From positions 1 to 36,850 of the IMG/VR virus record IMGVR_UViG_2778261418_000018: a DNA stretch of 36,850 nucleotides; one strand, written 5' to 3'. Both the position numbers and the translations under genes were made by a program. How positions within the stretch are numbered: position 1 is the stretch's first letter; each line of letters starts with the position of its first letter. Below the pieces are notes generated by a model. It made no database searches and had not been told where the DNA came from. It was given only the letters and a program-made list of their open reading frames with translations. This DNA is from a virus. Taxonomy: Duplodnaviria > Heunggongvirae > Uroviricota > Caudoviricetes. Positions 1 to 36,850 of this stretch are shown here, in pieces.

Positions 1-151
1 TCGTTTCGGCGTAATTTTCAGCAAACGATCAAAAGTGGTGAAAAATATCGTTGACTCATCGCGCCAGGTAAGTAGAATGCAACGCATCGAACGGCGGCAC
101 TGATTGCCAGACGATAATAAAATCAAGTGATTAACTGATTGCTTGATGAAT

Positions 152-227
<76 letters not shown>

Positions 228-281
228 GTTTAAAAGACATCGGCCTCAAGCGGATGTCTGGCTGAAAGGCCTGAAGAATTT

Positions 282-355
282 GGCGCGTTAACAAAGCGGT
301 TATGTAGCGGATTGCAAATCCGTCTAGTCCGGTTCGACTCCGGAACGCGCCTCCA
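282..355 (+). tRNA. cysT: tRNA-Cys, anticodon GCA
   Basis: GGCGCGTTAACAAAGCGGTTATGTAGCGGATTGCAAATCCG...GCGCCTCCA; anticodon loop ATTGCAAAT; second gene of the glyW-cysT-leuZ operon. Confidence 0.9.
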
Positions 356-367
356 CTTTCTTCCCGA

Positions 368-454
368 GCCCGGATGGTGGAATCGGTAGACACAAGGGAT
401 TTAAAATCCCTCGGCGTTCGCGCTGTGCGGGTTCAAGTCCCGCTCCGGGTACCA
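368..454 (+). tRNA. leuZ: tRNA-Leu, anticodon TAA (long variable arm)
   Basis: GCCCGGATGGTGGAATCGGTAGACACAAGGGATTTAAAATCCC...GGGTACCA; 87 nt with class II variable arm. Confidence 0.9.
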
Positions 455-496
455 TGGGAAAAATAAGCATAAAATCAAAGCAATAAGCAGTGTCGT

Positions 497-521
497 GAAA
501 CCACCTTCGGGTGGTTTTTTT
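497..521 (+). terminator. rho-independent terminator of the tRNA operon
   Basis: GAAACCACC-TTCG-GGTGGTTTTTTT hairpin followed by T-run. Confidence 0.8.
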
Positions 522-654
522 GCATTTGCATTTTCTGCAATGGCTGTAAAGTGGCGATGGTGTGGCGATATGCAGAAACAATGATAGTGCACGTCTGTTT
601 AAACTCTAAGGGTGAAGCAGAACTCTCCAGCAACTCATCTGCATTTCGCATATT

Positions 655-775
655 GAACTAGGGCCTTGGTTAAATCAAAATTTTTTCTGGGGTCTTCCCA
701 CTCAACTTCATTTTTCCTCCTACCACCCGCCAAAAGGTGTCTGCGCTAATCTATCTTTTTTAATCTGACAACATC
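655..775. repeat. diverged direct repeat, copy A (~110 bp)
   Basis: AGGGCCTTGGTTAAATCAAAATTTTTTCTGGGG...CGCCAAAAGGTGTCTGCGCTAATCTATCTTTTTTAAT resembles 1660..1780 (by-eye alignment, roughly 70% identity). Confidence 0.6.
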
Positions 776-993
776 CTGAGAGAAGACAAATTCGTTAGAT
801 TTACTGTTTTTCTGCTGCCTCGAATGCTGATGTCTGCAGCACTGATAATAACTCTATCTCTTTGATATAGATCTTTTTTTTGATGAATTGCACGACATAT
901 TATCGTGATGGCACCTTCTTGTTAAAGGTGTTGTACTCCTCATCTCGATTTTATGATGTGGGCTATGATTGGTTAGTAATAGAGTGTATCGGT

Positions 994-1275
994 ATGCGAT
1001 GTGGTTTATTAATGGCAATCTGCCTTTGTTTGGTATCTTTTAGTGGGTATGCAGCAACAGGAAAGTCAGATGCTCAGATCAAGAAAGAAATAATTAAAGA
1101 ATCCATTGAATCTTATCCAGGCAATTGTGCGTGTCCTTATAATCATGCAAGGAATGGTAGTAGATGTGGTGGGCGCAGTGCATATAGCCGTACTGGAGGG
1201 TATGACGTGGTATGTTATGAGAGTGATGTTACCGATGAAATGATCCGGCAATGGAAGCAGGAGAATGCTGAGTAA
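994..1275 (+). CDS. small secreted cysteine-containing protein (signal peptide MRCGLLMAICLCLVSFSGYA; motif GNCACPY...GSRCGGRSAYSRTGGY...CY)
   Basis: ORF 880..1275; N-terminal part of the long ORF is not protein-like, so the internal ATG at 994 preceding a hydrophobic signal sequence is preferred; own terminator downstream. Confidence 0.45.
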   Translation: MRCGLLMAICLCLVSFSGYAATGKSDAQIKKEIIKESIESYPGNCACPYNHARNGSRCGGRSAYSRTGGYDVVCYESDVTDEMIRQWKQENAE

Positions 1276-1352
1276 TCTCTTTTAACAGGTTTGTTGTGCG
1301 AGCATTATGTGCCGTTAACGGTATACTAGCTAGTGAGAGTTCCAAAAAGAAA

Positions 1353-1380
1353 CCCCGCAGTTTTTACGCTGCGGGTTTGT
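1353..1380. terminator. bidirectional hairpin terminator
   Basis: CCCCGCAG-TTTTTACG-CTGCGGG followed by TTTGTT on plus; A-run upstream gives T-run on minus. Confidence 0.65.
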
Positions 1381-1659
1381 TATTCATGTCTATGAGATAG
1401 GGTGCCTTATCGACCTTACCCTGGCAACCGATTGACGGGGGATTACTCCCCCGTCGCGGTTTCCTTACTGCTTACACTGTAAGAACGCCGCAAACTCCGC
1501 TCCCCAGAAGCTCATCCGTATTTCACACAGCGAACCGTGTAGCATCCAGATGATGAGGATTGCCGTCACGCAGAACGTGATGGCCATAAGCGATTTTTGC
1601 GACATAGCGCTTGCTCCTTTTTTGGGGAGGCGCTAACCTATCACTTGCTAAGGTTAGAT

Positions 1660-1780
1660 GGTCAGGGCCTCGGTTAAACAGAAATGTTTTCCGGGGCCTT
1701 TCCACATCTGGCCTTCGGGCATTCCCTCCGACCATCAGCCGAAAGGCACCCGCGCGTAATCTATCGCTTTTTTGTTACTC
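1660..1780. repeat. diverged direct repeat, copy B (immediately downstream of ogr)
   Basis: AGGGCCTCGGTTAAACAGAAATGTTTTCCGGGG...GCCGAAAGGCACCCGCGCGTAATCTATCGCTTTTTTGTTACT; counterpart of 655..775. Confidence 0.6.
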
Positions 1781-1795
1781 CGGCAATTCTGCCTG

Positions 1796-2056
1796 TTAAT
1801 TCTGAGGTAAAGGCAAACTCATCTGACTGTTTCCCCTGTGTGACGCTGGCAACTCATGCCACGGGATACCTTCTGAAGAGTGAACGCCGGAGGCGTGTTT
1901 TGATGTGAATTTATGGAAAGCTTCCAGTGTTGAGAAGCATACGCCGCATTCCAGGTTGTTACACTGGTAATACTTTTGCCGCACGGTGTTTGAATCATTT
2001 TCCGGACGACTGGTGCGGATACGGGCAGATGCGCCACAAAGCGGACAACGGAACAT
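1796..2056 (-). CDS. ogr: Ogr/Delta-type zinc-finger late transcription activator
   Basis: MFRCPLCGASARIRTSR...YYQCNNLECGVCF resembles P2 Ogr (as recalled) with C-x2-C...C-x4-C zinc finger; RBS GGGAGG upstream of ATG at 2056. Confidence 0.8.
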   Translation of the reverse strand: MFRCPLCGASARIRTSRPENDSNTVRQKYYQCNNLECGVCFSTLEAFHKFTSKHASGVHSSEGIPWHELPASHRGNSQMSLPLPQN

Positions 2057-2098
2057 AGCGACCTCCCTTAACGTGGTGTTGCCGCTATTCTAAGTTGC

Positions 2099-3208
2099 TC
2101 ACTCTGTTTCCGCTATCCATTCCGGGATTTTTGCCTCAAGCTCAAGCTGCGTGGTAAAGCCGCTGTTATCAATGGTGTGCTCGGCTTTTGCAATAATCCA
2201 GTCCTGATTATCAATCTCGCTTTTAAATCCTGTTACCGTGCCATGCATTTCGGGGTAGAGTTCTGCACGTCCACGTGCCAGCGTGATGGAAAATGATGCG
2301 GCTCCGCGTTGTAGCTGCTGCCACTTTGCCGCCGCTGCGCGTCTTGCTGCCTGCTCGTTCTGATAAGTCTTGCGTAACACAAACACGTTGCCTTCCGCAC
2401 CTTCCATATAGTCACCTTCACGGCTGCTGCTTTTCTCCTTTTTAGGTTTTGGCGGTTTGCGGCGTTTCACGCTGACTTTTTTCTTTTTCCCGTAATTAAG
2501 ATCAAGCCAGTAAGCGCGTACCCCCGTATACGCCTCGCGGTCAGCAATGCGGAACTGATGGCGATCGCCGTTGCTGCGGGTGATGGAGAACGATGGCAAC
2601 GGCTGGCCCTGTGCGTTCACGCCACCGCCTGGCATGATGAATAACAGATTGCCGCTTTTTACCGTGGTGATTGCGCCCAGCATTTCCGCCATGCGCGTAA
2701 GGAAGGACATGTCGCTTTCTTCGGTCTGGTCGGCGTGGTCGATTTCGATATCCATCAGCATTTCGCTGATTTGCGGTTTCAGGCCGTACCGATGAGCGAT
2801 GGCGGATACCACGCGCTCAACGGTCACATCGTGCCAGGATACTTCACGTTTAACGTTAAATTCATCCCGAAAATCTGCGCTTCTGGCTGAAACAGTCAGC
2901 CTGTCCGGTGGTCCTTCGTGAGCGATTTCATCAACAATGTAGGTGCCTTTTTCAGTCAGCGGTTCCCCTTTCCAGCCAATGAGAACCGTCAGACGCGCGC
3001 CCCGTGGCGGTAGCTGCAACTGGCCATCGGCATCATCCAGCGTGATGGTGAGCTGGTCCGCCTCAAATCCCCGGTTGTCGGTCAGTGACAGGCTCATCAG
3101 GCGGTCTGCTACGCCGGACAGCGTTTTACCCTCCGCGAGAATATCAAAATCCGGCATTTTCACGGGGTCAGTGCCCTGGCTGAGCAATTGCATGGTGGTG
3201 TCGGTCAT
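2099..3208 (-). CDS. D: tail protein D (late control gene D family)
   Basis: LSLTDNRGFEADQLTITLDDADGQLQLPPRGA...SARSADFR...SWHD typical gpD; start moved to internal ATG at 3208 (MTDTTMQLL) preceded by RBS GGGAGGG. Confidence 0.85.
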   Translation of the reverse strand: MTDTTMQLLSQGTDPVKMPDFDILAEGKTLSGVADRLMSLSLTDNRGFEADQLTITLDDADGQLQLPPRGARLTVLIGWKGEPLTEKGTYIVDEIAHEGPPDRLTVSARSADFRDEFNVKREVSWHDVTVERVVSAIAHRYGLKPQISEMLMDIEIDHADQTEESDMSFLTRMAEMLGAITTVKSGNLLFIMPGGGVNAQGQPLPSFSITRSNGDRHQFRIADREAYTGVRAYWLDLNYGKKKKVSVKRRKPPKPKKEKSSSREGDYMEGAEGNVFVLRKTYQNEQAARRAAAAKWQQLQRGAASFSITLARGRAELYPEMHGTVTGFKSEIDNQDWIIAKAEHTIDNSGFTTQLELEAKIPEWIAETE

Positions 3209-3365
3209 CTGTTCCCTCCCTGTGCGGCATGGTCGCATGTGCGTGCGGAAGGGGTTACTGCTTTTTGTTGTCGCCGTGGCGGGAGAACGGCGCAGGGGTG
3301 AGATTACGCGCGTGGTAGGTGATGATTGTTGCTGAATCATTTAACGGATACAAGGGGCTGAAGCT

Positions 3366-4550
3366 ATGAGTGAAACTCGTTTTCATGGTGCCCGTGTTAC
3401 GGAAAATACCGACCTGGTAACAGCGATTAACGATGTTGATTCCAGCGTTATCGGTATCGTGGCAACGGCGGATGATGCGGACGCGAAGCTGTTCCCGCTG
3501 AACAAGCCCACACTGCTGACCCGCGTTAATGACGTGCTGGGAAAATGCGGGACAACGGGGACGCTTTATCGTGCGCTTAAGGCAATCGCAGACCAGGTGA
3601 GCACAAAGGTGATCGTCGTTCGCGTGGCTGAACACAAAGAAGAAGACGGAAAGACGCAGGATCAACTGGTTATCGGTGGTTCTGAGGATGACGGCAGCTA
3701 TACGGGGATGTATGCGCTGCTTGTTGCAGAGCAGGATGAAAGCATCGGATACCGTCCGCGTATTCTGGCAGCGCCGGAGCTGGACACGGAGGCTGTAACA
3801 AAATCCCTGTGCGTGATTGCGGGTAAACTGCGCGCGTTTGTGTATGCCTCATGTCATGGCTGTAACACGATGGCTGAGGCAATTACCTACCGCCAGAAAT
3901 TCAACGAACGTGAGGTGATGCTCTTATGGCCGGACTTCATCGCCTACAACCCGAAAAGTGGCAAAAACGAAACGTTCCCCGCGCCTGCCTATGCGTGCGG
4001 CCTTCGTGCGTACATTGACCATGAGCAGGGCTGGCACAAATCGCTGTCCAACGTTCCGGTTAAAAATGTGCTGGGGATGTCCAGGCATGTGTTCTGGTCG
4101 TTGCAGGCCGAAGACAGTGATGCCAACAGCCTCAACAACAAAGAAATCACGACCATTATTCGTCGCAACGGGTTCCGCTTCTGGGGCAACCGCACACCGG
4201 AAACGAACGCCTACATCTTTGAGGTGTATACCCGAACCGCACAGGTGCTGGCTGATTCAATTGCGGAAGCGCAGTTTGAAACCATCGACAGTCCACTGAC
4301 GCCTGCGAACGTGAAAGATGTTATCAGTGCCATCAGGGCAAAACTGGATTCACTGGTTACTGCCGGGAAACTGATTGGGGCGTCGTGCTGGTATGACGTG
4401 GTGGATAACGGCACCACGAATTTACGTCAGGGGCGCGTGCGTATTCGCTACAAATATACGCCTGTTCCCCCGCTGGAAGACATGGAGCTTTACCAGTCGT
4501 TTACTGATGAATTCTTTGGTCCCGCATTTGCGGTGCTGGGAGGTGCCTGA
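3366..4550 (+). CDS. FI: tail sheath protein FI
   Basis: 394 aa, P2 FI-like size and sequence (MSETRFHGARVTENTDLVTAINDVD...). Confidence 0.9.
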   Translation: MSETRFHGARVTENTDLVTAINDVDSSVIGIVATADDADAKLFPLNKPTLLTRVNDVLGKCGTTGTLYRALKAIADQVSTKVIVVRVAEHKEEDGKTQDQLVIGGSEDDGSYTGMYALLVAEQDESIGYRPRILAAPELDTEAVTKSLCVIAGKLRAFVYASCHGCNTMAEAITYRQKFNEREVMLLWPDFIAYNPKSGKNETFPAPAYACGLRAYIDHEQGWHKSLSNVPVKNVLGMSRHVFWSLQAEDSDANSLNNKEITTIIRRNGFRFWGNRTPETNAYIFEVYTRTAQVLADSIAEAQFETIDSPLTPANVKDVISAIRAKLDSLVTAGKLIGASCWYDVVDNGTTNLRQGRVRIRYKYTPVPPLEDMELYQSFTDEFFGPAFAVLGGA

Positions 4551-5062
4551 TGGCTGTACCAAAACATCTTCGCTTTTTTACGTTGTTTGTGGATGGTGAA
4601 AACGAAGTGGGTAAAGTGACATCCGTCACGCCGCCCAAACTGACGCGCAAAACCGACAGTTATCGTGGTGGTGGCATGATGGGGGCGGTAAGTATTGATC
4701 TCGGTCTGGACGACTCCGCGCTTGATGCGAGCTTTGTCATGGGGGGAGCTGTTCGTGCACTGTTCCTTAAGTATGGCGGCACGATTGACGGCACGCTGCT
4801 GCGTTTTGCGGGTGAATATTACACCGATGCAGAAAGCGATCTGTATGAAATCGAGATGCGCGGGCGTGTGACGGAAATTGATATGGGGGAGGCCAAACAG
4901 GGCGAAGCCACATCACACACATACGCTGTCAAAAACACCTACTACAAGCTGAGTGTTAACGATCGCCCGCTGTGGGAAATCGACCTGTTGAACCACATCT
5001 ACCGGAAGGACGGCAAGGACATTGTGCCTGACCGCATTCGCTCCGCGCTTGGGCTTGGCTGA
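4550..5062 (+). CDS. FII: tail tube protein FII
   Basis: 170 aa; start overlaps FI stop (TGATG); P2 FII-like. Confidence 0.9.
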   Translation: MAVPKHLRFFTLFVDGENEVGKVTSVTPPKLTRKTDSYRGGGMMGAVSIDLGLDDSALDASFVMGGAVRALFLKYGGTIDGTLLRFAGEYYTDAESDLYEIEMRGRVTEIDMGEAKQGEATSHTYAVKNTYYKLSVNDRPLWEIDLLNHIYRKDGKDIVPDRIRSALGLG

Positions 5063-5117
5063 TAAGTAATATGCAGGCGACGCAGTGCGTCGCCTCTGAC
5101 TGAAAAGGAGACAACTG

Positions 5118-5492
5118 ATGAAAGACATCGATACTGAAACCCGGAATAACACCGTAGCGGATGATGTGACGGCAGGTGAGGATATGGCTGTCGAACGTGG
5201 TGTAAAACTTTCCCGGCCAATTGAGCGTGGTGCCGAAAAAATCACATATGTGGAAATCACCGGGGCTATTGAGCAGGCGGGATCCCTGCGTGGTCTGTCG
5301 CTGTCTGATGTGCTGAATCTGAAAGCGGATACCATGTTCACGCTGTTGCCTCGCGTGACCTCGCCACGACTGGATGAAGTGATGATTAAAAAAATGTCGT
5401 CACGCGATTTTATTCAGTTGTGCGCTGCGGCTGTAAATTTTATGAGCGAGCCAGACTCTGGCGCGAAGAGCGTGCAGGAGACGGCAGCGTAA
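5118..5492 (+). CDS. E: tail assembly chaperone E (0-frame product); E+E' made by -1 frameshift into the frame open 5390..5656
   Basis: Position between FII and T; overlapping -1 frame ORF with no good start; slippery candidates AAATTTT (5435..5441) and A7 (5388..5394). Confidence 0.7.
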   Translation: MKDIDTETRNNTVADDVTAGEDMAVERGVKLSRPIERGAEKITYVEITGAIEQAGSLRGLSLSDVLNLKADTMFTLLPRVTSPRLDEVMIKKMSSRDFIQLCAAAVNFMSEPDSGAKSVQETAA

Positions 5493-5633
5493 TCACCCTG
5501 GTGTGCTTTGAGCACATCGAAGATCTGGTGGCGGATATTGCCGCCATTTTTAACTGGTCGCCCGCCGAAATCTTCATGATGACGCCCGGCGAAGTGGTTA
5601 GCTGGCGTGAGCGGGCGGCACTTCGCAGCGGGA

Positions 5634-8450
5634 ATGCAGATAATGAAGACTCTTGACATCCGGGTCGCTTTCAGCGCCGTTGACAGGCTGACCCGGCCTG
5701 CCGAAAACGCCCGCCGCCTGATGGGGCAGTTTGGTGACTCCATCCAGCGAACGCAGGGGGCGATCAAAAATCTCGAGCGTCAGGCGCGTTCATTTGAGCG
5801 CGCCCGCGACGCTGTCAGTAAAGCGGATGCGGGTATCGTGAAAGCACGACGCCAGCTTAACGCCCTTAATCAGTTACAACGCACGGGTACAGTGCTCAGC
5901 GAAAAACAACAAAAGCTGATGCAGCAGTTAAGCACCCGGCTTGAACGCCTGAATGAATCGCGCACACGGGAAATTCAGAAAATGCGGGAGCTTGGCGGAG
6001 AGCTGAAACGCCACGGCATTTCCCTGACAGGCAGCGATAACACCATCCAGCAGGCCATCAGACGCACCGAACAGTACAACAACCAGCTTGAACGCGAACG
6101 GCAGGCGCTTGCGCGTGTAACGCGGGCGCGTGAGCGGTATTCGCGCGCGCAGGAAACAGCGGGAAAACTGAAAACAGGTGGTGCGCTGGCAATTGGTGCG
6201 GCAGCGGCGGGCGGCTATGCTGCCGGGCGTTTTTTGCAGCCTGCGATCGGGTTCGGGAAAGAAATGTCCCGCGTTCAGGCACTGACGCGAATCGACAAAA
6301 ACAGCCCGCAGTTTAAGGCGCTGCGTGAGCAGGCGTTAAAACTTGGCTCTGAAACGCAGTTCACCGCAGGCGATGCCGCCAGTGGGCAGGCATTTCTTGC
6401 AATGGCTGGCTTCACACCACAGGCCATTCAGGCTGCGCTCCCTGGCGTACTGAGCATGGCAACGGCTGGCGGTATGGACCTCGGTGAGACGGCGGATATT
6501 GGCTCAAATATTCTGACGCAGTTCGGTCTTTCTGCTGACCAGATGGGCCGGGTCGGCGACACACTCACCGCAGCGTTTACCCGTACCAACACTGACCTTC
6601 GCGCACTGGGTGAAACCATGAAATATGCAGGTCCGGTGGCGGGTAAGCTGGGAATATCGCTGGAGCAGGCCGCAGCGATGGCGGGCGTGCTGGCGAATAT
6701 GGGTATCAGGGGGAGTGATGCTGGTACGGCAATGCGTGCCAGCCTGGCTCGTCTGGCATCACCGCCAAAGGCGGCAGCAGAGGCGCTGAAAGAGCTTGGC
6801 GTGTCTGTCTCGGATGCCGGGGGCAAAATGCGCCCGATGGAGGATGTGCTGGCTGACCTTTATAAAGCTACCCGCAAATACGGGGAAGTTGACCGGGTAT
6901 CGTTCTTTAAGGACATTGCCGGAGAAGAGGCTTTCACATCATTTATGGCCCTCGTTGATGCGGCAGGTGACGGCTCCTTACCCAAACTGAGAAAAGAACT
7001 TGAAGGCGCGCGCGGTGAGGCTGAACGCACGGCAAAGGTTATGGCCAACAACCTTGACGGCGATTTGAAATCACTCAGCAGTGCATGGGAAGGGTTGCGC
7101 ATCCGCATTGCAGATCTGATTGACGGTCCGCTGCGTTCTGTCACGCAGTGGCTCACGCGTGTGGTATCAAAGGTGACGGCGCTGGCGCAGGCCCATCCCG
7201 CACTGACGCGCCAGCTACTGATTGCAGGCGGTGCACTGCTGGCAATGACTGCAACGGTTGGCTCGTTGTCGCTGGCTATTGGTGTGCTTGCTGGCCCGCT
7301 GGCAAAACTGCGTCTTGGTTTTTCCCTCCTGACCGGATCAATGAATGCTGTCAGGGTTCTGCCAGCACTATGGGGAATGGTGACGGGTTCCGTTTCTTTA
7401 CTGGGAGGCGCTATCGGGGCGTTGTTCAGTCCGGTTGGTCTTATCGTGGCTGCGCTTGCCGGAGCTGCCGTTCTTATCTGGAAATACTGGGATCCCATCA
7501 GGGCATTTTTTGCCGGGGTGTTCAGCGGGATTATGGAAAGGCTGACCCCGTTGCGCGAAACCTTTGAACGGTTTGGTCCTGTTTTTGACGCAATCGGAAG
7601 CGGGATCAGCCAGGTGTTTAACTGGTTTAAATCGCTGTTGTCACCGATGGAGTCCAGCAAGGAAACGCTGGATAAATGCACCAGTGCTGGCGAGGTATTC
7701 GGCAACGTTCTTGGTGGCGCGTTACAGCTTGTTCTGACGCCAGCAAAAATGTTGCTGGATACGCTGGCGTGGATACTTGAAAAACTCGGTGTGCTTCCGG
7801 ATGAAGCGGAAAGGACGAGAAAGAAAATCGAAGACGCACAGCGTGCGGCCATTCTTCAGGACAAGGTTGCCTTGCTTCAGGGTGACCTGGCGAAAATCAA
7901 TCCGCCGAAGCCTGTGGAAAATGGCAATGGCACCGGAGGTGATAAACCCAAAGACAACAAACCGCTCACAGACAGCAATACCGGTACGCTACGCAGACTC
8001 AGCAAAATTGCTGATAACACAGGTAAGCTGGTTGATGAGACGAAAAAACGCATTGGCCCCGGCGATATTGTCTTTAAGAACCTGCCCCGCGCACTTGCCG
8101 TTCGTGGGGAGTGGCAGGAGCGGAAGATTGCGCAGGTCAGTAAGCCTGCCCCCGCAATTAATATCACGCCTGTGGTTCCGGCCCCGCTGCCTCCGGCGCT
8201 GGTCCCTGTTGTTGCGGCCAGCTCCCGCCCGGTGGCGGAGGCCATACGATCGCCAGTGGCATCAGCCCCAACACCTTCGCGTAACCGGGAACCTGTTGCC
8301 TCAGGATTTGGCGATGAAATTCATGTTCATCTGCATAACGTTGTTACGCAGAATCCCCGCGAACTGGCGAAACTGGTCGGTGAAATGGTCAGGGCAGAAA
8401 TGGAACGGCGCGCCCGTGCTGGGCGTGGCAGTTTTTACGATAAAGATTGA
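5634..8450 (+). CDS. T: tail tape measure protein T
   Basis: ~940 aa, coiled-coil N-terminus, Gly/Ala-rich hydrophobic central region; ORF track start 5607 is GTG, ATG at 5634 or 5643 also possible. Confidence 0.85.
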   Translation: MQIMKTLDIRVAFSAVDRLTRPAENARRLMGQFGDSIQRTQGAIKNLERQARSFERARDAVSKADAGIVKARRQLNALNQLQRTGTVLSEKQQKLMQQLSTRLERLNESRTREIQKMRELGGELKRHGISLTGSDNTIQQAIRRTEQYNNQLERERQALARVTRARERYSRAQETAGKLKTGGALAIGAAAAGGYAAGRFLQPAIGFGKEMSRVQALTRIDKNSPQFKALREQALKLGSETQFTAGDAASGQAFLAMAGFTPQAIQAALPGVLSMATAGGMDLGETADIGSNILTQFGLSADQMGRVGDTLTAAFTRTNTDLRALGETMKYAGPVAGKLGISLEQAAAMAGVLANMGIRGSDAGTAMRASLARLASPPKAAAEALKELGVSVSDAGGKMRPMEDVLADLYKATRKYGEVDRVSFFKDIAGEEAFTSFMALVDAAGDGSLPKLRKELEGARGEAERTAKVMANNLDGDLKSLSSAWEGLRIRIADLIDGPLRSVTQWLTRVVSKVTALAQAHPALTRQLLIAGGALLAMTATVGSLSLAIGVLAGPLAKLRLGFSLLTGSMNAVRVLPALWGMVTGSVSLLGGAIGALFSPVGLIVAALAGAAVLIWKYWDPIRAFFAGVFSGIMERLTPLRETFERFGPVFDAIGSGISQVFNWFKSLLSPMESSKETLDKCTSAGEVFGNVLGGALQLVLTPAKMLLDTLAWILEKLGVLPDEAERTRKKIEDAQRAAILQDKVALLQGDLAKINPPKPVENGNGTGGDKPKDNKPLTDSNTGTLRRLSKIADNTGKLVDETKKRIGPGDIVFKNLPRALAVRGEWQERKIAQVSKPAPAINITPVVPAPLPPALVPVVAASSRPVAEAIRSPVASAPTPSRNREPVASGFGDEIHVHLHNVVTQNPRELAKLVGEMVRAEMERRARAGRGSFYDKD

Positions 8451-8456
8451 GGAGTC

Positions 8457-8951
8457 ATGGCCATGATGATGATCTACGGCATGTTTGTTTTTGAGCTGCG
8501 CACGCTGCCGCATCAGCAGTTACAGCAAAACAAAAGCTGGCGGCATGTGAAAAATGAACGCGTTAACCGTTCAGCAAGCTGGCAGTATATCGGTGCAGGT
8601 GATGATCGCATCGTTCTTTCTGGTGTGCTTTATCCTGAAATTACAGGTGGCGAAGTGTCGCTGTCGCTGCTGACCACGCAGGCGTATACAGGACGACCCT
8701 GGCCTTTGATTGATGGCGTCGGGCAGATTTACGGCATGTATGTCCTGACCGGAACGAATACGACCCGTTCCGAGTTTGATCGCTACGGTAAGGCGAAAAA
8801 GATAGAATTTTCACTGACCCTTGAACGCTGTGATGAGGATTTGCGGGAGCGCCTGCAATCCTCATCGTTCAGTGATATGCTGTCCGGCTTCAAAGATAAG
8901 GTCACATCATCCCTTAACAGCGCGGCCAGCTCCGTTAAAGGGCTGTTTTGA
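8457..8951 (+). CDS. U: tail protein U
   Basis: 164 aa, follows T as in P2 FETUD operon. Confidence 0.8.
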   Translation: MAMMMIYGMFVFELRTLPHQQLQQNKSWRHVKNERVNRSASWQYIGAGDDRIVLSGVLYPEITGGEVSLSLLTTQAYTGRPWPLIDGVGQIYGMYVLTGTNTTRSEFDRYGKAKKIEFSLTLERCDEDLRERLQSSSFSDMLSGFKDKVTSSLNSAASSVKGLF

Positions 8952-8958
8952 TTAACGC

Positions 8959-8988
8959 AAAACCGCTAATGGTCAGATTAGCGGTTTT
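8959..8988 (+). terminator. hairpin terminator after U, overlapping the invertase stop codon
   Basis: AAAACCGCTAAT-GGTCAG-ATTAGCGGTTTT then CATTTTCC; T-run only on the plus strand. Confidence 0.7.
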
Positions 8989-9577
8989 CATTTTCCTGAG
9001 TCTGCCTGGTTGTTTCTTCAGCCTGTATATCGCCTACAGGGTGATAACGATAAATTGTCGATATGCCGATGTCGTAAATGATCGCCAGTTGTTTCCTGTC
9101 ATGACCGTTTTTGATCAGCCTTGCTATTTGCTCATGCTGTTCTTTTGTCAGCTTCGGGCGACGTCCGCCTGTGCGCCCCCGTGCGCGCGCTGCCGCCAGT
9201 CCGGCCAGTGTACGTTCAACAATTAATTCACGTTCCATTTCAGCCAGGGCACCCATCACGTGGAAGAAAAAACGCCCCATTGGAGAAGATGTATCTATGC
9301 TGTCTGTCAGACTGCGAAAATTAATCCCTCGCTCCCGTAGTTCTCCGACGAGAGAAATCAGATGTTTCATGCTTCGCCCAAGGCGATCCAGTTTCCAGAC
9401 AACCAGCGTGTCACCTTTTTGAAGCCGCTTTAAAGCGCGTTTTAATCCCGGTCGGTCTGTCTTTGTCCCGCTTAATTTATCTTCAAATATTTGTTCACAT
9501 CCTGCACAAACAAGAGCGTTTCGTTGCAGGTCTGTATTCTGGTCATTTGTTGATACCCTTACATAACCAATCAGCAC
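8978..9577 (-). CDS. serine recombinase, DNA invertase of the Gin/Hin/Pin/Cin family
   Basis: LIGYVRVSTNDQNTDLQRNAL...GDTLVVWKLDRLGRS...MGRFFFHVMGALAEMERELIVERT; probable GTG start at 9577 giving MLIGYVRVS (ORF track start 9595 is TTG). Confidence 0.85.
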   Translation of the reverse strand: MLIGYVRVSTNDQNTDLQRNALVCAGCEQIFEDKLSGTKTDRPGLKRALKRLQKGDTLVVWKLDRLGRSMKHLISLVGELRERGINFRSLTDSIDTSSPMGRFFFHVMGALAEMERELIVERTLAGLAAARARGRTGGRRPKLTKEQHEQIARLIKNGHDRKQLAIIYDIGISTIYRYHPVGDIQAEETTRQTQENENR

Positions 9578-9631
9578 ACTGAATCTCCCGTCCAAAAGCG
9601 CAAATCATGCCATGCAGGCCGGAAACGGCCA

Positions 9632-9657
9632 TTATCTAAAACCTCGGTTTACAGGAA
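9632..9657. other. gix/hix-like recombination crossover site (left)
   Basis: TTATCTAAAACCTCGGTTTACAGGAA, very close to the Mu gix site as I recall it; part of an ~80-bp inverted repeat with 12621..12701. Confidence 0.75.
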
Positions 9658-9660
9658 ACG

Positions 9661-10638
9661 GTAAATCAGGCTTCTGGCGCATTACAGAAAAACCAGAACG
9701 GCGCAGATATTCCCGATAAAAAACTATTCCTGCGTAATATCGGCACAACAAATTCAACAACCATGTCTTTTAGTGGTGGTGCTGGATGGTTCAAACTGGC
9801 AACTGTAACAATGCCACAAGCCAGTTCCGTGGTTTACATAAGCCTGATTGGTGGCGCAGGGTATAACGTTGGCTCCCCGCAGCAAGCTGGCATATCTGAG
9901 CTGGTTCTGCGTGCAGGAAATGGGAATCCAAAAGGTATTACTGGTGCATTATGGCGACGGACCTCGGTTGGATTTACTAATTTTGCATGGGTGAATACAT
10001 CCGGTGATACCTATGACATTTATGTAGAAATAGGTAATTACGCCACAGGTGTTAATATCCAGTGGGATTATACAAAGGATGCAACTGTACAAATTCATAC
10101 ATCACCAACTTATACAGCGAATAAACCAACAGGCCTGACAGATGGAACTGTATATGTAATTTACAGTTCGCACATTAAACCGACTGCTGCTGATGTTGGG
10201 GCGTTGTCATTATCTGGAGGTCAATTGAATGGTGCACTGGGCATCGGAACATCCAGTGCTCTTGGCGGTAACTCGATTGTTTTGGGTGATAATGACACGG
10301 GCTTTAAACAAAATGGCGACGGTAATCTGGACGTTTATGCTAATAACGTCCATGTTATGCGCTTTGTCTCCGGCAGCATTCAAAGTAATAAAACCATAAA
10401 TATTACAGGGCGTGTTAACCCCTCGGATTACGGTAACTTTGATTCCCGCTATGTGAGAGATGTCCGACTTGGCACACGTGTTGTTCAGACTATGAAAAAA
10501 GGTGTGATGTATGAAAAATCAGGCCATGCAATTACGGGGCTTGGCATTATCGGCGAAGTTGATGGTGATGACCCCGCAGTATTCAGACCAATACAAAAAT
10601 ACATCAATGGCACATGGTATAACGTTGCGCAGGTGTAA
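9661..10638 (+). CDS. alternative tail-fibre C-terminal segment (Sv'-like), promoterless and start-less in this orientation
   Basis: Frame is open from the crossover site; first 18 codons (VNQASGALQKNQNGADIP) identical to the corresponding part of H; C-terminus ...RPIQKYINGTWYNVAQV parallels H ...RPIQYCINGTWYNAGSI. Confidence 0.7.
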   Translation, partial: VNQASGALQKNQNGADIPDKKLFLRNIGTTNSTTMSFSGGAGWFKLATVTMPQASSVVYISLIGGAGYNVGSPQQAGISELVLRAGNGNPKGITGALWRRTSVGFTNFAWVNTSGDTYDIYVEIGNYATGVNIQWDYTKDATVQIHTSPTYTANKPTGLTDGTVYVIYSSHIKPTAADVGALSLSGGQLNGALGIGTSSALGGNSIVLGDNDTGFKQNGDGNLDVYANNVHVMRFVSGSIQSNKTINITGRVNPSDYGNFDSRYVRDVRLGTRVVQTMKKGVMYEKSGHAITGLGIIGEVDGDDPAVFRPIQKYINGTWYNVAQV

Positions 10639-10641
10639 ATT

Positions 10642-11166
10642 ATGCAGCATTTAAAAAACATTAAGTCAGGTAATCCAAAAACAAAAGAACAATATCAGCT
10701 AACAAAGAATTTTGATGTTATCTGGTTATGGTCCGAAGACGGAAAAAACTGGTATGAGGAAGTGAAAAACTTTCAGCCAGACACAATAAAGATTGTTTAC
10801 GATGCAAATAATATTATTGTCGCCATCACCAAAGATGCCTCCACGCTTAACCCTGAAGGTTATAGCGTCGTTGAGGTTCCTGATATTACAGCTAATCGTC
10901 GTGCTGATGATTCCGGTAAGTGGATGTTTAAGGACGGAGCTGTGGTTAAACGGATTTATACGGCAGACGAGCAACAACAGGCCGAATCACAAAAGGCCGC
11001 GTTACTTTCCGAAGCAGAAAGCATTATTCAGCCACTGGAACGCGCTGTCAGGCTGAACATGGCAACAGATGAGGAGCGTAGCCGACTGGAAGCATGGGGA
11101 CGCTACAGTGTTATGGTCAGCCGTGTGGATACGGCAAAGCCAGAATGGCCACAAAAGCCTGAGTAA
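10642..11166 (+). CDS. tail-fibre assembly chaperone (alternative copy, U'-like)
   Basis: 174 aa, clearly similar to 11195..11728 ([22 protein letters not shown]... vs [22 protein letters not shown]...). Confidence 0.8.
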
Positions 11167-11171
11167 AAATT

Positions 11172-11191
11172 AAGGCCCGATATCGGGCCTT
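11172..11191. terminator. bidirectional terminator between convergent assembly-chaperone genes
   Basis: Perfect palindrome AAGGCCCG-ATAT-CGGGCCTT with A/T runs on both sides. Confidence 0.7.
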
Positions 11192-11194
11192 CTC

Positions 11195-11728
11195 TCATTC
11201 TGGTTGTTCTGGAAACGTTACTGGCAGGCTGGAGGTGTCTGTGGATTCGACTTTCTGCGCAAAGAGCATCCACTCTGTTAATTTTTGTTTATTCTCGTCG
11301 GAAATGATGCCCAGCCGTAGCTGTGAGTCCCATAGCTGGGTTTTATCCCTGACGAGCTGTAGCAGGCTTTGCTTTTCATTTTCCGCCTGCTGCCTCTGCT
11401 CTTCCGCGGTATAAGTTCGCTTTACCACTACGCCATCTTTGAACATCCATTTACCCGAAATGTCAGCACGGCGATTTGCTGTAATATCAGGTAATTCAAC
11501 GACGCTTGCGCCTTCCGGATTAATTGCTGAAACATCCTTTTCAATACAAATAATAACGCCGTTATGGTCATAGACCATTTTCAAAGTGTCTGGCTGGAAA
11601 TTCTTTTGTTCCTCATACCAGTTTTTTCCATCATCTGAATAAAGCCATTTGATGTTAAATTGCTTTGTTAGCTGGTATTGCTCTTTTGTTTTAGGGTTGC
11701 CAGCAGTAATGTTTTTTAAGTGCATCAT
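11195..11728 (-). CDS. G: tail-fibre assembly chaperone (expressed copy, P2 G-like)
   Basis: 177 aa directly downstream of H. Confidence 0.8.
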   Translation of the reverse strand: MMHLKNITAGNPKTKEQYQLTKQFNIKWLYSDDGKNWYEEQKNFQPDTLKMVYDHNGVIICIEKDVSAINPEGASVVELPDITANRRADISGKWMFKDGVVVKRTYTAEEQRQQAENEKQSLLQLVRDKTQLWDSQLRLGIISDENKQKLTEWMLFAQKVESTDTSSLPVTFPEQPE

Positions 11729-11730
11729 CG

Positions 11731-13833
11731 TTAAATACTCCCCGCGTTATACCACGTCCCATTAATGCAATACTGAATTGGCCTTGCCTGAGTTGTATCA
11801 ATTAATGCATCACGGTTTCCGTTAACTGAACCCGTAACGACATAACCTGACCTGTCAGACCAGCCGGGGCCATTCCATGTCTGAACAGATGACAGACCGC
11901 CAAGGCGAATACCTGTAATAAACCTTGAGTTACATTCTGCCTGCGTGTATGCACCAACATCTCCCGCAGAGGGTTTGCGGGTCGTGGTGTAAAACTCTGA
12001 CCAGTCAGCCTCAAATCCATAACCATCACGCGCTGAACGATAAAAAATACCGCCGTTCCTGTAATTCACGCGGAACTGTACAGCAGGGCAGCTCCCCGTA
12101 TTCATATTGAAGTGGAGGATTAATGTCGATGCGCCACCAATGTTTGCGTTATAGACCCCGCTATTCCAGTTCCAGCCAACAGCTTTATCATTTCCGACAG
12201 TGCTTCCTGTTTGCCCTAAAGCAAATGCAGGTTGTTGATTTTTCGTGTTGTAGTCTCGTCGCCAGCCAGGAGCGTAAGCATCACCATGATTAATATAAGT
12301 GAATTGAGCGTTATTAATTCCGCCACCGCTGGACGTGCTCGGCGTAGTAACGCGTATGGTCATTGCGCCGCGAGTGCCAATAACTTCCACCACAGCACCT
12401 GCAAGACAAATATTTCCGCAACCTGTATCTGTAATGACCTTATTATTTGCATAAGCCCATGAGCCTTTGCACATCCAGTAAGGATGGTTAAATGCTCCCT
12501 GACTCTCCAGCCACGAAATAAATTGCGCGGTTGTCCAGACCTGACTATCGCCACCAATATTCAGCCATGCGCTATATGCGCGGCAGGCCCCAATATTTTT
12601 GGTGAAGGTATCTTTTCCCGGAATATCTGCGCCGTTCTGGTTTTTCTGTAATGCGCCAGAAGCCTGATTTACCGTTTCCTGTAAACCGAGATATTCGATA
12701 ACAGCGGCAACGGTCGATTTCGCAAGAATATCCCGCCCGACTTTTGTCAGGGTTGCCAGGCTGGCGACATCATTCCCCGTAAAATACGGAAACTTGTCTG
12801 CCGCAGTAGCAAGCCCGGCCAGCGCCGTCAGGGTGGCATCTTTCGGTTGCTTACCCGCAAGCGCGTTAGTCATGGTGGTCGCAAAATTCGGGTCGTTTCC
12901 CAGCGCCGCCGCTAACTCGTTCAGCGTATTCAGTGCGTCAGGTGACGAATCTACAAGGGCGGCAATCGCGGCCATCACATAAGCCGTGCTTGCGATCTGA
13001 GTATTATTAGTACCTTTTGGCGCAGTTGGCGTTGTTGGCGTTCCAGTCAGCGCCGGGCTGTTTAATGGGGCTTTCTTGTTCGTTTCATCCATTACCGCCT
13101 TAACCGCTTTTGGTGTCGCTGCCAGCGTTTCAGACGTGCTGTTGGTTGCATTGCTGAGCTGGACTATCCCTTTTCGTGCCGTCGTGGCGTCCTGAGCGGT
13201 ATATTTTCCGTTAGCCAGGTCATACGCGGCCTTAACCGCTTTCGGCGTTGCGGCCAGCGTTTCAGAATCGCTGTTAGTGGCGCTACTGAGTTGAACAAAG
13301 CCTTTTGCGGTCAGCGAGGCATCCGGGTGACGTCGTGACTGTTCATGCTCTTTCAGTTTGTCATCCACGTAATCCACTGTGGCCATCACCATGGTGTTAT
13401 CCACGGTAAGCGCCACGGTGGCAGTGCTGGATACGGTCAGAATGGTGCGAAATGTTTGTGCACGTCCGGACCCTTCGGCAACGGTTGGCTTGTAACTTTC
13501 GGCAGTATTGCCCACCGCGATTAAATCGCCGTGCTCATCAAATACACCAATTTCCCGGATCCAGAATCCGCCCGTTTCAGGAGGAATAACCAGCTCTGCA
13601 ATAATGCGGTTCTGATGTGTTGCGTCCAGGATGACGCGATTAACAGTATGTCGCCACACCTCATGCACCAGACGGGTCTGCTTACTGTCAGGTGTGGGCA
13701 ATGTACCGCCACCGTCGCCCACGGCCATATGAGTCAGGCGGACAGGCTTACCATCTGGCGCGGCTGCCTGCGCTAATTTTTTTGCACCCGTATCGGTGAT
13801 AACGGTTTTAAATTTTCGTGTTGTGGTACTCAT
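11731..13833 (-). CDS. H: tail fibre protein H (constant N-terminus plus currently joined variable C-terminus)
   Basis: 700 aa; tandem SETLAATPKAVKA repeats; crossover site inside the coding sequence at 12676..12701. Confidence 0.85.
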   Translation of the reverse strand: MSTTTRKFKTVITDTGAKKLAQAAAPDGKPVRLTHMAVGDGGGTLPTPDSKQTRLVHEVWRHTVNRVILDATHQNRIIAELVIPPETGGFWIREIGVFDEHGDLIAVGNTAESYKPTVAEGSGRAQTFRTILTVSSTATVALTVDNTMVMATVDYVDDKLKEHEQSRRHPDASLTAKGFVQLSSATNSDSETLAATPKAVKAAYDLANGKYTAQDATTARKGIVQLSNATNSTSETLAATPKAVKAVMDETNKKAPLNSPALTGTPTTPTAPKGTNNTQIASTAYVMAAIAALVDSSPDALNTLNELAAALGNDPNFATTMTNALAGKQPKDATLTALAGLATAADKFPYFTGNDVASLATLTKVGRDILAKSTVAAVIEYLGLQETVNQASGALQKNQNGADIPGKDTFTKNIGACRAYSAWLNIGGDSQVWTTAQFISWLESQGAFNHPYWMCKGSWAYANNKVITDTGCGNICLAGAVVEVIGTRGAMTIRVTTPSTSSGGGINNAQFTYINHGDAYAPGWRRDYNTKNQQPAFALGQTGSTVGNDKAVGWNWNSGVYNANIGGASTLILHFNMNTGSCPAVQFRVNYRNGGIFYRSARDGYGFEADWSEFYTTTRKPSAGDVGAYTQAECNSRFITGIRLGGLSSVQTWNGPGWSDRSGYVVTGSVNGNRDALIDTTQARPIQYCINGTWYNAGSI
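12676..12701. other. gix/hix-like recombination crossover site (right, inverted)
   Basis: Plus strand TTCCTGTAAACCGAGATATTCGATAA, reverse complement TTATCGAATATCTCGGTTTACAGGAA; inner arm and ~55 bp of adjoining sequence identical to the left copy. Confidence 0.75.
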
Positions 13834-13835
13834 GC

Positions 13836-14366
13836 TTAATCGTCCGGATAAATGGTAATGACTTCACCGTCGTAAGTTGCTGCCGCCGCGAAAATATCTC
13901 CAGGGATCTCCTGAATGATATTCAGCCCTGTCATGTGGCGGCTGACCGGGCGGGCATCAGCAATCAACCGCTCCATTTCCAGATACATTTCCTCCGTCAC
14001 GCCACTGTCCAGTGTGCCGACTTCAACGGTAAATGTTCCCGGTTCTCCGCCGAACTCCCACCATTCAGACACGCGAATGAGGTATCCCAGCGGCTCAATG
14101 GCCCTGCGCAGTGCGCTGATGGTCCCTTTGTGTCGGTGTATCAGCCATGCATCACGAATCACCTGTCGCTTTGTCTCTTCCGGCCAGTTGCGATCCCAGC
14201 GGTCAACGGAAAATGCCCAGGCGAGATAGGGCAGCAGATGCACCGGGCAGGTATCCGGCGACCACAGTGTGTTGAGGTCTACCGGAATGTCTGTAATGCG
14301 TGTTCCGACGGCTTCGGCACAACGCATGAAATTGCTGGCTGATGGTGGTAACAACGAATTACTCAT
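13836..14366 (-). CDS. I: baseplate protein I
   Basis: Start at internal ATG with RBS AAGGTGG gives 176 aa, the size I recall for P2 gpI. Confidence 0.8.
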   Translation of the reverse strand: MSNSLLPPSASNFMRCAEAVGTRITDIPVDLNTLWSPDTCPVHLLPYLAWAFSVDRWDRNWPEETKRQVIRDAWLIHRHKGTISALRRAIEPLGYLIRVSEWWEFGGEPGTFTVEVGTLDSGVTEEMYLEMERLIADARPVSRHMTGLNIIQEIPGDIFAAAATYDGEVITIYPDD

Positions 14367-15255
14367 TGCGCCCACCTTCGCTGATGGTGAATGACTCACA
14401 GCGCGCCGCCTGTATGTCGCTGATGGCCATATTCTGTGTGGGTTCGATTATCTCCACGCGTTGCACACCGTGCACATGCAGTGCGGCAGCAATGGCGGAC
14501 AACGCCACGTCCTGACCGATAAGCCCCTGCTCAGCCAGCCACTTCCTGAACGACGATTCCGCCGCAGCCAGAATAGGTTCGGATTCCGGACCGGGGTAAA
14601 AGTACAGTTTTGCATTCAGCCGCCATGTCACGATTCTGGCGCTCTGTACGGTCAGGCGGTCGGCCACCGGGCGGGTATCCTCTGCATTCAGAACGGCGCG
14701 AACGGTATTAAGCAACGCCTCCGTTGCTGTGCCGTCGCCCTCAGTGGACAGGATGGAAACCGTCACGTTGGCCGGAGACGGGCTGATGGCCCGCGCGTCA
14801 CGCACCAGACCGCTGGCGCTGCGGGCAAAATACTCGTATGCACCTGACGGGCCAGCAACACTCAGGCCGTCGTACGCCCGCTGCGCCCGCAGTCTCAGCG
14901 AGGTGTCGCTCTCCATCACCGCGTCGGTGGTATCCGTTGCCGGAGTGATAACCAGGCGCTTTGTGTTCATATTGCCCGCGAGGTTGTCCAGGTCTGTCCC
15001 GGCGCTGTGGCTTAACATGCAGGCGCGTGCACCCTCATTGACCCGCTGGCGTAACAGCATTTCACGAAACGCTGTTGTCTGGGCGATAACGTTCAGGGGT
15101 TCTGATTCCAGCTCCAGCGCGGCGGAGATGGCTTCACGCTGTTCGGCAGGATAGGACGCAATCATCATGGCCTTTGTGTCAGCCAGAATTGCCTCAAAGT
15201 CAGGCTCCGCGATGATGGCGGGGTCCGGTAACTGTGAAAGGTCAACGGCAGGCAT
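14359..15255 (-). CDS. J: baseplate protein J
   Basis: 298 aa, P2 J-like position and size. Confidence 0.85.
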   Translation of the reverse strand: MPAVDLSQLPDPAIIAEPDFEAILADTKAMMIASYPAEQREAISAALELESEPLNVIAQTTAFREMLLRQRVNEGARACMLSHSAGTDLDNLAGNMNTKRLVITPATDTTDAVMESDTSLRLRAQRAYDGLSVAGPSGAYEYFARSASGLVRDARAISPSPANVTVSILSTEGDGTATEALLNTVRAVLNAEDTRPVADRLTVQSARIVTWRLNAKLYFYPGPESEPILAAAESSFRKWLAEQGLIGQDVALSAIAAALHVHGVQRVEIIEPTQNMAISDIQAARCESFTISEGGRNE

Positions 15256-15258
15256 GAT

Positions 15259-15609
15259 TTACTCCCTCAGCGTGATGGTTAATTCAACATTCTGCATGGT
15301 CTGCATGACAGTGCCCGACAGCGTCACCCCGGCGCGGCCTCCTGCCTTCCAGACAACGTCGATGGCGTCCAGGGCAATGCGGGGTTCCCATCGTGTCAGC
15401 GCAATAACGGCAGCGCTCATGCATTGCAGGCGCGTGGTGTTATTCATGGGTTCGTCAATCAAATCAGGCACAAGGCTGCCATATTCCCGTCGCATAACCC
15501 GGCTTGCCAGCGGGGTGGTCAGGATGTCCCTGACTGACTGTTTCAGGTGCTCCATATCGTTCAGGTTTCCCGTCCCGTCCGGATTCATTCCTGTGTAGCG
15601 GGTTGTCAC
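15259..15609 (-). CDS. W: baseplate protein W
   Basis: 116 aa, P2 W-like. Confidence 0.8.
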   Translation of the reverse strand: MTTRYTGMNPDGTGNLNDMEHLKQSVRDILTTPLASRVMRREYGSLVPDLIDEPMNNTTRLQCMSAAVIALTRWEPRIALDAIDVVWKAGGRAGVTLSGTVMQTMQNVELTITLRE

Positions 15610-16187
15610 TGCGGGCCTCCTGTCGAATCGCTGCCACCTTTAACGCCACCGTGCTTATGCGTATGCACTGTGATGCCGTTTGAGGTGAAATCGCCGCCGC
15701 TGTGCGTGATATTGCCGCTCATCTTTCCCCCTTTTGTGACGTCAAGCGTCGCTGTTCTCAGAAGGTCTGTGCATTCCACGACGGGCGTGTCCAGTTTCAC
15801 GCTGACGGATGCCTGCAAAGTGGCCGTTTTCATGCCGCTGGCGCTCAGTGCGCCTGCGTCCGCGTCGTAGCGGAACGCCGCGCCATCCGGTGCGCTGACC
15901 ACGATTTCTTTCAGGCTTTTGCCGGGGGCCGGACTGGCATCACTCCACAGGCTGCCAATTATCATGGCGGTTTCCGGGTTGCCGCCAATGCAGGCAATTA
16001 CCACCTGTTCGCCGGGTGATGGCGGCAGCCACACATTGAAGGCTCCCGCGCGCGTGGTGTTCCAGCGCAACCAGCCTGTTTCCAGTTCGCCGCTGCGAAC
16101 GCGCACGCGCCAGGACTTCTCATCAACTTCAGAGATGATCCCGGTGCGGATGATATTGCTCAGCAGTCGCATAAGTTCTGCGCTCAC
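15606..16187 (-). CDS. V: baseplate spike/assembly protein V
   Basis: 193 aa, overlaps W start. Confidence 0.8.
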   Translation of the reverse strand: MSAELMRLLSNIIRTGIISEVDEKSWRVRVRSGELETGWLRWNTTRAGAFNVWLPPSPGEQVVIACIGGNPETAMIIGSLWSDASPAPGKSLKEIVVSAPDGAAFRYDADAGALSASGMKTATLQASVSVKLDTPVVECTDLLRTATLDVTKGGKMSGNITHSGGDFTSNGITVHTHKHGGVKGGSDSTGGPQ

Positions 16188-16828
16188 CGTACAGCCTCCG
16201 CAATCCGGCCCAGCACCGTGTTATAAATCAGGCGCTCATCTGCCTGACTGATACCCAGCAGCTCACGTACCGGGTAATCGGTGAAAATGCCCGGCGCAAC
16301 CTGATCGCGTTCACCGAACTGATGAACGCGGGCAATACGTGCGGCCACGCCGCTGTAACCCACCGTCACACCGGAAGCATCTGCACGGGCTTTCAGGTAG
16401 CGGGCGGTGCGCAGTTTTACGAACATGGGGACGCGCTTTGTGCTGTCCTGGTTGATGCGCCGGGTGCGTATTTCCAGAAAACGGTCGATGTCATCCCGGT
16501 AAAACGTGCGGATATTGTTTTTATCCTCATCCCACCCGGTAATGGTTCGCCCGTATTTCCCCGTGTCGTGATGCCAGTTTTTCAGCGTGCGTGCTTCGTT
16601 ATTCCAGATAAAGCGAATGCGCTCCTGTATCCGGGTTACGCGGCGTCTGCGTGGTGTCCATGCAGTTCCGTCCGGCGCTTTCTGTGACCGGATACGTGCC
16701 TGCTGGGCGCGACGTAAATCCTGTGCCAGCTTTCTGGCGATGTTATTGATGGCCTGCTGATTCAGGCTGTCGCGGATAGCCTCAAAGGTTTCATCCACGC
16801 GGGTGAATGCCTTATCCATCGCTTTCAC
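16184..16828 (-). CDS. S: virion morphogenesis / tail completion protein S-like
   Basis: Position between R and V; 214 aa is longer than P2 S as I recall it. Confidence 0.6.
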   Translation of the reverse strand: MKAMDKAFTRVDETFEAIRDSLNQQAINNIARKLAQDLRRAQQARIRSQKAPDGTAWTPRRRRVTRIQERIRFIWNNEARTLKNWHHDTGKYGRTITGWDEDKNNIRTFYRDDIDRFLEIRTRRINQDSTKRVPMFVKLRTARYLKARADASGVTVGYSGVAARIARVHQFGERDQVAPGIFTDYPVRELLGISQADERLIYNTVLGRIAEAVR

Positions 16829-17279
16829 CCCACGTCACATCCTGGAATACATGCGACCAGTCGCCTTCGGAAGAGGGCAGACGGGGTTTTGGCTCCGGCA
16901 GGTGTTCTGCCTGCGGTGTCCCCTGACTGCTGCGCGTGATGCGAACGCGTTCCCGCAGAGGGAGCGTAAACAGGAGATCGGCGCTGTCATCGTCATTGAT
17001 AACGGCGGAGAATTTGATGTCCTGATTACGCTCCGGATTGAGCAACAACTGTGGCTGATTTTCGGATAACCACGCCAGCAGCGGCAGCGTGAGGTCGTCC
17101 AGCTCCCCGGCGTAATCCATGACAAACATCACCATCTGATAGCGGTAAACAAACGAGGGCGTTTCTCCGGTCGTTTCAATGTTGCCGCTCTCCACGAAAA
17201 TGGTGAATTTTTCCGGGTTGGCCTGACACCATCGGCATGAACGGGTCATGGCTTCACGCAGGGAATCAGTTTTCAGCAT
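16812..17279 (-). CDS. R: tail completion protein R
   Basis: 155 aa, P2 R-like size and position. Confidence 0.75.
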   Translation of the reverse strand: MLKTDSLREAMTRSCRWCQANPEKFTIFVESGNIETTGETPSFVYRYQMVMFVMDYAGELDDLTLPLLAWLSENQPQLLLNPERNQDIKFSAVINDDDSADLLFTLPLRERVRITRSSQGTPQAEHLPEPKPRLPSSEGDWSHVFQDVTWGESDG

Positions 17280-17556
17280 GGTTGTTATCCTCGTTGTTCA
17301 GTCGTTGCAGACTGCGCTGTTCCAGTAATTCAATGGCCCGTTTATCAGCGTTACAGGTTTCCAGTGCATCCAGAAGGCGGTCGCCCCATATACCGAGATT
17401 TCCCCATGTGGGAGTGTCAGGGAAGGGGGGAGGTGTTACCGGTATGGTCAGCGTCTGCGGTATAAGCCGGACTGACGGCGCTGGCAGTGGCGCGTTCTGC
17501 GTGCCTGCGCAACCTGTCAGTAAAACGAGCGTCAGGCAAAGCGTGGGCGCATTCAT
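17266..17556 (-). CDS. o-spanin (LysC/Rz1-like lipoprotein) embedded out of frame in the i-spanin gene
   Basis: MNAPTLCLTLVLLTGCAG lipobox followed by Pro-rich segment; start taken at internal ATG. Confidence 0.5.
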   Translation of the reverse strand: MNAPTLCLTLVLLTGCAGTQNAPLPAPSVRLIPQTLTIPVTPPPFPDTPTWGNLGIWGDRLLDALETCNADKRAIELLEQRSLQRLNNEDNNHAEN

Positions 17557-17824
17557 CTTTTGCAATATCGTTGCGTAGCTGTTCACGTCTGGCCTCTCCG
17601 TCCTGATTTCTCTGTTGATTTTCCACGCGGAGTTGCGCCAGCACCTGCTGCATATCCTGTACCCCGGTGCTGATGATATTCAGGGTGTCGACGGTGCTTT
17701 TCAGGGCGCTGGCCTGCGCTTCGTTTCTGGCGTTCTCCCGGCCCAGCGACCACGACAGACGCATGGATGTTCCCCATCCGGCAATCAGAAGGAAAGCGAC
17801 GCCAAGCGTGGGCCAGAGCTTCAT
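17417..17824 (-). CDS. i-spanin (LysB/Rz-like)
   Basis: MKLWPTLGVAFLLIAGWG N-terminal TM then coiled-coil; ATGA overlap with endolysin stop. Confidence 0.6.
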   Translation of the reverse strand: MKLWPTLGVAFLLIAGWGTSMRLSWSLGRENARNEAQASALKSTVDTLNIISTGVQDMQQVLAQLRVENQQRNQDGEARREQLRNDIAKDECAHALPDARFTDRLRRHAERATASAVSPAYTADADHTGNTSPLP

Positions 17825-18213
17825 GCCGGATAGGCTCCGTGTGGCAACTGAAAATGCGGTCCGTCTTTCAGGGTCTTCCAGTCGCCGCCCCATTCCACCG
17901 GAATATTCAGCTCCCGGCTGGCCTGTCTGAATGCTGCTGCGATTTTTTCGTACAGCGGCCATTCCCATGACACCTGGCTGCCGATATAAGCCACAACATC
18001 CACGGCATGCCCCGTAAGGTGGCGGCTGTTCATGGTCTGGCTCTTACCTGTGGCCACAAGTTGCTTCTGGCGGTAACGGCTGCGCAACCCTTCGGTGATA
18101 CCAAAATCCACTTCCGAGATTTCCAGTGCCCGTCGGGTCACTTTCACCAGGTCAGGATTTACGCCCTGCAAATTCTTTTCGCTCCGGCTGCTGAATTTAA
18201 ATGTGTTGCTCAT
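17821..18213 (-). CDS. endolysin, peptidase M15-type (L-Ala-D-Glu endopeptidase fold)
   Basis: 130 aa with H...D...H zinc-peptidase spacing (SRHLTGHAVDV ... GPHFQL) typical of VanY/M15 phage endolysins. Confidence 0.65.
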   Translation of the reverse strand: MSNTFKFSSRSEKNLQGVNPDLVKVTRRALEISEVDFGITEGLRSRYRQKQLVATGKSQTMNSRHLTGHAVDVVAYIGSQVSWEWPLYEKIAAAFRQASRELNIPVEWGGDWKTLKDGPHFQLPHGAYPA

Positions 18214-18533
18214 TCGTCCTTCTCCTTCACCCTGCGATTAAAGGCCGCAATAACCTTGTCGCGTGCTTTCTCTGCGCCCATAAAACCGATTGATGCGCCG
18301 ATAAACGTCACGGCATCTTCAGGAAAACCGAAGAAGCGCAACGACCCGGCCACGGCCATGGCAAGAACGCCGCACGCCAGCGATCCCGTTACGGTCTGAA
18401 CCAGTGTTCGTCCGTCATAAAGACTCATCAGCGCGGAAATGCTGACCGCCGCGCCTACTGCATACACCGTTGGCAGGTGGTCAAAGAGCCACGCAATAAC
18501 CTGCTCTGTGATCCCTGTTTGAATGGTGCTCAC
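18210..18533 (-). CDS. holin
   Basis: GTG start with RBS GGGGGGAG; 107 aa with hydrophobic segments; position before endolysin. Confidence 0.55.
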   Translation of the reverse strand: MSTIQTGITEQVIAWLFDHLPTVYAVGAAVSISALMSLYDGRTLVQTVTGSLACGVLAMAVAGSLRFFGFPEDAVTFIGASIGFMGAEKARDKVIAAFNRRVKEKDE

Positions 18534-18535
18534 TG

Positions 18536-18736
18536 CTACTCCCCCCACAACTGAATCATTTCTCGTTTCTTCTTCTCCGGCTCCGGCATCTCCACTTCCT
18601 GCCCGGCGTCCAGAAATACCTGCTGACAGAGTCCGGGGTTGGCATCCAGCACCTTTTCGGTGACGCCCTGCGTCGTGCCGTAGTACCGGAAACAGAGCGA
18701 ATCCACGGTGTCGCCTTCCAGTGCCTTCACTTTCAT
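18536..18736 (-). CDS. X: tail protein X
   Basis: MKVKALEGDTVDSLCFRYYG...LWGE, close to P2 gpX as recalled. Confidence 0.8.
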   Translation of the reverse strand: MKVKALEGDTVDSLCFRYYGTTQGVTEKVLDANPGLCQQVFLDAGQEVEMPEPEKKKREMIQLWGE

Positions 18737-19239
18737 CAGCACAACTCCGCAAAGATTCGCGGGCGGCACAGAATGTCAGAGATGGCCCAGCTCACATCGC
18801 GCCACAAATCCGATGTCTGTATATCCAGTGCGTCCGCCCGGCGGTCGCCCTTGTCCGTTGTGTCCGCATCGCGGTAACGCTCCAGAATCAGGGCGCGTGT
18901 GGCGGTGTAAACCGCATTGCGCCAGTGCCAGAGATTGACGCTTTCTCCGTTAATTACGGGTGCCGGAACATCGGCCAGCGTCTGATGGCCAGCCGCCTGC
19001 TGTTCCTGCTGCCACGCTTCCAGCTCGCGGGTAACGTGTGCCACGGCCCCGGTGGCGGTATGCAGCAGGCGGGAGGTGGTCACACGGCCCGGCAGTCGTA
19101 TCGCCAGACGCAGTTCACGCAGCACAATATCCGGCCAGAATGCACCTGCTGAAATACGGGTATCACCATCATCGGTATCGGTGATGTCGTCCTCTGCGGG
19201 TCCGGGGTTGGTTCTGGCAACCATACTCATGGGGTTCAC
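18736..19239 (-). CDS. L: capsid completion protein L
   Basis: 167 aa, P2 L position. Confidence 0.75.
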   Translation of the reverse strand: MNPMSMVARTNPGPAEDDITDTDDGDTRISAGAFWPDIVLRELRLAIRLPGRVTTSRLLHTATGAVAHVTRELEAWQQEQQAAGHQTLADVPAPVINGESVNLWHWRNAVYTATRALILERYRDADTTDKGDRRADALDIQTSDLWRDVSWAISDILCRPRIFAELC

Positions 19240-19331
19240 TCCTGAAAAAATCGGGCGGTGGGTGCGCGGTGTAAACGGTCACGGAGTCAAACCGGAACAC
19301 CGCGCACGCCGCCCGCTGACGGGGTCAGTCG

Positions 19332-20132
19332 TTAACCGCGCTTCGCCTTCTGCGTCGCGGTGGTTTTTCGTGTTGCAGGCTTCCGCGTTGTCTTTTTACT
19401 TTTGCTGCTTTCGTCCTGCGCCTGCTGTGTGCTGGCGTCTTCTGGTGCGGCTGCGGAATCGGCTTTTTTCAGGGCGCGGGAAAGGGTTGCAATCTCGCGT
19501 TTCACACCTGCGTTCGGGTTCAGGTGCATTGCTTCGCGCAGCAGCTTCAGTGACAGGGCCATGCTGTCCGCATCACTCAGGCCACGGCGGACAAAGGCGC
19601 ACGCCTTGCATAATTTGGCGCGCACTTCGTCCGGCATGTCCTGGTCGGTGACAATCTCCCGGAGGGTGTCCAGTGGTTCGATAAAGGCGGACAAATCCGC
19701 GTCGGCATCCGTCCCGGCCTGCGTCAGTACCGGATTACAGATTTCTTCGGTCAGTACCGTGGCAGCAGTACGGCCAAAGTTATCCGGCATGATGAGGTTG
19801 TGACGGACCACATACGCGCCGATACGCAGCGCAAGCGGAAGATCGCCACAGTCAATCGCCCACACCATCAGCGTGGCAATCACTTCATCCTGCTGCCCGC
19901 CGTCAGCCTCCAGCGTTCCCTCAATCCAGCCGGAAAAATCCGGCAACAACTCTTTTTTGATGGCGGCTTTCGCGCTTCTGGCCTGTACGCCCTTAAGCCG
20001 GGCCTGTGCCAGACGCAGACGATACAGCACCTCTTCATGCGCGGTACGCGCGGCGTGGTCCACGCCTTCATTCGCCCGGCCTGCGCGCTGTGCCATCACG
20101 TTCTGCCAGTGTTGCTGTGCAGGAGTAATCAT
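19332..20132 (-). CDS. M: terminase small/endonuclease subunit M
   Basis: 266 aa, basic C-terminus, P2 M position. Confidence 0.8.
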   Translation of the reverse strand: MITPAQQHWQNVMAQRAGRANEGVDHAARTAHEEVLYRLRLAQARLKGVQARSAKAAIKKELLPDFSGWIEGTLEADGGQQDEVIATLMVWAIDCGDLPLALRIGAYVVRHNLIMPDNFGRTAATVLTEEICNPVLTQAGTDADADLSAFIEPLDTLREIVTDQDMPDEVRAKLCKACAFVRRGLSDADSMALSLKLLREAMHLNPNAGVKREIATLSRALKKADSAAAPEDASTQQAQDESSKSKKTTRKPATRKTTATQKAKRG

Positions 20133-20177
20133 TTGTTCTCTCCGTTACTGGCGGGCATGATGCCCGCCGTGAGTTGA

Positions 20178-21230
20178 TTAGCTGTCGGCGAACTTCAGGC
20201 CAGTGACCATCGCGCACTTGCCATAGTCTTCAACGACATAAGCGTCATTGATGGACTGGTAGGTGGCGATGCGGTTGTATTCCGGCTCGTCTTTCATCAG
20301 GCGACGCATTGAACCTTTCTGCCAGTAAATCGACAGGTTGTTGAACGAGGTGATCAGCATCGTTGCATCCGGGAAGAACGGCGCAAGGAACACGCCCAGC
20401 CCGCCAATGGTGCGCGATGACAGGATGAGCTGCCCGGCAAGTAATTCCGCATTGGGATTCTGGCCGCTGATGCTGTTCAGCACGGGCAGACGCAGCGAGT
20501 TAAACAGGTTGCGCCCCATAATCACCACAAGGTCGTCAGCTTCCTTGTGCCATTCATCCAGCAGGGATGAGTGTGCGTCCTGTACCAGTGCATCAGCGTT
20601 CGCATACTTACCCGCGTGCGCCACGGTGTTGTCCATGTTGCGGGAGGTCAGCGTCACGTCATTCATAACGCGTTCGCTGGCGTCGGTTCTGATGTGCTCC
20701 AGCCATCCCACGTTAACGTCCTGAAGCAGCTTGTTGGTGCTGAAGTTGGACTCATCCGCGTGAGACGTGCCGTTGAAACCGATCATGATGCGGTCAAGCG
20801 CCACCTGTCGGGCAATCTGTGCGCTGATGCGGGACTGAAAATCAGGATGTGCCGCCCAGGCATCAAGCTGCGGATATGAAATAAACGTGTCGTAGTTCAC
20901 CTGTTCGCACTGGTATTTGCGGTTTTTCAGATCAACCACGTTATTCGGGTTACGGCGTTTTGTGCCGTCATAACTGGTATTCGTGCGTGCAATTGGCCCG
21001 GTGGTGTCCAGGAGGATTTTTTCGCCTTTCTGGTCGGTCACGCCGATCACGTTAATTCTTTTTGTAAATTCGGTGCTTTCCTTTGAGGCGTTTTCAAAAC
21101 GCTGCTGCACCGAGGGTTCCACGGTAAATCGCGATACCAGTGCGGAAACCGGGATATTGTTAAGCGACGCCTGCTGCGCCATATAGCAACCCAGCTTGTT
21201 GCGGGTAATATCTGACATCACCAGATTCAT
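20178..21230 (-). CDS. N: major capsid protein N
   Basis: 350 aa; recalled P2 N similarity (FTVEPSV...VVEDY). Confidence 0.85.
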   Translation of the reverse strand: MNLVMSDITRNKLGCYMAQQASLNNIPVSALVSRFTVEPSVQQRFENASKESTEFTKRINVIGVTDQKGEKILLDTTGPIARTNTSYDGTKRRNPNNVVDLKNRKYQCEQVNYDTFISYPQLDAWAAHPDFQSRISAQIARQVALDRIMIGFNGTSHADESNFSTNKLLQDVNVGWLEHIRTDASERVMNDVTLTSRNMDNTVAHAGKYANADALVQDAHSSLLDEWHKEADDLVVIMGRNLFNSLRLPVLNSISGQNPNAELLAGQLILSSRTIGGLGVFLAPFFPDATMLITSFNNLSIYWQKGSMRRLMKDEPEYNRIATYQSINDAYVVEDYGKCAMVTGLKFADS

Positions 21231-21253
21231 AAAAAATTTGCTCCTTTGTCTTA

Positions 21254-22090
21254 TCAGAAGTCAGCCAGCTGGTCGGAGGCTGCGCCCGTTGCGGTGAAGC
21301 GGTTCTGCGGATCGCCGTCCTGCGTGCGCAGTTTTTCCTTCAGTGCTGTCAGCTCTGTGGTCAGTGACGTGATTTTCTGGCGGTCCTGCTGATGGCGGGT
21401 TTCCAGCACATTAAAACGGTCGATAATGTCGGCCTGTGACGTTGCGACGCCTTCCACCGCTTCCTGAATACGGGAAAAACTGGCGTCATCCGCTTTGCGG
21501 CCACGGCCAATAATCCCCATTACGCGGTTAAACCACTGGGTGCCTTCTTCCTGGCGTTGTTCTGCCATTTCGATGATTTCAGACTCGATGGCTTCGGAGA
21601 TAAGCGGCGCTTCACCCTGGACACTGTTGAACGTCATTACCGCCTGACGTTGCTGTGCCGTGAATTTCAGGCGCTCAGTGCCCAGGCTTGCCGGGGTGTC
21701 GGTCATCGCCAGCCCGACCAGGTAGGCGCGCCCGTTAACGGAGAACTGCGGGTGCAGTTCGATACTGGAATAGATTTTCTTGCCGTCCGCGACAAGCTGC
21801 TTCATGCGCTCGGTCGGTTCGATTTCTGCATACAGCGCAGTACGTCCGGCCAGCGGACCTTCCGTAATGTCTTCCGTACTCAGTGCGGTGACATCGCCCA
21901 TTGCGGAAAATTCGCTTGACGGGCATGGCGAGAGATAGTGCTCAACGTTCACGCGGGCAGCGTAAACATCCGGGTTGAAGTTCTCGGCGGCTTCACGCAG
22001 ATGCACCGGACTGATTTCACGGCCATCAACAGTTGATCCGGAGACAGCCACGCGAAACTTTTTGCGGGATGTCTTTTTTTCATTAGCCAT
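21254..22090 (-). CDS. O: capsid scaffold protein O
   Basis: Start moved to ATG at 22090 (MANEKK) with RBS GAGGGG; P2 O-like. Confidence 0.8.
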   Translation of the reverse strand: MANEKKTSRKKFRVAVSGSTVDGREISPVHLREAAENFNPDVYAARVNVEHYLSPCPSSEFSAMGDVTALSTEDITEGPLAGRTALYAEIEPTERMKQLVADGKKIYSSIELHPQFSVNGRAYLVGLAMTDTPASLGTERLKFTAQQRQAVMTFNSVQGEAPLISEAIESEIIEMAEQRQEEGTQWFNRVMGIIGRGRKADDASFSRIQEAVEGVATSQADIIDRFNVLETRHQQDRQKITSLTTELTALKEKLRTQDGDPQNRFTATGAASDQLADF

Positions 22091-22244
22091 AGTTTTTGCC
22101 CCTCTGACTGGTTCTTCAGTCATGATGGCAAAGCGTAACAGGCTGATACAAAGGGCTTTTGTTGTAAGAAAACGGCCAGAACAGGGGGTTAAGGAGAACA
22201 GTTTCGCGCGCGGGTAATCTTCCTGTAATTACTCAGGGGGAGCA

Positions 22245-23996
22245 ATGATTCAGGACGCTTTTGTGCGCCAGCGTGCGCGGCAACTTTACTGGCAGGGTTA
22301 TCCGCCCGCAGAAATATCACGTCTGATGGGAATAAACCCGAACACGATTTATGCGTGGAAAAAACGCGACCAGTGGGATGAAACGCCACCCGTGCAGCGT
22401 GTCACGCAGTCCATCGATGCGCGCCTCATCCAGCTTACTGAAAAACAGAATAAAACAGGCGGTGACTTTAAGGAAATAGACCTGCTGACCCGGCAGCTTA
22501 AAAAACTGCATGATGGCCAGCCGGATGCGACGGTCACAGGAAAGAAAGGCCGGGCGAAAAAACTCAAAAATCATTTCACGCCGGAACAGATTGCCGCACT
22601 GCGGGAAAAAATCATCAGCAGGCTGGAGTGGCATCAGCGGGGCTGGTTTGACTCCCTGACCCTTTGCAGGGAAGCCGGGATACGTAACAGGATGATCCTG
22701 AAATCCCGACAGATTGGGGCGACCTGGTATTTTGCACAGGAAGCACTGCTGATGGCGCTGCGTGACGATGTGGCGCAACCTTACCAGCGTAACCAGATTT
22801 TTTTGTCTGCGTCGCGTCGTCAGGCGTTCCAGTTTAAAAGCATTATTCAGAAGGCTGCGGCTGAAGTTGATGTGGAGTTGAAAGGGGGTGATAAAATCAT
22901 CCTCTCCAACGGCGCAGAGCTGCATTTTCTCGGCACTTCTGCTGCGTCGGCACAGTCCTATACGGGCAATTTTTATTTTGATGAATTTTTCTGGGTCAGT
23001 CGCTTTGCTGAACTGCGCAAGGTGGCTGGCGCTATGGCAACCCTCAGCGGACTGCGGCGCACCTACTTCTCCACGCCATCCACCGAAACGCACGAGGCAT
23101 ACGCCTACTGGAACGGCGACCGCTGGAACGAGAAAAAGGCCACGCATAAACGCCAGCGTTTTTCTGTGGACTGGAAAACGCTGCATAACGGGCTTATCTG
23201 CCCTGACCGGACGTGGCGGCAAATTGTCACGCTGGAAGATGTGGTTAATCACGGCTGGAAACACACCGATATTGATGAAATTCGTGATGAAAACACCGAA
23301 GACGAGTTCCTCAATCTCTATATGTGTGAGTTTGTCCGCGAAGGGGAATCGGCATTTAACCTGAATATCCTGATTGGCTGCGGCGTTGACGGATACGACG
23401 ACTGGAAAGACTGGAAACCTTTTGCTCCCCGCCCGATGGGAAATCGTCCGGTATGGATTGGGTATGACGCAAACGGCAGCAGTGGCAACGGCGACAGCGG
23501 CGCTGTGTCCGTGGTGGTTCCTCCGGCTGTTCCTGGTGGCCGTTTTCGAACGGTTGAGACGCGACGCGTTCAGGGGCTGGAGTTTGAAGAACAGGCCAGA
23601 GTCATTGAAGAGTTCACGTATCGCTACAACGTGGAACACATCGGCATTGATGTGACGGGCGGGAACGGGGAGGCTGTTTATCAGATAGTGAAACGGTTTT
23701 TCCCTGCAGCTATTCCGTACACCTTCACGCTGTCATCAAAACGGTCGCTGGTACTGAAAATGCTGCAAATAATGCGTGCCGGGCGGTGGGAATACGATCG
23801 CGCCGAACGCGAGCTGGTCGCGGCCTTTAACGCCGTGCGTAAGGTGAAAACACCGGGCGGCTTTATCACTTACGAAACGGACCGCGCGAGGGGGATCAGC
23901 CACGGCGACCTTGCGTGGGCAACCATGCTTGCTGTCATTAACGAACCAATTGGCGGCGAAGGAGAAAACGAGCGTTTCACGGTTATGGAGTTCTGA
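22245..23996 (+). CDS. P: terminase large (ATPase) subunit P
   Basis: 583 aa, divergent from O as in P2. Confidence 0.85.
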   Translation: MIQDAFVRQRARQLYWQGYPPAEISRLMGINPNTIYAWKKRDQWDETPPVQRVTQSIDARLIQLTEKQNKTGGDFKEIDLLTRQLKKLHDGQPDATVTGKKGRAKKLKNHFTPEQIAALREKIISRLEWHQRGWFDSLTLCREAGIRNRMILKSRQIGATWYFAQEALLMALRDDVAQPYQRNQIFLSASRRQAFQFKSIIQKAAAEVDVELKGGDKIILSNGAELHFLGTSAASAQSYTGNFYFDEFFWVSRFAELRKVAGAMATLSGLRRTYFSTPSTETHEAYAYWNGDRWNEKKATHKRQRFSVDWKTLHNGLICPDRTWRQIVTLEDVVNHGWKHTDIDEIRDENTEDEFLNLYMCEFVREGESAFNLNILIGCGVDGYDDWKDWKPFAPRPMGNRPVWIGYDANGSSGNGDSGAVSVVVPPAVPGGRFRTVETRRVQGLEFEEQARVIEEFTYRYNVEHIGIDVTGGNGEAVYQIVKRFFPAAIPYTFTLSSKRSLVLKMLQIMRAGRWEYDRAERELVAAFNAVRKVKTPGGFITYETDRARGISHGDLAWATMLAVINEPIGGEGENERFTVMEF

Positions 23997-25042
23997 TGAG
24001 CAGAAAAAATAAAAAAGTGCGCATGAGTTCACGCATTGATCTCGCTGATGCGCTCAGGAAAGAATCATCGCTCAGTGCATTCACATTTGATGGTCCTTAT
24101 CGCCTGACCGGGCATGACCTGCTGGACAATATGTACTGTGCTGATAACGGGCGGTGGTATGAAACCCCGGTGGACTGGTACGGTCTGGCAAGAGCAGCCC
24201 GGCAAACGTCCTGGCATCAGTCTGCGCTTTACTTTAAGCGCAATGTATTACTCGGTTGCTACATCCCGCACCCGCTGCTTTCCCGGCAGGATTTCTCGGC
24301 GCTGGCGCTGGACTGGTTTGTGTTCGGTAACGCATTCCTTGAGCTTCGAAGCAATATGCTCGGCGAACCGCTTAAATTACGGCACGCACTGGCGAAATAC
24401 ATGCGACGCGGAAGCGATCTTGAATCATGGTGGTATGTGCAGGATGGCAAGGACGCGTTTCAGTTTCGCCCTGGCAAAGTGTGCCACCTGATGAATCCGG
24501 ACATTAACCAGGAAATTTACGGCATGCCGGAATATCTTGGCGCATTACTCTCGGCCAGCCTGTCTCATTCGGCGGACATGTTCAGAAAACTGTATTACGA
24601 CAATGGATCCCACGCCGGGTGCATCATCTACATCGGTGCAGCGCAGGTAAACCGCGAAAGCATGGACTCCCTGAAAGAAACGTTACAGGGGGCACGTGGT
24701 GGTGGTGCGTTTAAAAACGTGCTCATCCATGCGCCCAACGGGGGCAAAGAGGGGGTGCAAATTTTGCCGTTCCAGCAGATCACCGCAAAGGATGAGTTCA
24801 TGAATGTTAAGGCGGCATCCCGTGATGATGTGCTGGCTGCGCACCGCGTTCCGCCGCAACTGATGGGGGCGATGCCGGGCGAAAAAAGCGCGTTTGGTGA
24901 TGTGGAGAAGGCCGCGCGGGTTTACGCAATTAACGAGCTGATGCCCGTCATGGAGGCCATGAAGCACATCAATGACTGGCTTGGCGAAGAGGTGATCTGC
25001 TTTAACCCTTACGCACTGTTAGACACCCAGCCCACATCCTGA
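23996..25042 (+). CDS. Q: portal protein Q
   Basis: 348 aa, downstream of P, adjacent to cos region as in P2. Confidence 0.85.
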   Translation: MSRKNKKVRMSSRIDLADALRKESSLSAFTFDGPYRLTGHDLLDNMYCADNGRWYETPVDWYGLARAARQTSWHQSALYFKRNVLLGCYIPHPLLSRQDFSALALDWFVFGNAFLELRSNMLGEPLKLRHALAKYMRRGSDLESWWYVQDGKDAFQFRPGKVCHLMNPDINQEIYGMPEYLGALLSASLSHSADMFRKLYYDNGSHAGCIIYIGAAQVNRESMDSLKETLQGARGGGAFKNVLIHAPNGGKEGVQILPFQQITAKDEFMNVKAASRDDVLAAHRVPPQLMGAMPGEKSAFGDVEKAARVYAINELMPVMEAMKHINDWLGEEVICFNPYALLDTQPTS

Positions 25043-25069
25043 CGCGCTTCGCTTGTCTGCTGCTTCGCC

Positions 25070-25092
25070 GGGGCATAAAAAATTTATGCCCC
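25070..25092. repeat. perfect hairpin just downstream of Q
   Basis: GGGGCATAAA-AAA-TTTATGCCCC. Confidence 0.5.
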
Positions 25093-25465
25093 GACTCTCC
25101 AGCTCCTGTATCAATCAGATAATTTCACGACGCTTTCCTGCTTATTGCCATCATCGACAGTCAGACTCTTACGCAATCCCACCGCGTTGACTGCATGTTC
25201 TCGCCGTCTCAGTGCGATTTTGACGGCCTTACCTTTCACCCCATCAAATCAAAAGCCCTCACGTCTTTTTCACGCTCAGCGTGAGAAATACAGCCATTCT
25301 GTTGTGTCGCTGCGACATCGTTCAGGGGATGCTATTTACCCCCTGAAACGCGGGCTGTTCCCCCGTCACCTGCGCACAGGAAAAACGCGTTTTTTGTGCA
25401 CGCACGGATCCTTGACGGATCCAGCCGCCATGCGGGCCGGAAGGGCAAAAAGTCGTTCAAAAAAA

Positions 25466-25495
25466 TTGTGCAAATTTGTGCACTTTTGTGCAAAG
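25466..25495. repeat. three 10-bp-phased direct repeats TTGTGCA(A/C)
   Basis: ATTGTGCAAA / TTTGTGCACT / TTTGTGCAAA at 25466, 25476, 25486; a fourth TTGTGCAC at about 25394. Confidence 0.6.
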
Positions 25496-25498
25496 AAA

Positions 25499-25521
25499 TG
25501 CCCCTCAAATTGAGGGGCATT
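25499..25521 (-). terminator. hairpin terminator ending the A / ATPase / protease transcription unit
   Basis: ATGCCCCTCA-AAT-TGAGGGGCAT, followed on the minus strand by TTTCTTTG; 14 nt after the protease stop. Confidence 0.75.
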
Positions 25522-25534
25522 ATGTCTTGAAGGA

Positions 25535-27760
25535 TTACGAACGAATAGGAATTGATGTTTGCGGTTGAATTGGCACGAGCACCTGATTATAAGTACGTAA
25601 AATTTCGTTATACAGGTCTTGGTGCTTTGATGCCTTAATGGTAATTATAAGAGCATACTTGATTTTTTCTGCCTTATGGCTGGCTATGCTTGCACCGGCC
25701 TCACGAGCGTTATAATGAATGTCAAATACAGGATTTTTTAGAGTTGAACCTAGCATGTTCTTCGAATTATGTAAGACGGTCTCCCACTTGCCCATGTCAG
25801 AACGTCGCTCACTTTCAGTTGAATATTTGGCCAGTTCAAAGAATCCCTTGGTTTCAGCATTTTGTTTTCCGTCTTTGATTTTTGAATCATTTGGCCGGAA
25901 TGTCACTTCCAAACCAGCTTTTGTATAGGACGCTGGGTCTTGTGGATCAGTGGTTGTTGCATAACAGAAAGTTGCCGCTAAGTTTATTCTACCTTTCAAG
26001 CCACCTTCAGGTATTGGAAGAGAAGCGCGTAAGTATTTTCCTGGTTTCAATTCACCTTGGTAGACGATACGGGCAACACCATCAGGGCTGACTATAATGT
26101 CGTTCAAGTCTTCAGGCAGTTTTCCCCAGCCAACTTCTGTACAAGGATGATCAAGCTGTTTTGACGCATGAATTAACAAAGCTTTGATTGCTAGTAGGCT
26201 CAAATCGTTCCCTAAAATTGCCCGAACACCAACAGCTGCTCGTAAGGCGTAAGGAGAGGCAAAGCTTGTTCCTAGCTGGGGTATGATTACAGGCTTCTTA
26301 CCTTTACCTAAAACATGAAAGTACTCGTCTGTGTCACCACCAAACGCAACTAAATCCGGTTTCATCACGCCAGGACTTCTGCCTGGCCCAATGGCGCTAT
26401 ATGGTGCTCGTTTCCATTCCGTATCATTAACTGTATCACAAGCACCAACAGCAAGAGCATTAACGCAATCGGCTGGTACTTGAATTCTTGCATTACCAGA
26501 CTTGCGATCCATTTCTCCATTGTTGCCAACAGCAACAGTCATTAATGTTTCACCATCACTTAACAAATCATCAATAACGGAAGTCCATGCATGAACTTCC
26601 GTATCTTCAATTGGTAGGTCTGGACCTAAACTTAGATTGATAAACTGATACTGGCGAGACAACAATACCTCTTCAATAAAGCCCAAAGTTCGATATAGTT
26701 CCAGCGGATCTTCTTGGCAGGTCTTGTTGTCCAAAACTCTTAAGTTATCAATATAAGAGTATGGTCTTTTCGCTTCCGATTTATTACTTATTGGTCCAAA
26801 TAAAAAGGCTGAAGACACAGCTAAACCATGCTCTAAACCGTCTGGATCATCCTCTGCATGATCGTCCAAAACTCTATAGGATTTTAACCATGGCGATATA
26901 GCGTGCTCTGATGGTAAACCACCATCAAGAATCGCAACTTTTATTTCTGAAGATACGGGGCCCTCAGCAGGTAATTTACACTGAGCTAAAGGACCGTAGT
27001 TCCTTTGTATTGGTCTAATCCCACGCAATCTTGGAACCGGTCTTATTACTCGTACAAATGTAAATTTCGCAAGCTTACTAATAGTAATTCTATCGGCCTG
27101 GATTGGCACGAACCATAATGTACCAGCGGTAAAAGCTAATGAAGTATGTACTTTGATGTTCAAATTTGATGCAAACTGAACAAATTGTTGCTGAACCAAG
27201 TCTTGTTCATTATCTGGCAGTAAATGAACACCAACCTCAAAATACGAAGAATCCTGCTCACCAATGGTAATAATACGCTCTTCGGGTAAATAGGCATCGA
27301 ACCGTTCTATGCGTGCAAAATCAATCGCTTCGTCAGAAAACTCTTTGAGTCCTGACACCCAATGAGGTAACTCTTTGAAGGATTCTCTTTTACCAGCAAC
27401 AAACATTTGTGTCGTAGTTACTTCTGACACAGTAACTTTTCGCTTCCAGCTTTGAGGCGTAATTTTTACCGTCCTGCTGCCAATAGACGTTAACCCGGTA
27501 GACTTAAGCATTTTTGCAGGAAAAAAAGAGCGTGCAATATAGCTTGGATTCAACGTCAACTTAGCCACAGCATAATCATAAGGACATGCCTGACTGGGTA
27601 AATCATCAAAATTTTCTATAGTAGATGCAATTTGCGGCAATAAACGTTGTTTCGATTCGTAAAGAGAATAAACCTCAGCTTTTCCGGGCACTCTTTTAGG
27701 ACCAGGAATATCGCTGGTTAATAATTCGCCGCGTCCAATCAGAAAATTAGTTTTCGCCAT
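25535..27760 (-). CDS. S8 family subtilisin-like serine peptidase with large N- and C-terminal extensions (candidate IetS-like)
   Basis: Catalytic motifs in order VAILDGG (Asp), HGLAVSS (His), AVGNNGE (oxyanion Asn), GTSFASP (Ser); RBS AGGAG 8 nt before ATG. Confidence 0.8.
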   Translation of the reverse strand: MAKTNFLIGRGELLTSDIPGPKRVPGKAEVYSLYESKQRLLPQIASTIENFDDLPSQACPYDYAVAKLTLNPSYIARSFFPAKMLKSTGLTSIGSRTVKITPQSWKRKVTVSEVTTTQMFVAGKRESFKELPHWVSGLKEFSDEAIDFARIERFDAYLPEERIITIGEQDSSYFEVGVHLLPDNEQDLVQQQFVQFASNLNIKVHTSLAFTAGTLWFVPIQADRITISKLAKFTFVRVIRPVPRLRGIRPIQRNYGPLAQCKLPAEGPVSSEIKVAILDGGLPSEHAISPWLKSYRVLDDHAEDDPDGLEHGLAVSSAFLFGPISNKSEAKRPYSYIDNLRVLDNKTCQEDPLELYRTLGFIEEVLLSRQYQFINLSLGPDLPIEDTEVHAWTSVIDDLLSDGETLMTVAVGNNGEMDRKSGNARIQVPADCVNALAVGACDTVNDTEWKRAPYSAIGPGRSPGVMKPDLVAFGGDTDEYFHVLGKGKKPVIIPQLGTSFASPYALRAAVGVRAILGNDLSLLAIKALLIHASKQLDHPCTEVGWGKLPEDLNDIIVSPDGVARIVYQGELKPGKYLRASLPIPEGGLKGRINLAATFCYATTTDPQDPASYTKAGLEVTFRPNDSKIKDGKQNAETKGFFELAKYSTESERRSDMGKWETVLHNSKNMLGSTLKNPVFDIHYNAREAGASIASHKAEKIKYALIITIKASKHQDLYNEILRTYNQVLVPIQPQTSIPIRS

Positions 27761-27783
27761 ACATACTCCTTATCTATGCTGTA

Positions 27784-28905
27784 TTACATTTTTTGACTGT
27801 ATTTTCTAATTGTATCCCTACTGACTCCGGTTAAGTCTGATATGGCATGCTGGGATAATTTAGAATTTCTTTTTAGAGTAACTGCAATTTCTTTACGTTC
27901 ATTCCTGTCTAATTCTGATAAACCATCTTTAATGAACGACCCAATCAACTCTTCATCTGAGGAAATACCTAAAGCGACCGAACGTCGGAATTTGTTGATA
28001 GAACGCTCAATATTACTAAAAGATTCATTTTTGAACATAATAGCCAGTAGATCTATCCAACGTGCAAAAATCGCGTAGTCGGGACCCGAAAAGCGTTTAA
28101 TTGCTTCTTTAATACTTTCGCTATCTGGCTTCTCAAAATTGAGCACTAAATCAAAACGTCTCCATAGTGCTGGATCAATCAACTCAGCGAAGTTAGTTGC
28201 AGCAAGTAGCAAACTAGAAGACGGCCATTCGTCAACCTCCTGGAGTATCACGGTAACAAGTCTTTTTAATTCTCCAACATCAGAATCATCACTTCTCTTT
28301 TTGGCGATTGAATCAATTTCATCTAACAGAAGAACGCACGGCCCTTTCTTCGCAAAATCTAGAGCTGCCCGAAGGTTATTTCCGCTTTTGCCCAGATAGC
28401 TGCTCATTACTGCCGTTAAATCAAGAACGTAAAAAGGAACCCCTAATTTCTGAGCTAACCAGCTTGCCGTAAGTGTTTTACCTACACCCGGAGGGCCAAC
28501 AAAAATGGCAGAGCGTGTTGGTTGTAAGCCGAGAGTCTTGAGGCGATCGATGTGCTTCCGCTCAAGAATAATTTGATCCAGTGAGTCTTCTATCTGACTG
28601 GACAGTAGAGGTTTGCTCACAATCTTTTCATTTGGTGCTTTAAGCAAGGTAAGCCTTGACTCCTCGTCCACAGGCATGGTTTGAGGCAGCGCTTGTTTTG
28701 GTGCGGTAACCTTACGCAGGCTTTGTGCAGGCTTTTGCGGTTTATTTCGTAGATAAAGATCAAGCTGCTCGGATAGAGCAGGCATAGTTTCCCGATATTT
28801 ACGCACCAAGCGAGCGACATATAACCGAACGTCATCATACTGTTCAGTTATTACCAGTCTAACTAGTTGGGCTAAATCTGACTGAATACCACCTAAGTCG
28901 CCCAT
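27784..28905 (-). CDS. AAA+ ATPase (classic clade) with possible C-terminal HTH (candidate IetA-like)
   Basis: Walker A GPPGVGKT, Walker B VLLLDEID, sensor-1 LLLAATN, RRFD; C-terminal LSQHAISDLTGVSRDTIRKY. Confidence 0.8.
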   Translation of the reverse strand: MGDLGGIQSDLAQLVRLVITEQYDDVRLYVARLVRKYRETMPALSEQLDLYLRNKPQKPAQSLRKVTAPKQALPQTMPVDEESRLTLLKAPNEKIVSKPLLSSQIEDSLDQIILERKHIDRLKTLGLQPTRSAIFVGPPGVGKTLTASWLAQKLGVPFYVLDLTAVMSSYLGKSGNNLRAALDFAKKGPCVLLLDEIDSIAKKRSDDSDVGELKRLVTVILQEVDEWPSSSLLLAATNFAELIDPALWRRFDLVLNFEKPDSESIKEAIKRFSGPDYAIFARWIDLLAIMFKNESFSNIERSINKFRRSVALGISSDEELIGSFIKDGLSELDRNERKEIAVTLKRNSKLSQHAISDLTGVSRDTIRKYSQKM

Positions 28906-28949
28906 CTTAACTGTAACCTCTTGATTTTAAGTGAATTGAAAAAGCATTT

Positions 28950-28990
28950 AACTGGACTATTTATAGTATTGCACTTTTTTATCAAACAGG
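28950..28990 (-). promoter_or_regulatory. putative sigma-70 promoter for the cargo cassette
   Basis: Minus strand TTGATA - ~15 nt - ATAAAT inside a 180-bp AT-rich spacer between A stop and the ATPase start. Confidence 0.3.
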
Positions 28991-29085
28991 GAAGAGGAAT
29001 ACTATATGAAATTACAGTGTGCCCCATGGAACGTCCTTACCATGTCTAAACTCTACCTTCATACAATTGATGATTTCTTTCTTGG

Positions 29086-31869
29086 TTATTTTTTCTTCTC
29101 GCTATTGCCTTTGTCCTGCAACAGACCCGCCTTGTGACGTGCGCGTTCAGTGGTTTCATTGATTCTCTGTGCGTGCTCTGCGTCACGGATGGCGCGCAGC
29201 ATGTCAGAAAGCACGGTAACGGGGGGGTTCATGGTGTTCTGGTCCTGCTGAAGTGTGGATACCAGGCGTGCGGCGGCTTCGGGGTCTGATGCCCCCAGCT
29301 GTTCCAGATAGCTGGCGACCGGGTTATGGCGGATCTCCGTGCTGCTTACGCCGTGATTACGGCTCAGGCGCTGCCAGAGCTGCGTGATTCGGCTGTCCGG
29401 GCGGGTATCCGGTTTGCGTACAATTTCAAATCCCTGCGGTGCAATGATGCTGCCGTCAACGTACAGGCTGCCGCCCCGTAACAGGTGCTGCATCTGCTGT
29501 TCACCGATATGCAGGCCGAGAGATTCAGCAGATTCCCGCCATTCTTTAGCGAGTAATTCGTGGCTATCAGGCAAAGGCCGCTGCTGTTTGCGGCTCTGTG
29601 TCCAGCTCTGCATTTCATCACTGCTGTTTTTTGCCTGTTTGTCACGCAGCGAACGCATCAGCGCCCGGCGTTCGTGCCGTTTCAGTGAGCGCATCCATTC
29701 ATCCACATCAACGCCGTCAGGAAGCTGCGGCCACGGTGCTGGCCGTTCTTCCGGCTGTTCTGTCCCGTTGTTGTCCGTTTCCTGTACACGGGGACAGTTA
29801 TTGCCACGAGTCCAAGGGGCGGCAGGGCCGCCCTGAAGGTCAAAACCATTTTCGCGGGCGCTGTCTTCCGCTTCCGGTTTACGTCTTACCAGCTTCCAGT
29901 TATCCGGATGTGTGCACACACGGGAAGACTCCCCGATGAGTGGTGACCAGATCCCGTAAATCTGTACGCTCTGTTCGCCGTAATCGTTCAGCTCATCTGC
30001 GAGGTCGTAGGCGGTGCGAATCAGGTAGTCTTTGCGTGGAACAAGTACGCCGCCCTGTTTTTCAATGTAGGAGGCAAAACACCCGGCATCAGCGGCAGCG
30101 AGCACTGCATCCATTGCGTCATCCTTCAGCCGTTGCGGGCCTTCCGGGTTGCGTGCCATCTGGCTGGCAAGGCGGCGCAGTTCACGCCACACCTGACGGG
30201 AGGGGATGCCAAAGAACTGGAACTGGCGGACCCGGTGAAGGCGCGCCCAGCCGATGGCGCGCTCCACGCTCTCGGCCATTGATTTTCCGGTTTCGTGGTC
30301 AACGCGTGGCTTGCCCGTTTTCGGGTCGATACCATCCACGGCGCGGCTGTCCAGGTTCTTTCCGATGTAGGTGGCGATGTAGCTGGTTGGCGTGCCTTTT
30401 GAGCCGTCGACGTACTCCGCTTTAAAACGCGGAGTTATGTCATCGCCCAGCTCGTGGCGGTCTTCCTGAATGGCAATATCGCAGACGTGGGACACGATGG
30501 TTTCAATCTCGTCCGGATGTGCAAAGACCATCATATGCCAGTGCACAGTGCCGTCATGGTGAGGCTCCACCGTGCGGATGCCATACCAGCGAAGACCGTC
30601 GCGGTTCAGTTTTTTGCGGACCGCCGCAAAAAACGTGTTAACCAGGTAATCGCTGGAGTCGCGCATGGTGGCCCCGTTCCATTTGGGATTCGGATGACCG
30701 TTCTCCGTTGTTGCGTGGTATTTTGACGGGCAGGTGACAGTCAGAAACACCGCTCTGTCGCCACGGGCTTCGGCCTGAAGTTCCAGCCCCTTCATGGTGG
30801 CCATCATTTCTGCCTTACGGTGAACCGGGTTACTTACTCCCGCGTAATACACTGTATCGAGATCAATCGTGAACCCGTCTTCGTTTTCCAGCATGAAACT
30901 TTTCAGGAAATCGCGTGTTTTCTCGCGCTGTGCGCGAAACTCGCTTAACGCGTCCTGGCTCAGATAGGGCGATGTTTTTCTGGAAACCAGACAGGCGGCG
31001 CGGAGTTGTTCTTCTCTCCACTTGCAACGTAACAGCCACAGTTTGCGTTTCCACCATTCTGCACAGGTCAGGCGAAGGATTGCGCCCGGCAGCAGCTCCG
31101 TGTCCGGTTCGTTCCTCCGGTCTTTGTCTGTTGTCAGTGCGTCATAATGCGGAGGCATGGCGTGCAGGTGTAACGCCATGCGGGCCAGCATCTGATACGC
31201 CTTCAGCGTTACATCCATGGTCAGCTCGCCATCAGTCGCGCCAAAGCCATCGCAGAGTTTTTCGAAGGTGCTGCTGAACATCGCCGCCGTCATGGTGGCC
31301 AGCGTCTGTATCTGGTGTTTGTTGAGCTGCGGCAGGTAAAGCAAATCATCCAGGCGTTCGCGTCCGGCAAGGGAGCGATAACCCGGTGTCAGCCAGCGGT
31401 GGTCGGTGCGGTCCAGACGTTCGAATATTTTGCGCAGGGTTCCGCGCGCGTAGCGTTCAGCCTGCCAGCTCTTTTTGCCTTTCTGACGATCGGCTTCCTG
31501 CTTCTTGCGCAGAAAAGAGAGGTGGCGGCTCAGAGGTTCACGCAGATAAACGGGAAGCACCTTCAGTGTGGCAAAAGCACGGGCCACCGGGTCTTGTTCT
31601 GTTGCCTGACGCTTGCTGATGATGCTTTGTGTCAGCTTTTCACGCTGTCCGGCTTCCTCAAGGGATGCCATGAGTTTTTTACCCACGGTGGATTGTGCGA
31701 AAAAGGCTTCCTCCTTCGCTTCCTGTTCTTCCAGGGCCTTTTTGTCTGCTTCAAGGTAGTAACGGATGGCGCGTTGCATGTCGGTTTCAGTTTCCTGCCT
31801 GCGCTCCGTAAATCTGGCCGGATCAATGGCTGGCCGTGGTTCATTCCAGCTCCATGCAAACTCACTCAT
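29086..31869 (-). CDS. A: replication initiation endonuclease A (rolling-circle)
   Basis: Large basic protein in the P2 A position; start at ATG 31869 overlapping upstream stop (ATGA). Confidence 0.8.
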   Translation of the reverse strand: MSEFAWSWNEPRPAIDPARFTERRQETETDMQRAIRYYLEADKKALEEQEAKEEAFFAQSTVGKKLMASLEEAGQREKLTQSIISKRQATEQDPVARAFATLKVLPVYLREPLSRHLSFLRKKQEADRQKGKKSWQAERYARGTLRKIFERLDRTDHRWLTPGYRSLAGRERLDDLLYLPQLNKHQIQTLATMTAAMFSSTFEKLCDGFGATDGELTMDVTLKAYQMLARMALHLHAMPPHYDALTTDKDRRNEPDTELLPGAILRLTCAEWWKRKLWLLRCKWREEQLRAACLVSRKTSPYLSQDALSEFRAQREKTRDFLKSFMLENEDGFTIDLDTVYYAGVSNPVHRKAEMMATMKGLELQAEARGDRAVFLTVTCPSKYHATTENGHPNPKWNGATMRDSSDYLVNTFFAAVRKKLNRDGLRWYGIRTVEPHHDGTVHWHMMVFAHPDEIETIVSHVCDIAIQEDRHELGDDITPRFKAEYVDGSKGTPTSYIATYIGKNLDSRAVDGIDPKTGKPRVDHETGKSMAESVERAIGWARLHRVRQFQFFGIPSRQVWRELRRLASQMARNPEGPQRLKDDAMDAVLAAADAGCFASYIEKQGGVLVPRKDYLIRTAYDLADELNDYGEQSVQIYGIWSPLIGESSRVCTHPDNWKLVRRKPEAEDSARENGFDLQGGPAAPWTRGNNCPRVQETDNNGTEQPEERPAPWPQLPDGVDVDEWMRSLKRHERRALMRSLRDKQAKNSSDEMQSWTQSRKQQRPLPDSHELLAKEWRESAESLGLHIGEQQMQHLLRGGSLYVDGSIIAPQGFEIVRKPDTRPDSRITQLWQRLSRNHGVSSTEIRHNPVASYLEQLGASDPEAAARLVSTLQQDQNTMNPPVTVLSDMLRAIRDAEHAQRINETTERARHKAGLLQDKGNSEKKK

Positions 31870-32255
31870 GGCTGGTATCCCGTCACGTGCTGCCACTCCA
31901 GCGAGAAGAGGGTGGAAAGGCGGTTAAATTCAGCGGTGTATTCACTCAGCGAGGCACACCCGCCAGCAGTGCGATGCGCCAGCATTGCCGCAAATATGGA
32001 GGCCGGGGAGTCGTAATACGCCAGCAGTGATTCGCCGTGTGGTGTCAGGCAGTGCAACGCCAGCCCATGTGGTGTGAAGTCCACGCGGTAGCAGTCGTCT
32101 ACTGTGAAATAAAGGGTGTCTGCATTCTCCGGTTTTGTGGTGCGTGCTCTGTTGTCACGACCACGGATGTAGAGATCAAATAATCCCTGAAGAACGGGAG
32201 CCATACGGGTGTCCTGTGTGCGCACCCATCTTGTGAAGTCATGAGCGTCAATCAT
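31866..32255 (-). CDS. hypothetical early protein (129 aa)
   Basis: ORF translationally coupled to A. Confidence 0.5.
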   Translation of the reverse strand: MIDAHDFTRWVRTQDTRMAPVLQGLFDLYIRGRDNRARTTKPENADTLYFTVDDCYRVDFTPHGLALHCLTPHGESLLAYYDSPASIFAAMLAHRTAGGCASLSEYTAEFNRLSTLFSLEWQHVTGYQP

Positions 32256-32363
32256 GCTGCAATTCTCTCTACTAAGGATGTGCGAAGGCTTCCTGCCAAA
32301 AAACTCAGAAGCGGTCGGTTACAGGAATTGGCGTTCTACGAGTAGTTATTGCTGGCTTGAGGT

Positions 32364-32582
32364 TCATTTCTGTTTAATTCCGTGCATGCTGTAGAAGAAA
32401 TCAAAAGTGTTATCTATGCGTATCATGAGCTCACGCTGCATCGCTTCTGGTGTTTCTGGTTCACCTGGTGAGCCAACGCCCGCGAAGAAATCACCGATCT
32501 CGCTTTGAATAAGTACCTTTAGCGTTGCTGAGGAATTCATGCGTGTGCGGTGATGTCTGCGAGTGATTCTTCTACTGCTCAT
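32364..32582 (-). CDS. hypothetical early protein (72 aa, basic N-terminus)
   Basis: ATGA overlap with upstream ORF. Confidence 0.45.
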   Translation of the reverse strand: MSSRRITRRHHRTRMNSSATLKVLIQSEIGDFFAGVGSPGEPETPEAMQRELMIRIDNTFDFFYSMHGIKQK

Positions 32583-32782
32583 TTGCGTGGATCCTGTACC
32601 TGTCGGATAAGATTCACCCGCGCCACATTAGTGGCGCAGAAGTAAGTGCCGTCAGTGAGATAGATGTGGTGTGCATCCTTTTCTGAGCGGTGTTTGTCGA
32701 TTGTGGTAATCAGGCGTTCGTCGACTTCGTATTCACGTCCTCTGGAGGTGAAACGAACGACAGGAAAATGCTTAATTGCCAT
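32579..32782 (-). CDS. hypothetical early protein (67 aa)
   Basis: Strong RBS AAGGAGG before ATG. Confidence 0.55.
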   Translation of the reverse strand: MAIKHFPVVRFTSRGREYEVDERLITTIDKHRSEKDAHHIYLTDGTYFCATNVARVNLIRQVQDPRK

Positions 32783-32889
32783 TACGCCTCCTTGGGTGTG
32801 CGAATACCTCTGCGAATGCAGATTGTGTTCACATTTTCTTATTTAAGATGGGGTTTTATTTACGCTGTTATTCGCCAGTGAAAAAGCGT

Positions 32890-32982
32890 TCAATCTTTTT
32901 TTACTGAATTAATAATTCGCATAATACCAATTGCACAGACCACCGAAATAATCAGAACAATCCATGATATAAATATACTCAT
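32890..32982 (-). CDS. 30-aa hydrophobic membrane peptide MSIFISWIVLIISVVCAIGIMRIINSVKKD (not in the ORF track)
   Basis: ATG overlaps stop of upstream 80-aa ORF (ATGA); single predicted TM helix with basic C-terminal tail. Confidence 0.5.
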   Translation of the reverse strand: MSIFISWIVLIISVVCAIGIMRIINSVKKD

Positions 32983-33221
32983 GCGATATTTCCCAGTTTG
33001 TACGGCTCAATATGCTCCCCGCATTCTGCGGCGCAGATAAGCTCAGAAAGTTCGTTAAGTGCATCCAGATCGTCAGCGTAAAAAGCCACGTCATACAGAC
33101 TCCGGATAGCCCTGGTCAATGAGTCACGGGCTGCACGTTCTGAATGAGCGCCTGATGCGCTTAAGCGAAAATAAAAACGCTCAAGTGCTTTGTTGATGAG
33201 AGTTTTATATTCTTTATCCAT
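32979..33221 (-). CDS. hypothetical early protein (80 aa)
   Basis: ORF in early operon. Confidence 0.5.
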   Translation of the reverse strand: MDKEYKTLINKALERFYFRLSASGAHSERAARDSLTRAIRSLYDVAFYADDLDALNELSELICAAECGEHIEPYKLGNIA

Positions 33222-33232
33222 CGCAACACCCT

Positions 33233-33511
33233 TTAATCTGCTTTCTGAATTTCAGCTTCTGAATCCATGCAGATAATTTCGATATAGGGTTCATCGCCAT
33301 TAACCTGACGAGATTTTTCGGCTTCGCTAATTATTTCGCGAATGGTCTGGTACGGAAGCTCTACAGTCAGGCGTGTACCGTTCAGATAAACGTAGGTAGC
33401 TGCGTTTTTTTCAGATGGAACTACTCCGTCAATAGCTGATGCGCGTAATAACAGTTCACCGCGAAAATCAATAAAGCGGATAAATACACCTTGTGCATGG
33501 TCTTTAGTCAT
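33233..33511 (-). CDS. hypothetical early protein (92 aa)
   Basis: Start at ATG 33511 (MTKDHAQG) with RBS AGGTG. Confidence 0.5.
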   Translation of the reverse strand: MTKDHAQGVFIRFIDFRGELLLRASAIDGVVPSEKNAATYVYLNGTRLTVELPYQTIREIISEAEKSRQVNGDEPYIEIICMDSEAEIQKAD

Positions 33512-33521
33512 AAAGCACCTG

Positions 33522-33872
33522 TTATAAATCAGCCTGTTTAATAAAACTTTGCCCACGAAGCAGACGATCGACTGAGCGCAGTGCTTCGTACAATGTGAAA
33601 TCCTGCCCGAACTGATTATCGCCGCTGCTTAATGCAAAAATGCGGTTTCCGGTAAACGGATTGCGTGGGCATCTGTGAACCACGATTCCAGCTTTCTCAA
33701 TCAGCCAGGTGTGTTCGCCGATTTGTGTTACTGCGTGCCCATCTGGTGTTGCGTGCGTCTCGTTCAGGTTATAGCGACTGTTACTACGTGATGCACTGGT
33801 AGCGACGTGGTGTACATGGCGTTCTACGCCATTACGAAATTTGAAGTATGGATTATTAGCATTTTTTTTCAT
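33522..33872 (-). CDS. hypothetical early protein (116 aa)
   Basis: ORF in early operon. Confidence 0.5.
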   Translation of the reverse strand: MKKNANNPYFKFRNGVERHVHHVATSASRSNSRYNLNETHATPDGHAVTQIGEHTWLIEKAGIVVHRCPRNPFTGNRIFALSSGDNQFGQDFTLYEALRSVDRLLRGQSFIKQADL

Positions 33873-33893
33873 GATGATGCTCTGTTCATTGTT

Positions 33894-34097
33894 TTAGCTG
33901 TTAGCCAAAGCGTCTTTTAACATCGCCACAAGGTTTACTTCAGGCTTTTCCATTTTGGCGCGTTTGGGGCGGATAATAATTCGACCGTCAGCCAACATCT
34001 TTTTGCATGTATTAAAAGGGATACCTGTTATCTCTGCATATTTCTGCAGGGATACATAGGGGGCATTCACATGGATATTGATGGTTATACCTGACAT
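33894..34097 (-). CDS. Cox/Apl-like small HTH DNA-binding protein
   Basis: APYVSLQKYAEITGIPFNTCKKMLADGRI resembles P2 Cox IPYQEFAKLIGKSTGAVRRMIDKGKL (as recalled). Confidence 0.55.
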   Translation of the reverse strand: MSGITINIHVNAPYVSLQKYAEITGIPFNTCKKMLADGRIIIRPKRAKMEKPEVNLVAMLKDALANS

Positions 34098-34113
34098 CCC
34101 ACTAGCCTCGTGA

Positions 34114-34320
34114 TCAGGAAGATTTGTTTTGTTCTTTCTGGGTTAGCTCTAGGCCGCGAAGGAAGATCATGCGCGCCATGTTAGAGGATGAGCGTTGTTC
34201 TTTAGCTGCCATTTCATCAATGACGGCTCGCTCCTCGAGTGACAGCCGAAGTGCCAGTCTTGGACCTGTGGCGGTGTTACGCGGAATGCGTGATCTGGTA
34301 TCGTGAAGAACTTGTTTCAT
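34114..34320 (-). CDS. ribbon-helix-helix type small regulator, first gene of the lytic (early) operon
   Basis: LRLSLEERAVIDEMAAKEQRSSSNMARMIFLRGL fits beta-strand/helix/helix RHH pattern. Confidence 0.5.
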   Translation of the reverse strand: MKQVLHDTRSRIPRNTATGPRLALRLSLEERAVIDEMAAKEQRSSSNMARMIFLRGLELTQKEQNKSS

Positions 34321-34395
34321 AGTGGTATATTGTGATCATCTAATAGCTCGTGAAATCATTTTGGTATCAAAAAAGATACCTGTCAAGGTTTTTGT
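34321..34395. promoter_or_regulatory. immunity switch region with divergent promoters and operator dyads
   Basis: 75-bp spacer between divergent early and repressor genes; dyad GGTATC-AAAAAA-GATACC at 34363..34380, TGATCA palindrome at 34332..34337. Confidence 0.55.
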
Positions 34396-34800
34396 ATGAA
34401 AAATGATATTGGTCAGCGGTTGCGTGAGGAAAGGGAAAGATTGGGACTTAGTCAAGTTGCTATGAGCGACATTGGTGGAGTCAAAAAGCTAACTCAGCTT
34501 AGATATGAGAAAGGAGATAGCTTTCCTGATGCTGCGTATTTGGCAGCGCTGTCTCGTTTTGGCCTTGATGTTCAGTATGTTGTGTTGGGAATTCACTCAC
34601 CTGAAACTTATAACGATGATGAGCAGGAGCTGATTACTCGCTTTCGAGCAGCTTCGTTAGATGTGAAAAACGCCGTGATCGGGGCTTTAAAAGGTGCGAT
34701 CAGTGAAAAGGAAACTCAGCCATCAGGACGTGAGTTAAATATTTCTGGTGGTAATAACCGTATCGCTGGTCGTGACTATAACGAAACTAAGGGTAGGTGA
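34396..34800 (+). CDS. immunity repressor, XRE/CI-type HTH
   Basis: IGQRLREERERLGLSQVAMSDIGGVKKLTQLRYEKG HTH; position upstream of int as for P2 C. Confidence 0.8.
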   Translation: MKNDIGQRLREERERLGLSQVAMSDIGGVKKLTQLRYEKGDSFPDAAYLAALSRFGLDVQYVVLGIHSPETYNDDEQELITRFRAASLDVKNAVIGALKGAISEKETQPSGRELNISGGNNRIAGRDYNETKGR

Positions 34801-34815
34801 TAGTAGGGAGGTGAC

Positions 34816-35466
34816 ATGGCCGTCAACTCAAACGGTTCAAACAATCGCGTTGCTGGACGTGATTTTCACGAAAAGAATATTCAGATAGCGCGATATGATG
34901 GTTCTCATACCGTCAATATCGCAATCCCTTCGAATAATGATGATGACGATCGCCCTTTGCTTAAGGCTCAGCGTAAGGAGTTAAATAGCTTGGTTGCTGC
35001 TATTGCAGAAGCTAGCAATACTGAAGCGTTTATTATTTGGCAAAAAGTACATGCGGAGATTGGTGTAGCTGGTATTGATGATATGGCAGTAAATCAATAT
35101 AAAACAGCGGAGAGTTTTCTGCATGCAATGCTTGAGCGATGTAAAGATCATGATGCCTGTAAGACTCTTGTAAGTTTATTACTACGTAACAGTGAAGACT
35201 GTGGACTTCGACAAAAACTTCTGCGGTATTGCCATATCAATTTCGGTACAGGACGTTTAAACGATCTTACTCGTTCTCAGTTACAGTCTGCATTGTCGTG
35301 GTTAGAGCAACAATCGGTATCAAGCCATACAGAGAATTCGACCTTACCAGAAGTCCGACTTCGTGCTTCAGAATTAATCCGACTTTATCCAAAAGAAATA
35401 ATATTCTTTATCTGCGTAGGGGTTTTGGTAGGCGGTGCCATTTCTAGGGTGTTTTTTAATTTGTAA
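34816..35466 (+). CDS. membrane-anchored protein of unknown function (C-terminal TM helix), lysogenic-operon cargo
   Basis: 216 aa; C-terminus EIIFFICVGVLVGGAISRVFF; N-terminus repeats a motif from the repressor C-terminus. Confidence 0.6.
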   Translation: MAVNSNGSNNRVAGRDFHEKNIQIARYDGSHTVNIAIPSNNDDDDRPLLKAQRKELNSLVAAIAEASNTEAFIIWQKVHAEIGVAGIDDMAVNQYKTAESFLHAMLERCKDHDACKTLVSLLLRNSEDCGLRQKLLRYCHINFGTGRLNDLTRSQLQSALSWLEQQSVSSHTENSTLPEVRLRASELIRLYPKEIIFFICVGVLVGGAISRVFFNL

Positions 35467-35495
35467 TCTTACTTGAGCTAAATTGAGGTAATGAT

Positions 35496-35843
35496 ATGAA
35501 AGTAAAAAAGGTTCAACTATTAGTTACTTTTTTATCTATGTTTTCTTTTTCCGCCGTCGCAATGCCTTTTAAAAATATTGAACGTGAGAGTTTCAATGGG
35601 GTATGGCCATTTAATACTGATGAGGTTCAATTACAGTGTCTTGATGGTAATCCTTATGTGATGAATTTTGACGATAATAAGTTATATGCGCTTACAGGTT
35701 TGGCTCGAATAAAAGGTAAAACATTTGGTGCGTTACCGTTAGATAACAATAATCCATTTTGGCTAGATAATGATGCCGCCCCAGGGTTAAAAAAGAGTCT
35801 GGGGGATGTCACTAAGGCTGCATTTGATTTATGTGATAAGTAA
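35496..35843 (+). CDS. secreted/periplasmic small protein, YebY (DUF2511)-like
   Basis: Signal peptide MKVKKVQLLVTFLSMFSFSAVA; two Cys; W-FN--EV-L-C--GN-YV pattern resembles YebY as recalled. Confidence 0.55.
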   Translation: MKVKKVQLLVTFLSMFSFSAVAMPFKNIERESFNGVWPFNTDEVQLQCLDGNPYVMNFDDNKLYALTGLARIKGKTFGALPLDNNNPFWLDNDAAPGLKKSLGDVTKAAFDLCDK

Positions 35844-35848
35844 CTAAA

Positions 35849-36850
35849 ATGTCGGTTCGTAAGATTCCATCAGGTAAATGGCTTTGCGAATGTTATCCCT
35901 ACGGGGCATCGGGAAAACGCATTCGTAAACAGTTTGCGACAAAAAGTGAGGCGCTCTCTTATGAGCGCCGTTTAATGAATAGTAGAGTTGGAGAGGAGTT
36001 TCAAGATGGTTCTGGTCCTCGTCTTTCTGAGTTGATTGCTCGTTGGTTTGAGATGTACGGTAAAACCTTGTCCTCTGGTGCAGAGCGCAAAGTCAAACTT
36101 GAGGCGATTTGTTCCAGGCTGGGAGATCCATTTGCTTCTCAGTTTGACAAAAATATGTTTGCTACTTATAGGGAAAGAAGGCTATCAGGAGAATGGAATC
36201 CCAAGGGGAAGAAAAAACTTAGTGAAGCAACCGTTAATCGCGAGCAGTCATATCTACATGCTGTTTTTGCCGAACTGAAGCGACTTGGGGAGTGGTCTGG
36301 TGAAAACCCCCTGACTGGTATTCGCAAGTTTCGTGAGGAAGAAAAGGAACTGGCGTTTCTGTATGTAGATGAGATTGAACGCCTTCTGATTGCGTGTGAT
36401 GAGTCACGGAATAAAGATTTGGGGGTTGTTGTCCGTATTGGGCTTGCGACTGGTGCTCGGTGGAGTGAAGCAGAAGGATTAAAGCAATCTCAAGTACTGC
36501 CCGGTCGAATCACATTTGTTAAAACTAAAGGAAAGAAGAACCGCACTGTACCGATTTCACCTCAATTGCAGGCTATGCTTCCTAAAAAACGAGGAGCGCT
36601 ATTTTCACCATGTTATGAGGCTTTTGACGCTGCAATTAAGAGAGCGAAGATCGAGCTTCCTGATGGGCAATTAACTCATGTGCTACGTCACACTTTTGCC
36701 AGTCATTTTATGATGCGGGGCGGAAATATTCTTGTGTTGCAAAAAATACTGGGGCATAGCGATATAAAAATGACTATGCGTTATGCGCATTTTGCTCCAG
36801 GTCATTTAGAGGCTGCTGTTGAATTGAACCCTTTTGACAATAGAGGGTAA
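35849..36850 (+). CDS. int: tyrosine integrase (P2 Int family)
   Basis: 333 aa; catalytic residues in ATGARWSE (Arg), HVLRHTFAS (His-x-x-Arg), MRYAH (Tyr); stop codon at window end. Confidence 0.9.
   Translation: MSVRKIPSGKWLCECYPYGASGKRIRKQFATKSEALSYERRLMNSRVGEEFQDGSGPRLSELIARWFEMYGKTLSSGAERKVKLEAICSRLGDPFASQFDKNMFATYRERRLSGEWNPKGKKKLSEATVNREQSYLHAVFAELKRLGEWSGENPLTGIRKFREEEKELAFLYVDEIERLLIACDESRNKDLGVVVRIGLATGARWSEAEGLKQSQVLPGRITFVKTKGKKNRTVPISPQLQAMLPKKRGALFSPCYEAFDAAIKRAKIELPDGQLTHVLRHTFASHFMMRGGNILVLQKILGHSDIKMTMRYAHFAPGHLEAAVELNPFDNRG

Follow-up and report, generated by a model that had tools for sequence, protein, structure and literature searches.

The window, i.e., the whole stretch of 36,850 nucleotides that was analyzed, starts with the glyW-cysT-leuZ tRNA operon of E. 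coli, continues into a P2-like prophage and ends with the stop codon of the prophage integrase gene (int). Between the tRNA operon and ogr lie, from left to right, the ogr-side arm of the phage attachment site, a first copy (copy A) of a diverged direct repeat, a small moron cassette carrying the gene ORF93, and a hok/sok module that contains the second copy of the repeat (copy B) (Table 1). The genes ogr and D are adjacent in the window (2056 and 2099), with no insert between them; in a close relative (L032 2095-4010), a Thoeris-like pair consisting of a SIR2/STALD protein and a TIR protein is located between ogr and D. Farther along the window, the structural-gene part holds another direct repeat (13097-13192 and 13229-13324; 96 nt, 74% identical, 132 nt apart). 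Next to int, on its upstream side and in the same orientation, lies a gene for a DUF2511 protein whose N-terminus resembles a signal peptide (35496-35843); it is possibly another lysogenic-conversion gene.

Table 1. Features at the leuZ end of the prophage (positions are those of the window)
Feature	Position	Strand	Remarks
tRNA genes (called)	152-227, 282-355, 368-454		
Operon terminator	497-518		
attL duplication	400-522	+	leuZ (tRNA-Leu) 3' half from the anticodon loop, plus operon terminator; 123 bp that recur after int in STLEFF_47
ogr-side attP arm	523-597		GTGGCGAT repeats at 551-558 and 562-569 (putative Int arm-type sites)
hok-A coding remnant	598-657	-	codons ~22-45; frameshift by a 4-nt deletion; aligns with 1465-1545
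Copy A	658-775	-	decayed promoter (-10 TAGATT, 748-753) and leader (+1 to ~+95); 74% identity to copy B
Sok terminator-type hairpin remnant	660-696	+	AGGGCCUUGG...CUGGGGUCUU; without Sok promoter or 5' tail
Moron cassette, independent	798-1283	+	486 bp
ORF93	994-1275	+	small Cys-rich protein, 93 aa, N-terminal hydrophobic segment
Module B	1342-1795	-	hokW-like hok/sok type I toxin-antitoxin
hok-B 3' UTR	1342-1464	-	fold-back element (fbi) ~1399-1450; terminator 1354-1375
hok-B toxin gene	1465-1605	-	46 aa; Pfam HOK_GEF
hok-B leader and promoter	1606-1795	-	includes copy B (1660-1780); -35 TTGCCG 1781-1786, -10 TAGATT 1758-1763, +1 ~1751
Putative sok-B	1611-1703	+	-35 TTGCTC 1611-1616, 17 nt, -10 TAACCT 1634-1639
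Putative Sok-B RNA	~1646 to 1703	+	ends in hairpin 1664-1700
ogr	1796-2056	-	late transcription activator of the P2-like prophage; Pfam Ogr_Delta, 52.3 bits
Gene D	2099-3340	-	

The prophage boundary at leuZ

In E. coli K-12, the yecA spacer follows directly after the leuZ terminator. In strain STLEFF_47 (L006), whose int end is 100% identical to that of the window, int is followed by ~160 bp, then by a second leuZ 3' half with its terminator, and then by the K-12 leuZ-yecA spacer (L006 4452-4690). This recurrence defines the att duplication as window positions 400-522, which implies that all DNA from 523 onward is inserted and that copies A and B both lie within the prophage. An initial inspection of the letters alone (the sequence-only reading) had located the two copies in the stretch that separates the tRNA operon from the end of the prophage, with copy A just behind the tRNA terminator; both copies turn out to be inside the element, and copy A is not adjacent host DNA but lies 135 bp inside the left arm of the prophage. 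Its tentative assignment of copy B to the prophage end beside ogr holds. The sequence-only reading had also proposed that the att core be sought at the int end, where the leuZ 3' half and the terminator are found; the attR arm there resembles neither copy of the repeat. Judged by these alignments, the corrected left end of the prophage is inside leuZ. The attL copy in the window differs by two bases from both K-12 and attR (AAAAATAAGCAT versus AAAGATAAGAAT).

The integrase shares 58% identity with HP1 Int. The motif GTGGCGAT, which occurs in the ogr-side arm, is also present twice just past the int stop codon in STLEFF_47 and once in the arm of a related Salmonella prophage, and the GTGGCGAT-type repeats on both arms may represent arm-type Int sites. 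Homology between E. coli and Salmonella, as detected by blastn, spans window positions 1-573. This integrase is present in a single phage record (520873), which covers an excerpt of a prophage and breaks off within hok; phage records thus provide no contiguous attP. The integrase was found in 599 genomes and the copy A region in 646 genomes, and every E. coli instance found has either the same layout or an IS-disrupted version of it. Insertions of IS elements recur at the att-proximal end (L007 ~2900-5378, L001 4832-6101, L028 ~790-2100, L003 3250-5200): ISEc12 lies within ORF93 in STLEFF_47, hok-ogr has given way to IS30 in O157:H7, one viral contig has an IS immediately to the right of copy A, and in strain GF124.3, copy A is cut by IS1 and ISVsa5.

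Copy B and the hok/sok module next to ogr

Smith-Waterman alignment of 523-1000 with 1340-1830 yields a single colinear match, 660-761 versus 1664-1773, with 82 of 111 columns identical (74%) and a score of 59, compared to 18.9 +/- 2.0 (maximum 29) for 1000 dinucleotide shuffles. At a z of ~20 over these controls, the diverged colinear repeat described by the sequence-only reading is real. Alignment of 640-800 with 1645-1805 by MAFFT gives a column identity of 76%, and no other place in the rest of the window, on either strand, exceeds a repeat alignment score of 23.

Copy B is embedded in the promoter and leader of a hok gene. The hok-B product matches HOK_GEF (PF01848) over residues 7-44 of 46 with 30.2 bits (cut-off 22), and the ORF is annotated as Hok/Gef family in RefSeq relatives. 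The Rfam sok model (RF01794), which we take to describe the hok mRNA leader, judging from the R1 hok mRNA sequence, aligns over its full length (1-157) with positions 1751 down to 1617 on the minus strand (42.7 bits, E 1.4e-7; gathering score 59). Of the 20 pairs in the 5' hairpin of this leader, 16-20 are retained across 14 B-type leaders, which come from E. coli, Salmonella and an Stx phage. The first 40 nt of the mRNA form a duplex with its last 110 nt (tac-fbi) at a calculated -44.3 kcal/mol; such a 5'-3' fold-back by tac and fbi defines hok mRNAs, the mechanism of which has been summarized (PMC9841398).

On the plus strand, the region 1611-1703 appears to be laid out as a gene for an antisense Sok: a separate promoter is followed by a 5' tail and a terminator hairpin. 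This layout was assigned by analogy with the sok sequence of R1 and with sokW (PMC8621323). The hairpin at 1664-1700 folds at -30.8 kcal/mol (z -4.75), and the -10 element of sok-B is kept as TAACCT or TATCCT across B-type leaders. Module B thus appears to be intact, and it is probably active by analogy with hokW-sokW, an experimentally proven type I toxin-antitoxin system, in which Hok is toxic and Sok neutralizes it (PMC8621323). The sequence-only reading had also considered a small RNA in each copy: for copy B, this is borne out by the hok mRNA leader and the predicted antisense Sok, but in copy A (searched over 560-860), Rfam sok has no match at E<=10.

Read along its minus strand, module B starts with the promoter and the 5' hairpin (tac), continues with the Sok target hairpin and the ribosome-binding site of hok, and, after the gene for the 46-aa toxin, closes with the 3' fold-back element and a terminator; a short antisense Sok would be made from the plus strand over 1646-1703. 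By the established hok/sok mechanism, the full-length hok mRNA would be held closed through pairing of its 5' and 3' ends, and trimming at the 3' end would activate it. The activated mRNA would be neutralized by the unstable Sok via cleavage by RNase III; when the supply of Sok ends, it would be translated to yield the membrane toxin.

Among 11 haplotypes, copy B has a nucleotide diversity (pi) of 0.044 and the hok-B coding sequence one of 0.012. The toxin gene is the least variable part of module B, and positions 1641-1690, which comprise the 5' tail of Sok and the first part of its hairpin, are among the most variable (pi 0.127). This pattern would fit a diversification of Sok-hok recognition specificity between prophages.

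The homology of module B with P2-like phages at other att sites begins at ~1342, and the element from ~1342 to ogr is the outermost one, next to the host junction, in P2-like prophages that occupy ihfA and serS. Module B also occurs in the phages P88, Chuche and Xuanwuvirus, and phage records name the P2-like copy “MokW-like host killing.” This distribution bears on one of the explanations offered by the sequence-only reading, namely that the repeats are the old and new att-proximal arms of two successive integrations at one site. Since the B sequence is found with other integrases in the ihfA and serS prophages, as well as in lambdoid Stx phages, it shows no linkage to this att site. Moreover, the att duplication is limited to 400-522, the attR arm of STLEFF_47 aligned with copy A or copy B scores 16, which is the shuffle mean, and no second att core was found between the copies. 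The position of copy A near the tRNA and beside the putative integrase arm sites would agree with such arms, as would the frequent IS rearrangement of P2-like prophages at the leuZ locus; however, both copies belong to hok modules, and we consider a succession of integrations to be highly improbable.

Copy A and the moron between the copies

Read in the sense of hok, the alignment of copy A with copy B begins at the -10 TAGATT and stops where the Sok target hairpin ends. The homology extends beyond what the sequence-only reading had noted: leftward of a ~120 bp deletion in copy A, it resumes in 598-657, where 45-47 of 65 positions are identical to the hok codons in 1465-1545, with a z of 6.5 for the haplotype of the window and of ~11 for two other haplotypes (0 of 1000 shuffles match the score). 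Global alignment of the A and B modules is uninformative beyond the leader, and it was local and multiple alignment that revealed the coding remnant. Locally, the sequence left of the leader matches within the hok coding sequence (623-650 with 1500-1527), and when nine A haplotypes are aligned together with seven B haplotypes, the A leader is seen to be fused directly to hok codons ~22-45. Several A haplotypes still read GSLCEIR, where B has GSLCEIRMSFWGAEFAAFLQCKQ, before a shared 4-nt deletion shifts the frame.

With the ~120 bp deletion, copy A has lost the promoter and 5' tail of sok together with the ribosome-binding site and start codon of hok and the N-terminal (membrane-spanning) half of the toxin. 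Copy A contains no homologue of the sok promoter or of the 5' recognition tail, the sequence upstream of 657 being hok coding remnant, and no ORF for a Hok-family toxin exists in 598-775, which retains frameshifted codons ~22-45 only and no start. The 3' UTR with its fbi is absent from copy A as well; the hok remnant abuts the attP arm, and the border between the two is approximately where the homology of the Salmonella arm ends.

What is left of the leader is decayed. Of the 20 pairs of the 5' hairpin, 10-11 are left in seven of seven haplotypes, which share a 5-nt deletion there, three identical indels are common to all copy A haplotypes, and a -35-like TTGTCA is separated from the -10 element by 12 nt, not 17. 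On both strands, copy A folds no better than shuffled sequences (z +1.2), and the hairpin at 660-696 alone is not significant (-13.3 kcal/mol, z -1.06). Among the 51 columns that are invariant across the B-type (working) leaders, 11 are altered in copy A, eight of these 11 from GC to AT, and the GC content of copy A is 41% versus 55%. In R1 hok, single substitutions at the 5' end of the mRNA abolish function (PMC9841398).

The homology of the leader together with the colinear and significant coding remnant identifies copy A, as judged from sequence, as a hok pseudogene that descends from a hok/sok module. The resulting interpretation, to which we assign a probability of roughly 0.85, is that the repeats are the paralogous 5' control regions of two hok/sok modules at the ogr-side, att-proximal end of the prophage, of which module B is intact and module A is a pseudogene. 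Copy A itself is most likely inert and passively carried. Among the RefSeq records listed, no feature is annotated under the match to copy A, and the locus is not mentioned in a published account of prophage Pas sRNAs.

Instead of a pseudogene, copy A could be a retained functional RNA, e.g., an orphan Sok-like hairpin, a decoy target for Sok-B, or a promoter directed leftward across attL. The relic persists across lineages that are ~10% apart, the -10 TAGATT and an adjacent T-run are conserved in all haplotypes but one, and the plus-strand hairpin, as read by eye, keeps 8-10 of 10 pairs via G-U in the haplotypes. The changes that preserve G-U pairing, however, are C->T and G->A transitions, as predicted by neutral decay, and positions that are invariant in working leaders are mutated with a GC->AT bias. 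In addition, the sok promoter and the 5' recognition tail, the normal promoter spacing and a fold better than that of shuffled sequences are all missing, for copy A as a whole as well as for its hairpin. Among 11 haplotypes, copy A is as diverse as the arm (pi 0.099) and similar in this respect to the spacers (0.10-0.15), although the arm, which is expected to bind integrase, is an imperfect baseline. The block around the -10 element (742-775) is better conserved than 660-740. The pairing of the hairpin via G-U and the conserved -10 block leave room for some residual function, but we regard retention of copy A as a functional RNA as quite unlikely. More specifically, it is very unlikely that the hok-A leader is kept as an RNA, either because its remaining Sok-type hairpin or Sok-target-like sequence serves as a decoy or orphan that tunes hok-B/sok-B, or as the product of a promoter across attL, antisense to leuZ. 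If the latter were true, a residual promoter in copy A would make the control of the toxin or the expression of the tRNA dependent on lysogeny.

Two further candidates in copy A were dismissed. A weak Rfam match to Esr41, an sRNA of EHEC (12.2 bits, E 8.8), is attributed to chance, since the O157:H7 locus showed nothing. An ORF of 13 codons (MKLSGKTPEKILI), which follows AGGAGG, a strong ribosome-binding site, and runs from 711 to 670 on the minus strand, is probably meaningless, since its ATG reads ATA in one A haplotype (L001).

The 1-kb cassette that the sequence-only reading had perceived between the repeats is composed of the moron and, for the rest, of the hok-B coding sequence and 3' UTR. 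The cassette is found with 84% identity in another E. coli context, beside a P-type ATPase and with no hok nearby (L012), and the moron also occurs in IS-rich islands. ORF93 has 260 homologues (in Escherichia, Salmonella, Oxalobacter, Pseudomonas and metagenomes); a comparison with Pfam returned no family above threshold. The low diversity of the moron (pi 0.028) suggests that ORF93 is a real gene.

The alternative that the repeats are flanks of an inserted moron was likewise raised by the sequence-only reading; such flanks would be duplicated ones, produced by target duplication or serving as recombination sites. A moron does sit between the copies, and the end of copy A is 23 bp from its left edge, but copy B is 377 bp away from the right edge, with the hok-B coding sequence and 3' UTR intervening. 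Elsewhere, the cassette comprises 798-1283 only and occurs without the repeats (L012, L035, L036), and in Salmonella, the same moron is found on the opposite side of a truncated hok leader. A target-site duplication, moreover, does not resemble 110 bp at 74% identity. Thus, the inserted moron stands, but its flanks are not the repeats, and we give this origin of the repeats next to no credence.

Origin of the pair and comparison with known systems

In a Salmonella enterica leuZ prophage of the same family (L014 3340-4545), three hok/sok leaders are arranged in tandem with a 500-bp period. This array contains two intact 46-aa hok genes; the third leader is complete, but its hok is cut at codon 6, where an ORF93-type moron starts. 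One of the Salmonella leader paralogues reaches 64.4 bits against RF01794. Based on this array, tandem and partly destroyed hok modules that are interleaved with morons seem to be typical of this prophage end. By the interpretation as two hok modules, A and B probably began as a local tandem pair, as in the Salmonella relative, and the indels common to all haplotypes suggest that A decayed before the E. coli lineages split. Alternatively, A may have been acquired from a second phage.

An intact hok of the A type was sought in several ways. An A-specific 20-mer retrieved 12 loci from viral contigs, all with the E. coli architecture or disrupted by IS elements, and none with an intact A-type hok; two A-specific patterns had no match in genome contigs. 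The contexts of diverged ORF93 homologues did not contain such a gene either, but provided the Salmonella array and the boundaries of the cassette. A blastn search of phage records with 523-1830 returned module B only and never copy A. As an intact A-type hok turned up in none of the relatives, the ancestral state given here is a reconstruction.

New at this locus are a hok pseudogene that had escaped annotation and a revised boundary of the prophage, and the value of the analysis lies mainly in annotation, as the true left end of this prophage family is set within leuZ. The ogr-att end of P2-like phages gathers tandem hok/sok modules in various states of decay, along with other morons. A pair of an intact and a decayed module is an ordinary by-product of prophage evolution, and the understanding of type I toxin-antitoxin systems and of phage integration is unchanged. 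The locus does offer a natural pair of a working and a dead hok leader, in which the dead copy is altered at positions that are invariant in working leaders.

With regard to integration, the closest likeness is to HP1, a Haemophilus phage that integrates into a tRNA-Leu gene. As in HP1, attP here holds the 3' part of tRNA-Leu, starting in the anticodon loop, which implies that the tRNA is rebuilt upon integration. Unlike in HP1, integration takes place in E. coli and targets leuZ, a gene of the glyW-cysT-leuZ operon; the backbone is that of a P2-like phage, and the arm sites are putative.

Module B is 82% identical over ~375 bp to hokW of the Stx phage Sp5, and it shares with hokW-sokW a Hok-family toxin, a predicted antisense Sok that is complementary to the 5' UTR, and the architecture of the leader. 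In contrast to hokW, it resides beside attP on a P2-like (Peduoviridae) prophage, not on a lambdoid one, and Sp5 has no counterpart of copy A. The similarity to hok/sok of R1 (RF01794, PF01848) extends to the tac/fbi fold-back, a GAGG that follows the Sok target hairpin, overlap of the Sok promoter with the ribosome-binding region of hok, and a 3' terminator. However, the two are distant in sequence, with an Rfam score under the gathering threshold, the toxin of module B has 46 aa compared to 52, and the mok frame of module B is uncertain.

Decayed hok loci are well known. The hokA-E loci of E. coli K-12, as Pedersen and Gerdes reportedly described in 1999, are disabled by IS elements, mutations and rearrangements. 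Copy A is similarly disabled, by a deletion, a frameshift and point mutations, but unlike the K-12 loci, it is located in the arm of a prophage, in tandem with an intact paralogue.

Follow-up and report, generated by a model that had tools for sequence, protein, structure and literature searches.

Opposite orientation of the FI–U tail genes and D in a P88-like prophage: a widespread gene order that very probably stems from one ancient inversion

The tail genes FI–FII–E/E′–T–U of a P88-like prophage face away from D and ogr, and this is the normal, ancient order of a large P2-like branch rather than an anomaly. Very probably, a single ancient inversion of FI–U became fixed in a branch of the Peduoviridae, and a shared Ogr box between D and FI most likely serves both FI–U and D. 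The DNA analysed here, termed the window, is the whole 36,850-nucleotide stretch of IMG/VR record IMGVR_UViG_2778261418_000018.

The ORF layout and Pfam assignments of the window place ogr and D on the minus strand and FI–FII–E/E′–T–U on the plus strand, in agreement with the first-pass annotation. The ogr-like gene (1796–2056, minus) encodes a late activator of 86 aa with a C4 zinc finger (Ogr_Delta, E = 5e-14), and lies 42 bp downstream of D, the tail/baseplate hub of 369 aa (2099–3208, minus; Phage_GPD), on the same strand. The open frame of D extends to 3340; the start at 3208 was chosen from an upstream GGAGGG (SD) and from alignment to the annotated D starts in relatives. Between D and FI lies a divergent control region of 157 bp (3209–3365), the length originally reported, which aligns with 48 other unique spacers of the clade. 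The plus-strand block comprises FI, the tail sheath (3366–4550; Pfam sheath domains); FII, the tail tube (4550–5062; Phage_tube, E = 2e-45); the overlapping tail chaperone pair E (5118–5492) and E′ (ORF 5420–5656); T, the tape measure (ORF 5607–8450; PhageMin_Tail); and U, a tail protein and the final gene of the inverted block (8457–8951; Phage_P2_GpU, E = 1.5e-38). Relatives annotate pieces matching E and E′, and in the P2 record (NC_001895) the counterparts E and E+E′ are linked through a –1 frameshift. Homology to the P88 and phiSM annotations makes the ATG at 5643 the likely start of T. Convergent with U is a Hin/Gin/Cin-type serine invertase gene (8978–9595, minus; Resolvase and HTH_7), a neighbour outside the block. 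The hairpin terminator proposed between the two (8959–8988) withstood comparison with shuffles, its 12-bp stem folding at –15.9 kcal/mol (z = –3.35); since it lies between an A-run and a T-run, it could also act in both directions. Elsewhere in the window, S and V overlap at 16184–16187, and no separate promoter region was found for the V-operon.

The late gene set, the Ogr/Delta activator, and the GpA and integrase genes (Phage_GPA and integrase Pfam matches), all in P2-like order, identify the window as P2-like (Peduoviridae). The P2 FETUD operon (NC_001895) shares with the window the genes FI, FII, E/E′, T, U, D and ogr, as well as an Ogr-type box upstream of FI. In P2, however, the order FI–FII–E–T–U–D–ogr is entirely co-directional, as the first-pass annotation had stated, U overlaps D, and D lacks its own promoter, whereas the window has FI–U inverted and D set apart with ogr. 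The proposal that the block is inverted relative to the P2/186-type order is supported by this comparison. Much closer to the window is P88 (Xuanwuvirus), which matches it in gene order, strands, the 157-bp D/FI spacer, the invertase and the invertible fibre segment, although the hotspot cargo differs, the window carrying IetAS. Identity to Xuanwuvirus is 95–97% over 66–94% of the compared stretches, with coverage against P88 of 79% of 1700–11800 and 66% of 11801–36800, and against Escherichia phage 520873 of 79–94%. ICTV genera are delimited at roughly 70% identity over genome length; the window is probably a Xuanwuvirus. The D protein of the window is 96–98% identical to those of P88 and phiSM, compared to 48.6% for P2 D.

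The inverted order extends far beyond these relatives. Across both junctions the window is colinear, at 93–97% identity, with P88, P884B11 and phiSM and with 253 complete genomes of E. coli, and strand assignments in the P88 and phiSM annotations agree with it. Of 5426 complete E. coli genomes, 1109 (about a fifth) carry an intact D/FI junction. Among viable phages, P88, P884B11 and Citrobacter phiSM have this order, and it recurs in SEN5 (Senquatrovirus), Kp4871-3 (Reginaelenavirus) and Kp4847-1 (Reipivirus), so that with Xuanwuvirus four ICTV genera carry it. All 61 genome loci whose D is 60.8–98.4% identical are inverted, in approximately 27 genera of Enterobacterales. Conversely, the nearest 19 genome loci with D at 47.6–52.9% identity, which together with P2 and SopEPhi formed our canonical outgroup set, all have the canonical U-to-D order, as does P2, with the U stop adjoining or overlapping the D start. 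The window falls with the inverted loci, its FI start facing the D start over a short spacer and ogr following D; ogr lies 3′ of D on the same strand in every inverted-clade locus with a detected ogr homolog, and at the single locus where none was detected the flank stops 11 bp past D. Rooted on P2, the neighbour-joining trees for each of D, FI and U recover the inverted loci as monophyletic, which fits one old inversion. The first-pass annotation had allowed that the arrangement would prove lineage-typical if close relatives all shared it; they all do, and it is therefore ordinary for the clade and not special to the window.

The distribution bears equally on whether the 5.7-kb block could have been mis-oriented in contig building. 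Identical arrangements in the independently sequenced viable phages P88, phiSM and SEN5 and in 1109 complete E. coli genomes, together with junctions free of repeats able to mislead an assembler, make an assembly artefact so remote that we regard it as already refuted by the comparative data, and the earlier view that the arrangement is real holds. A different origin, in which an ancestor took up a foreign FI–U tail module in the opposite orientation, is improbable, even though P2-like phages are commonly mosaic and such a replacement would look identical today. Against it, FI, U and D have diverged similarly from their canonical P2-type homologs (45–50%, 38–48% and 48–53% identity, respectively), FI and U reproduce the monophyletic grouping of D, and their identities co-vary with those of D (r = 0.97 for D versus FI; r = 0.95 for U versus D). 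In addition, canonical relatives carry a PF box 76–84 bp upstream of FI that is preceded by a T-run, and this flank is retained on the D-proximal side of the window box.

The serine invertase adjoining the U end of the block invites the reading that FI–U is a phase-variable segment flipped reversibly by this enzyme, which we consider highly improbable. Hin/Gin/Cin inversion was rejected as the cause of the FI–U orientation, as the sites are absent at both ends: neither the full 26-bp gix-like site nor its core, used as a query, had a match at the junctions (3209–3365 and 8952–8977), and the only pair, in inverted orientation at 9632–9657 (minus) and 12676–12701 (plus), flanks 9658–12675. A search for inverted repeats over 1500–11800 likewise gave nothing at the block ends beyond short pairs attributable to chance, in keeping with the first-pass reading that the junctions lack such repeats and that the neighbouring invertase is not responsible. 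A flipped-back state of FI–U occurs in none of 66 clade loci, and most clade members, among them SEN5 and the 98%-identical Salmonella prophage L006, lack an invertase beside U; a minority carry the gene, as does one canonical locus. The gix-like sites bound an invertible tail-fibre segment (9632–12701) that in the P88 record has the opposite orientation to the window, with FI–U unchanged. With its serine invertase, inverted gix-like sites, and duplicated fibre C-termini and assembly genes, the region 8978–12701 resembles the Mu G, P1 C and Hin-type segments, and is 90–96% identical to the segments of Mu, D108 and P1. Inversion by this Mu/P1-type system is confined to the ~3-kb fibre segment and plays no part in which way FI–U points.

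Separation from FETU raises the question of how D is transcribed. The first-pass annotation had reasoned that D would need its own promoter; one is required and apparently present, as a predicted combination of an Ogr-type box and a –10-like hexamer. The suggested TGT-N12-ACA site was found only in part: its exact form is absent from the D/FI spacer, with two matches in the whole window and neither near D/FI, but the one-mismatch form TCT-N12-ACA occurs once, at the centre of the spacer (3269–3286, centre 3277.5), the mismatch affecting one half-site. On the minus strand it reads TCT-CCCGCCACGGCG-ACA followed by ACAAAAAG. One-mismatch forms number 162 in the window, no excess over chance; the motif alone is uninformative, and comparative alignment was therefore needed. 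In a MAFFT alignment of 49 unique related spacers, an 18-bp T(G/C)T-N12-ACA box with variable N12 is present in 49/49 (24 TCT, 23 TGT and 2 CCT). Conserved columns on either side hold a –10-like hexamer GACCAT (3229–3234, minus) for the proposed D promoter, with a predicted start near 3222, and GATGAT (3321–3326, plus) for the FI promoter, with a predicted start near 3333. The D-side column is rAnnAT-like (AATCAT, AACTAT, GACCAT and similar), and variants on the FI side are GATTAT, GAATAT, GATGAT and AATGAT. In 45 of the 49 spacers, a distance of exactly 48.5 bp separates the outer end of each hexamer from the centre of the box, and the hexamer-to-hexamer span is exactly 98 bp, although part of this constancy could reflect inheritance instead of selection because the spacers are related. 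The leader segments adjoining the hexamers are variable (29–39 nt and 18–24 nt). A generic sigma-70 scan returned no promoter in the D/FI spacer, which is expected for activator-dependent promoters, though it is not positive evidence for them.

This geometry is that of the activator site shared by the P2 promoters pO and pP. The P2 RefSeq record (NC_001895) gives one activator site for both (3057–3087) and places their starts at 3016 and 3127, a separation of 111 bp; on each side, a hexamer lies 48.5 bp from the centre of the box. The D/FI region likewise has a single near-dyad TGT-N12-ACA-type site midway between divergent genes, and its hexamers, at the same 48.5 bp, imply start sites ~111 bp apart. 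The two differ in that the P2 start sites are annotated in RefSeq and those of D/FI are predicted, and in that pO/pP serve head or packaging genes and D/FI tail genes. An internal comparison is offered by the O/P divergent region of the window, which holds a single Ogr-type box with the same extended motif (22163–22180); measured from the centre of this box, the hexamer TAATCT on the P side lies at 48.5 bp and CATCAT on the O side at 49.5 bp. Duplication of this O/P intergenic region could have given rise to the D/FI spacer, as box and flank are alike in the two, but the remainder of the spacer gives no convincing alignment to it.

On the basis of this shared geometry, a bidirectional Ogr-dependent promoter most likely drives D. 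It is unlikely, though less so than any competing account of the inversion itself, that D instead relies on an Ogr-independent promoter, a separate unrecognised site or low-level read-through. Such a reading draws on the weak D-side hexamers (GACCAT, GATCCT) and on a GC-rich element, CGCGCGCG, that is conserved on the D side across clade spacers yet unexplained. However, the D-side distance between box and hexamer is 48.5 bp in 45/49 spacers, equal to that on the FI side and at P2 pO/pP; the nearest co-directional gene upstream of D is the invertase, 5.7 kb off and past the hairpin; and D, as an essential tail protein, must be made late.

The history that we infer for the branch, including its exact breakpoints, would then run as follows. 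A single ancient inversion would have turned FI–FII–E/E′–T–U away from D, with one breakpoint just upstream of the FI late promoter and its Ogr box and the other at the U/D junction, and would have become fixed in the whole Peduoviridae branch. The ancestral FETUD operon would thereby have been cut into FI–U, ending at the hairpin after U, and D–ogr. The Ogr box may have moved along with FI to its present position in mid-spacer, where, as a near-dyad centred ~55 bp from two predicted divergent core promoters, it could allow one bound Ogr to serve both FI–U and D. Because of this placement, one bound Ogr most likely drives both, as at P2 pO/pP. On balance, we also favour the broader view that the inversion made a second pO/pP-style promoter, uncoupled D from FETU and gave ogr a dedicated, autoregulated late transcript, and that it is a synapomorphy of several genera (~27 host genera).

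Neither inversion nor orientation is mentioned in the papers on P88 (PMC5285337) and on SEN4/SEN5 (PMC5261728), the C. rodentium prophage paper holds only a phiSM–P88 comparison, and the xenorhabdicin and kosakonicin papers treat inversion for fibre segments only; in the literature we found no paper stating a second bidirectional late promoter or the inversion as a synapomorphy of the branch. The P2/186 gene order is not a template for all P2-like prophages, as a large and very common branch has FI–U inverted, and this order should not be marked as anomalous or mis-assembled by annotators or scanners. A dyad activator site carried along by the inversion appears to supply the promoter for the stranded D, which is modestly interesting for work on phage gene regulation and on the engineering of P88-like phages or tailocins.

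Open reading frame analysis and Pfam scans identify the window as a complete P2-family prophage, in which ogr (1796–2056), D (2099–3208), a Hin-type serine invertase (8978–9595), the tail-fibre genes G and H and the remaining late genes as far as O lie on the minus strand. The plus strand carries P and Q, which diverge from O, as well as FI (3366–4550), FII (4550–5062), E (5118–5492, with an overlapping E' frame to 5656), T (ORF 5607–8450, likely starting at the ATG at 5643) and U (8457–8951). A 157-bp spacer (3209–3365) separates D from FI, and folding supports a hairpin 3' of U (8959–8988; –15.9 kcal/mol, z = –3.35). The layout described in the first-pass annotation is accurate, as is its view that the FI–U block is inverted: the P2 reference record has FI-FII-E-T-U-D-ogr all on one strand, with U overlapping D and no separate promoter for D. 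Elsewhere in the late region, S and V overlap by 4 bases (16184–16187), so the window lineage lacks the S/V intergenic region that, with orf30, houses the pV promoter in P2; either O through G may constitute a single long operon or pV may be located within S.

An assembly artefact was rejected, since a 10.1-kb stretch across both junctions is colinear, at 93–97% identity, with phage P88 (induced and plaque-forming), Xuanwuvirus P884B11, Citrobacter phage phiSM (spontaneously active), and 253 complete E. coli genomes, among them UTI89. The arrangement is thus real, as first proposed, and the deposited annotations of P88 and phiSM place the genes on the same strands as in the window. Of 5426 complete E. 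coli genomes, 1109 contain an intact match to a 1.2-kb D/FI junction probe. The remainder of the window matches P88-type phages at 96–97% identity over 66–79% of its length, indicating a Xuanwuvirus-like prophage. In a sizeable E. coli subset (O157:H7 and others; probe matches H201–H204), the probe matches only from query base 244 onward, with spacer and FI intact but the match breaking off ~266 bp into the 5' portion of D; either D diverges at that point or these prophages are degraded. One contig attributed to Gram-positive 'Vagococcus sp. WN89Y' (NZ_JBQPOM010000071.1) encodes prophage D, FI, U and ogr proteins 95–99% identical to those of the window, likely through assembly contamination or mislabelling. 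Relatives contain some annotation errors: phiSM (OR565851.1, 2294–4745) names D as ogr and gives the sheath gene as 'late control gene D protein', and SEN5 (KT630646.2, 10141–10383) shows ogr as a wrong-strand ORF of 39 aa; by tblastn, its ogr homolog has 81 aa and lies on the same strand as D.

To define the extent of the arrangement, the phage collection was examined by protein searches for D identity and U strand. U and D lie on opposite strands in every phage record whose D exceeds about 60% identity, a group comprising Xuanwuvirus, Salmonella SEN4 and SEN5 (Senquatrovirus), and Klebsiella Kp4871-3 (Reginaelenavirus) and Kp4847-1 (Reipivirus); in records at or below about 52%, including SopEPhi, other Klebsiella phages and P2, U sits just upstream of D and is co-directional with it. 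One genome per species was also scanned, yielding 80 loci that were classified by tblastn: all 61 with D 60.8–98.4% identical are inverted, spanning about 27 genera across Enterobacterales (including Salmonella, Klebsiella, Erwinia, Pectobacterium, Yersinia, Hafnia, Providencia, Xenorhabdus and Photorhabdus), and all 19 with D 47.6–52.9% identical are canonical. The first-pass annotation had allowed that close relatives might share the arrangement, making it lineage-typical, and the inverted order is indeed shared by all relatives with D above about 60% identity, so it is ordinary for this clade.

How the block came to be inverted can be considered from these loci. Inverted loci form a single clade with no canonical members in P2-rooted neighbour-joining trees of D, FI and U, and D and FI identities to the window are closely correlated (r = 0.97). 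Together these make a single old inversion in place, passed down through a branch of Peduoviridae that spans several genera, the simplest reading of the sequences; acquisition of a foreign FI–U module, or repeated inversion events, would be less likely. The adjacent invertase was rejected as the cause, in line with the initial assessment: repeats linking the two FI–U junctions were looked for and none were found, and the only gix-like sites in the window, an inverted pair (9632–9657 and 12676–12701), flank duplicated fibre C-termini and assembly genes. These sites bound an invertible tail-fibre segment of the Mu G/P1 C type (9632–12701), with two alternative fibre C-termini and two assembly genes, and this ~3-kb segment is 90–96% identical to those of Mu, D108 and P1; the site at 12676–12701 falls inside H, near codon 380. 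In the P88 record the fibre segment has the opposite orientation to that in the window, but FI–U is unchanged. The invertase beside U is also absent from most clade members, including SEN5 and a 98%-identical Salmonella prophage, and is present in one canonical locus. It is a bystander to FI–U orientation.

The D/FI spacer was then compared across the inverted clade by alignment of 49 unique sequences. In P2 and canonical relatives, the stop codon of U adjoins or overlaps the start of D, and the FI promoter carries, 76–84 bp before the FI ATG, a TGT-N12-ACA box that follows the T-run of the upstream terminator. Each of the 49 inverted spacers contains exactly one 18-bp T(G/C)T-N12-ACA box (24 TCT, 23 TGT, 2 CCT) with variable N12 and, on the D side, a ACAAAAAG flank, which is the T-run of canonical FI promoters read from the other strand. 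The window box lies at 3269–3286, between conserved –10-like hexamers facing FI (GATGAT, 3321–3326) and D (GACCAT, 3234–3229). The outer end of each hexamer is 48.5 bp from the box centre, and in 45 of the 49 spacers the hexamer-to-hexamer span measures exactly 98 bp; leaders past the hexamers vary (29–39 nt on the FI side, 18–24 nt on the D side). The Ogr-type site that the first-pass annotation proposed seeking upstream of D and FI is present as a single TCT-N12-ACA box, which the exact TGT-N12-ACA search misses because of its TCT half-site. A motif of this type occurs by itself at chance frequency in the window; the constant box–hexamer spacing among related sequences is suggestive of a shared promoter, not proof of one. 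A GC-rich element, CGCGCGCGC(A/G)TG (3240–3249), conserved across the clade, lies directly upstream of the D-side hexamer, and a similar CGCGCGCG lies beside the P-side hexamer in the O/P region. The D frame is open for 44 codons upstream of its real start (3209–3340), giving a 413-aa ORF. Small 'hypothetical protein' genes annotated within the spacer, such as P88 gp50 (2529–2660 of its record), SEN5_27 (8800–8952 of the SEN5 record) and those of many PGAP records, overlap this control region and lack conservation; they are probably spurious.

The same geometry occurs at P2 pO/pP, where the reference record gives a single 'activator binding site; pO, pP promoters' (3057–3087) with start sites at 3016 and 3127, 111 bp apart, and hexamers ending 48.5 bp either side of the box centre. 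The window and its clade relatives have O/P regions with this single-box layout (window box 22163–22180), and a similar shared site is predicted in Stenotrophomonas phage Smp131 (PMC3931495). The probable start of the scaffold gene O is 22090 (MANEKK..., GAGGGG upstream), not the first ATG at 22123 (region 22088–22244); a start at 22090 would give the box a symmetrical position relative to the core promoters of O and P, as it has in P2. From the matching geometry we infer that the inversion brought the Ogr box of the FI promoter beside D, where, being a near-dyad, it would now activate both directions, producing two units, FI–U stopping at the hairpin 3' of U and D continuing into ogr. The earlier expectation that D needs its own promoter thus has a candidate in the conserved box and D-facing hexamer.

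Only two exact TGT-N12-ACA matches occur in the window, at 24561–24578 (inside Q) and at 25300–25317 (TGTTGTGTCGCTGCGACA); the latter is intergenic, after Q and before the end of the IetS gene, and may be either a late-activated promoter or a chance match. Low-GC cargo (about 39–43% GC) at 25535–28905, flanked by Q and the replication gene A where P2 has its old/tin hotspot, encodes an IetAS defence pair: an IetS-like subtilase (741 aa; PADLOC E = 3e-51) and an IetA-like AAA+ ATPase (373 aa; E = 1e-77).

As a feature, the inverted FI–U arrangement is already known, being present in the published annotated genomes of P88, SEN4/SEN5 and phiSM and in thousands of annotated bacterial genomes; comment on it was not found in the published accounts consulted. 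We likewise found no literature statement that the inversion defines a large clade, or that the D/FI spacer repeats the pO/pP design, for whose bidirectional logic P2 pO/pP is direct precedent. A clade-defining inversion with a pO/pP-like spacer is a modest addition, and one that would not surprise the field.

Follow-up and report, generated by a model that had tools for sequence, protein, structure and literature searches.

A probable Gin-family inversion switch related to the Mu G segment in the tail-fibre operon of a P2-related prophage

Invertible tail-fibre segments driven by Gin-family recombinases have been textbook systems since the 1980s. In phages Mu and D108 the elements of the G segment follow one another in the order constant part, gix, tip, chaperone, hairpin, chaperone, tip, gix, invertase, which is also the order at the locus described here, and in Mu the 5' end of the invertase gene points towards the segment. 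The C segment of P1 measures 4.2 kb and has long internal inverted repeats; it uses 26-bp sites of the same family, such as cixR (TTATCCAATACC TT GGTTTAAGAGAA), and its recombinase gene, cin, faces the segment with its 3' end. Both a site inside gin and a host factor promote inversion, according to the passage of PMC10434027 that cites Kahmann 1985. The Hin and Pin recombinases of the Salmonella H segment and the P segment of E. coli e14 belong to this family and share its Fis/enhancer mechanism (PMC3798978), which by analogy would apply to the locus described here. However, Hin flips a promoter rather than coding ends, and the hin gene lies inside its segment. In e14, a defective lambdoid element, alternative fibre ends are fused (PMC4272514), as they are in our locus. 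Closer still are systems carried by P2-related phages. Phase variation of invertible tail-fibre loci was shown experimentally in P2-like prophages of EPEC (PMC4272514), and the P2-like prophages of EPEC strain E2348/69 carry loci similar to ours. The Escherichia phages P88, 503458 and 520873 (Xuanwuvirus) share the arrangement sheath...T-U, invertase, invertible segment, H-I-J-W-V with our locus, and a DNA invertase is annotated at this very place in P88 and 503458. Thus, the kind of switch is already known and the locus is already annotated in Xuanwuvirus.

The DNA analysed here, referred to as the window, is the 36,850-nt virus record IMGVR_UViG_2778261418_000018. A first-pass annotation of the window had proposed a switch of the Mu G / P1 C type with an adjacent Gin/Hin-family invertase gene. 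This proposal was borne out and had understated the relationship, as the DNA identity of the segment to Mu, D108, P1, P7, SfMu and P88 is 88-97% and the invertase is 82% identical in amino acids to Mu Gin, with a nearly identical catalytic domain. The match to Mu and D108 is 93-97% over the matched part of the segment and nearly complete on the S'/U' side, and the U, U' and Sv' region of P1 and P7 is homologous at 88-93% DNA identity. These identities show genuine homology to the invertible segments of Mu, D108 and P1, a likeness that goes beyond layout. We consider it almost certain, for identity and mechanism jointly, that the locus represents an invertible tail-fibre switch of the Mu G / P1 C type. 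The features of the locus are listed in Table 1.

Table 1. Features of the invertible tail-fibre locus, in window coordinates.
Feature	Position	Strand	Remarks
Hairpin with flanking A and T runs	8959-8988	.	Terminator-like in scan; separates gpU from the invertase gene, which converge
Serine DNA invertase (Gin family)	8978-9577	-	199 aa; Pfam Resolvase (E 1.3e-50) and HTH_7
Enhancer-equivalent stretch	9488-9559	-	Invertase gene nt 19-90; putative Fis-binding recombinational enhancer
Left (invertase-side) 26-bp site	9632-9657	+	TTATCTAAAACCTCGGTTTACAGGAA; crossover dinucleotide TC at 9644-9645
Inverted repeat, left arm	9632-9720	+	89 nt, 93% complementary to right arm
Silent alternative fibre C-terminus	9640-10638	+	332 codons; open frame from crossover
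Silent tail-fibre assembly chaperone (U-type)	10642-11166	+	174 aa; Caudo_TAP, E 5.5e-35
Central GC-rich palindromic hairpin	11172-11191	.	8-bp stem; between convergent chaperone genes
Expressed-side tail-fibre assembly chaperone (U'-type)	11195-11728	-	177 aa; Caudo_TAP, E 3.9e-36
Tail fibre gene H	11731-13833	-	700 aa; Pfam Phage_tail_fib and Phage_fiber_2 repeats
Inverted repeat, right arm	12613-12701	-	Inside H
Right (H-side) 26-bp site	12676-12701	-	Minus strand TTATCGAATATCTCGGTTTACAGGAA; crossover dinucleotide 12688-12689; inside H

The two 26-bp sites lie where the first-pass annotation had placed them, in inverted orientation and with the right one inside H. Alignment to gix had been suggested there as a check; compared with Mu gix (TTATCCAAAACCTCGGTTTACAGGAA, taken from the Mu record), the left site has one mismatch and the right site three, and none of 100 shuffles of the window sequence yielded a gix-like match. 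Inverting relatives in E. coli have an identical left site. Each of the four half-sites has A/T at positions 6-4, and the central dinucleotide, read from outside to inside, is TC in both sites, which is what strand exchange requires; the corresponding core in P1 is TT. The crossovers enclose a segment of 3,044 bp (9645-12688). The inverted repeats headed by the sites had been put at about 80 bp with an inner 55 bp or so identical. The repeat is present, with arms of 89 nt, compared with 34 bp in Mu, and its perfect stretch, at 71 bp (9643-9713), is longer than had been stated. A search of the window revealed no gix-type site beyond the two. A shufflon was rejected on this ground, and with two sites only the locus is a two-state switch.

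The invertase gene is intact, without frameshift or internal stop. Its mechanical open reading frame extends from 8978 to a TTG at 9595; the start is likely the GTG at 9577, which aligns with the start of gin. The terminator-like hairpin downstream overlaps the invertase stop at 8978. The protein can be aligned over its whole length with 4m6f and 3uj3, structures of Gin (E about 1e-101), retains the catalytic Ser9 (in YVRVSTNDQ) and Met114, and is 100% identical in amino acids to the invertase of E. coli O145 strains that show both orientations of the segment. At the DNA level, 194 of the first 200 nt match gin, and identity over the first 360 nt is 94-97%. From about residue 121 onward the DNA-binding domain has diverged from that of Gin; among structures, it has a match in the Hin domain 1hcr (E 1.7e-11). 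Site positions 3-2 are read by five arm residues, two of which also differ (V120 and T136 vs I120 and I136 in Gin).

The first-pass annotation had further proposed a search for an enhancer in the 5' part of the invertase gene, and the outcome was divided: nucleotides 19-90 are identical to Mu gin at 72 of 72 positions, whereas a two-site Fis motif scan of the gene was ambiguous. The same nucleotides of cin are annotated in the P1 RefSeq record as the enhancer of C inversion and align with the window stretch. We infer that Fis would bind at 9488-9559 and would be needed there, and that the window, like P1, would carry its enhancer within the recombinase gene. The 5' end of this gene is directed towards the segment as in Mu, unlike in P1.

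Between the sites lie two opposed sets of fibre C-terminus and chaperone, an arrangement already recognized in the first-pass annotation and confirmed here by the open reading frames and Pfam Caudo_TAP matches. H consists of a constant part (12689-13833) and a currently fused variable part (11731-12688). The constant part is of the P2 type, with a collar domain, in contrast to Sc in Mu. The 319-residue variable part is identical to Mu S' at 315 of 319 positions (99%), and the U'-type chaperone gene next to it falls within a stretch that matches the Mu/D108 G segment at 93-97% identity. The other tip differs from Mu Sv, to which it has only a distant likeness; it is 98% identical in amino acids to Mu-like Yersinia phages vB_YpM_5/6, and its last 159 residues match gpH of Yersinia phage L-413C at 93% identity. 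This silent tip lacks its own start codon at the junction and directly follows a TAA (9637-9639) within the outer half-site. Its frame is open from the crossover, as had been noted, but the stretch shared with H is 24 residues (LGLQETVNQASGALQKNQNGADIP) rather than 18 codons. The U-type chaperone gene begins 3 nt past the silent tip gene. Inversion in silico produced an intact 712-aa fusion, with its first 405 residues unchanged, followed by its chaperone, and the reading frame is thus productive in both orientations. The central hairpin is conserved in Mu with one loop difference. Its earlier description as a bidirectional terminator is borne out by half, for the minus strand, which alone passed the terminator scan (tail AATTTTTACT); the plus-strand tail (CTCTCATTCT) has no T-tract.

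In the mechanism that we propose, the late operon V-W-J-I-H would read into the segment, the tip adjoining the constant part of H would be translated as the H C-terminus with the matching chaperone next, and the central hairpin would end the transcript. The sequenced orientation would yield a fibre with the Mu S'-type tip and the U'-type chaperone; inversion would replace these with a Yersinia-phage-type tip (vB_YpM_5 / L-413C) of 331 residues, in the 712-aa protein, and the other chaperone. By analogy with Gin and Hin, dimers of the invertase would bind both 26-bp sites and host Fis would bind the enhancer, which falls within the initial ~90 nt of the gene for the invertase, allowing the complex to cut both sites at the central TC, rotate one half by 180 degrees and rejoin the ends. 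To judge from the tip sequences, the two states would presumably correspond to two host ranges.

The H-side site carries an A at position 12691, a base not seen in the first-pass annotation. This is the P2-type base, and it places a T at half-site position 3, such that positions 3-2 read TC in the H-side outer half-site and CC in the other three. The change is synonymous (TAT vs TAC, Tyr381 of H), and G occupies this position in every invertible relative examined. In invertible contexts, the A allele was found in none of at least 264 E. coli complete genomes, in no metagenome contig (0 vs 11), in none of 31 IMG/VR contigs and in no junction from GTDB species representatives; nor was it seen in the invertible loci of the Xuanwuvirus and EPEC types. 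In contrast, it is common among non-invertible P2-type H genes. H of P2 itself contains the same 34-bp gix-like sequence at its constant/variable boundary, T allele included (TTATCGAATATCTCGGTTTACAGGAAACGGTAAA), and its constant part is about 95% identical to that of the window over the 100 nt upstream of the site, but P2 has this single site, no invertase and no second set of tip and chaperone.

Because of the base at 12691, some doubt attaches to the flipping rate of this copy; A12691 may slow or block flipping, although we think it fairly probable that the rate is still normal. The alternative, which we regard as possible but unlikely, is that the switch, although of the Mu G kind, flips very slowly or not at all here, with the P2-type base blocking cutting of the H-side half-site and the S'-type fibre fixed. 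In zinc-finger-recombinase assays the Gin catalytic domain took only CC, CG, GG and TG at positions 3-2, and TC is listed as not tolerated (PMC3616721). A locked switch would also fit the lack of the allele in every other invertible-context junction searched and its occurrence in P2 H genes, which are non-invertible and free of selection for recombination. Furthermore, a second P2-like base 12 nt upstream (GCTGT vs GCCGT) may be the trace of a short conversion tract that came from an H gene of the P2 type, and we suggest tentatively, as the less probable course, that such a tract or a point change brought the non-invertible P2-type allele into this copy and disabled or slowed the switch. However, in those assays every half-site was altered together and the protein was a zinc-finger fusion of a hyperactive catalytic domain, not a native invertase acting through its own DNA-binding domain and with Fis (PMC3616721), whereas in the window only one of the four half-sites of the synapse is affected. 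Additionally, with arm residues 120 and 136 unlike those of Gin, the invertase may not share Gin's specificity; the rest of the system is intact. The natural hixR site has GG at positions 3-2 in one half-site and yet is functional.

A working switch, which is the reading we favor for this copy, agrees with the behavior of its close relatives, which invert. Among E. coli complete genomes, 176 have the locus in the orientation of the window and 161 in the flipped orientation, as counted by a match over at least 80% of a 6-kb query in the window version or as a flipped construct. The best E. coli match is 96% identical across 98% of this query; the pairing of the S'-type tip with the vB_YpM_5/L-413C-type tip is less common among relatives. 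The 8.26-kb loci of the near-clonal O145 strains RM9467-C1 and RM9872 are identical except that 3,165 bp, delimited by the repeat, are exactly reverse-complemented, and strain E110019 has both orientations within one assembly. For this particular copy, represented by the only sequence of the exact element, flipping would be expected by extension from these relatives.

In natural pairs of relatives the breakpoints cannot be narrowed down beyond the perfect repeat, within which sequence alone does not distinguish site-specific from homologous recombination, and RecA-dependent recombination between the 71-89-bp inverted repeats could in principle account for the orientation differences in place of the invertase. 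We consider this highly improbable. The split of about 1:1 over 337 genomes, together with the differing orientations of isolates otherwise identical over 8 kb and within one assembly, indicates high flipping rates like those measured for invertase-driven prophage loci (PMC4272514). Moreover, a 71-bp repeat is a poor substrate for RecA, and the repeat begins exactly at the gix-type site beside an intact Gin homologue.

The element that carries this invertase-driven switch is a Xuanwuvirus prophage (P88-like, P2-related, Peduoviridae), in contrast to the transposable Mu-like phages. The P2-type structural gene set is present, with Pfam matches for tail sheath, tail/baseplate gpU, gpD and gpI, and a gpA replication protein and an integrase are also encoded in the window. 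Capsid, scaffold, terminase, portal and lysis genes are probably present as well, on the basis of ORF sizes and colinearity with the annotated P88 and 503458. The FI-FII-E-T-U block is inverted with respect to P2 both in the window and in P88. The FI-U tail block converges on V-W-J-I-H-G with the invertase between them, an order shared with P88 and 503458 and unlike that of P2, where G, fun(Z) and FI follow one another on one strand. The locus had been assigned to the G-to-FI interval that holds Z/fun in P2; it does come after G, like fun(Z), but its other neighbor is gpU (8457-8951), which lies tail-to-tail with the invertase gene, with gpD beyond FI on its far side. It is the inverted FI-U block, compared with P2, that places gpU rather than FI beside the invertase. 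That the locus diversifies the killing spectrum of a tailocin (phage-tail bacteriocin), as in carotovoricin Er, and not the host range of a viable phage can hardly be the case, for although some enterobacteria use P2-type tail clusters with invertible fibres as bacteriocins, according to work cited in PMC4272514, the window encodes what appears to be a full phage (the Pfam-matched genes plus those predicted above), adjoins a tRNA cluster and is colinear with P88, a complete phage genome record. Overall, the best explanation is very probably a Gin-family inversion switch, homologous to the Mu G segment, in the tail-fibre operon of a P2-related prophage.

The discovery value of this locus is small, since it is annotated in P88 and 503458 and occurs commonly among prophages of E. 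coli. Annotations should list the fibre under two alternative products of 700 and 712 aa, and the "partial" tip beside the invertase as a silent cassette, not a pseudogene; assemblies may show either orientation of the segment. The combination of a Mu S'-type tip with a Yersinia-phage-type tip related to gpH of L-413C suggests hedging between hosts with different surface receptors. A12691, a single-base deviation at a specificity-determining position, provides a modest natural experiment on the weight of one defective half-site for a native invertase. If this copy is disabled or slowed, the prophage would be fixed with its Mu S'-type fibre, and one way of losing an invertible fibre switch would be exchange with the relic gix site of an ordinary P2 H gene.

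The first-pass annotation had proposed an invertible tail-fibre switch headed by inverted 26-bp sites. Both sites are present in the window, each at the head of one arm of an inverted repeat (9632-9720 and 12613-12701) of 89 nt and 93% complementarity, in which a stretch of 71 bp is perfect (9643-9713). The Mu gix site, taken straight from the Mu record, reads TTATCCAAAACCTCGGTTTACAGGAA at both ends of the G segment, and the window sites align to it with one and three base differences. A search for gix that allowed up to three mismatches returned these two positions and no others in 36.85 kb, and 100 shuffles of the window gave no match. The central dinucleotide is TC in both sites when read from outside to inside, which is the arrangement required for inversion and not for deletion. 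A chance origin of the inverted repeat can be rejected, given its 71 perfectly matched bp, the Gin homologue next to it and the absence of shuffle matches. We also looked in the window for a third gix-like site or a shufflon, as seen in one EPEC P2-like prophage, and the scan gave two sites only. A 14-mer with two mismatches to gix at 33647 is at chance level, as is a weak gix-like dyad in the early region (TAATGCAAAAATGCGGTTTCCGGTAA, 33630-33660; 16/22 consensus positions), whose GC core makes it incompatible with the two true sites. A search of the literature for compiled gix, cix, hix and pix sites found nothing relevant.

Features of the invertible locus and of the tail region and left end of the prophage
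Feature	Position	Strand	Basis or remark
tRNA cluster Gly(gcc)-Cys(gca)-Leu(taa)	152-454		left end
gpD	2099-3340	-	Pfam
Tail block FI-FII-E-T-U (sheath, tube, E, tape measure, gpU)	3366-8951	+	
Left 26-bp site, TTATCTAAAACCTCGGTTTACAGGAA	9632-9657	+	read in window
Silent fibre tip (open frame)	9640-10638	+	directly after TAA 9637-9639
Caudo_TAP chaperone, silent side, 174 aa	10642-11166	+	Pfam
Second Caudo_TAP chaperone	11195-11728	-	Pfam
Variable end of H	11731-12688	-	ORF/Pfam
Right partner site, TTATCGAATATCTCGGTTTACAGGAA	12676-12701	read on minus strand	read in window

The tail fibre gene H encodes a protein of 700 aa with a P2-type collar domain and fibre repeats (Pfam). Its constant part carries a 96-nt direct repeat (13097-13192 and 13229-13324; 74% identity, 132-nt spacing) that corresponds to two Pfam Phage_fiber_2 repeats. 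The silent plus-strand frame was said to share its first 18 codons with H; the sharing is real, and the common residues, encoded by the inverted repeat, number 24 (LGLQETVNQASGALQKNQNGADIP). Because the TAA at 9637-9639 sits in the outer half-site, it stays behind on inversion. Inversion of 9645-12688 in silico produced an intact H' of 712 aa, the same as H over the first 405 residues, with the 174-aa chaperone starting 3 nt behind it, so that both orientations are predicted to be productive. A hairpin at 11172-11191, kept in Mu, separates the two chaperone genes. The proposal of a bidirectional central terminator is half borne out, as the hairpin is real and a T-run is found for the minus strand only. 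An NCBIfam search with the fibre and chaperone proteins gave no specific family.

The region is 88-97% identical in DNA to the invertible segments of Mu, D108, SfMu, P1, P7, D6 and P88, and on this identity the segment is homologous to the known invertible segments, which is more than resemblance. At 315 of 319 positions the expressed tip has the same residue as the Mu S' variable part, so the state of the window is equivalent to Mu G(-). The silent tip is not Mu Sv. It shares 98% identity with the tip found in the Mu-like Yersinia phages vB_YpM_5/6, and over its last 159 residues it shares 93% with gpH of L-413C, a P2-like Yersinia phage. This tip is itself mosaic, the first ~240 aa being 61-64% identical to fibres of the Salmonella phages SJ46 and ST64B.

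The mechanical reading frame of the invertase spans 8978-9595, and alignment with gin places the likely start at a GTG at 9577, giving a protein of 199 aa, as long as the one in the annotations of related phages. The protein contains Resolvase and HTH_7 domains (Pfam), matches the Gin crystal-structure sequences with an E-value of about 1e-101, retains the catalytic Ser9 as well as Met114, and is 82% identical to Gin overall; matches in NCBIfam were below cutoff only. The gene (8978-9577, minus strand) is a mosaic, with 94-97% identity to Mu gin over nt 1-360 and only about 50% over the last 240 nt (nt 360-600), which encode the DNA-binding domain. The break coincides with the boundary of the catalytic and DNA-binding domains, and the DNA-binding domain of the window enzyme matches the Hin DNA-binding-domain structure. 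The 5' part of the gene had been suggested as the place to look for a Fis-bound enhancer. The Cin enhancer is annotated at cin nt 19-90 in the P1 reference record, and the window stretch that aligns to it (9488-9559) is identical to Mu gin at 72/72 positions, which makes it a putative enhancer with putative Fis binding. A scan for two G-N13-C Fis sites 48 bp apart gave one pair (9532-9518 and 9484-9470), also present in Mu, and the blocks conserved with the P1 enhancer point to 15-mers other than this pair. Since the scanned pair is not tied to mapped sites, we prefer identity to Mu as the basis for the putative enhancer.

Public genomes offered a natural experiment on inversion itself, and were searched with a 6-kb query (8400-14400) either in the window orientation or with 9645-12688 reverse-complemented. 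The former found 176 complete E. coli genomes in which a single locus covered 80% or more of the query, and the flipped query found 161. The E. coli O145 isolates RM9467-C1 and RM9872 carry 8,260-bp loci at the same chromosomal position with identical flanks of 2,314 and 2,781 bp, and the 3,165 bp between these flanks are exact reverse complements. In this pair the invertase protein is 100% identical to that of the window and the left site is identical too. Similarly, one assembly of strain E110019 holds the prophage region twice, with the segment in opposite orientations on the chromosome and on a 25-kb linear extrachromosomal record (NZ_CP035755.1, NZ_CP035751.1); the double copy probably results from the assembly of a mixed population. 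The H gene of the chromosomal copy is frameshifted by a 1-nt indel. The segment of P88 is also in the orientation opposite to that of the window. In EPEC P2-like prophages, phase variation at invertible loci has been measured by sequencing and PCR (PMC4272514). These differences could instead have arisen by homologous recombination, as the breakpoints fall inside the perfect repeat, where sequence alone cannot tell the two processes apart. However, a nearly even split of orientations and flips between otherwise identical isolates fit the invertase much better, and switching in the relatives would on this evidence be invertase-driven. Among IMG/VR and metagenome loci the S' tip lies beside H in 37 and not in 5, a tally not taken as evidence on orientation because the exact 52-nt pattern used is orientation-neutral only where both arms are identical. 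A close relative of the locus in E. coli A36 (NZ_CP028739.1, 1088-1676) has a frameshifted invertase, and its tape-measure and baseplate genes are likewise frameshifted, which points either to decay of this copy or to an assembly of low quality.

The outer half-site on the H side is TTATCGAATACC in every invertible relative fetched and TTATCGAATATC in the window. The A at 12691 (plus strand), a synonymous change in a Tyr codon, places a T at position 3 of the half-site and thus TC in place of CC at positions 3-2, counted from the centre. When profiled, the Gin catalytic domain tolerated only CC, CG, GG and TG at these positions, and TC is listed as not accepted by the parental Gin enzyme (Gaj et al., PMC3616721). 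The T allele is not rare as such: phage P2 has it, and so do 272 complete E. coli genomes. The loci examined belong to ordinary P2-type prophages, which lack an invertase and have one relic site in H. In P2 (NC_001895, about 2857-2890, in H) a complete 34-bp gix-like sequence with the T allele, TTATCGAATATCTCGGTTTACAGGAAACGGTAAA, sits exactly where the constant part shared with the window meets a variable part like Mu Sv, and has the look of a relic or of a point of module exchange. Among the E. coli genomes whose junction matched over its full length, at least 264 in number, the T allele never occurred beside a G-type repeat. In an invertible context it was found in no metagenome contig (against 11 for the C allele), in 0/31 IMG/VR contigs with either base allowed, and in none of the GTDB species representatives. 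A second base 12 nt upstream is as in the P2-like prophage of strain CFSAN051542, unlike P2 itself, and therefore suggests that a short conversion tract may surround A12691.

This allele pattern fits selection that may maintain C in working sites, and in that respect speaks for a real impairment by A12691, such that the window copy may flip poorly. We nevertheless consider such impairment rather unlikely. The published assay changed all half-sites together and used an artificial fusion enzyme, whereas one of four half-sites is affected here. Furthermore, of the five arm residues by which positions 3-2 are read, two (V120 and T136 in the window enzyme) differ from Gin. Natural sites such as hixR deviate at positions 3-2, which we likewise count against impairment.

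Nearly all of a P2-related prophage lies in the window; it probably adjoins the tRNA cluster, and ogr and hok are annotated in relatives at its left end. The invertase and segment follow gpU and precede the minus-strand genes H-I-J-W-V with lysis and head genes; further right are terminase and portal genes, gpA and an integrase (35849-36850) running off the right end. A tailocin is unlikely in view of the full phage genome. At 25535-28905 (minus strand), carried as cargo between the genes for the portal and for the replication protein gpA, an S8 peptidase (741 aa) and an AAA ATPase (373 aa) match the anti-phage defence pair IetS/IetA (PADLOC E-values 3e-51 and 1e-77). The best match to the locus among complete E. 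coli genomes is 96% identical, and the window flanks are Escherichia-like (97%). Searches with exact patterns of the junctions found no match among the GTDB representatives or in metagenomes. The gene order is shared, with an annotated DNA invertase, by phage 503458 and by P88, the type species of Xuanwuvirus. In P2, by contrast, G is followed by fun(Z) and then by FI-FII-E-T-U-D, all on one strand. The locus had been placed in the G-to-FI interval. Its position after G is indeed that of fun(Z), but on the other side it borders on gpU, since the FI-FII-E-T-U block is inverted relative to P2 in the window, P88 and 503458; the gpD split off on the far side is seen in the window only. With only 25 bp between the start codons of D and FI (3340 and 3366), divergent promoters would need to lie within coding sequence. 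The ends of the block (about 3340-3366 and 8951-8978) were searched for gix relics that might point to a past flip by the invertase, and none were found.

Overall, the observation of a Mu G-type invertible tail-fibre switch with a Gin-family invertase is confirmed and its main interpretation supported, the locus being a homologue of the Mu G segment in a Xuanwuvirus prophage. Both the system and its genomic setting are known, and the site variant is the one new element.

Follow-up and report, generated by a model that had tools for sequence, protein, structure and literature searches.

IetAS was originally reported from pTiC58 as a toxin-antitoxin system for plasmid stability (Yamamoto et al., 2009; PMC13069673) and was later included in Gao et al. 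(2020) and PADLOC. It is encoded by two co-oriented genes, an AAA+ ATPase gene followed by an S8 subtilisin-like protease gene. IetS is the protease toxin and IetA the ATPase antitoxin, and defence needs the protease activity (PMC13069673); abortive infection is set off by a phage protein (bioRxiv 10.1101/2022.08.27.505566). In E. coli, the homologue SgiAT of Salmonella Genomic Island 1 (SGI1), which was cloned together with its putative promoter, functions as a toxin-antitoxin pair (PMC5006074). A related system, ietHAS (Liu-DS4; NAR 2026, PMC13069673), shares the IetA and IetS components but has a third gene, ietH, for an SNF2-type helicase. In E. coli, ietAS was reported in prophage regions by Wu et al., who found limited activity for most single systems tested, ietAS included (bioRxiv 10.1101/2022.08.21.504612).

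The cos-adjacent gpA-gpQ interval was defined as a hotspot in P2-like phages (Rousset et al., 2022, Cell Host Microbe, PMC9122126; Moura de Sousa et al., 2026, NAR). Table S5A of Rousset et al. lists WP_000502620 and WP_001140702 ('AAA/HTH_50 + Peptidase_S8') at gpA-gpQ loci, and system 7 in their Table S5B, which occurs 400 times, is 'ietAS (Gao et al, 2020)'. P2 itself carries old and tin in this slot, lysogenic-conversion exclusion genes with their own transcript and a GC content of 34% (tin-old) versus 53% for P2 A.

We analysed a 36,850-nt window from a P88-like (Xuanwuvirus) prophage of E. coli, a member of the P2 family. Its best explanation, to which we assign a probability of about 85% including the mechanism proposed below, is that a self-contained IetAS cassette serves as lysogenic-conversion cargo at the gpA-gpQ hotspot. 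The initial annotation had called the interval a recognised variable defence hotspot, and Rousset et al. (2022) bear this out, since they define gpA-gpQ and list the same protein pair: the copies of this cassette in E. coli EC5931 and UMNK88 are annotated with these two accessions. The initial reading is correct, and the occurrence of this gene pair at the hotspot is already on record. The locus shares the flanking genes, cos-adjacent position and variable content of the hotspot, but the host phage is P88-like and not P2 (Peduovirus), and the variable DNA begins within the last codons of gene A. Nothing that defines the IetAS family is different here, and the cassette is one sequence lineage among several: IetA of the P2-hotspot representative of Rousset et al. 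is 43% identical to the present one, and IetS of Enterobacter phage phiT5282H 38%. The cargo proteins are unrelated to those of P2 old/tin (PADLOC gave no Old match), and the orientation differs, with old-tin running from the cos side towards A and ietAS from the A side towards cos. SgiAT likewise lies on an integrated mobile element, but of a different type. There is neither room for nor trace of a third gene such as ietH.

Position and borders of the island

The interval contains the following features.

23996-25042, plus strand: portal gene Q, 348 aa, conserved and bordering the hotspot on the left (Pfam Phage_portal, 2.9e-17)
25043-25492, unstranded: conserved cos-region backbone, 51% GC, not cargo (homology to relatives)
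25069-25093, plus strand: hairpin just 3' of Q with an 11-bp stem, GGGGCAUAAAA/UUUUAUGCCCC, part of the backbone (fold)
25352-25375, unstranded: block GGGCTGTTCCCCCGTCACCTGCGC, best cos-core candidate (alignment of six Peduoviridae)
25466-25492, unstranded: TTGTGCA three times, at a period of 10 bp; conservation ends with these repeats, which mark the hotspot's left border (sequence and alignment)
25493-29114, minus strand: cargo island proper, 3622 bp, 41% GC (homology breakpoints and lowest-GC 3.6-kb stretch in the window)
29029-29114, minus strand: junction segment specific to this cargo type, comprising the last nine A codons, the stop codon and 57 bp of spacer (homology limits)
29086-31896, minus strand: replication gene A, 936 aa, conserved and bordering the hotspot on the right (Pfam Phage_GPA, 8.8e-129)

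The initial annotation had placed the cargo at 25043-29085, in the cos-to-A slot where P2 has old/tin. The slot was correctly recognised, as a Phage_portal gene and a Phage_GPA gene flank the island and P2 has tin and old in the same interval. The extent needed revision: the island is real, but the left 450 bases are phage backbone and the right edge lies inside A. At both borders, homology to P88, PhiR44_2, Chuche and Shae_phiSM breaks off. On the left, homology to all relatives ended at 25492-25499, and P88-like phages, as well as 1142 of the 5426 complete E. coli genomes, matched the 25043-25492 segment at 92-98% identity. The TTGTGCA repeats were common to six aligned phages, which diverged directly after the third repeat, and were also present in the loci of an 85%-identical cassette variant. 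The block GGGCTGTTCCCCCGTCACCTGCGC, invariant in five of six compared Peduoviridae (Chuche lacked 7 of the bases), is the best, though unproven, candidate for the cos core; comparison of the cos region with that of P2 detected no significant DNA similarity. The hairpin downstream of Q (-22.2 kcal/mol, z -5.05) occupies the position of P2's annotated tQ terminator, inside the stretch conserved in the 1142 genomes.

On the right, the variable DNA ended 29 bases inside the 3' end of A, and the C-terminal tail of A changed with each cargo type. The junction segment was shared neither with P88-type relatives, whose homology started at 29115, nor with the 85% variant, whose homology stopped at about 29028.

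Composition of the island

The island had been described from visual inspection as markedly AT-rich, and calculation upheld this. The whole 25043-29085 interval had a GC content of 42.4%, made up of 51.0% in its conserved part (25043-25499) and a lower value in the island (41.2% for 25500-29114), against 53.8% for Q, 53.8% for P, 57.0% for A and 56.0% for 12501-25042. Among all 3615-bp windows of the 36.85 kb, the island was the GC minimum; 0.3% were equally low, and all of these overlapped it. The two cargo genes were similar (ietS 41.5%, ietA 42.1%), with GC3 values of 0.32 (ietS) and 0.36 (ietA) versus 0.58-0.69 in core structural genes. Codon usage also set the cargo apart from the core: Leu CTG made up 57% in the core versus 11% in the cargo, Leu TTA 6% versus 36%, and Arg AGA 6% versus 29%, and the distance to the pooled core reached z = 3.6 for ietS and z = 1.9 for ietA. 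The cassette has a foreign composition; it also brings a conserved regulatory block of its own at the 5' end and a hairpin of its own at the 3' end, both described below.

The ietA and ietS genes

27784-28905, minus strand: ietA, 373-aa classical-clade AAA+ ATPase with a C-terminal helix-turn-helix, antitoxin/regulator (PADLOC, Pfam)
25535-27760, minus strand: ietS, 741-aa subtilisin-like S8 serine protease, toxin/effector (PADLOC, Pfam)

By its sequence, the cargo, to which the initial annotation had given no name, is an IetAS two-gene cassette: ietA comes first and ietS second, both on the minus strand, and no catalytic motif is lost. PADLOC matched IetA over residues 9-372 (1e-77) and IetS over residues 36-726 (2.9e-51), and Pfam detected AAA in the ietA product (2.6e-30) and Peptidase_S8 at residues 271-546 of the ietS product (2.5e-19). 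Both reading frames were intact and near full length relative to the family profiles. The nearest solved relatives of IetA are Cdc48/p97/VAT. Walker A (GPPGVGKT), Walker B (LLLDEID), a Y-L-G pore-loop-like motif and a C-terminal SRDTIRK were conserved in IetA; the Walker A/B, sensor and Arg motifs were invariant, as was the C-terminal HTH-like motif, which also occurs in the 43%-identical IetA mentioned above. A structure model showed a helical C-terminus at 334-372. In IetS, whose structure model was poor (pLDDT 54.8), D278, H310, S498 and N412 were invariant across 28 homologues; RefSeq WP_001140702 is the IetS annotated in relatives. Of 80 homologous loci, taken from different species, 78 had ietA directly upstream of ietS, and the other two were cut by contig ends.

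Regulatory sequences of the cassette

28906-29085, minus strand: 180-bp spacer from the A stop codon to the ietA start codon, 33.3% GC
28915-28922, minus strand: Shine-Dalgarno sequence AAGAGGTT of ietA, invariant in seven variants
28953-29018, minus strand: conserved non-coding block ACTGTAA..ATATAG ... TGnnATACT ... TAGTCCA (invariant columns in seven variants)
28956-28985, minus strand: promoter-like site TTGATA-18-AATAGT from a consensus scan (9/12 match, not above chance)
28962-29006, unstranded: inverted repeat with 15-nt arms, 87% complementary and 15 nt apart, core ATATAGTATT/AATACTATAA (sequence)
28965-28973, minus strand: best promoter candidate, extended -10-like TG-C-AATACT (TG at 28973-28972, hexamer at 28970-28965)
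25497-25521, minus strand: intrinsic-terminator-like hairpin after ietS, part of the cassette, with an 11-bp stem and a 3-nt loop followed by UCUUUG (fold)

A 180-bp AT-rich spacer indeed precedes the island genes. The promoter-like hexamers noted in it fared less well: the TTGATA-18-AATAGT match lies on the correct strand, but such matches were at chance frequency in the region (7 found versus 7.9 expected in shuffles), and TTGATA was not conserved among relatives. Better support for an own promoter comes from the conserved regulatory block at the same place. These 66 nt upstream of ietA move together with the cassette. They were conserved in seven variants, the most divergent of which has 73% IetS identity, and between 85% variants they were conserved better than the coding sequence. 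Three of the seven variants are non-P2 islands in which the upstream gene is divergent, so that read-through would not be possible in those three. The TG and ATACT of the -10 candidate were invariant in all seven; its hexamer agrees with the consensus at 4/6 positions and has no conserved -35. We infer that TGcAATACT may be the promoter, with a transcript start near 28958. The block supports a promoter belonging to the cassette, and independent expression, as proposed by the initial annotation, is supported indirectly. Read-through from the early operon into ietA is also possible, because the spacer contained no terminator-like structure between A and ietA (fold z +1.03, no better than shuffles).

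The inverted repeat brackets the -35 region and overlaps the -10 candidate. Its arms were conserved while the sequence between them varied, and its core TATAG/CTATA was kept in 6/7 variants; in the Morganella variant it was degenerate. A search of 80 more distant loci revealed no repeat common to them. The repeat is a possible operator.

A hairpin terminator with a 10-bp stem had been proposed at the end of the island. The hairpin is present, and its stem is 11 bp long. Its arms (25497-25507 and 25511-25521, AAUGCCCCUCA-AUU-UGAGGGGCAUU) start 14 nt past the ietS stop codon, and in a 62-nt context it folded at -25.3 kcal/mol (z = -6.3), with 0 of 200 shuffles folding as well. The consensus terminator scan did not list this hairpin, presumably because extending the stem to 11 pairs leaves a U-tract that narrowly misses the scan's requirement. 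The 85% variants had a hairpin that shares the CCCCTC/GAGGGG core but differs in its outer pairs; P88-type cargo lacked such a hairpin.

Distribution of the cassette

The interval was compared among related P2-like prophages. All ten sampled relatives had content other than ietAS in the slot, which in nine of them was parM/parR with small genes; here parMR is absent and ietAS fills the whole slot. The cassette was found in only 44 of the complete E. coli genomes, versus 1142 for the cos flank; in 43 it was at least 99.5% identical, and one genome had only 41% of it. The count of 44 against 1142 speaks against fixation of the cassette in P88-like prophages. Among relatives with the same cassette, the cassette was 99.5-99.8% identical where the flanks were 95-98.6% (Q 97.5-98.3%, A 95.7-97.7%). 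The 85%-identical variant lay inside a backbone of only 70-73% identity, and variants with 73-77% protein identity were carried by a P2-like prophage of Serratia as well as by non-P2 integrase/AlpA/Ash islands. The gpA-gpQ slot also holds ietAS in Salmonella, Serratia and Enterobacter phage phiT5282H. As judged from these comparisons, the cassette has been exchanged among P2-like backbones. Four lines of evidence, independent of one another, now back the horizontal acquisition that the initial annotation had deduced: codon usage and base composition, patchy presence, cassette identity exceeding flank identity, and the 85% variant in a 70-73% backbone together with variants in other elements.

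Proposed mechanism and alternative explanations

Anti-phage activity, toxicity and lysogen expression of the cassette are extrapolated from homologues, some 36-50% identical to one another. In the lysogen, the operon would be transcribed from the extended -10-type promoter TGcAATACT, starting near 28958. IetA probably autoregulates this promoter, its C-terminal helix-turn-helix binding the inverted repeat that overlaps it; this contact is purely conjectural. Equally conjectural is the restraint of IetS by unfolding, in which IetA, as a Cdc48-like hexameric unfoldase with the pore-loop-like Y-L-G motif, would hold IetS inactive. A product of a superinfecting phage would disable or divert IetA, and the freed IetS would cleave host targets, so that growth would stop before the invader's cycle is completed. 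Sister lysogens and the resident prophage would be protected.

The cassette might instead be mainly an addiction/maintenance module acting by post-segregational killing, in place of the ParM/ParR partition module, rather than anti-phage immunity. The pTiC58 origin of IetAS points this way, as do the role reported for SgiAT, which is island maintenance and not phage defence (PMC5006074), and the occurrence of parM/parR next to A in nine of ten sampled relatives, a module that, as Rousset et al. suggest, may allow plasmid-like maintenance (PMC9122126). We consider this unlikely as the main role. Homologues have measured anti-phage, abortive-infection activity (PMC13069673; bioRxiv 10.1101/2022.08.27.505566), the slot is a documented defence hotspot (PMC9122126), SgiAT on a test plasmid did not cause post-segregational killing of the classical kind (PMC5006074), and an integrated prophage has little need of partition; moreover, defence and maintenance are not mutually exclusive.

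It is less probable still that ietAS form the distal end of the early (cox-B-A) operon and are expressed only upon induction or infection, remaining silent in the lysogen. Their location on A's strand, the terminator-free spacer and the chance frequency of consensus promoter matches would fit. However, the upstream block is kept in variants with a divergent neighbour, where it would have to drive expression, and is conserved above the coding sequence between 85% variants; a toxin-antitoxin pair requires steady antitoxin expression, and for the cargo that P2 has in this slot, separate transcript starts have been mapped. That the island is a decaying or inert remnant, AT-rich only from relaxed constraint, is hardly credible. 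The partial E. coli copy and an Enterobacter hormaechei copy interrupted by ISEc52 would fit, but here both frames are full length and every catalytic residue is retained, the cassette is nearly invariant in 43 genomes, and homologues 61-93% identical occur in 80 species of several phyla.

Identity of the cargo genes

By its sequence, the window is a P2-family E. coli prophage whose nearest relative is phage P88 (genus Xuanwuvirus). Alignment to P88 gave mostly 93-97% identity over 1344-25499 and 29115-31548, and was only partial in the tail-fibre region (about 9714-13100). The position of the cargo in the gpA-gpQ hotspot, the cos-adjacent interval of P2-like phages, was confirmed by Pfam matches to replication gene A (Phage_GPA) on one side and portal gene Q (Phage_portal) on the other. 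The genes concerned are the following.

23996-25042, plus strand, portal gene Q (Pfam Phage_portal)
27760..25535, minus strand, ietS, 741-aa S8 subtilisin-like protease (PADLOC IetS PDLC02197, 2.9e-51)
28905..27784, minus strand, ietA, 373-aa AAA+ ATPase (PADLOC IetA PDLC02196, 1e-77)
29086-31896, minus strand, replication gene A (Pfam Phage_GPA, 8.8e-129)

Judged by these profile matches, the cargo is a two-gene IetAS system. The IetA profile aligned residues 9-372 of 373 with profile positions 5-370 of 374, and Pfam AAA also matched (2.6e-30); the other PADLOC matches of the ATPase were weaker and of generic ATPase type (TRIP13, DolB and PDC-S01). The IetS profile covered residues 36-726, with Pfam Peptidase_S8 over 271-546. 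The two genes are co-oriented, with ietA followed by ietS after a 23-nt gap, and the ietA-first order was kept in 78 of 80 homologous loci. Only two genes lie between the stop codon of A and the terminator-like hairpin; the third gene of ietHAS, a SNF2-type helicase, is absent. No homology to the old/tin cargo of P2 was found; a PADLOC scan of both proteins gave no Old match.

The catalytic motifs of both proteins are intact. In IetS, D278, H310, S498 and the oxyanion residue N412 were invariant in 28 homologues, and the Asp-His-Ser triad is intact; the segments AILDGG, HGLAV and GTSFASP agree with the classical subtilase motifs. In IetA, Walker A (GPPGVGKT), Walker B (LLLDEID), sensor-1 and the Arg residues were invariant, and a Y-L-G pore-loop-like motif is present. 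The nearest solved relatives of IetA in a PDB sequence search were the Cdc48/p97/VAT unfoldases; the search found no structure of IetA or IetS, only generic subtilisins (E about 1e-4) besides Cdc48/p97. The C-terminus of IetA carries a helix-turn-helix-like motif, KLSQHAISDLTGVSRDTIRKY, which is one of the best-conserved segments of the family, was also found in a 43%-identical IetA, and is helical in the structure model.

An AlphaFold model of IetS built with 28 homologues was too poor to rely on (pLDDT 54.8, S8 core unresolved). In the PDB, only the pro-form subtilisin Tk-SP (3afg) matched it significantly; ACT/ferredoxin-like folds and a viral capsid protein matched less well (E about 0.002-0.02). 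The only confidently modelled part, residues 30-240 (about 210 residues), matched tandem ferredoxin/ACT-like folds weakly, a weak hint from the model that the N-terminal region may consist of propeptide-like modules.

Composition and boundaries of the island

The initial annotation had judged the island AT-rich by eye, and the computed values agree. The GC content of 25500-29114 is 41.2%, against 53.8% for each of Q and P and 57.0% for A, and no stretch of equal size in the window is lower. The 180-bp spacer between the stop codon of A and the ATPase start, also described as AT-rich, has 33.3% GC. The old-tin region of P2, in the same slot, is likewise poor in GC (34%, against 53% for P2 gene A). 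Codon usage was distinct as well. GC3 was 0.32 in the protease gene and 0.36 in the ATPase gene, versus 0.58-0.69 in the structural genes. Leucine was encoded by CTG in 57% of cases in the core and 11% in the cargo, and by TTA in 6% and 36%, respectively; for arginine, AGA accounted for 6% in the core and 29% in the cargo. The codon-usage distances were z = 3.6 for ietS and z = 1.9 for ietA. Thus, both GC and codon usage set the cargo apart from the rest of the prophage.

The proposed interval of 25043-29085, which fills the entire gap from Q to A, was right for the cargo genes but not for its left 450 bases. The segment 25043-25492 has 51% GC; P88-like phages and 1142 of the 5426 complete E. 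coli genomes share it at 92-98% conservation. We aligned this boundary in six phages that represent three genera of Peduoviridae. All six had TTGTGCA three times at a 10-bp period (25466-25492), and the sequences diverged directly after the third repeat, indicating that the terminator-like hairpin belongs to the cargo. On the right side, homology to the relatives restarted at 29115, 29 bases within gene A. The last 9-35 residues of protein A varied with the type of cargo, and three tails were seen: ...LLQDKGNSEKKK in the window, ...LLRGGLTSGNKKQTE... in parMR-type phages and ...SLLHRTR in a third type. These results indicated that cargo swaps recombine within the end of gene A, replacing its last 9-35 codons. 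From the two breakpoints, the cargo extends over 25493-29114.

The cargo borders a 450-bp conserved non-coding block, which holds the candidate cos sequence 25352-25375, invariant across three genera. This sequence was common to five of the six aligned phages, and phage Chuche lacked 7 of its bases. Comparison of the P2 cos region with 25043-25540 gave no significant similarity; placement of cos by homology to P2 was dropped, and its position is a candidate only. No Rfam RNA family was found in 24900-29300. The TTGTGCA repeats, at a spacing of exactly 10 bp, occur in P88-like phages, in the prophage type of E. coli CFSAN051542 and in Enterobacter phage phiT5282H. As a possible cos-region binding array for terminase or a host factor, they would fix the left edge of the hotspot. 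A second, smaller insertion point was noticed on the other side of cos from the cargo. In phage PhiR44_2 and in an O111:H8 prophage, the end of Q is followed, before the cos region, by an additional gene of 525 bp (5401-5925 of the PhiR44_2 locus and 5901-6425 of the O111:H8 prophage locus), at a site equivalent to window 25017-25039.

Candidate promoter, operator and terminator

A hairpin terminator with a 10-bp stem had been described at the end of the island, and a hairpin does follow ietS, with 11 pairs (arms 25497-25507 and 25511-25521). Its folding energy was -25.3 kcal/mol (z = -6.3), and none of the shuffled sequences folded as well. It is followed by UCUUUG. The site is a candidate intrinsic terminator, with a strong hairpin and a tail that is U-rich but short, and was not listed by the consensus scan.

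The promoter-like hexamers fared less well. TTGATA-18-AATAGT is present on the correct strand (28985..28956), but hits of this kind were no more frequent than in shuffled sequences and the -35 element TTGATA is not conserved. This single 9/12 consensus hit was therefore rejected as the main promoter evidence. We then turned to the non-coding DNA upstream of ietA in seven cassette variants, whose IetS identity ranged down to 73%. The alignment indicated that the block 28953-29018 moves with the cassette. ACTGTAA..ATATAG, TG-nn-ATACT, AA-TAGTCCA and the Shine-Dalgarno sequence AAGAGGTT were invariant in all seven. In three of the seven variants the upstream gene is divergent, so a promoter in those loci would have to lie in the block itself. 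The most plausible ietA promoter, as predicted from these sequences, is of the extended -10 type (TG-C-AATACT, 28973-28965) with a start near 28958, close to the 28950 suggested initially.

A 15-nt inverted repeat (28962-28976 and 28992-29006) overlaps the -10 candidate; its arms are conserved and the intervening spacer is variable. It would suit a putative operator for the helix-turn-helix of IetA. A shared inverted repeat upstream of ietA was also sought in 80 distant loci, which was not a clean test; no common sequence was found, and many of these loci had AT-rich palindromes upstream of ietA.

Independent expression of the cassette in the lysogen, as proposed initially, is plausible, and the conserved upstream block gives it the best indirect support. 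For the old-tin genes of P2, which occupy the same slot, separate transcript starts are annotated in the GenBank record. It is also possible that ietAS is co-transcribed with the early operon after induction, as the spacer between A and ietA contains no terminator (fold z +1.0).

Distribution and exchange of the cassette

The cassette DNA was found in 44 of 5426 complete E. coli genomes, so that about 0.8% carry IetAS on a P88-like prophage; in 43 of the 44 it was at least 99.5% identical. All the examined contexts of the E. coli cassette were in the same slot. The content of the hotspot varies and its flanks are conserved: the flank was present in 1142 genomes and the cassette in 44. We sampled ten relatives sharing the flank. 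In nine, parM/parR lay beside A, followed by differing small genes, an IS element or an ead/Ea22 gene, and the tenth had three unrelated genes on the opposite strand. Since the slot content differs among relatives, and GC and codon usage distinguish the cargo, the initial finding stands.

In three cassette-bearing genomes compared with the window, the cassette was 99.5-99.8% identical, the cos region 95.0-96.7% and gene A 95.7-97.7%. A cassette more alike than its flanks would be expected if it had spread recently by recombination between diverged backbones. Composition, slot polymorphism and this contrast in identity together support horizontal acquisition, which had been suggested from AT-richness and locus.

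More distant variants of the cassette were also found. An 85%-identical cassette occupied the same slot in a very different P2-like prophage, that of E. coli CFSAN051542, with a backbone of only 70-73% identity, and the same 85% variant occurred in a degraded prophage remnant of Enterobacter hormaechei. In Salmonella the slot held a 93% protein variant, in Serratia one of 76-77% and in Enterobacter phage phiT5282H one of 38%. Photorhabdus and Morganella had 73% variants, which lay in small islands with integrase, AlpA and Ash genes; the 73% variant of Proteus was on a short contig on which P2 genes were not detected. Among 80 species-representative loci from several phyla, only three had P2 genes nearby. 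These results indicated that the ietAS family is widely mobile and was captured by P2-like phages more than once.

The E. hormaechei record (NZ_CP077309.1, 'plasmid unnamed1', 607 kb) was considered as an independent non-phage context and ruled out by the presence of pfkA, cpxAR and gpA remnants, which mark a degraded P2-like prophage. The record contains the chromosomal genes pfkA, fieF and cpxPRA and is probably a chromosome fragment; its ietAS variant is interrupted by ISEc52. The islands of Photorhabdus akhurstii and Morganella morganii also carry Bro-N and antiterminator Q genes and resemble phage satellites. The AT-rich E. coli cassette may have come from such satellite-like islands of the low-GC Morganellaceae.

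Possible mode of action

Previous studies have shown that IetS is a protease toxin and IetA its ATPase antitoxin, and that defence needs the protease activity; inactive ietA could not be cloned, and the anti-phage mechanism was described as unknown (PMC13069673). In Bacillus, one IetAS works through abortive infection, which the expression of a single phage protein sets off (bioRxiv 10.1101/2022.08.27.505566). SgiAT, the homologue on SGI1, functions as a toxin-antitoxin pair in E. coli (PMC5006074), and E. coli ietAS has been reported in prophage regions (bioRxiv 10.1101/2022.08.21.504612). By analogy with these homologues, IetS and IetA of the window would be toxin and antitoxin, and the cassette would protect against phages.

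A lysogen would make IetA and IetS continuously. IetA, a predicted hexameric unfoldase-type ATPase, would restrain IetS and repress its own promoter. The product of an incoming phage would disable IetA, allowing IetS to cut cellular targets and abort the infection. The pair may instead, or in addition, mainly stabilize the prophage by addiction in place of ParM/ParR, a module that most relatives carry; the reported defence by homologues speaks for exclusion, and the two roles can coexist. A fuller scheme, in which IetA is a DNA-binding unfoldase whose helix-turn-helix binds the inverted repeat over its own extended -10 promoter and would thereby couple the antitoxin level to transcription, and in which the cassette of P88-like phages replaces ParM/ParR for both addiction and exclusion, is doubtful as a whole, and we would give it roughly one chance in five.

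Relation to published work

A hotspot at gpA-gpQ, with 1,650 gene arrangements among 18,150 loci, was defined in earlier work (Rousset et al. 2022, PMC9122126), and rapid swapping of defence systems there has been described (Moura de Sousa et al. 2026, PMC13586616). Table S5A of PMC9122126 includes 'AAA/HTH_50 + Peptidase_S8, WP_000502620 + WP_001140702', and these two accessions are annotated on the same cassette in E. coli EC5931 and UMNK88. Table S5B lists 'ietAS (Gao et al, 2020)' as system 7 with 400 occurrences; its representative is of a different lineage from the window cassette. The finding is thus correct, with the boundaries revised and the cargo interpretation supported, and earlier publications cover the type of system, the type of locus and the pairing of ietAS with the hotspot. 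Our modest additions are the precise cargo junctions (the third TTGTGCA repeat as left border, the final codons of gene A as right border), the cassette-borne regulatory block conserved in seven variants, and the invariant IetA helix-turn-helix. They could aid the study of the IetAS mechanism or of recombination at the P2 hotspot. The analysis also gives a correct annotation of a lysogenic-conversion locus, and the cassette may shape phage sensitivity and hence the outcome of phage therapy.

Other regions of the prophage

A second AT-rich accessory stretch (34816-35843) lies between an HTH repressor-like gene (34396-34800) and the integrase gene (35849 to the window end). It encodes two proteins, one of 216 aa that matched nothing in Pfam or PADLOC and one with DUF2511 (GC3 0.28-0.32). 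The stretch may represent a further small slot for cargo, namely the integrase-side hotspot that PMC13586616 mentions. The left end of the window (1-1343) had no similarity to P88 and contains an AT-rich 131-aa ORF at 880-1275 with no family match. A DNA invertase gene (8978-9595, Resolvase and HTH_7) adjoins alternative tail-fibre segments, and the orientation of 10427-12701 is opposite to that in phage P88, which would be expected of an invertible host-range switch.

Follow-up and report, generated by a model that had tools for sequence, protein, structure and literature searches.

An IetAS-type ATPase and protease pair in the gpA–gpQ hotspot of a P2-like prophage

We analyzed a 36,850-nucleotide stretch of viral DNA (IMG/VR record IMGVR_UViG_2778261418_000018, Caudoviricetes; hereafter, the window), in which two adjacent minus-strand reading frames had been proposed to encode an IetAS-like AAA+ ATPase and S8 subtilase carried as prophage cargo. 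Both reading frames were as described. The upstream gene, ietA (27784..28905, minus strand), encodes an AAA+ ATPase of 373 aa, presumed to be the antitoxin and regulator, and after a gap of 23 bp on the same strand, ietS (25535..27760, minus strand) encodes a cytoplasmic S8 subtilase of 741 aa, presumed to be the toxin and effector. Reading of the sequence also bore out a separate ribosome-binding site for each gene, AAGAGG located 11 nt 5′ of the ietA ATG and AAGGAG located 6 nt 5′ of the ietS ATG. Of 80 loci collected from diverse bacteria, 78 were evaluable, and in every one of them the gene directly 5′ of ietS, in the same orientation, was ietA. The GC content of the cassette was 41.6%, compared to 52.3% in the rest of the window, which is consistent with acquired cargo. 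Downstream of the cassette, 14 nt 3′ of the ietS stop codon, a terminator-like hairpin (AUGCCCCUCAA-UUU-UUGAGGGGCAU, followed by UUCUUUG; 25497..25521, minus strand) was observed; the region 25480-25540 on the minus strand folded with −23 kcal/mol (z=−5.7 against shuffled sequences).

Profile searches were then used to assign the two proteins to a family. IetA matched the PADLOC IetA model PDLC02196 (E=1e-77, 260 bits), with residues 9-372 aligned to positions 5-370 of the 374-position profile, and three more PADLOC IetA models matched with E values from 2e-72 to 7e-41. Similarly, IetS matched the PADLOC IetS model PDLC02197 (E=2.9e-51; residues 36-726 on positions 38-733 of 749) as well as six more IetS models. 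Both proteins were thus covered over their full length by profiles of the family named in the original prediction. In Pfam, IetA matched AAA (PF00004, E=2.6e-30, residues 134-258) and IetS matched Peptidase_S8 (PF00082, E=2.5e-19, residues 271-546). The PHROG families 3757 and 3964 also matched the pair over the full length, with E=4.9e-255 for IetS against phrog_3964. The top NCBIfam matches were “anti-phage ATPase IteA” (E=5e-66) for IetA and “S8 family anti-phage peptidase IteS” (E=6e-39) for IetS. These matches were full length, yet they fell below the equivalog cut-offs (223 vs 510 bits for NF042959, and 134 vs 900 bits for NF042956), indicating that the window pair belongs to the same family as a diverged subtype. 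This also explains why the RefSeq names go no further than “AAA family ATPase” and “S8 family peptidase”. The architecture of approximately 740 aa was kept in IetS homologues down to 33% identity. The two genes are, therefore, an IetAS ATPase-plus-protease pair of toxin-antitoxin-like type, and an ordinary, already catalogued copy: the window IetA is identical to WP_000502620, and IetS is WP_001556981 with one amino acid substitution.

The cassette lies in the P2 old/tin hotspot, a variable position adjoining cos, with replication gene A on one side and portal gene Q on the other. The right border of the hotspot is a gpA-like replication endonuclease (29086..31896, minus strand; phrog_91, “nicking at origin of replication”, E=9e-267), whose counterpart in E. 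coli M1/5 is annotated as “replication endonuclease”. On the left, the flanking gene encodes the gpQ portal (23996..25042, plus strand; phrog_68 portal, E=3e-152), and the cos-proximal P2-like backbone between the portal gene and the cassette (25043..25499) showed 92-96% identity to P88-like/Xuanwuvirus phages by megablast. The pair is thus carried between gpA and gpQ of a complete P2-like prophage, in agreement with the proposed status as prophage cargo. No gene besides ietA and ietS was present in the hotspot of the window, and a PADLOC scan of eight other accessory prophage ORFs gave no defence match, with only weak helix-turn-helix (HTH) noise on the repressor. At megablast sensitivity, the cassette was not found in 50,697 phage records, in which the match was confined to the cos-proximal 456 bp. 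By contrast with the hotspot flanks, which occurred in 1450 of 5426 complete E. coli genomes, the whole region was present in 42 only; the cassette itself was found at ≥99% identity in 43 of the 5426.

This locus has been catalogued previously. Rousset et al. (2022) defined the gpA-gpQ locus as a defence hotspot, found validated defence systems there, and recorded ietAS. The rows of their Table S5A for this locus (AAA/HTH_50 plus Peptidase_S8; WP_000502620 and WP_001556981) share with the window a position adjoining cos and flanked by gpA and gpQ, as well as the same architecture, with IetA identical and IetS differing by one residue. In their Table S5B, the label “ietAS (Gao et al, 2020)” is given to system #7, which occurs 400 times; however, the representative printed for this entry is of another subtype, whose IetA shows 43% identity to that of the window. 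E. coli M1/5 differs from the window in having an extra 174-aa gene between the portal gene and ietS. In addition, an allele of 93% identity was found in three decayed P2-like remnants, in which gpA and the portal gene survive as fragments and only ietAS, gpD, and ogr are left besides. The locus thus illustrates that P2-like prophages, decayed remnants included, retain modules such as ietAS.

These data bear on whether the pair could belong to a different ATPase-protease system, in which the ATPase would be a CBASS accessory protein of the TRIP13 type, or in which a morphogenetic phage protease would be paired with its chaperone. The ATPase did give weaker PADLOC matches to TRIP13 (E=2e-15) and DolB (E=4.5e-6), but the IetA and IetS profiles were better by at least 60 orders of magnitude and over the full length, and the hotspot holds two genes only. 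A CBASS TRIP13/HORMA module, in which a TRIP13-like ATPase would be accompanied by HORMA, a CD-NTase, and an effector, was rejected on the same comparison and because no other gene accompanies the pair. As for a morphogenetic role, P2-type head genes, namely, the gpO scaffold (21254..22123), terminase, and portal genes, are located elsewhere in the window, and at megablast sensitivity no sequenced P2-like phage carried the cassette, indicating that it does not belong to the core functions of the phage. We regard such a system as extremely improbable, and a merely superficial likeness to IetAS is effectively refuted by the profiles, the gene content, and the phage-record search.

Next, we analyzed the domains of IetA, which comprises a three-helix bundle (residues 3-53), a disordered linker (55-95), an AAA+ domain (~100-312), and an HTH region (~334-372). 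The motifs noticed originally were located at residues 137-144 (Walker A, GPPGVGKT; 28474..28497, minus strand), 191-198 (Walker B, VLLLDEID; 28312..28335, minus strand), and 232-238 (sensor-1, LLLAATN). In homologue alignments, G137 and P139-K143, the latter including the Walker A lysine K143, as well as D195 and E196 of Walker B, were invariant. The sensor-1 residue N238 was invariant as well, and so were R249 and R250 (28156..28161, minus strand), located just downstream of it in the sequence WRRFD, which, from established knowledge of classical-clade AAA proteins, we take to be the arginine fingers of the second region of homology. IetA falls in the unfoldase clade together with FtsH, p97, PAN, and Vps4. 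In pore loop 1, however, the family does not keep the canonical aromatic residue (consensus SSLLG, here SSYLG), so that substrate threading by IetA is not assured. No solved IetA structure was found by sequence search of the PDB, which returned just Cdc48/p97 matches.

A possible C-terminal HTH had also been suggested for IetA. At the level of Pfam this suggestion fell short, since only sub-threshold HTH matches were obtained, although many of them fell on the same residues (HTH_11, E=0.0013, below the cut-off). The segment (LSQHAISDLTGVSRDTIRKY, residues 350-369; 27799..27858, minus strand) is, on the other hand, nearly invariant in the family alignment, and helices were predicted by AF2 at residues 334-347, 352-359, and 363-372, forming a predicted helix-turn-helix. 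Furthermore, one member of the IetA family matched HTH_50 (E=4.3e-7), and the segment matched a DeoR HTH in the PDB with E=0.029. Taken together, IetA is an AAA+ protein of the classical clade whose C-terminal HTH is conserved.

In IetS, the four subtilase motifs of the original prediction were found at residues 275-281 (VAILDGG), 311-317 (HGLAVSS), 410-416 (AVGNNGE), and 497-503 (GTSFASP), within an S8 catalytic domain spanning residues 271-546 (26123..26950, minus strand). Loss of the catalytic triad had been named as an observation that would speak against the assignment; D279 (26924..26926), H311 (26828..26830), the oxyanion N413 (26522..26524), and S499 (26264..26266, all minus strand) were scored in 66 homologues of 31-66% identity, and all four were invariant. 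Neither a signal peptide nor a transmembrane-like segment was found in IetS, with a maximum Kyte-Doolittle 19-residue mean of 1.54.

The regions flanking the catalytic domain were analyzed with an AF2 model of IetS (pLDDT 91.6, pTM 0.93). In the model, the N-terminal region (residues 1-268; 26957..27760, minus strand) is formed by two alpha/beta modules, N1 (~15-124) and N2 (~150-241), and a lower-confidence linker (242-270) leads to the catalytic domain. With its beta-alpha-beta-beta-alpha-beta order, N2 resembles a subtilase propeptide. Profile and Pfam searches with the N-terminal 268 residues gave nothing significant, and no Inhibitor_I9 match, indicating that the propeptide resemblance is structural only. 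The C-terminal extension, which had been estimated at ~250 aa, was shorter, at ~195 aa (547-741), and residues ~550-741 (25538..26113, minus strand) were modeled as a jelly-roll-like beta-sandwich. The matches obtained with the model were to propeptide-like and jelly-roll folds. Thus, the N-terminal part of IetS appears propeptide-like and the C-terminal domain appears to be a beta-sandwich, as judged from the predicted structure. A sequence search of the PDB found no solved IetS structure and returned generic subtilisin matches (E ~1e-4).

Upstream of ietA, a cassette-borne, promoter-like element (TGCAATACTATAAATAGTCC; 28954..28973, minus strand) was identified. It consists of an extended −10 (TGn plus AATACT), 5 nt, and then a TAGTCC box (28954..28959), and its conservation across the family suggests a role as a promoter or operator. 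Of 77 family members, 65 had the TGn/−10/TAGTCC composite at −66 to −69 relative to the ietA start, compared to 0.11 hits expected from shuffles, and the element was also conserved in an alignment of close relatives. Since a generic sigma-70 scan of the region gave sites no more numerous than chance, the promoter proposal is based on this cross-family conservation. The element contains a palindrome, ACTAT-AA-ATAGT (28956..28967), and the strict form ACTAT-N-ATAGT was considered as a family-wide operator. It was dropped, and the composite was preferred, because just two of the other 76 loci contained the palindrome.

Published data on homologues indicate how such a pair may act. Later work credits Gao et al. 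(2020) with reporting IetAS as anti-phage, and Yamamoto et al. (2009) with the original ietA/ietS, a module for stability and incompatibility on pTiC58, an Agrobacterium Ti plasmid. On pTiC58, the protease is the toxin and the ATPase the antitoxin. The same roles were assigned to SgiAT of SGI1 (Huguet et al. 2016). Homologues protect both E. coli and B. subtilis against phages; this activity depends on the protease, and construction of ietA mutants failed. A Bacillus homologue showed Abi-like behaviour triggered by SPbeta yosG. In E. coli, ietAS of ECOR52 alone gave weak, limited anti-phage protection; the cloning primers of this tested system have no match in the window. Protection and toxicity by the window allele would be expected from homology to the tested relatives.

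On this evidence, the cassette probably is an autonomous moron, an IetAS system of an AAA+ ATPase and an S8 subtilase in the P2-like gpA-gpQ hotspot, with toxin-antitoxin-like abortive infection as its most likely mode of action. We counted against this explanation the shortfall at the NCBIfam equivalog cut-offs, the 43% IetA identity to the Rousset representative, and the ECOR52 primer mismatch. The weak activity published for E. coli ietAS and the unconserved pore-loop aromatic were further points.

In the proposed mechanism, an extended −10 promoter belonging to the operon itself would drive its transcription in the lysogen. IetS would be a cytoplasmic, zymogen-like protease that is toxic if unrestrained, with the toxicity taken from homologues and the zymogen-like character from the structural model. 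IetA, presumably a hexameric remodeller of the classical clade, would restrain IetS in an ATP-dependent manner, the antitoxin role resting on genetics of homologues, and would probably autoregulate the operon through binding of its C-terminal HTH to the conserved TAGTCC box. Upon infection, a phage protein may disturb the control by IetA, by analogy to the toxicity triggered by a phage gene in the Bacillus homologue only. The freed IetS might then cleave cellular and/or phage proteins, so that growth and phage production stop. A more specific form can be put forward tentatively, in which an “AAA+-latched zymogen” is formed: the uncleaved propeptide-like module would gate IetS, the IetA ring would control this latch, and the HTH would bind the TAGTCC box at the promoter start site, thereby coupling the dosage of the pair to the availability of IetA. 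The searchable literature contains no such model for IetAS.

The same features can be read in the opposite direction, with IetA as a sensor-activator that recognises a phage protein and, by ATP-driven unfolding, strips the propeptide-like module from IetS to turn the protease on. The module that the model suggests ahead of the catalytic domain, the position of IetA in the unfoldase clade, and its intact arginine fingers and Walker motifs would suit such activation. However, three homologous systems show the ATPase as antitoxin and the protease as toxic alone, ietA mutants of a homologue could not be built, and the pore-loop aromatic is not conserved; we consider activation by IetA rather unlikely.

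If ietAS were mainly an addiction module that maintains the prophage or its remnant through post-segregational killing (PSK), any anti-phage effect here would be incidental or absent. IetAS and SgiAT were first found on a plasmid and on a genomic island, respectively, as stabilisation or toxin-antitoxin modules, the 93%-identical allele persists in decayed remnants, and protection by the ECOR52 system is limited. Nevertheless, the hotspot is occupied by validated defence systems, homologues protect two bacterial hosts, and SgiAT expressed from its own promoter had no PSK effect. A mainly addictive function is unlikely in our view, although addiction and defence are not mutually exclusive.

Compared with known systems, the window pair resembles IetAS (Gao_Iet in DefenseFinder) in its gene order, ietA preceding ietS in the same orientation, in its ATPase, a classical AAA+ protein of ~370 aa that carries an HTH at the C terminus, and in its protease, an S8 enzyme of ~740 aa extended at both ends by regions specific to the family and with its catalytic residues intact. 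It is unlike IetAS in being of a diverged subtype. SgiAT (S026/S025) of Salmonella genomic island 1, compared by its description, is likewise a mobile-element-borne AAA-ATPase antitoxin with a subtilisin-like toxin, shown to be a toxin-antitoxin pair in E. coli; unlike the window pair, it is carried on an integrative mobilisable island, not a prophage, and the work on it concerned maintenance of the island rather than defence against phages. ietHAS (Liu-DS4; NAR 2026, PMC13069673) has the same ietAS core, with a protease needed for defence and an antitoxin-like ietA, but requires a third gene, ietH, for a SNF2-family helicase, which the hotspot of the window lacks. P2 old and tin, the reference genes for this hotspot, occupy the same position in the phage genome and have the same presumed role, exclusion of other phages by a prophage, whereas their proteins and mechanisms are unrelated.

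As a discovery, the locus adds little: either PADLOC or DefenseFinder would label it IetAS, and Rousset et al. (2022) already list its proteins at this hotspot. What is added here is the AlphaFold model of IetS, the clade and HTH of IetA, and the conserved extended −10 and TAGTCC box, whose distance from ietA is fixed. A compact, prophage-borne E. coli allele could be a convenient model for how IetAS works, to which the propeptide-like module, the jelly-roll domain, the HTH-bearing AAA+ protein, and the conserved promoter- or operator-like element would be useful additions. The promoter-like element with its TAGTCC box, conserved at 65 of 77 loci, is a concrete new handle on the system.

The window is a complete P2-like prophage, in which we recognized an integrase (35849..36850), a repressor-like HTH protein (34396..34800), the gpA replication endonuclease (29086..31896), the portal (23996..25042), the large terminase (22245..23996), the gpO scaffold (21254..22123) and gpD, with tail genes lying between gpO and gpD. 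The gpA and portal genes flank the ietA-ietS cassette, which therefore sits between genes A and Q beside cos, the same position that is occupied by old and tin in phage P2. The region between P2 genes A and Q is a defence hotspot (Rousset et al. 2022, PMC9122126), so the cassette is prophage cargo, in agreement with the original prediction. Table S5A of that study lists at the A-Q locus "AAA/HTH_50 + Peptidase_S8: WP_000502620 + WP_001556981", and in Table S5B the arrangement Peptidase_S8 / AAA takes 7th place, with 400 occurrences and the annotation "ietAS (Gao et al, 2020)". IetA of the window is 100% identical to WP_000502620, and IetS differs from WP_001556981 by one residue. The pair is thus an already known IetAS family member at a known hotspot, the same proteins having been tabulated previously. 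In E. coli M1/5, an additional gene for a 174-aa hypothetical protein (WP_000236495; 18944-19468 of the M1/5 locus) separates the portal gene from ietS. This is the third gene of the arrangement in Rousset's table; it is absent from the window, where the corresponding 492 bp (25043-25534), next to cos, are non-coding.

Both genes lie on the minus strand, ietA (27784..28905) encoding a 373-aa AAA+ ATPase and ietS (25535..27760) a 741-aa S8 protease. The 23-bp gap, the Shine-Dalgarno-like sequence ahead of each ORF and all ATPase and subtilase motifs were found as first read from the sequence. IetA matched Pfam AAA (PF00004, E=2.6e-30, residues 134-258) and IetS matched Peptidase_S8 (PF00082, E=2.5e-19, residues 271-546); GC content was 41.6% in the cassette versus 52.3% in the remainder of the window. 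The proposed relationship to IetAS was borne out by full-length PADLOC-DB profile matches of IetA to PDLC02196 (E=1e-77) and of IetS to PDLC02197 (E=2.9e-51), with the next, unrelated families trailing by over 60 orders of magnitude. Each protein also matched a PHROG family over its full length (phrog_3757 for IetA and phrog_3964 for IetS). In NCBIfam, IetA best matched "anti-phage ATPase IteA" (E=5e-66), while the top model for IetS was "S8 family anti-phage peptidase IteS" (E=6e-39). The scores of both were well under the equivalog cut-offs, which explains the bland RefSeq names and indicates that the pair is a diverged subtype of the family, not a new kind of system. Rousset's printed representative differs, its IetA being only 43% identical to that of the window, and ECOR52 ietAS is a different allele, as judged by the published cloning primers.

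Next, we analyzed conservation across the family. IetS-like proteins formed 1621 clusters at 50% identity with E<=1e-3 and 542 with E<=1e-30, and the ~740-aa architecture was maintained down to 33% identity. The catalytic triad (D279, H311 and S499), whose conservation bore directly on the original prediction, was invariant across 66 diverse members, as was the oxyanion N413. We compared 80 loci in genomes of many bacterial groups, Proteobacteria for the most part; in all 78 that had enough upstream sequence, ietA lay directly upstream of ietS on the same strand. In IetA, alignments showed invariant Walker A K143, Walker B D195/E196, sensor-1 N238 and arginine fingers R249/R250, and a near-invariant C-terminal segment, LSQH..GVSRDTIRKY. 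The pore-loop-1 position is aromatic in threading AAA+ unfoldases. This position is Tyr170 in the window (28396-28398) but Leu in at least 90% of members (consensus MSSLLG), suggesting that IetA may act without canonical substrate threading.

The AlphaFold2 model of IetS was confident (pLDDT 91.6, pTM 0.93) and gave longer alignments with pro-enzymes than with mature enzymes, including 308/355 residues of unautoprocessed pro-subtilisin E. By the order of secondary structures, residues ~150-241 would form a propeptide-like fold, followed by a lower-confidence linker (residues 242-270) leading into the catalytic domain; sequence profile searches gave no match for the N-terminal region. Neither a signal peptide nor a membrane segment was found in the IetS sequence, indicating a cytoplasmic protease. 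The IetA model was moderate (pLDDT 74.8), with an N-terminal three-helix bundle, a disordered linker, the AAA+ module and helices at the C-terminus that would fit an HTH. Its nearest folds were FtsH/FtsHi, p97/VAT, Vps4, PAN/Mpa and spastin, each a remodeller of the classical AAA+ clade. A PDB sequence search returned no solved structure of IetA or IetS.

Upstream of ietA, a block with TGCAATACTATAAATAGTCC (28973..28954) was conserved among close relatives. A composite element was present in 65 of 77 family members (75 with distinct upstream sequences; the window, at 28954-28973, and loci L002-L081), always 66-69 nt ahead of the ietA start codon, versus 0.11 expected in shuffled sequence. In this element, TGn is followed by a hexamer resembling a -10 box (GACAAT, GAAAAT or GATAAT) and, after a spacer of 4-7 nt, by a TAGTCC-like box. 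We interpret it as a putative extended -10 promoter carried along by the cassette; the box, conserved and placed at the start site, would be a candidate operator to which the similarly conserved HTH of IetA might bind. This element, though modest, is new in this analysis. A generic promoter scan of the region was uninformative, and a strict palindrome, considered as a family-wide operator, failed across the family loci. A strong hairpin followed by a U-rich tract was located 14 nt past the ietS stop (-23 kcal/mol, z=-5.7 against shuffles). With the promoter-like element and this hairpin, the cassette thus resembles a self-contained transcription unit, in keeping with a moron that is expressed in the lysogen.

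Among homologues, the protease acts as the toxin and the ATPase as its antitoxin, as described for pTiC58 IetAS in the ietHAS paper (PMC13069673) and for SgiAT of SGI1 (Huguet et al. 2016). Defence against phage requires the protease, and ietA mutants were impossible to construct (PMC13069673). Bacillus IetAS shows abortive-infection behaviour, in that SPbeta yosG, when expressed, harms only those cells that carry IetAS, and E. coli ECOR52 ietAS is weak by itself and synergizes with Zorya II against T3. We propose that IetA would spend ATP holding a zymogen-like IetS harmless and might also tune expression of the pair; a phage product would then upset this control, and proteolysis by IetS would arrest the cell. 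The reverse scheme, with IetA switching IetS on through removal of the propeptide-like module, is possible, although it fits the genetics less well than restraint of IetS by IetA. The anti-phage mechanism was still declared unknown in 2026 (PMC13069673), and the hints from structure and regulation offer starting points for work on it.

The distribution of the cassette was then examined. At >=99% identity it occurred in 43 of 5426 complete E. coli genomes, chromosomal in every case. The flanking portal and gpA sequences were found in 1450 genomes but the entire region in only 42, and sequenced P2-like phages shared only the cos-proximal 456 bp with the hotspot of the window. Together, this is the pattern that marks variable cargo in a hotspot that is itself conserved. 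ISKpn26 disrupts the S8 gene in E. coli E06, and 43% of the cassette is left in 7-27 20A. In UTAK-22 and 08-4377, IS1203 is inserted within the 24000-30500 region, and the cassette matches as a single unbroken piece. In three Enterobacter-type contigs (L082, L083 and L086; ~6388-13289), decayed P2-like remnants adjoin cpxRAP and retain no more than fragments of gpA and of the portal gene along with ietAS, gpD and ogr; their IetA is 93% identical to that of the window, and ietS is split in L086. This suggests that the module is kept, or resists loss, once the prophage decays. Such persistence supports a mainly addictive role for ietAS, a less likely alternative that is compatible with defence.

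Other features of the prophage were also observed. A Gin/Cin/Pin-type invertible tail-fibre segment (8978-12701), probably a host-range switch, comprises a serine invertase (8978..9595, minus strand; Resolvase + HTH_7) adjoining a pair of 89-nt inverted repeats (9632-9720 and 12613-12701; 93% complementary). The repeats bracket alternative tail-fibre C-termini together with genes for tail-fibre assembly, on both strands (9763..10638+, 10642..11166+, 11195..11728- and the 3' part of 11731..13833-). A second cargo site may lie at 34816-35843 (low GC, 0.39-0.44), flanked by the repressor-like gene and the integrase, with two ORFs of unknown function that had no match in Pfam or PADLOC, one of 216 aa (phrog_5825; weak "membrane protein" moron match) and one of 115 aa (phrog_2950). 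Near the left end of the window, where GC is low, a 131-aa ORF (880-1275; phrog_27544, unknown function) that lies beyond the P2 core genes we could recognize showed weak "membrane associated protein" moron matches.

Follow-up and report, generated by a model that had tools for sequence, protein, structure and literature searches.

A tail-truncated allele of a probable single-helix membrane peptide gene overlapping DUF4754 in the early operon of a P88-like prophage

Type I toxins combine a small hydrophobic peptide of less than 60 aa with an antitoxin RNA and with a toxin transcript that is independent and regulated through its leader, and holins are marked by their place in a lysis cassette with late expression and by similarity to a holin family. 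Among the small membrane proteins that have been characterised, the mode of action, where known, is a helix–helix contact with a larger membrane protein (PMC12648545). With respect to recoding, the heptamer A_AAA_AAG is the most shift-prone one in Escherichia coli, and ribosomes that have shifted in dnaX reach a stop one codon further on (PMC5009743, PMC1851650); transcriptional slippage, in turn, has been described on runs of 9 (PMC5009743). Closest to the locus considered here is gp07 of phage P88 (YP_009113050.1), which is found at the same position, is annotated as a 'membrane protein' of 37 aa and has the sequence MSIFISWLVLIISVACAIGIMRIIHSVKKIERFFTGE; a 'putative membrane protein' is likewise annotated at the equivalent position of phage 569R5. 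The literature on DUF4754, on the peptide sequence and on the P88 early genes yielded nothing functional.

The window, i.e., the whole stretch of 36,850 nucleotides that was analysed, comes from a P88-like, P2-family prophage of E. coli (genus Xuanwuvirus, Peduoviridae), its closest records being P88-like prophages and phages. Over 4 kb, its early region matches the E. coli assembly GCA_002521215.1 at 100% identity, and NZ_CP058874 is collinear with the window only over 29129–36850, at 98.7% identity. Of 5426 complete E. coli genomes, 1367 (roughly a quarter) contain the 1.1-kb region around the peptide gene, which is also found in 14 phage records, among them P88, 569R5, Chuche and the Citrobacter phage phiSM. 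On the minus strand, 3' of the sigma-70-like promoter match (Table 1), follow an Arc-like ORF, a Cox-like ORF, DUF4761, a PHROG 3800 protein, DUF4754 and the peptide gene, after which come three further small genes and then the replication endonuclease gpA; the operon faces a cI-like repressor gene (34396–34800) and the integrase. This cluster is an early lytic operon, and the early-operon location that the original prediction gave to the peptide stands, the gene lying between the cox-like gene and replication gene A. The product of the DUF4754 gene immediately upstream is modelled with three helices at a pLDDT of 87.8, and a Foldseek search of this model against the PDB gave a best E-value of 1.7, returning generic helical bundles and designed proteins.

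Table 1. Features bearing on the peptide gene, with positions counted from the first letter of the window
Feature	Position	Strand	Remarks
Peptide gene, truncated allele (the P88 gp07-type prophage membrane peptide has 37 aa)	32890..32982	-	30 codons plus stop, MSIFISWIVLIISVVCAIGIMRIINSVKKD
DUF4754 gene, 80 aa	32979..33221	-	Pfam E 7.5e-54; TGA overlaps the peptide ATG (32979-32982); predicted three-helix bundle
Weak Shine-Dalgarno-like GGGA (GGGGA in most relatives)	32991..32994	-	8 nt 5' of the ATG, within the last DUF4754 codons
A7 homopolymer (A6 in relatives)	32896..32902	-	Extra A turns ...SVKK-IERFFTGE-stop into ...SVKK-D-stop
Tail-coding remnant (…ERFFTGE) and ancestral stop TAA 32870-32868	32868..32889	-	Out of frame in the window allele
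T5 run, second homopolymer indel hotspot	32881..32885	-	One-base indels give the 45-aa tail variant; predicted to pair with the A-run
Spacer to the next gene (32579-32782), 'empty' state of a variable cargo slot	32783..32867	-	Conserved hairpin 32809-32822
Sigma-70-like match TTGACA-17-CAAAAT, presumed early promoter	34358..34386	-	Only match in 32300-34500; faces the early operon
hok/gef homologue	1468-1605		P88 core-gene comparison; 31 kb from the peptide
Holin-endolysin-LysB cassette, homologues of P88 gp30-32	17420-18533		P88 core-gene comparison

The minus-strand ATG of the peptide frame (32982–32980) and the TGA stop (32981–32979) of the 80-codon ORF 32979..33221 overlap as ATGA, such that the last two bases of the ATG are common to the TGA; the strand reads …GGGAAATATCGCATGAGTATA… across the overlap and the peptide gene. 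The frame closes at a TGA (32892–32890) and its product is MSIFISWIVLIISVVCAIGIMRIINSVKKD. Re-reading the sequence thus bears out what had been described at the start, namely the ATGA overlap, a frame of 30 aa, one hydrophobic helix and a basic tail. A lone 30-codon ORF carries no weight by itself, since 101 ORFs of at least 20 aa occur within 6 kb. As for initiation, the anti-SD duplex of the peptide gene amounts to −4.2 kcal/mol and resembles that of most genes of the same operon. A 61-aa ORF in an alternative frame (32909–33094) was also considered as a gene and rejected, its pN/pS being about 1 and its database occurrences being confined to frameshift fusions.

The weight that the frame lacks by itself is supplied by its relatives, which were gathered as two locus sets, i.e., 144 loci fetched via the DUF4754 neighbour and 80 fetched of the 271 viral contigs found via the peptide. 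In every locus of the DUF4754-seeded set, the stop of DUF4754 overlaps with a start codon (143 ATGA and one GTGA) and an open frame follows, with products of 37 aa at 133 loci, 45 aa at five, 30 aa at four and 41 aa at two; in the peptide-seeded scan, the ATGA overlap is kept in 80/80 fetched loci. Conservation of the small ORF in related prophages had been proposed as a check, and the overlapping start is indeed kept in all 224 fetched loci; the overlap with DUF4754 in every one of them also sustains the suggested pairing with the upstream 80-aa protein. When counted as 157 distinct sequence contexts, the product lengths are 37 aa (133 contexts), 41 aa (13), 45 aa (5), 30 aa (5) and 25 aa (1). 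Across 59 distinct 37-codon sequences, the peptide frame has a pN/pS of 0.26, and the remaining two frames have 1.18 and 1.00. Thus, both the conserved overlapping start and a pN/pS that is low only in the peptide frame argue for a real gene over a chance ORF.

The peptide-seeded scan further revealed a more distant clade with products of 41 aa (ending in …IE[SL][LF]FTG[ED][EK]R[RH]K), which comes from E. coli and is represented on thousands of contigs. Comparisons with this clade give a pS of about 0.5 and a pN of 0.13–0.22. Its upstream DUF4754 proteins are 29–40% identical to that of the window and still above the Pfam threshold (30–58 bits), and its peptides are 62–68% identical. The gene pair and its overlap are conserved over the full breadth of DUF4754 that was found, with the peptide as the slower-evolving partner. 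In terms of the original prediction, its core, i.e., a genuine gene for a small single-pass membrane protein, is supported by purifying selection, the kept start and the predicted helix.

This gene is also better represented in public records than had been supposed. It was described as unlisted, which is correct with respect to an ORF track with a 60-aa cut-off but does not extend to the databases, where it is annotated as P88 gp07, in UniRef and as a PGAP pseudogene. In a tblastn comparison, gp07 aligns with the window over residues 1–29 at 89.7% identity. Exact-sequence look-up recovered several 37-aa variants, each on at least 1000 contigs, from Escherichia, Shigella, Salmonella and E. albertii, named either 'hypothetical protein' or, in UniRef, 'Prophage membrane protein'; the window sequence itself, when repaired to 37 aa, exists verbatim on at least 1000 contigs. 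A phmmer search with the 30-aa peptide against 1.84 billion representative proteins gave five matches, all of this family and 83–100% identical, with no remote homologue among them, and Pfam, PHROGs, NCBIfam and PADLOC hold no family for it, returning only sub-cut-off noise (TatA at 15 bits, PET117 at 12 bits). Function is hence not transferable by homology, because distant relatives are not detectable. The peptide belongs to a narrow, abundant family of 37–45-aa peptides annotated as P88 gp07 'membrane protein', in which the window copy is placed by its transmembrane (TM) and juxtamembrane similarity and the DUF4754 overlap, and from which it departs by lacking the 37–45-aa product with the I30–E31 tail (IERFF… / IESLF…).

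This departure concerns the size of the peptide. The 30 aa had been taken as its full length, but the normal product has 37 aa and ends in …SVKKIERFFTGE, and the window copy is a frameshift-truncated allele. In the alignment, the window has GTAAAAAAAGATTGA where relatives have GTAAAAAAGATTGAACGC…GAATAA, and the ORF of the relatives runs eight codons further, to the TAA at 32870–32868. PGAP labels the same allele, at the equivalent coordinates 32868..32982 in the 98.7%-identical prophage, as a 'frameshifted' pseudogene. Frameshifts in relatives had been named as a finding that would speak against the gene, and a frameshift does turn up, but the other way round, in the window copy and not in the relatives, which are intact.

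Indels in homopolymers are among the classic errors of sequencing. The extra A lies at just such a site, and many of the database 'fusion' proteins around the locus are obvious draft-assembly frameshift artefacts, so that an error of assembly or sequencing, or an open frame that arose by chance, has to be weighed. However, gene calls on at least 24 contigs give the identical 30-aa product, and these contigs come from unrelated ENA, Logan and NCBI assemblies, i.e., the same A7 was obtained in unrelated projects and by different assemblers, and since these assemblies are independent the allele is not a read error. Furthermore, the other P88 core genes with a homologue in the window are each full-length in one frame, with the exception of the tail-fibre gene gp39, and thus the prophage is neither decayed nor error-ridden; a chance ORF, for its part, is excluded by the conservation and pN/pS given above. 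An artefact of either kind is accordingly very hard to credit. The prophages carrying A7 differ by up to 3.8% over 4 kb, and one carrier (L233) shows three synonymous and no non-synonymous differences in the 30 codons. The same change is also present on a second peptide background (L134/L135), i.e., it arose on at least two backgrounds. The exact local sequence of the window is found in 1 of 5426 complete E. coli genomes. The A7 allele is genuine, heritable and rare.

That it is genuine leaves room for the reading implied by PGAP, in which the additional A destroyed function and the 30-codon ORF is the inert remnant of a dead pseudogene. The database label on the same allele is one point on its side, and the tail itself is another: codons 30–37 have a pN/pS of 0.25, with I30 and E31 invariant across both clades, and the eight residues lost from the window copy form a segment that is under purifying selection and not neutral. 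Its rarity points the same way, with about 24 contigs as against thousands for the intact forms and the single complete genome mentioned above. Nevertheless, the frameshift spares the TM helix as well as the basic residues next to it, and the rest of the prophage is intact. The persistence of the allele across diverged prophages, the purely synonymous changes of L233 and the origin on more than one peptide background also argue against an inert remnant. Finally, indels in the T-run generate a 45-aa variant (…IERFSLVNNDTNKTSN), in which the end of the tail is also replaced and which is nevertheless common, being found on more than 1000 contigs; at least the distal tail is hence replaceable. With indels in both the A-run and the T-run altering it, the distal tail is naturally polymorphic via two homopolymer hotspots, and the 30-aa form is the most severe tail variant. 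A dead pseudogene is thus possible but on balance doubtful, and we consider it probable that the window holds a real early-operon gene of a P88-like prophage, tail-truncated here by one added A, which encodes a single-helix membrane peptide. As the truncated allele is without a segment that is under purifying selection, the window copy may be partly or wholly inactive.

The position of the frameshift raises a further reading, which concerns the intact relatives. Their codons GTA AAA AAG contain the dnaX shift site A_AAA_AAG as an in-frame heptamer, and a −1 slip on the wild-type GTA AAA AAG ATT GA leads to GAT TGA and hence to …KKD-stop, which is exactly the 30-aa product of the window. On this basis, one might envisage programmed isoform switching, in which the −1 shift would provide the 30-aa form alongside the 37-aa form, the A7 allele would hard-wire the short one and the A- and T-runs would serve as mutational switches. 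The two runs would then amount to a recoding and contingency locus that flips lineages among tails of 30, 37 and 45 aa, with a fixed 30-aa fraction being made from the wild-type gene. In agreement with this, the heptamer is that most prone to shifting in E. coli and occurs in 109 of the 157 distinct contexts, synonymous diversity is unusually low in codons 22–29 (pS 0.069, as against 0.17–0.34 elsewhere), and frameshift alleles recur at exactly two homopolymers that are predicted to pair mutually. However, folding and sequence inspection recovered no stimulators of the dnaX type, i.e., neither an SD-like element about 10 nt upstream, where the sequence 5' of the heptamer, CGAATTATT(C/A)ATTCAGT, has no SD-like run, nor a conserved stem-loop 5–8 nt downstream, the consensus fold having the A-run paired with the T-run and no stem after a spacer. 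The heptamer is also interrupted (G_AAA_AAG) in 28 contexts, and the 13 contexts of the 41-aa clade all lack both the heptamer and the −1 TGA. The prevalence of the heptamer is explicable by common descent and Lys codon choice, and runs of 5–7 bases are short for transcriptional slippage. Both the programmed switch and its contingency-locus extension are therefore improbable, even though some unprogrammed slippage at the heptamer is to be expected.

A different kind of function had been proposed at the outset, namely that of a type I toxin- or holin-like killer, a small pore-forming peptide that arrests growth or depolarises the membrane. Toxicity on over-expression is common for hydrophobic peptides. 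The size, the one TM helix and the charged C-terminus fit generic type I toxins and class III holins (PMC12648545). However, the gene lacks both a promoter and a leader of its own, and its start codon falls within the stop of the cistron before it in a polycistronic operon. On the opposite strand, a consensus scan of 32300–34500, which a weak promoter could escape, found no plus-strand promoter-like site from which an antisense RNA might start, and Rfam gave no match at E ≤ 1 in 31800–34600, only three tRNAs being recovered window-wide at gathering score. Nothing matched in the Pfam, PHROGs, NCBIfam and PADLOC profiles, be it a toxin, a holin or a defence component. An early-operon placement is moreover the wrong one for a holin, and the prophage already possesses both a hok/gef homologue and a holin-endolysin-LysB cassette elsewhere (Table 1). 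Of the features by which type I toxins are recognised, the locus thus shows the small hydrophobic peptide of less than 60 aa, with neither the RNA antitoxin nor the independent leadered transcript; of those of holins, it shows neither the location in a lysis cassette with late expression nor similarity to a holin family. Judged from its sequence, the peptide qualifies neither as a type I toxin nor as a holin on any criterion that can be tested, and its architecture is that of an ordinary early-operon gene. The killer function is accordingly quite unlikely, and this part of the original prediction is not upheld.

What the peptide might do instead can be approached from its layout. Residues 3–21, 19 in all, average 2.84 on the Kyte-Doolittle scale and are flanked by an uncharged MS at the N-terminal side and by RIINSVKKD, with three basic residues, at the C-terminal side; under the positive-inside rule, this distribution of charges predicts a single-pass N-out/C-in topology. 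The TM helix has a conserved face of small residues, S13, A17 and G19 (S13xxxA17/G19), and the tail of the 37-aa form is basic and amphipathic (hydrophobic moment 0.72). A lipoprotein or secreted peptide was considered and rejected, given the uncharged MS end without a basic n-region and the lack of a lipobox L-[AS]-[GA]-C or an AxA site; the residues around Cys16 are S-V-(V/A)-C, and the 41-aa clade has Met in place of this Cys.

On these predictions, the peptide most likely serves as a single-pass N-out/C-in peptide of the inner membrane that is produced along with DUF4754. In the model that we favour, the early promoter would transcribe the peptide gene such that it is made only in lytic growth or induction, and ribosomes that have just finished DUF4754 would translate it by termination-reinitiation. 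The peptide would then insert N-out/C-in into the inner membrane, where its TM helix would contact a conserved membrane partner and its cytoplasmic tail would provide an accessory contact. Its action, as far as the architecture goes, would be like that of small regulatory membrane proteins and not that of a pore-forming killer. The 30-aa product of the window should still insert into the membrane, with an activity that is possibly partial or lost.

With respect to the partner, DUF4754 and the peptide diverge in a decoupled manner, e.g., the DUF4754 of one locus (L140) has fallen to 44% identity while the peptide is nearly unchanged, and such decoupled rates argue against tight co-evolution within a physical complex of the two. 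Together with the greater conservation of the peptide, this suggests that the constraint on it would come from a target in the host, with co-evolution with DUF4754 being less likely. On the other side of the gene, a pairing of the peptide's 3' end with the Shine-Dalgarno sequence of the next gene was also tried and rejected: it appears only in the single-sequence MFE structure, and the alignment consensus is without it and shows no covariation. The two genes are moreover separated by cargo in about 60% of relatives. Because the consensus drops the pairing and because of this intervening cargo, a coupling of the leader-peptide style was rejected.

In light of this, the 'unlisted toxin-like peptide' is to be corrected to a truncated allele of an already annotated prophage membrane peptide, one that exceeds its neighbours in conservation, has a translational link to DUF4754 throughout and occurs in about one in four complete E. 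coli genomes. If the peptide were to modulate a membrane machine of the host (e.g., division, transport or energy supply), or to anchor DUF4754 to the membrane, it would give a compact means of studying how the phage takes over. The alleles of different tail length, which recur, are ready natural variants for asking which part of the peptide matters.

The locus may finally be set beside the known systems. With the type I toxins (Hok/Gef, TisB, Ldr, Ibs, ShoB, ZorO), the peptide has in common its size, hydrophobic helix and charged end, but it differs in that no antisense RNA and no promoter or structured leader of its own were found, and in being embedded in an operon by a stop/start overlap. 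The wild-type relatives share with the E. coli dnaX cassette the same in-frame heptamer of the X_XXY_YYZ form, in the same frame and with a −1 stop one codon later; unlike dnaX, they are without the upstream SD-like and downstream stem-loop stimulators, and neither site nor −1 stop is conserved family-wide. The window itself is one step further removed, with A_AAA_AAA in place of the heptamer and the short form in the zero frame. The MgrB-type small inner-membrane proteins of enterobacteria resemble the peptide in having less than 50 aa and one TM helix and in being often missed by ORF-length cut-offs (PMC12648545), but there is no sequence relationship and the peptide is phage-encoded in a lytic operon, such that the resemblance is one of kind only. 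Nearest by far stand P88 gp07 and its Xuanwuvirus orthologs. The window copy differs from gp07 in having A7 and not A6 and in ending as …KKD-stop at 30 aa without the conserved tail IERFFTGE; it shares with them the place directly 3' of DUF4754, the ATGA overlap and the early operon, and with the gp07 family both the TM helix and the basic motif RII(H/N)SVKK next to it.

The spacer directly downstream of the small gene, the truncated allele of the P88 gp07-type 37-aa membrane peptide, behaves as a variable cargo slot, which is empty in the window and in about 40% of the related loci compared, and is occupied in the remaining relatives by 265–755 bp carrying a same-strand ORF of 103–138 aa. These ORFs fall into at least three unrelated families. 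Within the spacer lies a conserved hairpin, which shows one compensatory change among relatives (U-A to C-G) and has no U-run after it on the coding strand.

At the 3' end of the small gene, the A-run (A7 here, with the extra A of the window's allele, and A6 in relatives) and the T-run are predicted to pair in a second hairpin, UCAGU-AAAAAAG…CUUUUUC-ACUGG, and codons 22–29 of the peptide display unusually low synonymous diversity (pS 0.069). An alternative-frame ORF across this gene and the upstream 80-aa DUF4754 gene was rejected as a gene, being devoid of coding signal (pN/pS ~1); the database "DUF4754" proteins of 103–128 aa are frameshift-artefact fusions running into its frame.

Features of the window considered here
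Feature	Coordinates	Strand	Remarks
Three tRNA genes	152-451	+	left edge, adjoining prophage end opposite integrase
hok/gef-family ORF	1468-1605	-	95.7% identity to P88 gp52 "MokW-like host killing"
P88 tail-fibre gp39 matches	10408-10635; 12460-13833	+; -	two pieces, opposite strands
Variable cargo slot	32783-32889		directly 3' of small gene; compare 2233-2760 of related locus L003
Conserved hairpin	32809-32822		UCUGC-AUUC-GCAGA
A-run and T-run	32881-32902	-	two homopolymer indel hotspots, mutually complementary
61-aa alternative-frame ORF	32909-33094	-	overlaps DUF4754 and peptide
68-aa ORF	34114-34320	-	PHROG 3431 "Arc-like repressor", E 1e-28
45-aa ORF	34169-34306	+	PGAP call in 98.7%-identical STLEFF_47 prophage
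216-aa ORF	34816-35466	+	downstream of cI-like repressor; Pfam Flk_N

In the repressor region, the annotations conflict over a 68-aa minus-strand ORF versus a 45-aa plus-strand one, and it is probably the former that is real and heads the early operon, i.e., the minus-strand lytic genes. The 216-aa ORF, which ends in a hydrophobic C-terminus (…FFICVGVLVGGAISRVFFNL) and is inherited together with the A7 allele lineage, may encode a tail-anchored protein of the lysogeny operon.

The tRNA region is probably chromosomal flank or attachment region. Close to the ogr end of the prophage lies the hok/gef-family ORF, the real type I toxin family member within the window; Rfam returned no Sok-type RNA at the gathering threshold. 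The split match to P88 gp39 hints that the tail-fibre tip is invertible or has been exchanged, because in P88 a DNA invertase is found near the tail-fibre gene.

Follow-up and report, generated by a model that had tools for sequence, protein, structure and literature searches.

A short peptide motif is common to the tail of a prophage repressor and the N-terminus of a predicted membrane-anchored neighbour

Introduction

How exit from lysogeny is sensed in P2-like and many Mu-like prophages, which have small, non-cleavable repressors, is largely unknown. The locus described here raises a question that touches this issue: why should a prophage repressor end with a peptide that is found again at the beginning of the protein encoded by the next gene? 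The similarity was pointed out in an earlier note on the window, i.e. the whole 36,850 nt stretch of viral DNA analysed. It was regarded there as an old duplication kept by selection, and as an interaction or degradation tag that could couple a membrane protein to the repressor. The two proteins, denominated here repressor and partner, and their relatives in other prophages have been compared.

Results

Organization of the locus

The end of the window corresponds to the immunity/integrase region of a P2-like (Xuanwuvirus) prophage. Genes encoding Arc-like and Cox-like proteins are divergent from the repressor gene, as in P2-like phages, and the integrase gene is located downstream. The partner gene is found within the lysogenic operon, between repressor and integrase. 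The slot that follows it is variable, being occupied by a DUF2511 gene in the window, and by DUF8087 or a gene for a 288-aa protein elsewhere. Phage P88, which goes under the same name of genus, was recovered following treatment with mitomycin C; nothing follows from this for the inducibility of the window prophage. The relevant features are the following.

34396..34800, + strand: prophage repressor gene, XRE-type, 134 aa (ORF, PHROG, AF2)
34735..34785, + strand: motif copy 1, repressor residues 114-130, LNISGGNNRIAGRDYNE, followed by the basic end TKGR (BLASTP)
34798..34815, + strand: junction, with the in-frame stops TGA TAG TAG and then the ribosome-binding site GGGAGG (read directly)
34816..35466, + strand: partner gene, 216 aa, predicted Flk-like tail-anchored inner-membrane protein (Flk_N on homologues, NCBIfam, PHROG)
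34822..34872, + strand: motif copy 2, partner N-terminus, residues 3-19, VNSNGSNNRVAGRDFHE (BLASTP)
34873..34929, + strand: second, degenerate motif unit, partner residues 20-38, KNIQIARYDGSHTVNIAIP (alignment with 194-aa partners)
34948..35331, + strand: Flk_N helical domain, partner residues 45-172
35365..35460, + strand: predicted C-terminal transmembrane tail anchor, partner residues 184-215 (AF2 helices, hydropathy)

The partner ORF follows 15 nt after the repressor ORF and in frame with it, and the GGGAGG sequence is located 5-10 nt ahead of the partner ATG. In adjacent co-directional pairs from other prophages the gap ranges from -4 to +34 nt, and the frame relation is not conserved. 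A fusion or read-through product is rejected on account of the three consecutive in-frame stops and of the unconserved frame and spacing.

The repressor

The 134-aa protein falls into PHROG 8/4/3 (transcriptional repressor), and consists of an XRE-type helix-turn-helix (HTH) domain (residues 1-65), two more helices (74-105) and a disordered tail (106-134). In the AF2 model the HTH domain is made of five helices with pLDDT above 90; along the chain the score exceeds 90 at residues 11-60, is about 80-87 at 61-100, and drops to about 40 at 106-134. Matches to HTH_31 and HTH_3 are weak and under the cut-offs, and weak matches to proteins of the MqsA/HipB type were also detected. An HTH domain, a divergent early lytic operon and a downstream integrase all accompany the gene, as for prophage repressors of the XRE/CI type, and the protein is predicted to bind DNA. 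No match to the Peptidase_S24 domain was found in the 134 residues, the HTH being followed instead by the helices and the disordered tail. A self-cleaving repressor of the LexA/CI type, which would carry a C-terminal S24 peptidase domain, is hence ruled out. In the AF2 model there is no recognisable oligomerisation domain beyond the two helices, and searches by sequence retrieved no solved structure for either repressor or partner.

The repressor C-terminus reads ...GRELNISGGNNRIAGRDYNETKGR. Many homologous repressors, including some with a different HTH domain, carry tails fitting the consensus (I/V)N(V/I)SGxGNR(V/I)AGRD(Y/F)xE. Many tails end with a cluster of basic residues (KK, KKNK, RRRKTK). 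Repressors that differ in the class of motif carried by the tail have almost identical central helices (ELLxxFRAAPLAVKAAALAAL).

The motif pair in the window

The partner begins with MAVNSNGSNNRVAGRDFHEKN. Alignment of the two proteins by BLASTP matched the repressor tail to the partner N-terminus with 10/17 identities and 15/17 positives (E 3e-5). Both termini had been quoted correctly in the earlier note, and the matching stretches, 34735-34785 and 34822-34872, lie inside the interval reported there (34738-34878) or within 3 nt of it. The local BLOSUM62 score is 62, and residue-shuffled proteins score 29 +/- 4.7; only 2 of 5000 shuffles reached 62, and chance, which the note had proposed to check in this way, is a poor explanation of the similarity. 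The core NNR(I/V)AGRD makes the window motif rather charged (R, R, D, E).

The DNA of the two segments is identical at 30 of 51 positions (59%). Of the codons specifying the ten identical residues, four are the same and six are synonymous, so that the divergence at synonymous positions noted earlier is borne out by the pairwise alignment of DNA and protein. No in-register direct repeat was found between the two segments, and on this ground, and on that of the synonymous codon differences, a DNA repeat or gene conversion is rejected. In the AF2 monomers both segments have pLDDT below 50 and adjoin confidently folded domains.

The partner

The partner starts with the disordered motif, continues with a helical Flk_N domain and ends in a membrane anchor. 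It belongs to phrog_5825, a family of unknown function. The Pfam domain Flk_N (PF27202) was found on its homologues, and residues 37-169 match the NCBIfam model of Flk (PRK10715) with an E value of 4.9e-16 and 58.9 bits, the equivalog cut-off being 353 bits. Pfam matches to ELYS and zf-P11 were below threshold and were disregarded as spurious. No match to a toxin or defence family was obtained, PADLOC defence models included, and neither repressor nor partner matched NACHT/NB-ARC, Bell or similar domains. The hydrophobic C-terminus is modelled by AF2 as two helices (184-190 and 192-215), and the hydropathy window spans residues 187-205; the description of the 216-aa product as a membrane protein finds support in these predictions. 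A Y-P-K-E motif and the hydrophobic C-terminus are conserved among the homologues.

The N-terminal motif is predicted to be unstructured in the monomer (pLDDT about 47-50), as is the second unit (pLDDT below 50). The latter is found in enterobacterial partners, and is missing from the Mu-like partners, which are 15 aa shorter; the single motif of the 194-aa partners aligns to the second, degenerate unit of the window protein. The motif is conserved in essentially all of 120 homologues listed for the partner. A further search by profile retrieved, among its best 120 matches, members of the same close family only. In 47 sequences 57-83% identical overall, the motif is among the most conserved stretches of the family: within residues 1-20, no variation is seen at G7, N10, R11, D16 and E19, and hardly any at N4, S5, G14 and R15. 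Rha, AntA/AntB and Bro-N proteins, all from families of phage regulators or antirepressors, end with a module related to Flk_N, the similarity being weak but library-significant.

Recurrence and co-variation in other prophages

The pairing of motifs is general: P2-like as well as Mu-like prophages show it, with Enterobacterales, Gilliamella, Pseudomonas-like bacteria and Ralstonia as hosts. The gene pair is conserved beyond the window: P2-like prophages from Klebsiella and E. coli carry it, and so do Mu-like phages from Pectobacterium and Gilliamella, along with many viral contigs. The pair is widespread in clinical Enterobacterales, where single protein clusters account for hundreds of contigs; the partner family is common in Klebsiella, and one of its clusters counts 754 contigs. 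The scan of genome contigs yielded 11 loci only, a search for related loci seeded with P0339 gave no match, and among deposited phage isolates the pair occurs in 7 of 50,697 records; all seven are apparently sequence-derived prophage records, and those from Ralstonia are flagged as unverified.

Repressor tail and partner N-terminus have in common a motif of 15-25 aa rich in N, Q, G and V. Relative enrichment is 2.5x for N, 1.9x for Q, 1.9x for G, 1.5x for V and 1.07x for I; L (0.25x), K (0.58x) and P (0.63x) are depleted. The motif differs between phage lineages and matches within pairs (0 of 20,000-50,000 shuffles in permutation tests). Matching is clear by motif class and less so within a class, the cognate partner being at the top of its row in 7 of 21 classes. 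In 21 pairs the nucleotide identity of the two copies ranges from 42 to 81%, and synonymous sites are saturated. The matching is at the protein level and does not reflect recent gene conversion, because 107 of 191 identical residues use different codons. The motif pair is beyond chance, conserved, under selection at the protein level and co-varying within pairs. The idea that it is kept by selection is strongly supported by the conservation of both the partner motif and the tail, and by the saturation of synonymous sites. An old duplication is a plausible origin, but one ancient event, with the copies drifting independently afterwards, would not yield the matching within pairs.

Several motif classes occur inside one host genus (Pectobacterium, Gilliamella), and related phages carry the same motif across host orders. 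Recognition is accordingly regarded as phage-specific rather than dependent on a host factor, because several classes coexist within one genus. The motif is also kept on partners with unrelated bodies, such as 150-aa proteins with two transmembrane segments, a protein with a Zn-ribbon and a transmembrane segment, and bitopic proteins whose periplasmic part is either a small Cys domain or a larger domain. Adjacent, co-directional partners bearing the motif have a C-terminal or internal hydrophobic segment, and the N-terminal motif is presumably located on the cytoplasmic side. In Ralstonia the two motif genes are convergent, with one gene in between, and still have the motif in common; the Flk-like protein lacks there a membrane segment. 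One Salmonella locus hosts four tandem repressors, three of which have the same tail, and one partner. At one locus (L117) the tail is present with no adjacent partner. As a negative control, the genes following a related repressor devoid of the tail encode neither the motif nor Flk_N.

Discussion

A candidate link between repressor and membrane

We tentatively favour, as the best explanation of these data, that cognate tags recognise each other directly and thereby fasten the repressor to a regulator of the lysogenic switch located at the membrane. The two tags, disordered alone and prone to form beta-strands, would recognise each other directly; the simplest geometry would be a like-with-like pairing of strands. 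Pairing would tether the repressor to the co-expressed, membrane-anchored partner, which may work as a sensor or anti-repressor: upon a change of state it would capture or release the repressor, and thereby tune repression of the lytic (Arc-like/Cox-like) promoter. The motif would serve as an address label, making the partner of each phage specific for its own repressor or repressors. Direct binding, strand-pairing geometry, direction of control and effect on repression are what we infer from the comparison of genes and models, and anti-repression as the regulatory outcome is proposed purely by analogy. The suggestion that the membrane protein is coupled to the repressor gains from the conservation of the gene pair and from the pair-by-pair co-variation, comparative evidence in favour of a possible coupling. 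Some observations count against the preferred explanation. Cognate pairs are not always each other's best match, locus L117 has a tail and no adjacent partner, and co-variation of the identity type could equally result from binding of both peptides to a single third site encoded by the phage. Moreover, in the NRxAGRD class the sequence is RDY in the tail and RDF in the partner almost throughout, which simple like-with-like pairing does not predict.

Alternative explanations

The motif could be a non-functional remnant, left by gene fission, by a recombination joint between modules, or by concerted evolution of the DNA (gene conversion). The mosaic nature of phage immunity regions fits this idea, as do the two copies of the window, which are 87 nt apart and in the same frame. 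Yet identity of the copies at the DNA level is low and accompanied by synonymous differences both in the window and in 21 classes, in-register repeats are missing, frame and spacing vary, and the motif persists in convergent, non-adjacent genes; residues are strongly conserved, and no HTH-Flk_N fusion was found among 138 family representatives. The remnant hypothesis is already largely refuted, and scarcely credible. Slightly less improbable, though still very much so, is that both termini are read by a host factor, be it a protease, an adaptor, a chaperone or a membrane-targeting machinery, and that the two proteins are degraded or localised together. Both motifs are at exposed, disordered termini, the basic ends of the tails could bind membrane or DNA, and in phage Mu the repressor tail controls degradation by ClpXP. 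Degrons at the N-terminus and at the C-terminus are, however, read in different ways, and a host reader would make matching within pairs unnecessary. The degradation tag proposed in the earlier note, and a host protease or adaptor signal in general, are disfavoured because the motif differs among phages of one host genus (Pectobacterium, Gilliamella), while it recurs across host orders in related phages. It is also quite unlikely that the tail contacts another repressor molecule or a phage-encoded site, for instance in cooperative operator binding, and that the partner N-terminus is a competing decoy. Co-variation of the identity type is expected if a mimic must track the original. Moreover, the motif is kept on unrelated partner bodies, and the tail could supply cooperativity to a repressor that has no recognisable oligomerisation domain besides two helices. 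Against this, outside its tail the repressor is strongly conserved from class to class, and a receptor site located there would not need diversification of the tail; no third phage-encoded candidate is conserved at the P2-like and Mu-like loci compared.

Control might run in the opposite direction. The membrane protein would be an effector of superinfection exclusion or abortive infection, self-assembling via its N-terminal motif and capped by the repressor tail as in toxin-antitoxin systems; the abundant repressor would keep it inactive, and loss or titration of the repressor would release it. The position of the gene speaks for this, since prophages carry exclusion and defence genes between repressor and integrase, lambda cI-rexA-rexB being the analogue; downstream partners bearing the motif have a membrane segment, and HTH-XRE proteins with a disordered neutralising tail are typical type II antitoxins, a parallel to which the weak MqsA/HipB-type matches add. 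We nevertheless deem it unlikely: the partner matches none of the PADLOC defence models, its gene is fixed beside the repressor and the variable slot is the next one, the Ralstonia Flk-like protein has no membrane segment, and antitoxin tails are normally unlike the toxin's own terminus. A possible, if not very likely, alternative narrows the best explanation down to a mechanism in which the two peptides adopt a common cross-beta (beta-arch) fold, nucleated by the clustered partner and templated onto the tails, so that the repressor pool would be switched off cooperatively and irreversibly, leading to induction. In a prophage, this would correspond to signalling from NWD2 to HET-S, or to that of BASS or RHIM. 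The layout is that of signalling pairs, with a motif of ~20-25 aa at one C-terminus and at the neighbour's N-terminus and matching within the pair; the compositional bias is that of BASS motifs (N, Q, G, V up; L, K, P down); in-register templating requires like-with-like co-variation; the partner has a pseudo-repeat of the motif, as HET-s and some BASS do; and both segments are disordered in monomer models. The Ralstonia pair has NVQIG in common, which resembles the (I/V)Q(I/V)G core of RHIM, while other classes feature VGQ or VEQVAAG. On the other hand, neither an NLR/STAND protein nor a death domain of the Bell/HeLo type is found, the charged window motif is devoid of a G-phi-Q-phi-G core, the Proteobacteria hosting these phages are unicellular, and the same sequence data would fit a 1:1 beta-hairpin complex. 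That in such hosts a membrane sensor inactivates the repressor pool cooperatively by BASS/RHIM-like templating, driving lytic growth, and that motif diversity insulates co-resident prophages, is put forward as a rather doubtful, but specific, proposal.

Significance

No prior description of a peptide link between repressor and partner was found in the literature on Flk-like prophage proteins, on Xuanwuvirus immunity, or on amyloid and RHIM motifs in prophage repressors. The near-absence of the pair from deposited phage isolates may explain why it went unnoticed. Under the preferred reading, tethering of the repressor by cognate tags, a co-evolving peptide link to a membrane partner points to a specific and testable input into the lysogenic switch, and the motif classes point to a specificity code that would prevent cross-talk between co-resident prophages. 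Should cross-beta templating be true, it would represent a new, SOS-independent route of prophage induction. Amyloid signalling would then extend from the NLR-controlled cell death of fungi and filamentous bacteria to the regulation of virus genes, and the prophage pair would be the first of its kind that belongs neither to NLR/death-domain immunity nor to a multicellular organism, occurring in E. coli, Klebsiella, Salmonella and Pseudomonas-like hosts, which are open to genetic dissection.

Comparison with known systems

Flk (Fluke/RflH) is a tail-anchored regulator of the flagellar type III secretion switch, a membrane-tethered inhibitor facing the cytoplasm. The partner resembles it in the homologous Flk_N helical domain, the flexible linker and the C-terminal membrane anchor. 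It is shorter (216 aa versus about 333 aa), scores 58.9 against a 353-bit cut-off, and is linked to a prophage repressor and not to flagellar genes; chromosomal Flk starts in turn with a Pro/Gly-rich sequence without the motif. Score, length, prophage location and the different N-terminus rule out that the partner is a full-length Flk equivalog. A role of the family in the flagellar switch is disfavoured, because partners are common in Klebsiella, which is non-flagellate.

In lambda, RexA binds CI and biases the switch to lytic growth, and RexB modulates this action. As in the cI-rexA-rexB operon, genes are co-transcribed with the repressor in the lysogen, and one encodes a membrane protein. 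In contrast to the prophage pair, there is no common terminal motif, and repressor binding is the task of RexA, a cytoplasmic protein distinct from the one in the membrane; sequence or domain similarity between the two systems is lacking. Antirepressors (Tum of 186, Ant/AntA/AntB, Rha, Bro-N) are comparable for the proposed non-proteolytic inactivation of a repressor without a LexA-like cleavage domain, and AntA, Rha and Bro-N feature a distant Flk_N-like module at the C-terminus. Known antirepressors are however soluble, usually have SOS-controlled or lytic promoters and are not transcribed together with the repressor, and carry no copy of the repressor tail. In type II toxin-antitoxin modules, too, the protein encoded directly upstream, and translationally close, is small, carries an HTH and ends in a disordered tail, which presumably contacts the partner. 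The prophage pair differs because its upstream protein is an immunity repressor, its partner has no likeness to any toxin family, and antitoxin tails do not mirror the toxin N-terminus.

A close formal parallel is with amyloid signalling pairs (HET-S/NWD2 HRAM, PP, sigma; BASS1-10; RHIM), in which a motif is common to the C-terminus of one protein and to the N-terminus of the product of a neighbouring gene. In both cases the motif is short, terminal and shared by neighbouring genes, copies within a pair are closer than copies from other pairs (for the prophages, by motif class), pseudo-repeats are found on one side, and the terminal extension that carries the motif is otherwise devoid of structure. 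In BASS motifs Q, N, G, V and I are over-represented, and K, P and L under-represented; the prophage motifs are likewise N/Q/G/V-rich and K/P/L-poor. G-phi-Q-phi-G is a signature of RHIM, PP and BASS3 only; it is missing from the window motif, and one prophage class, that of the Ralstonia relatives, shows a RHIM-like VQIG core. BASS pairs have been reported solely from multicellular bacteria; the prophage pair is made of phage genes residing in unicellular Proteobacteria. Unlike amyloid pairs, it includes neither an NLR/STAND receptor nor a HeLo, Bell, TIR or CHAT effector, the C-terminal copy being on a predicted DNA-binding repressor, and the N-terminal copy on a putative membrane-anchored Flk_N protein. 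Amyloid systems trigger cell death, whereas the outcome to be expected from the prophage pair would be a transcriptional switch.

Organization of the immunity region

The final 3 kb of the window represent one end of a P2-like prophage, with its immunity and integration genes. Among deposited phage records the only close relative is Escherichia phage 520873 (Peduoviridae, Xuanwuvirus; NC_049344), with which the window end shares 97.9% identity. The region hosts the following genes:

33894-34097, minus strand, Cox-like gene, followed by the early genes
34114-34320, minus strand, Arc-like gene
34396-34800, plus strand, XRE-type repressor of 134 aa
34816-35466, plus strand, partner protein of 216 aa
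35496-35843, plus strand, DUF2511 protein of 115 aa with a signal-peptide-like start
35849 to window end, plus strand, tyrosine integrase

No terminator-like site was found between the four plus-strand genes. The 75-nt gap separating the Arc-like gene from the divergent repressor gene contains a perfect palindrome (GGTATCaaaaaaGATACC, 34363-34380), which overlaps a minus-strand -35-like TTGACA and is a candidate operator. The slot between partner gene and integrase is a variable cargo ('moron') site, as the DUF2511 protein is replaced in related prophages by unrelated genes, encoding a 288-aa protein in Klebsiella, a DUF8087 protein in E. coli and a 173-aa protein in Salmonella. Since the gene 3' of it varies, the partner, in contrast to that slot, belongs with the repressor.

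A motif shared by repressor and partner

The repressor ends with LNISGGNNRIAGRDYNE-TKGR, and the partner starts with MA-VNSNGSNNRVAGRDFHE. As claimed in the earlier note, the two termini share a motif matching at the protein level. BLASTP aligns the proteins with 10/17 identities (E 3e-5), and the similarity exceeds chance, the observed local score being reached by just 2 of 5000 residue shuffles of both proteins. As DNA, the segments encoding the motif (34735-34785 and 34822-34872) share only 59% identity, use different codons at 6 of the 10 conserved residues, and feature no in-register repeat. Both ORFs occupy one reading frame, but TGA TAG TAG lies between them, which rules out a fusion protein.

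In the AF2 model of the repressor (59-sequence alignment) a confident five-helix HTH domain is followed by two helices (74-105) and by a tail (106-134) with pLDDT about 40; no self-cleavage domain was found. In that of the partner (47 sequences) residues 1-44 have pLDDT below 50, residues 45-172 form a helical domain (pLDDT about 90), and a short linker leads to a transmembrane helix (184-215). This domain corresponds to Pfam Flk_N (PF27202, assigned on homologues). The NCBIfam Flk model matches residues 37-169 with E 4.9e-16, far under the equivalog cut-off, and the motif lies outside this homology region. The PHROGs entry for the partner family is of unknown function. In phage 520873 (L001 3516-4128; L numbers denote the viral contigs and prophage loci compared) the Flk-like gene is frameshifted and lacks annotation, and the integrase is split over two CDS, which suggests either sequencing errors or a decaying prophage.

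All 120 partner homologues listed, 57-98% identical overall, start with x-x-(V/I)-N-S-x-G-x-x-N-R-x-(A/S)-G-R-D-(F/Y)-x-E, and G7, N10, R11, D16 and E19 are invariant in the 47-sequence alignment. The motif, when sought in other repressors, was found at the C-terminus of homologues from eight genera (Escherichia, Klebsiella, Salmonella, Yersinia, Serratia, Erwinia, Pectobacterium, Dickeya), with the consensus (I/V)N(V/I)SGxGNR(V/I)AGRD(Y/F)xExKK. Some of these repressors carry the consensus next to an HTH half that is not related to the window's. Repressor tails of this class, denoted NRxAGRD, nearly always have RDY and partners RDF; the motifs otherwise match.

Co-variation of the two copies

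Diverse viral contigs, mostly of Mu-like or P2-like phages, were fetched by using the repressor as query, and in each of them both the repressor tail and the beginning of the following gene were read. The motif diverges widely among lineages, and the two copies agree inside each locus.

Matched termini at five loci (locus, repressor tail, partner N-terminus)
L010, IFNGDISGQFAGNQIINNG, EFNGTAQGQFSSRDIINI
L105, FHGSVGQSVAGNVTNKSGVTFNV, FHGDVGQAAAGDINNYGVSISLV
L120, VFHGAVSGGVAARDIINN, EFQGNVDGGVAGRDIVNQ
L128, VFNSKVSGQVSAENIYNF, NFYGQVDQVAANNIYNI
L184, VIHGDVLGNVIKGNVTMG, TVNGDVGNVVSGDVTINN

For 31 non-redundant pairs the cognate score is 1424, against 894 +/- 73 when pairings are shuffled (reached in 0 of 20,000). 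With one pair per motif class the values are 943 and 585 +/- 50 (0 of 50,000). By motif class the copies clearly match. The cognate outscores every other candidate in only 7 of 21 classes. This within-pair excess is not expected from one ancient duplication followed by independent drift, and recent gene conversion is excluded by the different codons found at 107 of 191 identical residues. Prophage repressors and membrane partners are linked by a pair of matched tags that is widespread and under selection.

The L117 repressor (2001-2414) carries a motif typical of such tails (SFHGPVGQAAQGDIKN...), but it is followed by a gene for an unrelated secreted protein lacking the motif; its partner has either been lost or lies at another site.

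Diversity of partners and gene order

A hydrophobic segment, C-terminal or internal, is present in every motif-bearing protein encoded by the adjacent, co-directional downstream gene. Some short tail anchors, as in L010 and L124, fall under the hydropathy threshold applied. The N-terminal motif is presumably on the cytoplasmic side. Flk_N plus a tail anchor is the commonest architecture. Other partners are 150-aa proteins with two TM segments (L121, L128), a Zn-ribbon plus TM protein (L158), and a bitopic protein with a larger periplasmic domain (L184). In a further group of longer, bitopic partners (L120, L123, L127, L130, L139, L165) a Flk_N-like start is followed by a coiled coil, a TM segment and, at the end of the protein, a small periplasmic two-Cys domain. 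The two-Cys module, conserved as C-x-F/Y-x-G-x-x-Y/F-S/A-x-G ... C, may serve in sensing.

The repressor and Flk-like genes of P2-like prophages from Ralstonia are convergent, with one gene between them, and the Flk-like protein has no transmembrane segment. The match nonetheless persists between the repressor tail ...QVINGGSNNVQIGSVKTG and the Flk-like N-terminus ...SITDGNGNVQIGKVVI. In Ralstonia phages YO027_3 (L191 1459-3033) and YO077_2 (L192 1399-2935) the gene in between encodes a Zn-ribbon plus TM protein. Genes 3' of a related E. coli repressor devoid of the tail have neither the motif nor Flk_N.

Four tandem XRE repressor paralogues of 126, 129, 129 and 121 aa, differing in HTH sequences, are found in Salmonella enterica GCA_053165235.1 (L190 1294-3685). 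Three end with ...NVSGxxNRVAGRDYNEK.., the fourth tail being internally deleted, and a single Flk_N partner starting ...SNGNKNKIAGRDYHE follows. The locus looks like a multi-immunity array with one partner for all.

Plausible role of the pair

Identical rather than complementary residues are kept on both sides, the motif is kept on partners with unrelated bodies, and several motif classes occur within one host genus. All this argues against a tag read by a host factor, and for direct recognition of cognate by cognate, the repressor tail and the partner N-terminus possibly pairing like-with-like as beta-strands, the simplest geometry. The repressor would consequently be tethered to a membrane-anchored protein of the same operon. 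We infer that the partner is a membrane-bound regulator of the switch, a sensor or anti-repressor, because the repressor lacks a self-cleavage domain, the periplasmic domains of some partners suit sensing, distant Flk_N-like modules are found on AntA, Rha and Bro-N regulators, and the sensor is the protein with the N-terminal copy in known matched-motif systems. Control may instead run the other way, the repressor gating an effector in the membrane, or the partner's motif may act as a decoy.

Comparison with known systems

Only 7 of 50,697 deposited phage records carry a relative. Two of them are deposits of the same E. coli prophage and five are Ralstonia records with an unverified flag, and no characterised isolate appears to be among them. 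A full-text literature search on the motif strings, Flk-like prophage proteins, Xuanwuvirus immunity, and amyloid/RHIM with prophage repressors returned nothing relevant, and phage or HTH contexts are absent from the BASS paper, the 2025 proteome-scale ASM detector paper and the August 2026 review.

The partner is a Flk_N-domain protein, not a Flk equivalog. Flk itself, a tail-anchored cytoplasmic protein, inhibits the flagellar secretion switch; chromosomal Flk has a Pro/Gly-rich start and lacks the motif. The partner family is common in Klebsiella, which is non-flagellate. The nearest phage precedent by function is lambda cI-rexA-rexB, a system that has no shared motif but includes a co-transcribed CI-binding protein, whose effect is modulated by a membrane protein.

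Layout, within-pair matching, length, pseudo-repeat and composition are the same as in amyloid signalling motif pairs, whether fungal (HET-S/NWD2, PP, sigma), bacterial (BASS) or RHIM. Motifs here are enriched in N, Q, G and V and depleted in L, K and P; in BASS motifs Q, N, G, V and I are up and K, P and L down. The RHIM core is (I/V)Q(I/V)G, and the Ralstonia class motif contains NVQIG, with a RHIM-like VQIG core. In contrast, neither a NLR nor a death effector is found in the repressor/partner pair, and BASS pairs are reported solely from multicellular bacteria, whereas hosts here are unicellular Proteobacteria. For these reasons, and because fibrils are putative, the pair is not classed as an amyloid signalling pair, though by analogy it may work like one. 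Matched terminal motifs, known from signalling pairs, occur here in a new biological setting, a prophage repressor and its membrane partner.
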